DNA from: a virus
Lineage: Duplodnaviria > Caudoviricetes
IMG/VR virus record: IMGVR_UViG_3300017766_000636
Coordinates: 1 to 25,399 of that record
Strand: one strand, 5' to 3'
DNA: 25,399 bases
The notes under the pieces are model-generated. The model searched no databases. It saw only the letters and a program-made list of their open reading frames with translations, and was not told the origin of the DNA. Position numbers and translations under genes: made by a program. Shown piece by piece: positions 1-25,399 of this stretch (position 1 is its first letter; each line of letters begins with the position of its first letter).

Positions 1-26
1 CGGTCGGCGAACAGGAGTGAAGCGTA

Positions 27-1229
27 ATGCCTATTTATAATGATGTGTTCGGTGGCGCAAACATTTACCCGAGCGAGATCAGCTACAGCTCTCTAACGCT
101 GACAGCAGACGTAACGCTCAGCTGGCCTATAGAAACGTCTACTAGTAATAATCTAGCGACGCGCATCATTAACATGTCTGCCGCTTCTGCCGGACGCAGC
201 GTGTACCTGCCGGACGCAAGCAAAACCGGCACCGGTCAGACAATCCTGTTTAACAACACTGGCGCACAAACTATCACGGTGCGTAACGCTGGGGGCACAC
301 AGGTTGTCACGGTTGCGGCGGGAACGCTGTGGCAGATCTACCTAACGGACAACAGTACCGTTAACGGCACGTGGTCAATTCTGCAGTACGGGGCAACCAC
401 TTCTACCGCTAACGCTTCGGCGCTGGCTGGGACAGGGATTGTGGCTGTGGGCACAGTGCTGAGTCAGTCTGTGCCGATTACCAACTTTAACACAGACTAC
501 ACGGCGGGCGTCACCGACCGCGCCAAGATGTTCGTGTGGACTGGCACGGGCGGGGGAACGCTGACACTACCCTCTGCACCCACGATGGGCGATAACTGGT
601 TCCTGTGCTTCCGCAACGGCGGGGGTGGTTCTGTCGTAGTAGACCCGTCAGGTACTCCGCTTATCAACGGCGCGGCGACTTTGAGCTTTAGCCCAGGCGA
701 CTCTGCAATCATTGCCACCGACGGAGTAGACTACTTCACAATCGGCTTCGGCCAGTCTGCCACGTTTGCGTTTGACTACACCTCAATCGCCGTTCCCGGC
801 ACGGGCAACTATACGCTGACGGGATCTGAGCTAAACCGGATTGCGTACAACTTTACCGGGATTCTAACGGGTAACCGCGTAATTATCGTCCCTGCAACTG
901 TCCAGCAGTATTGGGTGAGCAACGCCACCACAGGCGCGTACACGCTGACTGTAAAAACGTCTGCCGGCACCGGCGTGGTGGTCGCTACTGGGGCTAGAGC
1001 CATTCTTTACAGTGACGGCACCAATGTGGTGGACGCAGACACAAGCACGGTGTCTGTGCCGATCTCAATTGCTGACGGAGGCACGGGGGCTACAACCGCT
1101 GCCGGTGCGCGGATCAACCTAGGCTCTACGGCTACGGGCGATGCTATTTTCATTGCCGCAACTCAGCAGGCAGCATGGACAGCGCTGGGGATTGCTCCTG
1201 CAGGCGTGGTTAACGGCGGGACATTCTGA
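27..1229 (+). CDS. Phage tail/tail-fibre-associated structural protein (400 aa)
   Basis: AGGAG RBS upstream of the ATG. T/G/A/V-rich beta-type composition with three related modules (VYLPDASKTG..NNTGAQTITV; LTLPSAPTMG..RNGGGGSVVV; IIVPATVQQYWVSNATTGAYTLTV). C-terminal IADGGTGATTAAGARINLG is a common tail-fibre motif. Stop overlaps the next start (TGATG). Confidence 0.7.
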   Translation: MPIYNDVFGGANIYPSEISYSSLTLTADVTLSWPIETSTSNNLATRIINMSAASAGRSVYLPDASKTGTGQTILFNNTGAQTITVRNAGGTQVVTVAAGTLWQIYLTDNSTVNGTWSILQYGATTSTANASALAGTGIVAVGTVLSQSVPITNFNTDYTAGVTDRAKMFVWTGTGGGTLTLPSAPTMGDNWFLCFRNGGGGSVVVDPSGTPLINGAATLSFSPGDSAIIATDGVDYFTIGFGQSATFAFDYTSIAVPGTGNYTLTGSELNRIAYNFTGILTGNRVIIVPATVQQYWVSNATTGAYTLTVKTSAGTGVVVATGARAILYSDGTNVVDADTSTVSVPISIADGGTGATTAAGARINLGSTATGDAIFIAATQQAAWTALGIAPAGVVNGGTF

Positions 1230-3064
1230 TGCCCAAAAGCACCTTAGTATTAAAATCTCTTCCCGGTATTAAGCGGGACGGCACTAAATTCGAAGGTGAT
1301 TTTTATACTGATGGGCAATGGGTCAGGTTTCAGCGCGGGTTGCCGAGAAAGATAGGCGGCTACCGTTCAATCAACAAGTACCTGACAGAGATCTCTCGCG
1401 GCTTCAATAGCTTTACTCAGCAGGGTCTGCAGTATTGCCACTCTGCTGGTGCGTCAACTGTTGAGCGGTTTACGATAGACAGCACTAAAAACAGTTCGGT
1501 CATCAGCTCTAGAACGCCTGTCGGTGTAGCGGCGACCGGCACGGTCACTTTAACTGGCGGCGCTGCTGGATCGGTTAACAGTATCACGGTCAACGGTGTG
1601 ACTATCACATCAGGCTCCGTTGCATTTACGACTGACCTGCCTACAACCGCAACCGCTGTTGCAGCGAATATTACCGCCTTTACATCTACGCCCAACTACT
1701 CGGCGGTGGCCGTCGGCGCGGTGATCACTATCACGGCTGCGACTGTTGGCCAGGGCACGAACGGGTTTGTAGTGGTGGCCAGTACAACAACTATCACTAC
1801 CACTGTGACTAATATGGCTGGGGGCTTAAACGCACTGGTCAGTTCTGCTGACAACCAGTGGATGTTCCAGACAGCGTATGACGCATCAACTACTGATAAC
1901 TCTATCATTGCGCACGTCGCCCCCAACCTGCAGTGCGTGTGTAATGACACCGGCGGGCAGATATTTTACGGTAACGTGCTCGGCACTGCGCCTTTGATAG
2001 AGATCCCGTTACCGGCGGGCGCTAATGTAACAGGCGGCATCGTGATGCTCTTCCCCTATCTGTTTTACTACGGTACGGCGGGGATTGTGGGCTGGTCTGT
2101 TGCGGGCGACTTTACCGACCTGAGCGGTCTTGGCTCTGGCATTGCCCGAGTCTGGGGGCAAAAGATCGTCAAGGGTATGCCGCTGCGAGCAGGCTCCGGA
2201 ACCGCGCCTGCGGGGGTGTTCTGGGCTTACGACGCTGTAATTCGCGCCACGTTCACCGGCGGCACAACCGTGTTCCAGTTCGACGTTATCGCTACTGACA
2301 CGTCTATCATGTCACCCGACTGCGTTGTGGACTACGACGGCGTGTTCTTTTGGTGCGGCGTTGACCGCTTCTTGATGTTCAATGGTGTGGTGCGTGAAGT
2401 GCCCAACCAGCTTAATCTTAACTACTTCTTTGACAACATCAACGAAAGTCAACGCAGTAAAGTGTTCGCATTTAAAGTCCCACACTTTGGCGAAATCTGG
2501 TGGTGCTATCCGCGTGATGACGCAACCGAATGCACGCACGCGATTATTTACAACGTGCGTGAGAACTCTTGGTACGACACAGCCCTACCTGAGTCTGGAC
2601 GCGCCTCGGGCGGCTACAACAACGGCTTTGCTGCACCCCTGCTGACAGACTGCGTTACCACGGCTAGCGGTTACCGCGTGTGGATACAAGAGCAGGGTGT
2701 TGACGAGATAGAAGGGCAAACGGCTTCGCCTATAGAATCCTATTTTGAGACTGCAGACCTGTCCTCGCTGCCCCAGGGTAAGAATGAGTACTTGAGGATC
2801 ACTGAGATTGAGCCGGACTTCATCCAGGCTGGCCCTATGACTGTGCAAGTCACGGGCAGAGCCAACGCCCGAGCGCCCGAGGTGTATAGCAGCGAGTTCT
2901 CATTCCCTGAATCGGCCACTGAACCGTATCAACAAATAGTCATGCTTAAAGAGCAGCGCAGAGAGCTGCGTGTGCGTTTCCAGTCGAACGCCGTAGGCGG
3001 TGACTACCAAATGGGCCAGATTATCGGACACATCGATTCCGGCGATAAGACGGTGTTGGGATGA
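1229..3064 (+). CDS. Podovirus tail nozzle / packaged-DNA stabilisation-type protein (P22 gp10 / tail tubular B-like, 611 aa)
   Basis: N-terminal PGIKRDGT..DGQWVRF..GLPRKIGG and internal FGEIWWCYP..YNVRENSWY motifs recognised from podovirus nozzle proteins. Size and position just before the internal virion genes agree. Confidence 0.7.
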   Translation: MPKSTLVLKSLPGIKRDGTKFEGDFYTDGQWVRFQRGLPRKIGGYRSINKYLTEISRGFNSFTQQGLQYCHSAGASTVERFTIDSTKNSSVISSRTPVGVAATGTVTLTGGAAGSVNSITVNGVTITSGSVAFTTDLPTTATAVAANITAFTSTPNYSAVAVGAVITITAATVGQGTNGFVVVASTTTITTTVTNMAGGLNALVSSADNQWMFQTAYDASTTDNSIIAHVAPNLQCVCNDTGGQIFYGNVLGTAPLIEIPLPAGANVTGGIVMLFPYLFYYGTAGIVGWSVAGDFTDLSGLGSGIARVWGQKIVKGMPLRAGSGTAPAGVFWAYDAVIRATFTGGTTVFQFDVIATDTSIMSPDCVVDYDGVFFWCGVDRFLMFNGVVREVPNQLNLNYFFDNINESQRSKVFAFKVPHFGEIWWCYPRDDATECTHAIIYNVRENSWYDTALPESGRASGGYNNGFAAPLLTDCVTTASGYRVWIQEQGVDEIEGQTASPIESYFETADLSSLPQGKNEYLRITEIEPDFIQAGPMTVQVTGRANARAPEVYSSEFSFPESATEPYQQIVMLKEQRRELRVRFQSNAVGGDYQMGQIIGHIDSGDKTVLG

Positions 3065-3294
3065 GTATACGCATTACACTACCTACGGGGTTGGGGCTGC
3101 GAGACTGGGCTGACCAAATATCGCTTGACTTGGACTCTTACGGCGCGTTCGGTCGTCTGGACGTAGAAGAGAATTGGCAGAGCTGGGCAATGCAATTTTT
3201 GAATAACACGAGTTTGAAAGAAAACTTCCCCCTACCCTACCAGTTTGAAGATTGGCGGGACTGGGCTGAAAGATTCTGTCAAGCGGCTGAATAA
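3061..3294 (+). CDS. Hypothetical Trp-rich protein (77 aa), probably virion-associated
   Basis: ATGA overlap with the upstream gene; fills the gap in the structural operon. Confidence 0.7.
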   Translation: MSIRITLPTGLGLRDWADQISLDLDSYGAFGRLDVEENWQSWAMQFLNNTSLKENFPLPYQFEDWRDWAERFCQAAE

Positions 3295-3306
3295 TTCGGA
3301 GCACTA

Positions 3307-5091
3307 ATGGACAAGCAGCAGATTTTAGAGATGGCAAAAGCAGACCCCCGGTTCTCTCAAGCGGTGTTGACCCTTGAGAACCAAATTGGCGACATGCCGA
3401 TCACGGGTGAAAATCTGGACGAACTGGTTGAGATGTTAGAGTTCGCTCTGAACAACCCCGATCAGTACCCGCAAATTGTTGCCGCTGCTGTGAGTGACGA
3501 CATGGTGGATCCAGGCGATTTACCTGAGCAATTCGACCAAGTGGCTATAATCTCTCTGCTTGTCCTGCTCTACGGTATGCAGGAGAGAAACAAGCGGAAG
3601 GGTTTTGCGCGGGGCGGCTTAGCGTCTCTGGGTCGCCACGGCGACACGATGATGGCGCACATTAACCCGCGTGAAGCTGAGATGCTCAAGCGCATGGGCG
3701 GTGGCGGTACTATCAATCCTAACACAGGCTACCCCGAATACTTTTCACTTAAGAAGTTCTTGAAAGCCGCGCTACCTATCGCGTTGACTTTTCTTGCCCC
3801 TGGCTTGGGCACCGCGATTGGTTCGTTTTTAGGTGCTAGCGGTGTTGGAGCTTCTGTACTGGGCGGCGCTATCCTCGGTGGTGTGACCAGCGCAGCAACC
3901 GGAGGAGACTGGAAAAGGGGTGCTCTCATGGGCGGGTTGGGCGGTGGCGCTGGCAATTATGTCGGCGGCGCTGCAAACCGAGCCATGAACCTGGGGCTAG
4001 GGCAGACAGGACAAGCCGTGCTTGGCGGCGCTTTGGTGGGCGGCATAGGCGGCGAGATTACCGGCGAAGGGTTCGGTAAGGGTGCGCTGCAGGGCGGTAT
4101 AGGCGGCGGGATAGGGCAGGTGGCCGGTGGCGTGTCTGGACCAACCGCGCTTAGGCAGGGTGTCTCTACCGCAGGGCAGACGTTCGGTAACGCGCTGACA
4201 GCGGGTTACGATCCTGAGACTGCAGCTTCGCTCGGCGCTCTGTCCGGAATAGCGACTGGTCTTACGTATAAACCGTCCGACGCTGTGGTGCAAAATCTTC
4301 AGTCTGGTACAGACTACGAGGCCACCACTTATCCTGGCGTAGACACCGGAGCCGGAATTACTAGGAGACCAATTGGTCAACCTTCTACAGACTTTAGGTT
4401 CTACGAGAACCCCGGCGTTGCTCCTATGACTGGGTCGGTCTCTTATCCGGCAGTAAATACCGGAGCGGGCATTACTAGGGAACCAATGGCAGAACCGTCT
4501 TTCTGGGAAAAGATCACCGGCGGTGGTGATACCGGGGCGGGTGAAGGCGGCGGCACAGGTCTCACGGCAGGTAAAGTGCTGGGCGGGTTAAGTGTTTTAT
4601 CCGCACTGCAAGGTGCTCCTGAACCCGTACAGCAAGCGGTGCAGCAGATGTCTCCAGCGCAGCAAGAGTACTTTAATCGCCCCTCCGTGACGTGGGACTG
4701 GAATAAATTACAAACAGATGCCAACGCAAGTAACCTGAGCCTTAACCAATACATGGCCAGAAACTGGCCGAGAATTACCGGTGGAGAATACAATGCGCAG
4801 CCTGCACAACCTGCGCTAGCCCGTGGCGGTCCTCTGTCTGCGATTGCCAGGTTTGCCCAAGGCGCGGGTTCGGGTCGAGCCGATACCATTGACGCAAAGC
4901 TCTCCGACGGAGAATACGTGATAGACGCAGAAACCGTAGCCATGCTGGGTGACGGCTCAAGTAAGGAAGGCGCACGGCGACTAGAAGAGATGCGCCGGGG
5001 CATCCGTGCTCAAAAAGGCAAGGCATTGGCGCGGGGCAAAATAAGCCCTAACGCTAAGTCTCCTCTCAGCTACATAAAAGGTATCGCATAA
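3307..5091 (+). CDS. Internal virion / DNA-ejection protein, Gly-rich (594 aa)
   Basis: GGAG RBS. Motifs GRHGDTMMAHINPREAEMLKRMGGGGTINPNTGYPEYF and GSGRADTIDAKLSDGEYVIDAETV resemble phage internal/tape-measure-like proteins. Long Gly-rich hydrophobic middle. Sits after the nozzle gene. Confidence 0.6.
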   Translation: MDKQQILEMAKADPRFSQAVLTLENQIGDMPITGENLDELVEMLEFALNNPDQYPQIVAAAVSDDMVDPGDLPEQFDQVAIISLLVLLYGMQERNKRKGFARGGLASLGRHGDTMMAHINPREAEMLKRMGGGGTINPNTGYPEYFSLKKFLKAALPIALTFLAPGLGTAIGSFLGASGVGASVLGGAILGGVTSAATGGDWKRGALMGGLGGGAGNYVGGAANRAMNLGLGQTGQAVLGGALVGGIGGEITGEGFGKGALQGGIGGGIGQVAGGVSGPTALRQGVSTAGQTFGNALTAGYDPETAASLGALSGIATGLTYKPSDAVVQNLQSGTDYEATTYPGVDTGAGITRRPIGQPSTDFRFYENPGVAPMTGSVSYPAVNTGAGITREPMAEPSFWEKITGGGDTGAGEGGGTGLTAGKVLGGLSVLSALQGAPEPVQQAVQQMSPAQQEYFNRPSVTWDWNKLQTDANASNLSLNQYMARNWPRITGGEYNAQPAQPALARGGPLSAIARFAQGAGSGRADTIDAKLSDGEYVIDAETVAMLGDGSSKEGARRLEEMRRGIRAQKGKALARGKISPNAKSPLSYIKGIA

Positions 5092-6749
5092 TGGGCAGCT
5101 TATTCCAAGGGTCTCCGCAAACCGCTACAGACTACGCAACGTCCACGTCAGAGACGCCCAAGTGGATGCAGGATGCGATTTACAACCAAATCCAAGTAGC
5201 GCAGAACTTAGCTAACCGACCGTACGAGTCGTACGACATGCCTACTGTGGCTGAGCTATCACCGCTACAGCAGCAGGCGTACAAACAGGTACAGACTAAC
5301 CAGGGAGTATGGCAACCGGGCATGAACGTTGCTCAAGCCGGTATGCAGGGTATGACTACTGCGGGCACAGCAGACGCTTTAAAAACCGCGCAAAACCAAT
5401 ACCTGCGCCAAGGTCTTGTAGACCAAAACCTGAACGCTGGCCAAAACTATTTTAATCGAGCAGGGCAGCTAGACATTGTTGGAGCCGCACAAGGCGCTCT
5501 GACGCAAGCCGGTCAGCAGAACATCATGGGCGCGGCACAACCCTATTTGAGTCAGGCTGGTACTGCTGCGGGCAACATTTACGGAGCAGCGCAACCGTAC
5601 ATGAGTCAAGCCGGTACTGCTGCGGGCAACATTTACGGAGCAGCGCAACCGTACATGAGCCAAGCTGGAGCAACCACCGCACAGGCGTTGTCTGACCGCG
5701 CTCTAAACGCAGCTAACCCGTACCTTCAAGCCGCGTCTCGGTCATCTGCCCAAGGTATTGAACAATATATGAGTCCGTACCAAACAGGTGCGATGGACTT
5801 ACTGGCTAAACAAGGAGCGCGTAATCTTTCTGAAAATCTGCTGCCCGCCGTGTCTGACTCGTTCATCCGAGCCGGTCAGTTTGGTGGTAGCCGCATGGGT
5901 GAGTTTGGTAGCCGCGCTTTGCGCGACACTCAGGCATCAATTCTCAGTCAGCAGGCGCAGCTGGCTAACCAAGGGTACGGGCAAGCTCTCGCCGCTTCTC
6001 AGGCAGATCTAGCACGTCAGGCGCAGTTGGCTGGTACGGTGGGTAGCATTTCAGGAGCAGATCTATCTCGCGTCCTGCAGGGCGGCGCGCAGTACGGTAA
6101 CCTCGGTCAGACGCAGGGTCAACTAACAGCTCAGCAGGCGTCTGCACTAGGAAACCTGGGTCAGACTGCTGGTCAGTTGACCGCTCAGCAGGCTTCTGCA
6201 TTGGGTAACCTTGGTCAGACTGCTGGTCAGCTAACGGGGCAGCAGCAATCTAATTTGATCAACTTGGGTCAGACTCAGGGTCAGCTCACCGGTCAGCAAA
6301 TGTCGCAGCTGGGTAACCTAGGGCAGATGCAAACCGCTGCGGGGCAGGCACAACAACAGTTCGGTCTGAGCGCGGCGCAGGCGGCGCAGCAGGCTCAGGC
6401 GCAAGACTACCAGCGCCAGATGGGTGCGCTTTCAAATGTTGCAGGGCTGGCTCAAGAGCAGCAGCGGATGGGTTACGTGGACAGTGCGGCGCTAGAAGCC
6501 GCTGGCGGCGCTCAACAGCAGCAGGCGCAACAACAACTTAATGCAGCGCAACAGCAGTTCCAGAACGAGCAGCTGTTCCCGCAGCAGCAGATGGACTGGC
6601 TCAGCACTCAAGTGCGCGGCATGGCACCGATAACACCGCAAAGGCAAACCCAAACTGGCGGGTCAAGCGGTAACACATATTCGGCTTCGCCGCTGTCACA
6701 ACTGGCGTCAGGGCTGTACACATACAAAGGCATGAACGAATTCGGTTAA
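5091..6749 (+). CDS. Internal virion / DNA-ejection protein, Gln/Ala/Gly-rich with 18-aa repeats (552 aa)
   Basis: TAATG coupling to the upstream gene; Q/A/G-rich helical composition; two 18-aa repeat arrays. Confidence 0.6.
   Translation: MGSLFQGSPQTATDYATSTSETPKWMQDAIYNQIQVAQNLANRPYESYDMPTVAELSPLQQQAYKQVQTNQGVWQPGMNVAQAGMQGMTTAGTADALKTAQNQYLRQGLVDQNLNAGQNYFNRAGQLDIVGAAQGALTQAGQQNIMGAAQPYLSQAGTAAGNIYGAAQPYMSQAGTAAGNIYGAAQPYMSQAGATTAQALSDRALNAANPYLQAASRSSAQGIEQYMSPYQTGAMDLLAKQGARNLSENLLPAVSDSFIRAGQFGGSRMGEFGSRALRDTQASILSQQAQLANQGYGQALAASQADLARQAQLAGTVGSISGADLSRVLQGGAQYGNLGQTQGQLTAQQASALGNLGQTAGQLTAQQASALGNLGQTAGQLTGQQQSNLINLGQTQGQLTGQQMSQLGNLGQMQTAAGQAQQQFGLSAAQAAQQAQAQDYQRQMGALSNVAGLAQEQQRMGYVDSAALEAAGGAQQQQAQQQLNAAQQQFQNEQLFPQQQMDWLSTQVRGMAPITPQRQTQTGGSSGNTYSASPLSQLASGLYTYKGMNEFG
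5559..5666 (+). repeat. Tandem 54-bp in-frame duplication (GTAAGNIYGAAQPYMSQA x2)
   Basis: ggtactgctgcgggcaacatttacggagcagcgcaaccgtacatgag is identical at 5559 and 5613; degenerate copies precede it. Confidence 0.95.
6096..6332 (+). repeat. Degenerate 54-bp tandem array (GNLGQTxGQLTxQQxSxL, about 4.4 units)
   Basis: Units start at 6096, 6150, 6204, 6258 and 6312; protein-level identity is high while codons have diverged synonymously. Confidence 0.9.
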
Positions 6750-6759
6750 GGAGCAAGAA

Positions 6760-8835
6760 ATGGGATACGAACTGAAAAAACTCATGGGTCAATTCGGCGT
6801 TAGCACGCCGGGTATGGTCAACTATTCCGGAGCAGCTGCCCCCGGAAAAGCCCCTGATGCGGGGGCTACTCAGGCTGACAAAGACGCTTTTGATGAGTCA
6901 GTACGTAAGTACAACCTCGACAATAAATCGTATGACATATACAAAAAAGAGTACGAAAACCGTCTGCAGAATTCACCCGGCATGTATTCTCAACCACAAT
7001 TCAACACGGCATCAAGCGCGCCTTCCACCGCGTACTCGTACTCGCCAATGGCGCAAAGAGTTAATGCGCCTGGGGGTATTGGGATTGATCAAGCCAACCG
7101 AGACATTCAAAACTGGTTTGCCAGCAACCCCGGTGCTACACCGTCGGAAAGGGCGGCAATACAACAAAAATACGGCGTGAGTGATCGTGATACTCGTAAC
7201 GCGATGGGCACAGCGTTTAATCCGGATAGAGGTATGACAGCTTCCGTCATGCCACTGGAACGCACACCGTTGAAGGCTCCTACGTACGGCGCGGTAGGAC
7301 TCAATGCGCAACTTATGTCTGACGCAGACCGGCAGGCGTACTACAACAGCCAGCGCAAGATCGGCTACACGATGGGCGACCTGAAAGCTAACGCTGAAAA
7401 AACATTCGGCGTTGGTTCAGTGACTGACCCCAACTGGCACGGATGGGAAAGCCAGTACAACCCAGCTTACGTACCGACTGCCAGCCCCGTCGTAGCGACC
7501 GGATCTGCCCCGCCAGTCACAACGACTACGGAAACTGCCGCTACGAACACCGCCGATGCAAGCGACGACGGCCAGTATTTCGATCCGAACAACCCATACT
7601 GGGCGTACTCGCATGGTGGTGCGGTGAAGACGCATTACCAAACCGCTGGGCGCGTTTCGCTGCCAAGCGGCTATGTTGAGGAAGAAGATATCATACCTCC
7701 TACGACTGTCATGCCTCCTGCGACTGTCATGCCTCCTGCGGTAGCTGCGGCTCCCAATGATCGTATGGCTGATCTACAAACCATGTTAGCGGCTTATGGT
7801 CCTTCAGAAAGCATTTACGCAGAAGAGCTTAAGACCTCTCGTGATAGAGCGCAGCAAGAGAGCGACGCTTTTGCCGAAATGCTCAGTGGCGCTATGTCGT
7901 CTCCGGAAAGTGACAGTAACTCAAAAGCGGAGCTGTACTTCCGACTGGCGTCGGCTTTCGGTGCACCTACTAAAACGGGTCAGTTCAGTGAGAACATTGG
8001 GCTGGTCGGCAAAGAGATGTCTGAGTACGCCAAAGACAGACGAGCCTCTAGCCAAGACCGGTTGAACCTAGCTCTCAAAGCGCAAGAGTTGAAGATGGAC
8101 GCGGCTAAAGAAGATTTGAGTACGCTACGCTCGTTAGCTGCAGAGGAGATGAGAGACAAGCGCGCCATAGGTACAGAGATGATCAAAGAGTACGTAGCGT
8201 CAGGTAAGCCCCAGTCTAACGCCGGTCAACAAGCGCGGGATGAAGGGCTGCAGATGGGGACTCCCGAATTCGCTGCTCGAGTTCAAGAATTAGCTCAAAT
8301 TGACATTGACAGACAGATACAAATGACCCAGCTGCAGCTTGATAACCTAAGCCTGCGAAGCGAGAGACAACAGCAGCTGAGTCCTACCGAAATTGCTCTC
8401 AAAACAAAAACAGAAGACAATGTCGGCAGTTTAACCACAGCTTTGAATAATCTCTCCCAAGCGTATGCGCTTAATCCCAACAGTTTAGATGGAGGATGGA
8501 TAGGAAAAACGCGGCAATTTTTAGGAAATATATCTAGCAGTGACGACCCTATCTATGTTAACACTAGGCAGATAGACAACCTGCTCGGCTCTCAAGCGCT
8601 AGAACTATTGAGAGCTACTTTTGGGGGCGCTCCGACGGAAGGAGAGCGGGCTATCTTGCTAGAACTGCAAGGTATCGGGTCTGCAACAAAAGAAGACCGC
8701 GCAAAAATCATGATGCGAGCTTACGAAGAAATTCAGAAGAGTTTAGCTAGAGAGCAAGGTCGTCTTGAGCAGATCAACTCCGGGGCTTACCGTATGACAA
8801 CTCCCCCCGCAACAATAGACGGAGGCATAGAATAA
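6760..8835 (+). CDS. Internal virion / DNA-ejection protein (691 aa)
   Basis: AAGGAG RBS. Low-complexity P/T/A linker followed by a helical C-terminal half (LRATFGGAPTEGERAIL). Position in the ejection-protein block. Confidence 0.55.
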   Translation: MGYELKKLMGQFGVSTPGMVNYSGAAAPGKAPDAGATQADKDAFDESVRKYNLDNKSYDIYKKEYENRLQNSPGMYSQPQFNTASSAPSTAYSYSPMAQRVNAPGGIGIDQANRDIQNWFASNPGATPSERAAIQQKYGVSDRDTRNAMGTAFNPDRGMTASVMPLERTPLKAPTYGAVGLNAQLMSDADRQAYYNSQRKIGYTMGDLKANAEKTFGVGSVTDPNWHGWESQYNPAYVPTASPVVATGSAPPVTTTTETAATNTADASDDGQYFDPNNPYWAYSHGGAVKTHYQTAGRVSLPSGYVEEEDIIPPTTVMPPATVMPPAVAAAPNDRMADLQTMLAAYGPSESIYAEELKTSRDRAQQESDAFAEMLSGAMSSPESDSNSKAELYFRLASAFGAPTKTGQFSENIGLVGKEMSEYAKDRRASSQDRLNLALKAQELKMDAAKEDLSTLRSLAAEEMRDKRAIGTEMIKEYVASGKPQSNAGQQARDEGLQMGTPEFAARVQELAQIDIDRQIQMTQLQLDNLSLRSERQQQLSPTEIALKTKTEDNVGSLTTALNNLSQAYALNPNSLDGGWIGKTRQFLGNISSSDDPIYVNTRQIDNLLGSQALELLRATFGGAPTEGERAILLELQGIGSATKEDRAKIMMRAYEEIQKSLAREQGRLEQINSGAYRMTTPPATIDGGIE
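7696..7740 (+). repeat. 18-bp tandem repeat, 2.5 copies (PPTTVM PPATVM PPA)
   Basis: cctcctacgactgtcatg cctcctgcgactgtcatg cctcctgcg. Confidence 0.9.
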
Positions 8836-10868
8836 TGGCTAATGACGCGGGCAATTTTACAAGGGCACTGCTGGGTCAAGGTCTTGCTATGGGTTGGGGA
8901 GACGAAGCTGAGGCGTGGCTACGTGCTAAAGTTGGGGAAGACACGTATGAGAAAGAGCTTGAGAATATTAAACAAGACTACGCTAGATATTCTGCTGAGA
9001 ATCCGTTCATAGCCCCAGCATCTGAGTTCGCAGGCGGGGTGCTGCCAATGGTGGCCTCTTATATGGCGACTCCTTTCACGGGAGGCGCGGCGGCTCCAGC
9101 TGCGGTTGCTACAACCGCTAGGACAGCGGGCGCGCTAAAAACACTCGCCCAGAACCCTTACCTGCGCAGCATGGTTGTCGGGGGCGCAACTGGTACTGTT
9201 GCGGGAGCAGGTTCAAGTGATCCTGGCGAACGCTTAGAAGGCGCGGTTCCCGGCGCGGTCGTAGGGACAGTGCTCGGCGGGGCAACGCCAGTCGCTATGC
9301 GCGGCGTGGGCGCGGGGTACAACTGGCTGAAAGACCGTCTAAGCGGCTCGGTTCCCTACCTTGATAGGCGTGCAGCTAGGAAAGTTAACCAGGCGTTAAC
9401 GCGCTCGGAACTAACCCCTGCTGAAGCAGAAGCGCGTGTCGCCGCAGACAGAGGGATGGGTGTACCGTCTACCCTTGCCAACGTGTCTAAACCGACCGTA
9501 AGCCTAGGTGAAGTCGTTGCGGCAAAAGGAGAGGGCGCGGCAGACGTAATGGAAACAGGGCTAGAGAGAAACAGGGTCGGCCAGCGTGAGAGAGTGATGG
9601 GGCAAACCAAGCGGGGCACGGGAACGCAAGGGGACTTCTACGCTCAAGAGCAAGAAATGGTTCAGAACCTGCGTAGCAATGCAGATACTTTATACGATGA
9701 TGCGTACAGCTTCGGCACCGTTAACGACCCAACAATTAACCGCGTGCTGCAAAACCCGCAGTTTAAGACGTTTTTTGACGAAGCCAAAAAGATTGCTGAC
9801 AACGAAAAAGTTGCGGCTGAGTTACGGGGCGAAGACCCGAGCAAGTACGTCTTAGATGATATATTTATAGCTGATTCTGCGGGCAATATCACGCTAGCAA
9901 AATTGCCCGATGTACGCACTCTTGATTATATTAAGCGCGGCATGGACGCGGTAATAGACCGGGGCTACAGAGGCGAAGGCATGAGCAGCGCTGAAGCCAA
10001 CAGTCTGAAACAGTTGAAAAGATCGATGGTTGACGCATTAGACAGAGCAACCGAAGTGGACGGCGTGTCTGCTTACAGGACTGCGCGGCAGCAGTACGCT
10101 GGGGACGCAGAAGTGTTAGATGCACTGCGGATAGGCAGAGACGACTTTAAAGCACTAGATTCTGAGCAGATTACAAGTATGATGAAAGGGTTTAGCGCTG
10201 CAGAGCAAGATGCATTTAGAACCGGCGCTGTCCGTAATATATATTCAACGGTCATGGATCCAACCGCTAACATCAACGCCGCTCAACGCTTAATTGGTTC
10301 TCCGGAGATGCAAAGAAAGTTGATGCCGCTGTTCGGTAGTCCGGCTAAGTTTGATTTGTTCAAGGCCGCTATGGAGCGCGAAAGCCAGCTGTTCCAGCAG
10401 TCCAATAGGATTCTAGCCGGTTCCCCCACTGCGCGTAGAACCGCCGGAGTAGCCGCGTTTGACGAAGGCGAGGGGCTGGTCGGCGCGGCACTGAGCGACG
10501 CTATGACTACGGGCTGGGTTGGCTCTCTGACCAACATGGCGGCTAACCTGGTGTCTAAAGCCAGTATCAGCGACCAGGTTGCCGAGCGAGTCGCCAAGCT
10601 GCTGGTCTCAAGCGACCCGCACGAGGTTGCTGCAGCGGTGAGGTTCCTCGAGAAAGAAAGCGCTGGAGCCGCCACCGCTGCTGCTACGTTTAATCGGGCA
10701 GAAGCAGGTGCGGTTATGGGGCTGAACACCGCGTACCCTCCGTCTCCGATATACACCGGCGGCGAGCCGGCAGACATTGAAGCGGACTCTAGACGAGTGC
10801 CGGGAGACGTAATGGTAGGCCCAGACATTGAAGCTGACATTGCAAGGCAACGCGAAACGCTAAGATGA
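8835..10868 (+). CDS. Large internal virion / DNA-transfer protein (677 aa)
   Basis: GGAGG RBS and TAATG coupling. N-terminal GQGLAMGWGDEAEA..ENPFIAPASEFAGG followed by Ala/Gly-rich hydrophobic segments, typical of podovirus ejection proteins. Last gene of the + arm. Confidence 0.6.
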   Translation: MANDAGNFTRALLGQGLAMGWGDEAEAWLRAKVGEDTYEKELENIKQDYARYSAENPFIAPASEFAGGVLPMVASYMATPFTGGAAAPAAVATTARTAGALKTLAQNPYLRSMVVGGATGTVAGAGSSDPGERLEGAVPGAVVGTVLGGATPVAMRGVGAGYNWLKDRLSGSVPYLDRRAARKVNQALTRSELTPAEAEARVAADRGMGVPSTLANVSKPTVSLGEVVAAKGEGAADVMETGLERNRVGQRERVMGQTKRGTGTQGDFYAQEQEMVQNLRSNADTLYDDAYSFGTVNDPTINRVLQNPQFKTFFDEAKKIADNEKVAAELRGEDPSKYVLDDIFIADSAGNITLAKLPDVRTLDYIKRGMDAVIDRGYRGEGMSSAEANSLKQLKRSMVDALDRATEVDGVSAYRTARQQYAGDAEVLDALRIGRDDFKALDSEQITSMMKGFSAAEQDAFRTGAVRNIYSTVMDPTANINAAQRLIGSPEMQRKLMPLFGSPAKFDLFKAAMERESQLFQQSNRILAGSPTARRTAGVAAFDEGEGLVGAALSDAMTTGWVGSLTNMAANLVSKASISDQVAERVAKLLVSSDPHEVAAAVRFLEKESAGAATAAATFNRAEAGAVMGLNTAYPPSPIYTGGEPADIEADSRRVPGDVMVGPDIEADIARQRETLR

Positions 10869-10870
10869 GT

Positions 10871-10917
10871 ATTGGGTGGGCGGTAACCCGGCTTTATCGC
10901 TGCCCACCCAGTTGTTT
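10871..10917 (+). terminator. Hairpin after the structural operon, possible intrinsic terminator
   Basis: TGGGTGGGCGG (10873-10883) pairs with CTGCCCACCCA (10900-10910), followed by GTTGTTT (weak U-tract). The loop is large and can pair elsewhere (see findings). Confidence 0.5.
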
Positions 10918-10943
10918 AGAGATAAAGCCGGGGATGCTCATGT

Positions 10944-10991
10944 GGACGCATCAAAACAAACGCTGCGCTCAGTGCCTGTTTTGATACGCCC
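10944..10991 (-). terminator. Long hairpin at the 3' end of the minus-arm transcript
   Basis: Minus strand GGGCGTATCAAAACAGGCACTG-AGCG-CAGCGTTTGTTTTGATGCGTCC: 22-position stem with four G-U pairs and one A/C mismatch, 8 nt after the last stop codon. No U-tract. Confidence 0.5.
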
Positions 10992-10999
10992 CGCCGGTG

Positions 11000-11200
11000 T
11001 CATGAGTTTTCTCGCGCATTAATAGTTCGGTTGTAAAACGCAAGTAGCACTTCGGCCAGCTCATCGGTTTTAATTTCGCCGCCCTGTCTTCCGTTAATCT
11101 CTCCTAGCCAGACCGTGCCGGTGTTAGGTACGCGCCCCGGCGCAATAAACAAGCTGCCAATTTGAATATGCCATGGGCACTTCGCTTCAAAAAGTTCCAT
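11000..11200 (-). CDS. Hypothetical protein (66 aa)
   Basis: GGAG RBS before the ATG; overlaps the upstream gene end; last gene of the minus arm. Confidence 0.6.
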   Translation of the reverse strand: MELFEAKCPWHIQIGSLFIAPGRVPNTGTVWLGEINGRQGGEIKTDELAEVLLAFYNRTINARENS

Positions 11201-11429
11201 CGGTGTTCTCCAGTAGTTCTGCCGTTATTCTAGAAAAATCGTCTTCTGACATTTTATTTTCTAACCATTTAGCTCGATACCCTTTACGGTCGTAGATTTC
11301 AAACTCTACGTCAAACCACCCGCCGTAGTAATCCAAGTCACTAGCCCAGGTGGTGTAGTCAGGCTTTTGGTAGTACCCGCCAGTCATTTCTGCCTGACAC
11401 GGTATACCGCTCACATGTGTCTTAATCAT
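11187..11429 (-). CDS. Hypothetical phage protein (80 aa)
   Basis: GAGGT RBS, ATGA overlap with the resolvase gene; EIYDRKGYRAKWLENKM segment resembles a common small phage protein. Confidence 0.7.
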   Translation of the reverse strand: MIKTHVSGIPCQAEMTGGYYQKPDYTTWASDLDYYGGWFDVEFEIYDRKGYRAKWLENKMSEDDFSRITAELLENTDGTF

Positions 11430-11905
11430 TTATACCTCGTCTCGTAAAGCCAGCGAGCCATGAGCAGCGCCTCTGCTCGATCAGAATGTTTCTTCAGATT
11501 GAGCGGCGCTGTGGGGAACATGCGTATCGCAAGCGATCTGCTCTGCTCTTTGTCGTTAGTTAGTTTGAAGTGTTTTTTCCACTGCGCCGGGGTCATATAG
11601 ACAGTCTCAAACCGACAACCTGCAATTGAAGCCCGTGCAGAGCCGAAGCTGTCCCCCAGGCTAAAAATAGAAGAAGACCCCTGGCCGGGCATGGCGTTCA
11701 CCCGCTCAAGCGCAACGCATACCGCTTCCTCACCGGGAGCGTATCGCCTGAGCATGGTGATCAACCCGGCGGGGTCTACTTCGTTTTTTACAACTCCAGA
11801 ACCCCCTTTAATTACAATCGGCATATCTTCCACGGCTACAAAAACGCCGTCACGTAAAACGCCGATAGCGCCGCTTAACCCTGGGTCAATACCGATTGTA
11901 ATCAT
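11426..11905 (-). CDS. RuvC-like Holliday junction resolvase
   Basis: IGIDPGLSGA, ALERV and DRAEALLMA provide the RNase H-fold acidic residues of the RuvC family. Confidence 0.88.
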   Translation of the reverse strand: MITIGIDPGLSGAIGVLRDGVFVAVEDMPIVIKGGSGVVKNEVDPAGLITMLRRYAPGEEAVCVALERVNAMPGQGSSSIFSLGDSFGSARASIAGCRFETVYMTPAQWKKHFKLTNDKEQSRSLAIRMFPTAPLNLKKHSDRAEALLMARWLYETRYK

Positions 11906-12741
11906 AACGCCTCGTAATGTTCACAACCAGCTCGTTGAGCGTCTAAGCTGAGAGTTTCTTTGTTGAGTTCGCAAGTCCACGTTCCTGCCGGAGTAGGTGT
12001 GGCCATAGAGCAGGTGCGGCAGTGTCGCAAGGGTTCGGCCTCACGAACACAAACCGCCTTCATACTACAGAACTTACACCCAAAGCTGCTGCCGTCATCA
12101 CTAATACCGGCAGGGCGCAGACGCGCCTCAACCAGCTTAATGATTTTCTGCTTCAACTTTTCTTGCTCTTCTTTGTCTTCCTTGACGCGCTCAACGTAAA
12201 ACTGCTCGTCGTTCTTGCAGACAGCGACGTAAAGTGCACGGGTAAACTTGCCCAACGCCATACTGATCTGAACCTGGGCGTAGTGTAACGGTTTAGAGTC
12301 CTGGATACCTTTCTTTACGACCCCGCTAAAACTGTTCTGGTTGTGCGTTTTAACTTCAAGAACATGCGGAGTTTTTTCAGACTCTGGCACCCCTTTAACC
12401 ACCCCGTCCATCTTGGTGATAAAATGGCCGGTCTCGTCTATGAACTCAAACTGTTTACCATCTTCCTGCTTGTCCCAAACGGCCAATCCTGCGCGGCGCA
12501 GATCGGCTACAATCCGCTCCTCCTGCAAGTGCCCCGTCTCAAACAAGCGAAGCATACGTCCGCCAAAACCTTCGCGAGCGAACCCGCGCCAGTCAAGCCA
12601 AATCTGACGTATGCATTCTTCACCTATAAAAGACGAGCCAAGCCGCCCGAGGTAGAGGTCAGTTGAAGACTTCTCTTTCTCAATAGCCGAGTAGACCCGG
12701 TTAATGATATCCTGCTCTGGTTTAGGCGGTATGGCTACCAT
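11902..12741 (-). CDS. Cas4-like PD-(D/E)XK exonuclease
   Basis: LGSSFIGEEC..GHLQE..MDG..LEVKT..HYAQVQ plus C-terminal CKFC..C Fe-S-type cysteines and an extra CRTC..C..C cluster. Confidence 0.85.
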   Translation of the reverse strand: MVAIPPKPEQDIINRVYSAIEKEKSSTDLYLGRLGSSFIGEECIRQIWLDWRGFAREGFGGRMLRLFETGHLQEERIVADLRRAGLAVWDKQEDGKQFEFIDETGHFITKMDGVVKGVPESEKTPHVLEVKTHNQNSFSGVVKKGIQDSKPLHYAQVQISMALGKFTRALYVAVCKNDEQFYVERVKEDKEEQEKLKQKIIKLVEARLRPAGISDDGSSFGCKFCSMKAVCVREAEPLRHCRTCSMATPTPAGTWTCELNKETLSLDAQRAGCEHYEAL

Positions 12742-12744
12742 GAC

Positions 12745-13239
12745 TCAATCCCAAGGGTTAGCGGATTTGCCAGCGGCGGGAGCTGCCGGAGGTTTGGCCG
12801 GGGCTTTCGGCGCGGGCTTGGCCGGGGCTTCCTGATTGAACAAAAAGGCTTTAATGCGGTTGCTATCAGCGTAGCCGCCGGTGCCCTTCTCAATACTCAC
12901 CGCCGCGCTGAAAGGCTTGTCAAGCAGCCTGTCAGTGTCGTCCGCGTCAGGCTTGCCGCACGCCGTAGCCCACGCCACCATCTGCTGACGCCCTATACGC
13001 TGAGCTTTCTCGCTCGGGTTGTTGATGTTGAAGTTCTGCCAAATCCAACGACCAGCGAACTCACCCTTAACGACCTCGAACTTAACTTTTATGTAAGTTC
13101 CTGTCCCCGCAGCTGTGTCTTTTTCTTCAGCCTCAAGAGCCTTCAGCGTGTACTCGTCTTCAGGAATCGGATCATAAGAGCCGCCGGTTACACCTGTAGC
13201 GGGTTCTATGTCAGTTGTGTCAAATCCAAATTTAGCCAT
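12745..13239 (-). CDS. DUF669-type single-stranded DNA-binding protein
   Basis: YDPIPEDEY..GTYIKVKFEVVKGEFAGRWIWQNFN..NRIK core and a Pro/Ala-rich tail ending in PWD; lies next to the Sak4-like ATPase. Confidence 0.82.
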   Translation of the reverse strand: MAKFGFDTTDIEPATGVTGGSYDPIPEDEYTLKALEAEEKDTAAGTGTYIKVKFEVVKGEFAGRWIWQNFNINNPSEKAQRIGRQQMVAWATACGKPDADDTDRLLDKPFSAAVSIEKGTGGYADSNRIKAFLFNQEAPAKPAPKAPAKPPAAPAAGKSANPWD

Positions 13240-13254
13240 TCTATACTACTCCAG

Positions 13255-13995
13255 TTATTTAGCGATGGGGATTAATTTTTCGAGATTCTCAATTGTCATC
13301 TCGATCTCTTCCGGACAAGTGTAACGGTTCTTTGCAGCAAACGCAGGGTTCTCAATAAAGTGTAACAGGCGCTCGCCAGTGGTAACACCACGACTCTTTG
13401 TAGCGTTAAAGCCTGCGTCCGCTTTCTTTATGATCACTTTGAACGCAGCAAATGCCAATACATCGGCCCACTCTTGCAGGAGAGCGTTGCAGCGGTTAGG
13501 CAGCTTCGGCTGGTACCTGTCGTACGGCTCGGTGCGTGGGTCTTCGAACTTGACAACCGCTGCGTGCGCTATCAAAACGACGTTCATACCGCGCTTGTGA
13601 CGCAGCACGTCCAACCCCTGCAGTATCTCTCTAAACTCCTCTGCAACGAACATCTGAGACTTGCCGTAAGCTAGATCTTTAACGTCGTGAGACGCTTCAA
13701 CATTCGTTACTATTAGCGGCTCTATGAGCCAGTCAACAGAGTCAATGACCACGGTCTTGAACTTATGCTCCTCCTTTATGAGCGTTTTAATGTTCTCGAC
13801 CACGTCTTGAACTTTCGTTGCCCTTGGGAAACTGGTCACGTCTAGTGAGTCTATCCCGTCCTCAGTGCTGATAAAAATAGGCTCTGGGAACTTACTAGCC
13901 AGTGTGGACTTACCTATGCCGTGCCCTCCGTAAATACAAATACGCGGGGGTACAGTTTGTTTGCCTTTTTTCAAAGCGTCTTGCCAGTTTGACAT
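13255..13995 (-). CDS. Sak4-like (AAA_24) P-loop ATPase, ssDNA-annealing recombinase
   Basis: Walker A YGGHGIGKST, Walker B TVVIDSVDWL, LIAH and AKNR motifs. Confidence 0.88.
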   Translation of the reverse strand: MSNWQDALKKGKQTVPPRICIYGGHGIGKSTLASKFPEPIFISTEDGIDSLDVTSFPRATKVQDVVENIKTLIKEEHKFKTVVIDSVDWLIEPLIVTNVEASHDVKDLAYGKSQMFVAEEFREILQGLDVLRHKRGMNVVLIAHAAVVKFEDPRTEPYDRYQPKLPNRCNALLQEWADVLAFAAFKVIIKKADAGFNATKSRGVTTGERLLHFIENPAFAAKNRYTCPEEIEMTIENLEKLIPIAK

Positions 13996-14022
13996 TATAC
14001 TATCCTCTCTCAGTTATGGTGG

Positions 14023-14412
14023 TTAATCGTCTGCGTTTTCAAAATCATCTTCATCATCTTCATCATCTTCATCATCGTAGTTGGGACTCGCCCTACTAAA
14101 CTCCCACAGCTGGGGCTGATAAGAGAACGAGTTCCTGTCCCAGCTTAATACGTTGATACTGTGGTTATCCTCGCTGACAACAGACATACACACTGCGCAC
14201 AGCGTGGGATCCCCAATCATCAGCAAGTGGTCACCCGCTTGCCACTCAGCCATGACGCGCCGCGCCTTGGCCAACATGCTCGCCGTGTCGTACGGCTTGC
14301 GCGGATTACCGAAAACCGCCCGTAACGCGCCGTACTTCTTTGCGTCAGATAAGTCTTTGTTGTTGTCTACCTGTACTACGTAAACCGTGCGTTGGTTACC
14401 GTGTTCAATCAT
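14023..14412 (-). CDS. Conserved hypothetical phage protein with acidic tail (129 aa)
   Basis: TVYVVQ..AKKYG..DHLLMIGDP..LSWDR..Y pattern, an alpha/beta protein seen in phage replication modules; overlaps the polymerase stop by 8 bp. Confidence 0.75.
   Translation of the reverse strand: MIEHGNQRTVYVVQVDNNKDLSDAKKYGALRAVFGNPRKPYDTASMLAKARRVMAEWQAGDHLLMIGDPTLCAVCMSVVSEDNHSINVLSWDRNSFSYQPQLWEFSRASPNYDDEDDEDDEDDFENADD
14044..14076. repeat. 9-bp tandem repeat (ATCATCTTC, about 3.7 copies) encoding DDEDDEDDEDD
   Basis: atcatcttc atcatcttc atcatcttc atcatc. Confidence 0.9.
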
Positions 14413-16243
14413 TACGTTTCCTCAGTTTCTTAGGTGGTGGGGCTACAAGAGCCAGCTGCTCTGGGGTGAGGTACTGCGAGCAACCAACTGCCATCGCGAT
14501 CTTTATCGCTTCTCTAATGTACCAATCATAATCAAGATCTTCCGGGTGAGCCGTTTTATTAGCCAGCGTCATGCAGGCTTTCGCCCCCTCTGTTTTAGGG
14601 ACTTTATTACCGTTGGTAGCGTATCTAATAAACTCACCACCGAGTTCTGTTGACTGATACCAACGCACAACTTTCCCCAAATAGACCCCGAGCTGTTGAC
14701 CTCCGCCAGTTACGTTGCGAGCACTGATGAAGTCAACGAACGGGGCGTTCTTAATGGTGGTTTCAAGCGGTACACCGCTAGCCAGCCACGCTCCAACCGC
14801 ATCCGCAGCAACCTGCGCCGTCGGATTCTTCTTAAGAGAAAGCGGCGCATAAATGCCTTTCACTTTAAGAGTCCGATCCCACTTTACCGCAATGTAGTTG
14901 TTTACGTCTTTCATAGCGAGGGCGCGGTAATACGTATACTCAAACGCAAACCGAGACACTTCGCTGAACCTGCTGACTACTTTTTCAACCAACTCCTTCT
15001 GCTCTTTAGTGAAGCGGATAGCGATGCCGTCGGTGTTCGCCGATAGCGTCACAGCCCCAGCACGCTCAAGCCACTCTACCAGCATGAGTAGTGTAAACTG
15101 GCCGGTAAGCGTAACCGCCAACATCAAGTCCGGCGAATACAACACTGAGTAGCGGCTAGCCAACTTACCGAACGTGCCGTTGAGCGATATCTTAAGCGTA
15201 GCGTCGGTGGTCTTGTCACCACTACGCTTTGCTTCTAGGCGGCGTTCGTAAATCTTACGGTACTCTTCAACGAACCGACTGCCCAGGGCTGCGGGTACGA
15301 ACCCGCACTCCAATATGATACTTGGATAAAACGAGGCCGCGTCAACTTCACAGACCAAATCACCCCCAGCAACGTGGCAGACTTTTCTATCATGCACGCT
15401 ATGTATACCTCCCACGCCCAACTGGTACTCACCCGTTCCGAACGTAATCGTCCGCTGCCCGAGAAAGTCTGGTAACTGAACGTGGCCTGTAGCCTGGTTC
15501 ATGTTGAACACGTGCTTAGAGACGCGATCAAGCAGCCCCTGCAGCTTTGCGTCCCTGAACTTCAAAAATGCCGGAGGTGTGTACGTAACCGTCTTCGGCA
15601 CCTCATTTTCTCTACGCTTGAGACGCATGCTGGTGATGTACGCTTGTTCAGCCATCTGCGAGTCAGACTTGCTGCGCATGTCTGCTCCGTACCGGCGGCT
15701 CATCTCAACGCGCAGTAATAACTCACCCTCTAACTGATTCAGCAGCTCGACGGTGGTGTCTACGTCGTTGTGGCAGTACTCTAACAACATCGGTTCTTGC
15801 TCAGGGTTAATTAGTTCATCGTGCGCTATTGGCATGTCTTGCAACATAGGCATATGCATACGTGCTCCGTACGCCTTAAGGCCGACAAAAGAGGGCGCAA
15901 CTTCTATCAAGTCAATGTCATCCAGTATGACGTCACGCAAACTGTGCTTACGCATTGACACCCAAGGTGCGAGCCGGTTGGTGATGATGTCATCAGCAAT
16001 GCGCTTGATCTCTATCTCAGTTCTACCCAAACAGAACGCCGCCACAATCGCATTGTCAAACGACTTAGAATTAAAGCCGATCAACGTCGTGTCCGGTTTC
16101 TGCACGAATCGGGTAAGACGAGCAGGGGCGTCGTCAGCGTGACGCCACAGATCGAACCAGTCCCCGGTCTCTATGTTCTTTGCGCAGAACAGTGTACGGT
16201 TCGGCAGAGTCTCGGTATCAAACACCCACGTGCCCATGCTCAT
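14405..16243 (-). CDS. Compact family B DNA polymerase with 3'-5' exonuclease (612 aa)
   Basis: ExoI FDTET, ExoII GFNSKSFD, ExoIII YCHNDV; polymerase motif A VDAASFYPSII, motif B KISLNGTFGK, motif C SANTDGI. Confidence 0.93.
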   Translation of the reverse strand: MSMGTWVFDTETLPNRTLFCAKNIETGDWFDLWRHADDAPARLTRFVQKPDTTLIGFNSKSFDNAIVAAFCLGRTEIEIKRIADDIITNRLAPWVSMRKHSLRDVILDDIDLIEVAPSFVGLKAYGARMHMPMLQDMPIAHDELINPEQEPMLLEYCHNDVDTTVELLNQLEGELLLRVEMSRRYGADMRSKSDSQMAEQAYITSMRLKRRENEVPKTVTYTPPAFLKFRDAKLQGLLDRVSKHVFNMNQATGHVQLPDFLGQRTITFGTGEYQLGVGGIHSVHDRKVCHVAGGDLVCEVDAASFYPSIILECGFVPAALGSRFVEEYRKIYERRLEAKRSGDKTTDATLKISLNGTFGKLASRYSVLYSPDLMLAVTLTGQFTLLMLVEWLERAGAVTLSANTDGIAIRFTKEQKELVEKVVSRFSEVSRFAFEYTYYRALAMKDVNNYIAVKWDRTLKVKGIYAPLSLKKNPTAQVAADAVGAWLASGVPLETTIKNAPFVDFISARNVTGGGQQLGVYLGKVVRWYQSTELGGEFIRYATNGNKVPKTEGAKACMTLANKTAHPEDLDYDWYIREAIKIAMAVGCSQYLTPEQLALVAPPPKKLRKRND

Positions 16244-16244
16244 G

Positions 16245-16508
16245 TCAGCCTTGGTTCACATATCTGTGAGTAGGTTCGCACGCCTCATAAGCTTCAGCTT
16301 CACGCTGCTCTAGCTCTATCAGCTTCTCAAGATAGTGAACCGCTTTCTGCAGGTCTTCAATAGGTTTACCTTTCAAATAACACCGCTCAATGTACTTTGT
16401 TGCAGCAGCTTGAAAATAGTTCATGTTCAGACGAGCAACCCTATCCCAGTGTTCTTCGCCGCCGAGCTTGTAATGGTCGCCGCCGACTTGCTTATCGTTT
16501 GCGCTCAC
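16245..16508 (-). CDS. DUF3310 protein (T7 gp1.7-like putative nucleotide kinase)
   Basis: QVGGDHYK..KYIERC..KGKPIEDLQKAVHYLE signature. Confidence 0.8.
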   Translation of the reverse strand: MSANDKQVGGDHYKLGGEEHWDRVARLNMNYFQAAATKYIERCYLKGKPIEDLQKAVHYLEKLIELEQREAEAYEACEPTHRYVNQG

Positions 16509-16993
16509 TCTGCATACCCCTTTATCAAGTTGAAGATTTCACGTTCTTGGCAGACCAAGATCATCTCGTCGGCATAACTCAAATAGCGGTCAAAAACGCG
16601 GCGCATGCCTTTGTTCCCCAGGGAGATCTCCCGCGCACAAAACAACGCCCCGTGGGCAACGTCGGACAGTTTTAAAGTGCGCTTATCTTCAGGGGTCAGG
16701 TCTGGCATTATTATGCCGACAGCGGCCATGAGGCGTATTTCAAGTTCGTCCACCTTGCCGCCGATACCAAACTCGCGTTTAGCCGGGGAGGGGATGTCGC
16801 CAGTTTGGTGTTCAGCCAAGTCGTGAAACAACGCAGCCAGCAGCAGCTGACGACTAGCCTGGGGGTTAAACAGGAGGCACAGCATAGCTACGCCGTGAGA
16901 GTGGTGGCCCACAGTTTCAGACACGAGGGTAGTCACGGTATGGTACCGTTTTACATCGCTTCCGGCCAGAATAAAATCAAGAGTCTGTTTCAT
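16505..16993 (-). CDS. HD-domain 5'-deoxynucleotidase (YfbR-like)
   Basis: VKRYH..ETVGHHS..LFHDLAE..GDIPSPAK..KLSD. Start moved to the ATG at 16993, with GGAG 7 nt upstream. Confidence 0.87.
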   Translation of the reverse strand: MKQTLDFILAGSDVKRYHTVTTLVSETVGHHSHGVAMLCLLFNPQASRQLLLAALFHDLAEHQTGDIPSPAKREFGIGGKVDELEIRLMAAVGIIMPDLTPEDKRTLKLSDVAHGALFCAREISLGNKGMRRVFDRYLSYADEMILVCQEREIFNLIKGYAE

Positions 16994-17024
16994 CAAAGTT
17001 CTCCAGTTAGCAGTTATAGTAAAA

Positions 17025-17070
17025 ATTATAGCTCAATTTTTTCACAGAAGGCAACTTGTTTTTTCCGGTT
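17025..17070 (-). promoter_or_regulatory. Sigma70-like promoter P1, embedded in the 3' end of the hydroxymethylase gene
   Basis: Minus strand TTGCCT (17054-17049), 18-nt spacer, TATAAT (17030-17025), with an A-tract upstream; same hexamers as P2 and P3. Confidence 0.75.
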
Positions 17071-18069
17071 GTCACTTTCTTTTACATCACGGGCTTGGTC
17101 ACGCCGTTCTATCCAGTCAAACGCCGCACGACGCCAGTCTTCTGCTAGAATTTTAATAGCGTAGTCGCGCCCGTCGCCGGTATGCTCTTTACGCACTTTA
17201 CTAATCATGGCCATCGGGTGCGCAACTTCCGCAAAGAAAGGGTTGGTGTAGTCGATGAATTCGTTGTAAGGGTCTGCGCAGAACATCTCACACTCGGTCA
17301 AAAACACCTTGTACTTTCTGTTAAGCATTATCGGCCTAGGACGCAACATATCCTGAGCGTAGTAATCGTAAGTAGCGGCATCGGGGGGTATCTCTAAATA
17401 CTGCTTCGCGTTGTAAAGTTCGGTGTACAAGTGAAAGTTGTTGCTCACTTGGCGGTACACCCCGACATTAAAATCTACGGCGGCAGCTACGAACTCTTGC
17501 AAGATACTGAAGTGCACAGCGTTAGCGCCGTAAGCGCCCCACCAAATGTCGTTGCTGCGGTTGATGACAGTCATGTTCAGTACGTCGTTACGCGTGTCAA
17601 AAATTATCTGCATGTTGCACGCTTTGTCTTTCGTCTTCCTGACTAAGTCGTAATCGCACCAAATTTGTACCACCGCTTGGCGGGTGTTAGGCTCGCGTCG
17701 CAAGAGCTTGATGACGTTGTCAAGCTGGTCGTGCCCGAAGTAAGTGCGCCATCGATGGCCATACGCAGCGTTAAAGGTCTTGCCGTCATCGCTAAAATCG
17801 GCCATGCGCTTATTAAACTGCTGCAAGAACGCAACGTCGTTACGTCCGGCTAGCATCCATATAGACTCCATAAGGTGGAAAATAGGGTTAGTGTCTCGCC
17901 CCCCGTGGAACAACACCCGCTCGGTAGGACACTGGTACACGGTTGTTACCATCTCTGGATACACCAGCGCAGGGCCATTCCGGGTCTCTTGCGGTTGAAT
18001 GTCGAGCACTTTAAACTTCCAGAATATCTCACTAAACGCCTCGTTAACATTACGTACTACGAGTTCCAT
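17026..18069 (-). CDS. dUMP hydroxymethylase (thymidylate-synthase fold, 347 aa)
   Basis: TRNG, AAYGHRWR, catalytic Cys in KDKACN, NRSNDIWWGAYGANAVHFS (Asn at the uracil-specificity position) and NNFHLY. Context next to a 5-hmdU DNA kinase favours hydroxymethylase over ThyA. Start corrected to ATG 18069 (GGAG RBS, 1 nt after the upstream stop). Confidence 0.88.
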   Translation of the reverse strand: MELVVRNVNEAFSEIFWKFKVLDIQPQETRNGPALVYPEMVTTVYQCPTERVLFHGGRDTNPIFHLMESIWMLAGRNDVAFLQQFNKRMADFSDDGKTFNAAYGHRWRTYFGHDQLDNVIKLLRREPNTRQAVVQIWCDYDLVRKTKDKACNMQIIFDTRNDVLNMTVINRSNDIWWGAYGANAVHFSILQEFVAAAVDFNVGVYRQVSNNFHLYTELYNAKQYLEIPPDAATYDYYAQDMLRPRPIMLNRKYKVFLTECEMFCADPYNEFIDYTNPFFAEVAHPMAMISKVRKEHTGDGRDYAIKILAEDWRRAAFDWIERRDQARDVKESDNRKKQVAFCEKIEL

Positions 18070-18070
18070 A

Positions 18071-18985
18071 TTAAAACTCCGTCTCTGGTTGGTATGTAGA
18101 TTTTGGCTTACCTTCTCCCCGCACGGCGCGGCAGTACTTGCCGTACTCACACATACAGTTCTGCACATCGTGTAGTGTCATGTCTACTATCTCTAAACGC
18201 TCTACTATCTCATTAAGAATGCCGCTCAATTTTGAGTTAAACTCTTTTTGCTTCCACGTGGCAAACTGCGCTTTACCGTACAAGTAGTTCAGACCACGAG
18301 AGCTACCGGGGCCAATCGGGGCGTAAGTGAAAAGATCGTCTACGTCTGCGCCGGTGTAAGTGAGGTCGGCGGCTACCTGCCCAGCCATGAACGTGCTAAT
18401 CCCAAAACATCGGCTCAGCTCAGCTACAAACCGCTCAATACTCATCCTGTTCTCACTCGTCCAGAGCGCGCTACCAATCTGTTCAGCGTTCTCAATCGCA
18501 CCGCCGATGATGTACTTAGCCGCCGCCTTAGCCTTATTACCCCCCGGCTCAGCTTTTGTGGGGTACACCATGTACGCGCCAGTCCAAACCTTTTTACCGT
18601 CGGCTTTGATGCGTTCAAGCGTGTGCTCAAACGCGGCGGCATCAAAGTCTGTGGGAGAGCAGGGTATAACGCCGTTATCAATCAACGCATGTAGTGTAGG
18701 TGGCCAGTTGATTAAGCGGGCGATGAGCAGAGTGAACCAAAGATCTTTTCTCTCAAGGTTCGGCGTTATTAAGTTATCAATCACCCACTGCGACACTCGG
18801 TCATCGCGGCGACGGACGTTGGTGAACTTGTACTTAGAGAGTACATGGTCTGTAGTCCACGGAGCCGGATGGCCGTTCTCACGAGCGAGGCGAATAGCTT
18901 CACGCTCCCAAATGAAATAAAGCAAACCCGGCAGGGAGCAGACTGTCTCTCGCGTAGGTCTTGGGTGTGGGCATTCATCAATCAT
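18071..18985 (-). CDS. 5-hydroxymethyluracil DNA kinase (aGPT-Pplase1 family)
   Basis: FIWEREAIR..PWTTDHVLSKYKFTNVRRRDDRVS, GAYMV, FMAGQVAADL, GPGSSRGL and DVQNCMCEYGKY motifs. Confidence 0.9.
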   Translation of the reverse strand: MIDECPHPRPTRETVCSLPGLLYFIWEREAIRLARENGHPAPWTTDHVLSKYKFTNVRRRDDRVSQWVIDNLITPNLERKDLWFTLLIARLINWPPTLHALIDNGVIPCSPTDFDAAAFEHTLERIKADGKKVWTGAYMVYPTKAEPGGNKAKAAAKYIIGGAIENAEQIGSALWTSENRMSIERFVAELSRCFGISTFMAGQVAADLTYTGADVDDLFTYAPIGPGSSRGLNYLYGKAQFATWKQKEFNSKLSGILNEIVERLEIVDMTLHDVQNCMCEYGKYCRAVRGEGKPKSTYQPETEF

Positions 18986-19559
18986 TTTCGTATTCCTTCA
19001 AATAATTAACGACTATCGTGACGGGGTCTTGCCAGTCTATCCAGCGGACATCGTAACCCCCGGCTTCAGTTAATAGCTCCGCACTTCTAAAACATTGTGT
19101 ATACGCGGTGCGCATTGTCTTGTCGGGGTCAAACACCTTGTCGTTACCCGCTGCTAAGCGACGAGACAACACTCGCTCCAAGCAAATATCCCACGGCGTG
19201 TCCAAGAACCCGAAGATAGCCCCGTGTTCTTTAAGAATCGGGGCTACGTGTCCACCGGCGCTCGACTTGCTCATCAGCAGCCCTTCTACGAGCACATGAC
19301 CATGGCCCCATGCCTTTACTACTCGCTCTGCTATCTCTTCCTGCGTGTTTATACCGTCCGTACCGCCACAGGCGTTCTCATAACTACCGACAACGTAGAC
19401 AGGCATCCTAATACCCCACGAGGAGGCATCTACGCTGTAGCCTAAGGGTTTACCAGGCTTTCCGCCCAGCGGAGTGCACGGCAGCTTGTCCAGGAAGCGA
19501 CGCACTATCGTAGTCTTACCTGAGCCGTTGCATCCGCGAATGTTGACAATTTGACTCAT
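18978..19559 (-). CDS. P-loop nucleotide kinase associated with thymidine hypermodification
   Basis: NIRGCNGSGKTT Walker A, GSYENACGGTD, VLVEGL and LDTPWDICLERVLSRR lid motif; sits between the transferase and DNA kinase genes. Confidence 0.8.
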   Translation of the reverse strand: MSQIVNIRGCNGSGKTTIVRRFLDKLPCTPLGGKPGKPLGYSVDASSWGIRMPVYVVGSYENACGGTDGINTQEEIAERVVKAWGHGHVLVEGLLMSKSSAGGHVAPILKEHGAIFGFLDTPWDICLERVLSRRLAAGNDKVFDPDKTMRTAYTQCFRSAELLTEAGGYDVRWIDWQDPVTIVVNYLKEYEND

Positions 19560-20536
19560 AAAAAGTGCTCCGCTCGGTAAGGTGCGCCGGTCTCTGGGAA
19601 CACGGCGGCTTTCTGGTTAATGGTCAGCTGTTCCCCGCCGCACTCAACACGTAACCAGTCGGGCAGCGCCGTTCTCATGTCTTTGAATACAGCCGTATAC
19701 GCGCTCTGCCCACGCGCATCGGCCCACTCAATACGCTCTTGCGCCATGTCGGCGTAGACGCCGGGGTAGCGACGACCGAAGAAGTGATTTTTGAACGTGC
19801 ACAAGTTAGACTCAAAAGTAAACCTGCTAGCGCCCGGTACTCCGCAGGTGTCTAGATATTCGCCAGTTTTCTGAGTCAACCACCCGCACATCTTACCGAA
19901 CTCTGGGTAATTACCGTCTTGCCCGTTGAGTAGGCGCTTGTCCCATACAAGCTCGTCTTTACCCAGCAAGAACAGCATGCCGTTGCGATGGGACTTGCTA
20001 CCGGACTTGTCATTGAAAAGTAAATCGTCGCAGTCAGCACCATACCCCATAATCTTAACATACTCTAAATATGAGAACGAAGACAACCGACCAAAACTGT
20101 AGTAGCGATTACGTACTAACTCCCACAGCTCAGCATATGTGCCGGTCAACATCTTGACCTGTGTACCGTGCTCAGCCACCAACAACGCGTAATTTTTTAT
20201 AGCTTGTATCGTGTCTCGCTTCTGATACCGACGGTCGGTGTCAAACTGCAGCGTGTCCCACTCGGCATTGAACCAGTCGGTGAACCGGGTTAACGCCGCT
20301 GTCGCCGGGGGAACAACCGGAAGCTGCTCAAATAAACGCAGCGAGGTGATCGGGTTCTGCGTCATACCATTTAAGTAAGCGAACCAGAGCTTCTGCTCGG
20401 CGTCCCAGTTATACTGGCGAGCTAACTCCGGCATGTACAGGTATACCAGTCCAGGCATAACGCAATGCTGCAGGTTCATCCGGTACAGCGCGTCAAAATA
20501 CTTGCGTCGGTTTTCAGGCAATCTGTAATCCGTCAT
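19556..20536 (-). CDS. Amino acid:DNA transferase (aGPT-Pplase2 family)
   Basis: EQKLWFAYLNG, FDTDRRY, FGRLSSFSYLE, GSKSHRNG, ESNLCTFK and RYPGVYADM motifs; operon context. Confidence 0.85.
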   Translation of the reverse strand: MTDYRLPENRRKYFDALYRMNLQHCVMPGLVYLYMPELARQYNWDAEQKLWFAYLNGMTQNPITSLRLFEQLPVVPPATAALTRFTDWFNAEWDTLQFDTDRRYQKRDTIQAIKNYALLVAEHGTQVKMLTGTYAELWELVRNRYYSFGRLSSFSYLEYVKIMGYGADCDDLLFNDKSGSKSHRNGMLFLLGKDELVWDKRLLNGQDGNYPEFGKMCGWLTQKTGEYLDTCGVPGASRFTFESNLCTFKNHFFGRRYPGVYADMAQERIEWADARGQSAYTAVFKDMRTALPDWLRVECGGEQLTINQKAAVFPETGAPYRAEHFL

Positions 20537-21489
20537 GCGGACTTCCTCGTATAAAAAGGCTCGACCACTTTAGTGTCAGGCGCACTACCTACAATCCAAA
20601 AGGCGGTGCTGTCATCATACGCTAACTGCCCGTGTTGTGTCAACCAGCGCCACATCTTGGCTTCATAAGTGGGATGAAAACTGATCCCGTCAAAACCCTC
20701 CCCTTTAAAGTGGTCGCTGTACTTGCTGTACCCGTTGTCGTGCAGGCTGTAGTGCTTGAGCTTAAACGGTAAGTTATCAACGTCAACACCAATGTACGCT
20801 AACCGCTCACGCATCCAGCTGCGCTTGTCTGGCCCGATGCCGATTGTGAACAGCTCTTCAATATTGTGTGGGTCGCGACTCAGGCCGAGCATTATGCTCG
20901 TCAGCGAGTTACAAGACCCAGCGGGAACTATTAAGCGCCTGACCTCTGGCGGTACATTAGTGGTCTGATACGCGCCGACTTCGTGGAACTTGCGCACGTC
21001 TTCCGCAGCATAACGGTCGTGAGGTAGAGTGATGCCGTACTCGACCACGAGTGATGTAGGTTGCGTTAGGTCAATTACTTTACGCTGTAAAATAGGGTTG
21101 TACGGGCCAGAGGCGTATTCAAACTCGGCGTCGAACCCGTGGGCCATACGCGGGTTCTCGTGACGCAACACAGTCTCCGGCTTGCTGTAGACTACCTGCC
21201 GAGCGCGTAACCCGTAATGCGCACCGACAATCGCGCTCATGCTCAGCTGCGGAGACTGAACACTAGCGCCGGTCACAATGTGGGTCTTACCCTCACGGAA
21301 CCGATTGACGTACCAGATAAGCTGGCGCATCTTTGAGCCGTTAGGCCCACTGTAACCGAGAGGGGCAAAGTAATCATCCCGCTTGAACCACATACCCTTA
21401 TGGTTCTCCCACGGGGTATGCGTGCCTAAGTGCTGCTCCCACTTAACAACGTCGCGGTTGAGCGACAGCTCCGGGAATACGGTTTTCAT
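20533..21489 (-). CDS. PLP-dependent enzyme (fold type II), likely DNA-bound amino-acid decarboxylase
   Basis: WFKRDD..GPNGSKMRQ (PLP lysine), VPAGSCNS phosphate loop and FHPTYEAK. Cysteine desulfhydrase/ACC deaminase-like pattern adjacent to the transferase. Confidence 0.85.
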   Translation of the reverse strand: MKTVFPELSLNRDVVKWEQHLGTHTPWENHKGMWFKRDDYFAPLGYSGPNGSKMRQLIWYVNRFREGKTHIVTGASVQSPQLSMSAIVGAHYGLRARQVVYSKPETVLRHENPRMAHGFDAEFEYASGPYNPILQRKVIDLTQPTSLVVEYGITLPHDRYAAEDVRKFHEVGAYQTTNVPPEVRRLIVPAGSCNSLTSIMLGLSRDPHNIEELFTIGIGPDKRSWMRERLAYIGVDVDNLPFKLKHYSLHDNGYSKYSDHFKGEGFDGISFHPTYEAKMWRWLTQHGQLAYDDSTAFWIVGSAPDTKVVEPFYTRKSA

Positions 21490-21908
21490 GCGGTTGCCCC
21501 TGAGACAGCGACCAGCATGAAGCTGCGCTCGTTGATTTGAATAATCTTTTGCTCACCGATCTTTGCAGCGGCGTAAAGCTGCGCGGTCAATCGGTCTTGC
21601 TGCGCGCTGGTCAGCCAGTCGGGATGGTCGCGCCACATCTGGTACGCGTTCTTCCAGGTCTCGCCGCTGCTCAAACAAATGAGGGTGCGGTCGAGCTTGA
21701 GAGACGCCTTCATGCTCGGTCGAGTGGTAGAGTTATCAACCTTCTGTTTAATCGCTTTCCCCTCTTTTAGTAAAGTGTCAAACACCTCGGTACACCTCCG
21801 TTCGGCGGTCTTGCGGTCTCTAAACCGCTTGACCGGCACAGTGCTGTGGCGGTTGTAGAATGATAACAGTTGCGGGGTCGTCATGTTAGAGAATTTTAAA
21901 AAGCTCAC
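21486..21908 (-). CDS. Hypothetical basic protein (140 aa)
   Basis: GTG start with GGAG RBS; GTGA and ATGA overlaps on both sides; YN..PVKRFRDRKTAERR motif. Confidence 0.75.
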   Translation of the reverse strand: MSFLKFSNMTTPQLLSFYNRHSTVPVKRFRDRKTAERRCTEVFDTLLKEGKAIKQKVDNSTTRPSMKASLKLDRTLICLSSGETWKNAYQMWRDHPDWLTSAQQDRLTAQLYAAAKIGEQKIIQINERSFMLVAVSGATA

Positions 21909-22120
21909 TTAGTGGTCTCCAGACTTCGGTTGTCAGTGTTCCCGTAGCGTTCTTCGCAGACGCTTTGGAGATTATTGTAATCCGTGTGGACGCGGTCTCT
22001 TACTCGTGCGCAGTAGTCCTGCTCTTGGCGAAGGTCTTCTTCGTAATCAGTATTACCGGCTAGACCGAAGCCTATGACCGTTAAAGTGAAGATTAGAGTT
22101 ATTGTACCTGCTCGCTTCAT
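21905..22120 (-). CDS. Small exported/membrane-anchored protein (71 aa)
   Basis: MKR plus a hydrophobic stretch (signal peptide/anchor), two Cys downstream; AGGA RBS. Confidence 0.7.
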   Translation of the reverse strand: MKRAGTITLIFTLTVIGFGLAGNTDYEEDLRQEQDYCARVRDRVHTDYNNLQSVCEERYGNTDNRSLETTK

Positions 22121-22136
22121 TTTAATTTCCTAGTTA

Positions 22137-22325
22137 TTAGTTAACAGCGCGGAGCTGTGCGAATTCATCTGCAGACAACGCTTTTTCTACGTCTGGCTCT
22201 TGCGCACAGACCCAAAACCCGGTATCCAGCTTAGCGTACATGCCCCCGTCGCAGTCTACTACCCGGTGCCATTCTTTATCAGCTTCTGTGTATACCCAAT
22301 CGCCTGCAAAGATTATTAAACCCAT
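22137..22325 (-). CDS. Hypothetical protein (62 aa, MGLIIFAGDW...)
   Basis: Start corrected to ATG 22325 with GGAG 7 nt upstream; the longer ORF-track start would overlap the upstream 59-aa gene. Confidence 0.7.
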   Translation of the reverse strand: MGLIIFAGDWVYTEADKEWHRVVDCDGGMYAKLDTGFWVCAQEPDVEKALSADEFAQLRAVN

Positions 22326-22348
22326 CTCAATTCTCCAGCTATTAGTTA

Positions 22349-22528
22349 TTAAAAGGTTTGCTGCTGAACATTCAAACTGTAACCGAGGCTGACCAGTTTT
22401 TTGCAAGCGGCGTCGGTAAAGGTTTTAGTGCCGATCAAGTCGGCTAATCTGAGAGCTACTTCGCAAACCGGATAAACCGTTTTGTTACCGTAGTTGTTGG
22501 TGATGCGAATAGTGATGGGTTGTGTCAT
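22349..22528 (-). CDS. Small phage protein missed by the ORF track (59 aa, MTQPITIRITNNYGNKTVYPVCEVALRLADLIGTKTFTDAACKKLVSLGYSLNVQQQTF)
   Basis: Translated by hand; GGAG RBS 7 nt upstream; fills the gap exactly; YG..VYP.C..GTKT.T..LGY pattern resembles a recurrent small phage family. Confidence 0.8.
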   Translation of the reverse strand: MTQPITIRITNNYGNKTVYPVCEVALRLADLIGTKTFTDAACKKLVSLGYSLNVQQQTF

Positions 22529-22579
22529 TTCAAGTCTCCAGTTATTAAGTTATCTGTCGCCATCCTTGGCGGTGGTTGT

Positions 22580-22819
22580 TTAGTAAAATGAATGCTCGTA
22601 GTCACAGCTTCCGTAGTGCTCGTTCTGCGCTTCGATCAAATCCTCGCGCCTTTGAATCTCGCGCACTATTGCGCTTTTGTGATTAGGCCATTGCTCCATG
22701 CTGTTGCGGCGCAGACTGGCGGGCATCTTCTGGAATTTTGCATCTGTCTGCACAATGTGCTGGCGCAGTTCTTCACAAGTAAAAGGTTTCATCCCGCTTA
22801 CTGTTGCTTTTATCATCAT
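22580..22819 (-). CDS. Hypothetical protein (79 aa)
   Basis: First gene after promoter P2; AAGGA RBS. Confidence 0.7.
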   Translation of the reverse strand: MMIKATVSGMKPFTCEELRQHIVQTDAKFQKMPASLRRNSMEQWPNHKSAIVREIQRREDLIEAQNEHYGSCDYEHSFY

Positions 22820-22872
22820 TTTCGTTTTCCTTTTTGGTTAACTTGCTATGAGTTATCTACGTTATAAAGCTA

Positions 22873-22931
22873 TGGAATGAATTATAGCCTGATAGTTTTC
22901 AGGAAGGCAAGCGTTTTTCACAATTATTTTT
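22873..22931 (-). promoter_or_regulatory. Sigma70-like early promoter P2 with UP-like element
   Basis: Minus strand AAAAATAATTGTGAAAAACGC-TTGCCT-N18-TATAAT-TCATTCCA; near-identical to P3 outside the spacer. Confidence 0.88.
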
Positions 22932-23264
22932 CTCTTTCTCTATGTGGTATGCAAACTCACTCAACCGGCTCATGACCAATTCAGCCAAAGAATACGCAAC
23001 AGATAGCGGGGACTCTAGTATTGCAGCTTCTATGGCGGTGCGATGCACCTGCTTTTGCGCTAGCGTAAGCTCGGCAGCCGCCTCAGGCGCGGCAACAATC
23101 TCAACCGCAGCGGCTGGGAGCTGCAGCTGGTTGAGGAACTCTATAAGCCCCGCTTTGTCATATGGGACGTCTATGAGTTCCCACCCCACGCCGAACTGCT
23201 TGGCTATATTCATAGCTTCTTCTTTAGTGCCTACCCAGCGTGAATTAGTAAAGTACAGCTTCAT
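22899..23264 (-). CDS. Hypothetical protein (121 aa)
   Basis: AAGGAG RBS, ATGA overlap; WVGT..DVPYDKAGLIEFLN motif. Confidence 0.72.
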   Translation of the reverse strand: MKLYFTNSRWVGTKEEAMNIAKQFGVGWELIDVPYDKAGLIEFLNQLQLPAAAVEIVAAPEAAAELTLAQKQVHRTAIEAAILESPLSVAYSLAELVMSRLSEFAYHIEKEKNNCEKRLPS

Positions 23265-23473
23265 TTCTCACTCTCCTTGTCGATGATGGCGCGCAGTTGG
23301 TTTGATAGGCGGTTACTGCTCAGGTAGACCTGCATCTCTTTCAGCAGCTCCACCGGCACCAGCACCTTGCCTGCGAACAACTCGCGGAGGTCGTCTTTGC
23401 TAACTACAAAGGCGCTTGATTCATGGCACCAGAATTGGCACGATGCCGCCCATTTCTCCAGTTCAGCGTTCAT
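23261..23473 (-). CDS. Hypothetical protein (70 aa, MNAELEKW...)
   Basis: Start corrected to ATG 23473: AAGGAGG RBS and ATGA overlap with the upstream ORF. Confidence 0.7.
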   Translation of the reverse strand: MNAELEKWAASCQFWCHESSAFVVSKDDLRELFAGKVLVPVELLKEMQVYLSSNRLSNQLRAIIDKESEK

Positions 23474-23664
23474 ACCTTCCTCCTTAGCAGCGCGACGCGC
23501 AGCTGGATTGCTGTTGTAAGTATCTCGTTGCGCCAGTGTCGGCAAGCGCAAAGGGCGGGGCCACGTGGCATCTTCCTCTTGTTTGCTACTGACAGGTATA
23601 CCCGCGACAGGGCGTACTGCGCACGTGCCACGTTCAGCCAGCCGCGTAGTAGTGATATTGTCAT
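23470..23664 (-). CDS. Hypothetical basic protein (64 aa)
   Basis: GAGGTG RBS; ATGA overlaps at both ends. Confidence 0.62.
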   Translation of the reverse strand: MTISLLRGWLNVARAQYALSRVYLSVANKRKMPRGPALCACRHWRNEILTTAIQLRVALLRRKV

Positions 23665-24059
23665 TTCACACCTCGATAAAAAATATGGTTATCAATTGTA
23701 GCTACAACGTAGCCACTGCTTGCCCAATCCGGGTGAACCCATAGGGCATGATAGTGCGTAGCATCTCCTACCACCGGAGCACTGCGCCCCTCGTACACAG
23801 CCTGCGCTACACGCTGCGCAGAAAGCCAAGACACGCTGTCGAGATCAGGCTGATCTGATTTGCCGTCACAGTAAAAACTAAACGCGCATTCCCGGTAGGT
23901 CTCTCCTCCGTCGTAGACCACACTGCAGGCATCGTCCGGGTAGCGCGGGTCGTGCATCCTGTTAATCACTACTTCTGCCACCGCGAAACGGCCAGCGAGT
24001 GGTTCACCTCTGGCCTCCCAGTATATTGCGACCGCAATACACATCACCTCGTACAACAT
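23661..24059 (-). CDS. Cell-wall hydrolase, SleB / Hydrolase_2 family
   Basis: CIAVAIYWEARGE..AVAEVVINR..AFSFYCDG..ATHYHA..PDWA..IDNHIFY. Confidence 0.9.
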   Translation of the reverse strand: MLYEVMCIAVAIYWEARGEPLAGRFAVAEVVINRMHDPRYPDDACSVVYDGGETYRECAFSFYCDGKSDQPDLDSVSWLSAQRVAQAVYEGRSAPVVGDATHYHALWVHPDWASSGYVVATIDNHIFYRGVK

Positions 24060-24337
24060 TACAGCCCAACTCTTTTAGCTAAAGACAGCTTATCTGTCTC
24101 CATAAAGTAGCAGGACAGCAGCTGCCCCCTGCGAGGAGACGACAGCGGTTCCAGCTCGTCTAGCTTCGCGTTAAAACCGTACTGAATCTCGTCCTGCGTG
24201 CGCCAATCGAACTGATCGAGCAGCACAGTTTTTGCTGCAAACACGCCTCCTCGGGCTGCTACCGTGCGCTGTGCGTGCAGCTCGATGGCCAGATCCGCGC
24301 CAAGCTTGCGTGCTGCCTTGTTTGATGTCTTGATCAT
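24059..24337 (-). CDS. Hypothetical protein (92 aa)
   Basis: GAGGAG RBS; TAATG coupling to the hydrolase gene. Confidence 0.7.
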   Translation of the reverse strand: MIKTSNKAARKLGADLAIELHAQRTVAARGGVFAAKTVLLDQFDWRTQDEIQYGFNAKLDELEPLSSPRRGQLLSCYFMETDKLSLAKRVGL

Positions 24338-24380
24338 GGTCGTGCTCCTCTGCCCCCCGTAGGGGGCTGCTGATGGTTGG

Positions 24381-25025
24381 TTAGACTAATTTCGCAAAAC
24401 GCTTTGGGTATGCAAATTCTTTTCCATCGCGCTCAAAGACGACGTGCAAGATATGCTGTCCGTTGACGCTTGAACCGACGCCTCGCGCCACCCGATATTC
24501 GATTTTAGTTACTGTTACCGCAGAGCCGTATACTTTAACAATAGAGCCGACAGTTACCCCGACTTCGTCCAGCTTGATTTCAGTCAGGGGCTTGCCGTGG
24601 TACTTGTTAGCTACCGCTTCCAAGTGCTTGGCAAAGTCCTCACCAGCATTGATGCGGTGGGCAATGGCACGCTTCAGACTTTCTACCGCTTGTGCTTGGT
24701 CGCACAAGGTGGCATCGGAAAACTTAATCTCAGTTTGATTCTTGCCGTATCCCTTGACGACTGTCTTTGGCGTTACCTTGCCAGACGCTACAGCCTCAAG
24801 CTCAACTCGCAACGCTGCAACCGATTCACGAACCGACTCGACAATCCGGTCAGTCTGCACTCGGCTTACTTGGACTGGCTCGTAGTGTTGGCCAGAGCAG
24901 ACGCCGTTGAACCAGCCGTTGTTCACGGTGTAGCCGTGCTGACTCATAAAGCCGCGCACGACGGCCTGGTCGTTACCGCAGCACTGGCAGTTACCGCGAA
25001 TCTGGATTCTAGAAGATGTGGTCAT
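24381..25025 (-). CDS. Hypothetical early protein with putative N-terminal Zn-binding motif (214 aa)
   Basis: GNCQCCG..HGY..GVCSG Cys/His cluster; first gene after P3; GGAG RBS. Confidence 0.75.
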   Translation of the reverse strand: MTTSSRIQIRGNCQCCGNDQAVVRGFMSQHGYTVNNGWFNGVCSGQHYEPVQVSRVQTDRIVESVRESVAALRVELEAVASGKVTPKTVVKGYGKNQTEIKFSDATLCDQAQAVESLKRAIAHRINAGEDFAKHLEAVANKYHGKPLTEIKLDEVGVTVGSIVKVYGSAVTVTKIEYRVARGVGSSVNGQHILHVVFERDGKEFAYPKRFAKLV

Positions 25026-25070
25026 TTTGTTGTAGCTCCAAGTTATAAGTTATCCGGTTTTAATCAACCG

Positions 25071-25128
25071 TGGAATGAATTATAGGGCCAATGAATTCGA
25101 AAGGCAAGCGTTTTTCAAAATTATTTTT
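25071..25128 (-). promoter_or_regulatory. Sigma70-like early promoter P3 with UP-like element
   Basis: Minus strand AAAAATAATTTTGAAAAACGC-TTGCCT-N17-TATAAT-TCATTCCA. Confidence 0.88.
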
Positions 25129-25399
25129 AATAATTTTGCTTGATCTCGATCTCGATTGATTCCACCAGTTTTGCAGCGCCATTTAATGCGGCCTCATAAG
25201 CTGCCGAACCCTTGCGACCAGACTGCTTGGCAACAATCTCGATCACGATGTCCTTGGCGCGACCTTGTGGTACGTAGCCGTTGCGGTAGTTCTGAGCAAT
25301 GCTGTAGCAGAAGTCGCCACCAGCAGCATCCAGAACGCTGACTACCGGGGCAACGATGGCATTGGTACGCGCCAACTGCTCCTTACGTGCTGCGTATGC
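25127..25399 (-). CDS. Hypothetical protein, probably 5'-truncated by the window edge
   Basis: Reading frame stays open to position 25399; the TTG at 25375 is an alternative start. Confidence 0.6.
   Translation of the reverse strand, partial: AYAARKEQLARTNAIVAPVVSVLDAAGGDFCYSIAQNYRNGYVPQGRAKDIVIEIVAKQSGRKGSAAYEAALNGAAKLVESIEIEIKQNY

Follow-up and report, generated by a model that had tools for sequence, protein, structure and literature searches.

A predicted thymidine hypermodification cluster joining an M6-ordered backbone to ViI-type tailoring genes in an uncultured tailed phage

The window described here is a stretch of 25,399 nucleotides (25.4 kb) from a virus of the Caudoviricetes (IMG/VR record IMGVR_UViG_3300017766_000636), taken from a probable 53-58 kb genome about half of which lies outside it. 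The window carries a thymidine hypermodification cluster of a known kind, which follows an already known strategy and is intact, conserved and composed of genes under purifying selection. Judged from its gene sequences, the cluster is a hybrid, in which a backbone in M6 order (kinase, Pplase1, dUMP hydroxymethylase, HD protein, DUF3310 protein and polymerase) is predicted to work together with a PLP enzyme and a transferase of the ViI type. The phage likely replaces part of its thymine with a bulkier, amino-acid-derived base and thereby resists host nucleases. The pathway class is assigned with high confidence; because the identity of the donor as serine is then added, confidence in the full reading is lower. 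In that reading, which we favour by a modest degree, the cluster would make 5-hmdU DNA, phosphorylate part of the 5-hmdU, attach serine via its side-chain oxygen and decarboxylate the adduct to 5-(2-aminoethoxy)methyl-dU (5-NeOmdU), the base of phage ViI.

Organization and conservation of the cluster

The initial annotation described seven tightly packed genes directly upstream of the polymerase. Coordinates and abutment were verified, and all seven open reading frames lie on the minus strand. Four overlaps of 4 nt were found (upstream ORF/PLP enzyme, PLP enzyme/transferase, transferase/kinase and HD/DUF3310), together with an 8-nt overlap of kinase and Pplase1 and gaps of 1 nt ahead of both the hydroxymethylase and the polymerase genes. 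Among 80 related IMG/VR loci (kept out of 85), the seven genes occur in the same order at 54, and the six genes other than that for the PLP enzyme occur in order at 70. The dN/dS ratios across the cluster genes were 0.03-0.09 (relative to two relatives, where dS was measurable). Because the order recurs across loci and dN/dS is low, the cluster is not a product of chance. Its compactness, which had been presented as surprising, is nothing unusual: M6-like clusters are equally tight, and the cultured phage Montesquieu has adjoining transferase, PLP and kinase genes.

The list of seven members stands, but an eighth conserved gene was missed. This upstream gene (21486..21908, minus strand; phrog_4730) overlaps the start of the PLP gene and has homologs at 55 of the 80 loci. 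Among five candidates, its family HMM matched M6 gp49 (E 3e-7) and PaMx11 gp45 (E 2e-6), both of which sit just upstream of the transferase genes of their own phages. A search of the ESM Atlas with this protein gave only scores under 0.9.

Pfam matches above the cut-off were obtained for five of the genes, namely ADDT (1e-15), HMUDK_hel (2e-43), Thymidylat_synt (1e-20), YfbR-like (5e-9) and DUF3310 (6e-6). The P-loop gene gave sub-threshold Pfam matches only (HMUDK_HMUD1, PF18748, E 0.009) and the PLP gene gave none; these two were therefore identified by homology to M6 gp54 and ViI gp226, respectively.

A predicted sigma-70-like promoter (TTGCCT-N18-TATAAT; 17025..17054, minus strand) lies within the final codons of the hydroxymethylase gene and faces the HD, DUF3310 and polymerase genes. 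The pattern occurs in three copies in the window versus 0.01 expected, and among the 30 relatives listed the same spot reads TATAAT in 20 and TATACT in 7. A generic promoter and terminator scan of the window was at chance level overall (13 vs 11.2 and 22 vs 14.9, respectively). Among the sequencing runs compared with the window, only one contained it in full; that run may be the source of the DNA and is not independent, and 21 of the 24 matches scored below 0.2. In an RNA sequencing run only pieces less than 95% alike to the window sequence were found, and such matches gave no sign of expression.

Backbone genes

The P-loop gene (18978..19559, minus strand) has an intact Walker A motif and encodes a predicted 5-hmdU DNA kinase (5-HMUDK), with 29% identity to M6 gp54 (E 9e-12), whose function is that of a 5-hmdU DNA kinase (Lee et al., PMC8989533 section 15). 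Matches were found in 92 phage records, those listed (30) including M6, YuA, PhiW-14 gene 37 and SH-Ab 15599; a sequence search of solved structures gave no match. The neighboring clade-1 aGPT-Pplase, Pplase1 (18071..18985, minus strand; PF18723, E 2e-43; 32% identity to M6 gp55), had been taken for the kinase, an assignment probably suggested by the misleading Pfam name 'HMUDK_hel'. That role is ruled out by the published assays, which assign the kinase activity to the P-loop proteins, find that M6 gp55 can be dispensed with and show the SP10 kinase domain to be active by itself (PMC8989533 sections 15-16). The proposed pyrophosphorylation of 5-hmdU is not supported either, since the only kinase product observed was the monophosphate (Lee et al., PMC8989533). 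Pplase1 has a Cys-Glu motif (at Cys279) that is present in 74/74 family sequences and also in M6 gp55, PaMx11 gp50 and Montesquieu gp52. This protein may be a candidate for returning 5-hmdU to thymine; a literature search, judged by title and the start of the abstract, found no paper on a Pplase1 function.

The dUMP hydroxymethylase (17026..18069, minus strand) has a thymidylate synthase fold with Cys151, Arg171 and Asn183. Among 428 phage records matching at E<1e-20, the 45 listed include M6-like and ViI-like phages, SP10 and SPO1 gene 29. One could suppose that this gene makes plain dTMP, or that the cluster is a relic, and that the DNA is unmodified; the Pfam label of the gene is just thymidylate synthase, and a dCMP deaminase is absent from all five near-complete relatives. 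We consider this very unlikely, as the protein, of the M6/ViI/SPO1 type rather than ThyA, is 43% identical to M6 gp58 (E 3e-89) versus only E 3e-10 to E. coli ThyA and has Cys151 and Asn183, and as the reading frames of the cluster are intact, conserved in order and under purifying selection.

Downstream follow a predicted HD-domain deoxynucleotide phosphohydrolase (16505..16996, minus strand; YfbR-like, E 5e-9), which probably starts at ATG 16993, is 37% identical to M6 gp59 and has DatZ as its best solved-structure match (E 7e-6), and a DUF3310 protein (16245..16508, minus strand; PF11753, E 6e-6) with 45% identity over 67 aa to M6 gp61. From its homology, the HD enzyme is predicted to drain dTMP/dTTP. 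The DNA polymerase directly downstream of the cluster (14405..16243, minus strand; phrog_1252, E 1e-155) shows family-B-like motifs and weak PolB Pfam matches; a comparison with M6 gp62 gave no match at E<1.

Transferase, PLP enzyme and the predicted base

The PLP-dependent enzyme (20533..21489, minus strand) is a predicted amino acid:DNA decarboxylase. It belongs to the type of ViI gp226 rather than to that of M6 gp52: it shares 34.5% identity with gp226 (E 4e-66), versus E 0.015 to gp52, and its family is sister to gp226 in the tree (SH-aLRT 96). Lys53 aligns with Lys92 of gp226, the Schiff-base lysine, so that the catalytic lysine is kept; an NGSK motif occurs in 56/56 sequences of the family, and 81 of 133 near-invariant columns match gp226. 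The chemistry of PLP requires a free primary alpha-amine, and therefore the donor should be linked via its side chain; M6 gp52 ignores N-alpha-GlyT (PMC8989533 section 19).

The transferase (19556..20536, minus strand; PF18724, E 1e-15) is a predicted amino acid:DNA transferase of the clade-2 aGPT-Pplases, with Glu242 and Cys246 invariant in 58/58 alignment rows. Its structural model (pLDDT 95), of an HhH-like fold, matches that of PaMx11 gp46 (8Z2M; Z 17.6, rmsd 3.5, 244 aligned), which was reached by fold comparison only, sequence searches of solved structures having found nothing. Identity is 27% to ViI gp247, 36% to Montesquieu gp42 and 33% to mycobacteriophage B4 gp3 (M6 gp51: E 0.15). 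A tree with the ViI, M6 and PaMx11 enzymes, the check that the initial annotation had called for, places the window family on the ViI side. Under LG+G4 it is sister to the ViI clade (SH-aLRT 99); under a mixture model the ViI, actinophage and window groups appear without resolved branching order, and a clade of window and actinophage sequences is not rejected by the tree test (p-AU 0.38). A grouping with the glycine transferases was rejected (p-AU 1e-56). The tree path from the window transferase to gp247 amounts to about 3.4 changes per site, which exceeds that between the PhiW-14 and 15599 enzymes (2.2). Among near-invariant columns of a MAFFT alignment 48/110 match ViI, a count that is low by a few because of a register slip near the Cys, versus 68 for Montesquieu.

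Of the three pocket positions reported as cluster-specific donor determinants (Li et al., PMC13458397), two differ between the window and ViI enzymes (Thr247/Trp288 and Asn250/Lys291) and one is shared (Tyr257/Tyr300); since the fold comparison gives no residue pairs, the mapping of the pocket to YuA rests on motif alignment. Profile-profile alignment to the glycine clade was unsuccessful both for the window clade and for ViI (probability <1%). The claim of a serine donor is supported by the position of the transferase on the ViI side, but at 27% identity and with altered pocket residues it is weaker than had been implied. Because two of the three positions differ, it is possible, although clearly less probable than serine, that the same route links another amino acid by its side chain (threonine, cysteine, homoserine, or diamino acids like ornithine and lysine), whose decarboxylation would give an undescribed DNA base or open a new way to a polyamine base already known. 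The pocket motif is near-fixed in the window clade (ESNLCTFKNH in 75/77) yet unlike that of ViI (ETSGACWLKKF in 22/23), and a C-T-Y-K motif (Cys-Thr-aromatic-Lys) is shared with 19/19 sequences from actinophages, whose uncharacterised enzymes are closer by identity (33-36%) than ViI gp247. Two pocket changes have switched donors, many Pplase2 clusters being uncharacterised (Li et al., PMC13458397), and the replacement of Trp by Thr beside the catalytic Cys could make the pocket larger. Against this, ViI is the sister group in the tree of the PLP enzyme as well as in the LG+G4 tree of the transferase, the long branch lies on the ViI side, so that the differences may reflect rate only, and the active-site motifs of the PLP enzyme are close to those of gp226. 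A tentative extension is that this transferase branch attaches a non-serine amino acid to yield an undescribed base, and that relatives bearing a SAM methyltransferase next to it would methylate its amine to form further new bases, possibly choline-like ones.

It is improbable that the adduct forms and the PLP enzyme then catalyzes beta-elimination or deamination, or is dispensable, leaving a base that keeps its carboxylate or is trimmed otherwise. The enzyme has the fold of D-cysteine desulfhydrase (weak match, E 0.006), and 9 of the 80 loci, each with at least 2.5 kb upstream, have no PLP gene close to that of the transferase; whole-record searches of three such records found no PLP gene in two and one elsewhere in the third. 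The gene is also absent from mycobacteriophage Lolalove and from a 173-kb record with the same transferase type. However, decarboxylation is the activity both of ViI gp226, the closest relative to have been characterised, and of M6 gp52, a more distant one (PMC8989533 section 19), and the window gene is intact, overlaps the transferase gene and has a dN/dS of 0.03-0.05. Least probable of all is an M6-type route, in which glycine is joined by its amine, a radical-SAM isomerase is encoded in the genome half beyond the window and the PLP enzyme yields 5-NedU. The backbone gene order is as in M6 and PaMx11, and about half of the genome lies beyond the window. The rejected glycine grouping and the PLP type speak against it, as does the absence of the glycine-binding lysines: at the position after the catalytic Cys (YuA K248) the window transferase has Thr247. 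No gene lies between the overlapping transferase and kinase genes, where M6 has its radical-SAM isomerase, and none of the FAD lyase or acetyltransferase genes of the PaMx11 pathway was found in the cluster or in relatives. Searches of five relatives that are 97-100% complete gave no radical-SAM, FAD or GNAT family match (controls were positive in 14/14), and tblastn with M6 gp53, Pam3 gp46 and PaMx11 gp47 and gp48 gave no match in three of three relatives. Of the 125 ORFs listed for the window, 30 were scanned, likewise without a radical-SAM, FAD or acetyltransferase gene. The assertion that no radical-SAM or flavin step exists thus holds for these ORFs and for the relatives, and for the phage itself it covers 25.4 kb of the probable 53-58 kb.

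The prediction that the gene content matches the ViI route to 5-NeOmdU is supported for the PLP enzyme, the side of the transferase and the absence of further tailoring genes in relatives; the backbone has the order of M6. On these comparisons, in which every enzyme has a characterised homolog, 5-NeOmdU would be the likeliest product and our best single guess. The hydroxymethylase would make 5-hmdUMP while the HD enzyme drains thymine nucleotides, and the phage polymerase would incorporate the 5-hmdU nucleotide. By analogy with M6 gp54, the P-loop kinase would add one phosphate to give 5-PmdU on DNA. Cys246 of the transferase would then attack C6, the phosphate would leave and the donor would join the exocyclic methylene (chemistry as in PMC8989533), after which the PLP enzyme, with Lys53 and by analogy with gp226, would decarboxylate the adduct. 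Before the DNA is packaged, leftover 5-hmdU would likely be converted back to thymine, and Pplase1 may be the enzyme that does so. In SP10, PhiW-14, M6 and ViI, 5-hmdU is absent from virion DNA, where the remainder is thymine (PMC8989533 introduction), and the '5-hmdU background' that had been predicted therefore does not agree with what is known of ViI and M6.

Comparison with known systems

Salmonella phage ViI (Ackermannviridae; 5-NeOmdU) has the kinases gp67 and gp243, the serine:DNA transferase gp247 and the PLP decarboxylase gp226. The window phage shares with it an ortholog of the PLP enzyme in which the Lys is retained, a transferase on the same family side with Glu/Cys and the DxDxRY and GRL motifs, and, as seen in relatives, the lack of radical-SAM, FAD and acetyltransferase genes. 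In ViI, however, the genes lie dispersed across a genome of 157 kb, with gp226 and gp247 about 9 kb apart, whereas those of the window abut; the window transferase has diverged and differs at two pocket positions, and its kinase neighbor resembles M6 gp54 more closely than gp243. With M6/YuA (Pseudomonas; 5-NedU) and PaMx11 (5-AcNmdU) the window shares the backbone order from kinase to polymerase at identities of 29-45%, as well as the gp49/gp45-like upstream gene. Their glycine transferase, gp52-type PLP enzyme and radical-SAM, or FAD and acetyltransferase, genes are replaced by the ViI-type pair, the PLP gene precedes that of the transferase, the polymerase is unrelated and the relatives are without dCMP deaminase.

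The highest transferase identities among cultured phages are to Glutamicibacter phage Montesquieu (MONT_42-40) and mycobacteriophage B4 (Lolalove; genes 2-4), both with the Cys-Thr-aromatic-Lys motif; no base was identified for them in the literature found. In Montesquieu transferase, PLP and kinase genes are side by side, MONT_41 being annotated as ACC deaminase and MONT_40 as ABC transporter (PMC9331655). Lolalove, which lacks the PLP gene, differs in having a gene with a hydroxylase annotation, here interpreted as putatively of Tet/JBP type. The diamine:DNA transferases PhiW-14 gp109 and SH-Ab 15599 belong to the same family with the same catalytic Glu/Cys, but to a distant clade with Gly after the Cys and without a PLP partner of gp226 type. 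These two enzymes carry different donors in vivo.

To a specialist the gene content is unsurprising, such permutations having been predicted from metagenomes (Lee et al., PMC8989533). The cluster widens the range of a known anti-nuclease chemistry to take in a large uncultured phage family (80 IMG/VR loci; 610 database proteins). Its genes are few and contiguous, which makes for easy reconstitution, and they include one for a Pplase1 protein that bears on the question of how leftover 5-hmdU becomes thymine again. The transferase branch is shared with actinophages, and no assayed member was found in the literature; either serine would be used across a very wide clade or the branch would make a new base.

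A literature search found no paper on an N-methyltransferase acting on such bases; the text of PMC8989533 has no 'methyltransferase' passage on these clusters, although Figure 2 of that paper and figures of PMC13458397 (gene maps, network and pocket logos) may display such a gene or the window clade. A methyltransferase-fold gene stands beside the transferase gene in 12 of the 80 relatives.

Gene order, conservation and transcription

The seven genes that the initial annotation had placed in a tight row just upstream of the polymerase (14405..16243) are indeed minus-strand ORFs that adjoin or overlap one another. Above-threshold matches in the Pfam scan identify five of them (ADDT, HMUDK_hel, thymidylate synthase, YfbR/HD and DUF3310); the gene for the P-loop kinase falls below its cut-off, and the PLP gene had no match. 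Compared with proteins drawn from annotated phage records, the kinase (18978-19559) showed an identity of 29% to M6 gp54, the clade-1 aGPT-Pplase, Pplase1 (18071-18985), 32% to gp55, the hydroxymethylase (17026-18069) 43% to gp58 (E. coli ThyA only at E 3e-10), the HD protein (16505-16996; best solved-structure match, DatZ) 37% to gp59 and the DUF3310 protein (16245-16508) 45% to gp61, all on the minus strand. Phage M6 has these five genes in the same order, and M6-like clusters are also tight. The ORF at 21486-21908 is related to M6 gp49 and PaMx11 gp45, so the M6-like backbone reaches further upstream. M6 and SH-Ab 15599 have a dCMP deaminase, whereas no match was found in the five near-complete relatives (G001-G005); the supply of dUMP would thus depend on the host.

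With the transferase (19556..20536) as query, 610 database proteins and 85 IMG/VR relatives were retrieved, 80 of which were kept (56-77% identity). The full seven-gene order occurs in 54 of these 80 loci and the order of the six genes other than the PLP gene in 70, many of the misses in both cases being short contigs. Each cluster gene with unsaturated dS yielded a dN/dS of 0.03-0.09 (against loci L077 and L012). Kinase sequences of the first IMG/VR set (L003-L082) split by identity into two groups, one of about 70-83% and one of 39-48%, which do not track the identity of neighboring genes (for example L015: kinase 48%, other genes 72-87%); this mismatch suggests exchange of the kinase gene.

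The IMG/VR record of the phage consists of exactly these 25,399 bases; a single contig of run X1, possibly the source of the DNA, is identical across 15981-22000. Five close relatives measure 52.9-58.0 kb (97-100% complete), so the window covers less than half of the probable genome. The nearest cultured phage is distant (best polymerase match 39%). On the plus strand, 27-10868 holds six large genes. Most lack a Pfam match, and one hits a PHROG of virion structure; in relatives the same neighborhood includes SU10-adaptor-like, capsid and terminase genes. This gene content is consistent with a podovirus-like virion module.

The motif TTGCCT-N17/18-TATAAT occurs in three minus-strand copies (25079-25107, 22881-22910 and 17025-17054; 0.01 expected in the window), with A-rich DNA upstream. 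The third, which relatives conserve, lies within the last codons of the hydroxymethylase gene, so HD, DUF3310 and polymerase are probably under a predicted promoter of their own, and the seven genes may not form a single transcription unit. In relatives, a conserved ATAACTGCTAACTGGAG stretch lies between this copy and the HD start.

PLP enzyme, transferase and amino-acid donor

The PLP enzyme (20533..21489) shares 34.5% identity with ViI gp226 (E 4e-66), and its similarity to M6 gp52 is marginal (E 0.015); in a tree of 28 rows its group is sister to gp226 (SH-aLRT 96). The transferase is 27% identical to ViI gp247 and 33-36% to actinophage proteins, and gave no significant match to M6 gp51. 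Its model (pLDDT 95) matches PaMx11 gp46 with Z 17.6 (rmsd 3.5 over 244 residues; next match 9.0), and Glu242 and Cys246 are invariant. In the LG+G4 tree (24 rows) ViI and the window group are sisters (SH-aLRT 99), a clade of the window group with the actinophage enzymes is not rejected (p-AU 0.38), and its grouping with the glycine transferases is rejected (p-AU 1e-56). A mixture-model tree (50 rows) leaves the mutual branching of the ViI, actinophage and window groups unsettled and places all three far from glycine and diamine enzymes.

The expected lack of a radical-SAM or flavin step holds for all five near-complete relatives, which gave no match to rSAM, FAD-oxidase or GNAT families (each control found in 14/14 genomes). 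Because Pfam could overlook an M6-type rSAM, three relatives were also searched in full by tblastn with M6 gp53, Pam3 gp46 and PaMx11 gp47 and gp48 as queries, which gave no match at E<0.01. A Pfam scan of 93 of the 112 representative ORFs of these three relatives found no tailoring genes; the other 19 are homologs of window genes.

Since PLP chemistry requires a primary amine, a donor used without an isomerase should be linked via its side chain. Li et al. (PMC13458397) describe three cluster-specific pocket positions and achieved a switch of donors by making two changes; by motif alignment the positions are Thr247, Asn250 and Tyr257 here versus Trp288, Lys291 and Tyr300 in ViI, and 75 of 77 family sequences share the window motif. 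Serine is thus the best guess, at slightly better than even odds. Another amino acid joined through its side chain is a less probable donor; that the cluster makes a new base is likewise rather doubtful.

Proposed route and a possible role of Pplase1

The overall hypermodification route was upheld, with three corrections from Lee et al. (PMC8989533). There, 5-hmdU DNA kinases are P-loop proteins and M6 gp55 is dispensable for group transfer, so Pplase1 is not the kinase as had been assumed; a single phosphate is added, not a pyrophosphate; and 5-hmdU is absent from purified virion DNA of SP10, PhiW-14, M6 and ViI, in which thymine makes up the rest instead of the supposed 5-hmdU background. 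According to PMC5889632, substitution in ViI is about 40% and the return to thymidine lacks an explanation.

The analysis directly establishes which genes are present and how they are ordered, that catalytic residues are conserved, the fold, the selection acting on the genes, and the lack of tailoring genes in relatives. On the proposed route, 5-hmdUMP would be synthesized and thymine nucleotides removed, followed by phosphorylation, Cys-mediated substitution and decarboxylation; the leftover would be returned to thymine, and the modified DNA would be protected from restriction. Pplase1 may be the agent of this return, because its Cys-Glu motif is kept (74/74 sequences) and borohydride turns the transferase intermediate into thymidine. 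A literature search found no paper on such a function; pairs of TS and Pplase1 are reported in pelagiphages (PMC9599517).

Variation among related clusters

Many permutations of such genes were previously reported from metagenomes (Lee et al., PMC8989533). In the cultured Glutamicibacter phage Montesquieu, transferase, PLP and kinase genes are adjacent, as in the window. In PMC9331655, two of the MONT_42-40 genes (L001:6986-9496) bear the labels ACC deaminase and ABC transporter and are treated as auxiliary metabolic genes; their products resemble the PLP enzyme and kinase of a hypermodification pathway.

The PLP gene is present in 63 of the 80 loci; nine of the 17 others have at least 2.5 kb upstream. 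Three records of this latter kind were searched in full: two have no PLP gene and would retain a carboxylated adduct, and the third has it elsewhere. A sub-clade is without the PLP gene at this locus (L044, L045, L047, L048, L059 and L040, records G006 and G007; L049, record G008; L007 and L008); in G008, L007 and L008 it is elsewhere or inverted.

Immediately upstream of the transferase, 12 of the 80 loci carry a 250-residue gene of class I SAM-methyltransferase fold without a Pfam match (L057:2315-3061, L071:7237-8004, L078:2436-3209 and nine others of L003-L082); further loci are L115, L117, L129-L131, L133, L140 and L190-L204. Among 27 new loci, about 11 of which duplicate contigs of the first set, a transferase lies within 4 kb in 24, with PLP in 13 and Tet/JBP in 11; one (L193) is an M6-type glycine-rSAM-PLP cluster. 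The gene is absent from the window cluster and eight relatives searched (two positive controls detected). It is a candidate new tailoring step; as a primary amine is common to these products, the likeliest reaction would be N-methylation. A search of the literature's text found no paper on it; O-methyltransferases are mentioned among dioxygenase neighbors in PMC13229309. Several phage groups unrelated to one another have the methyltransferase-fold gene next to the transferase, whether or not PLP is present. In larger phage contigs (L078, L079, L194-L204) Tet/JBP, methyltransferase, transferase and kinase stand in a row; one record, of 173 kb, had no ViI-type PLP match. L075 (= L189) carries two transferases in a single cluster at 969-5202, comprising Tet/JBP, a glycine-clade-like transferase, PLP, methyltransferase and a window-type transferase, and adjoining terminase genes.
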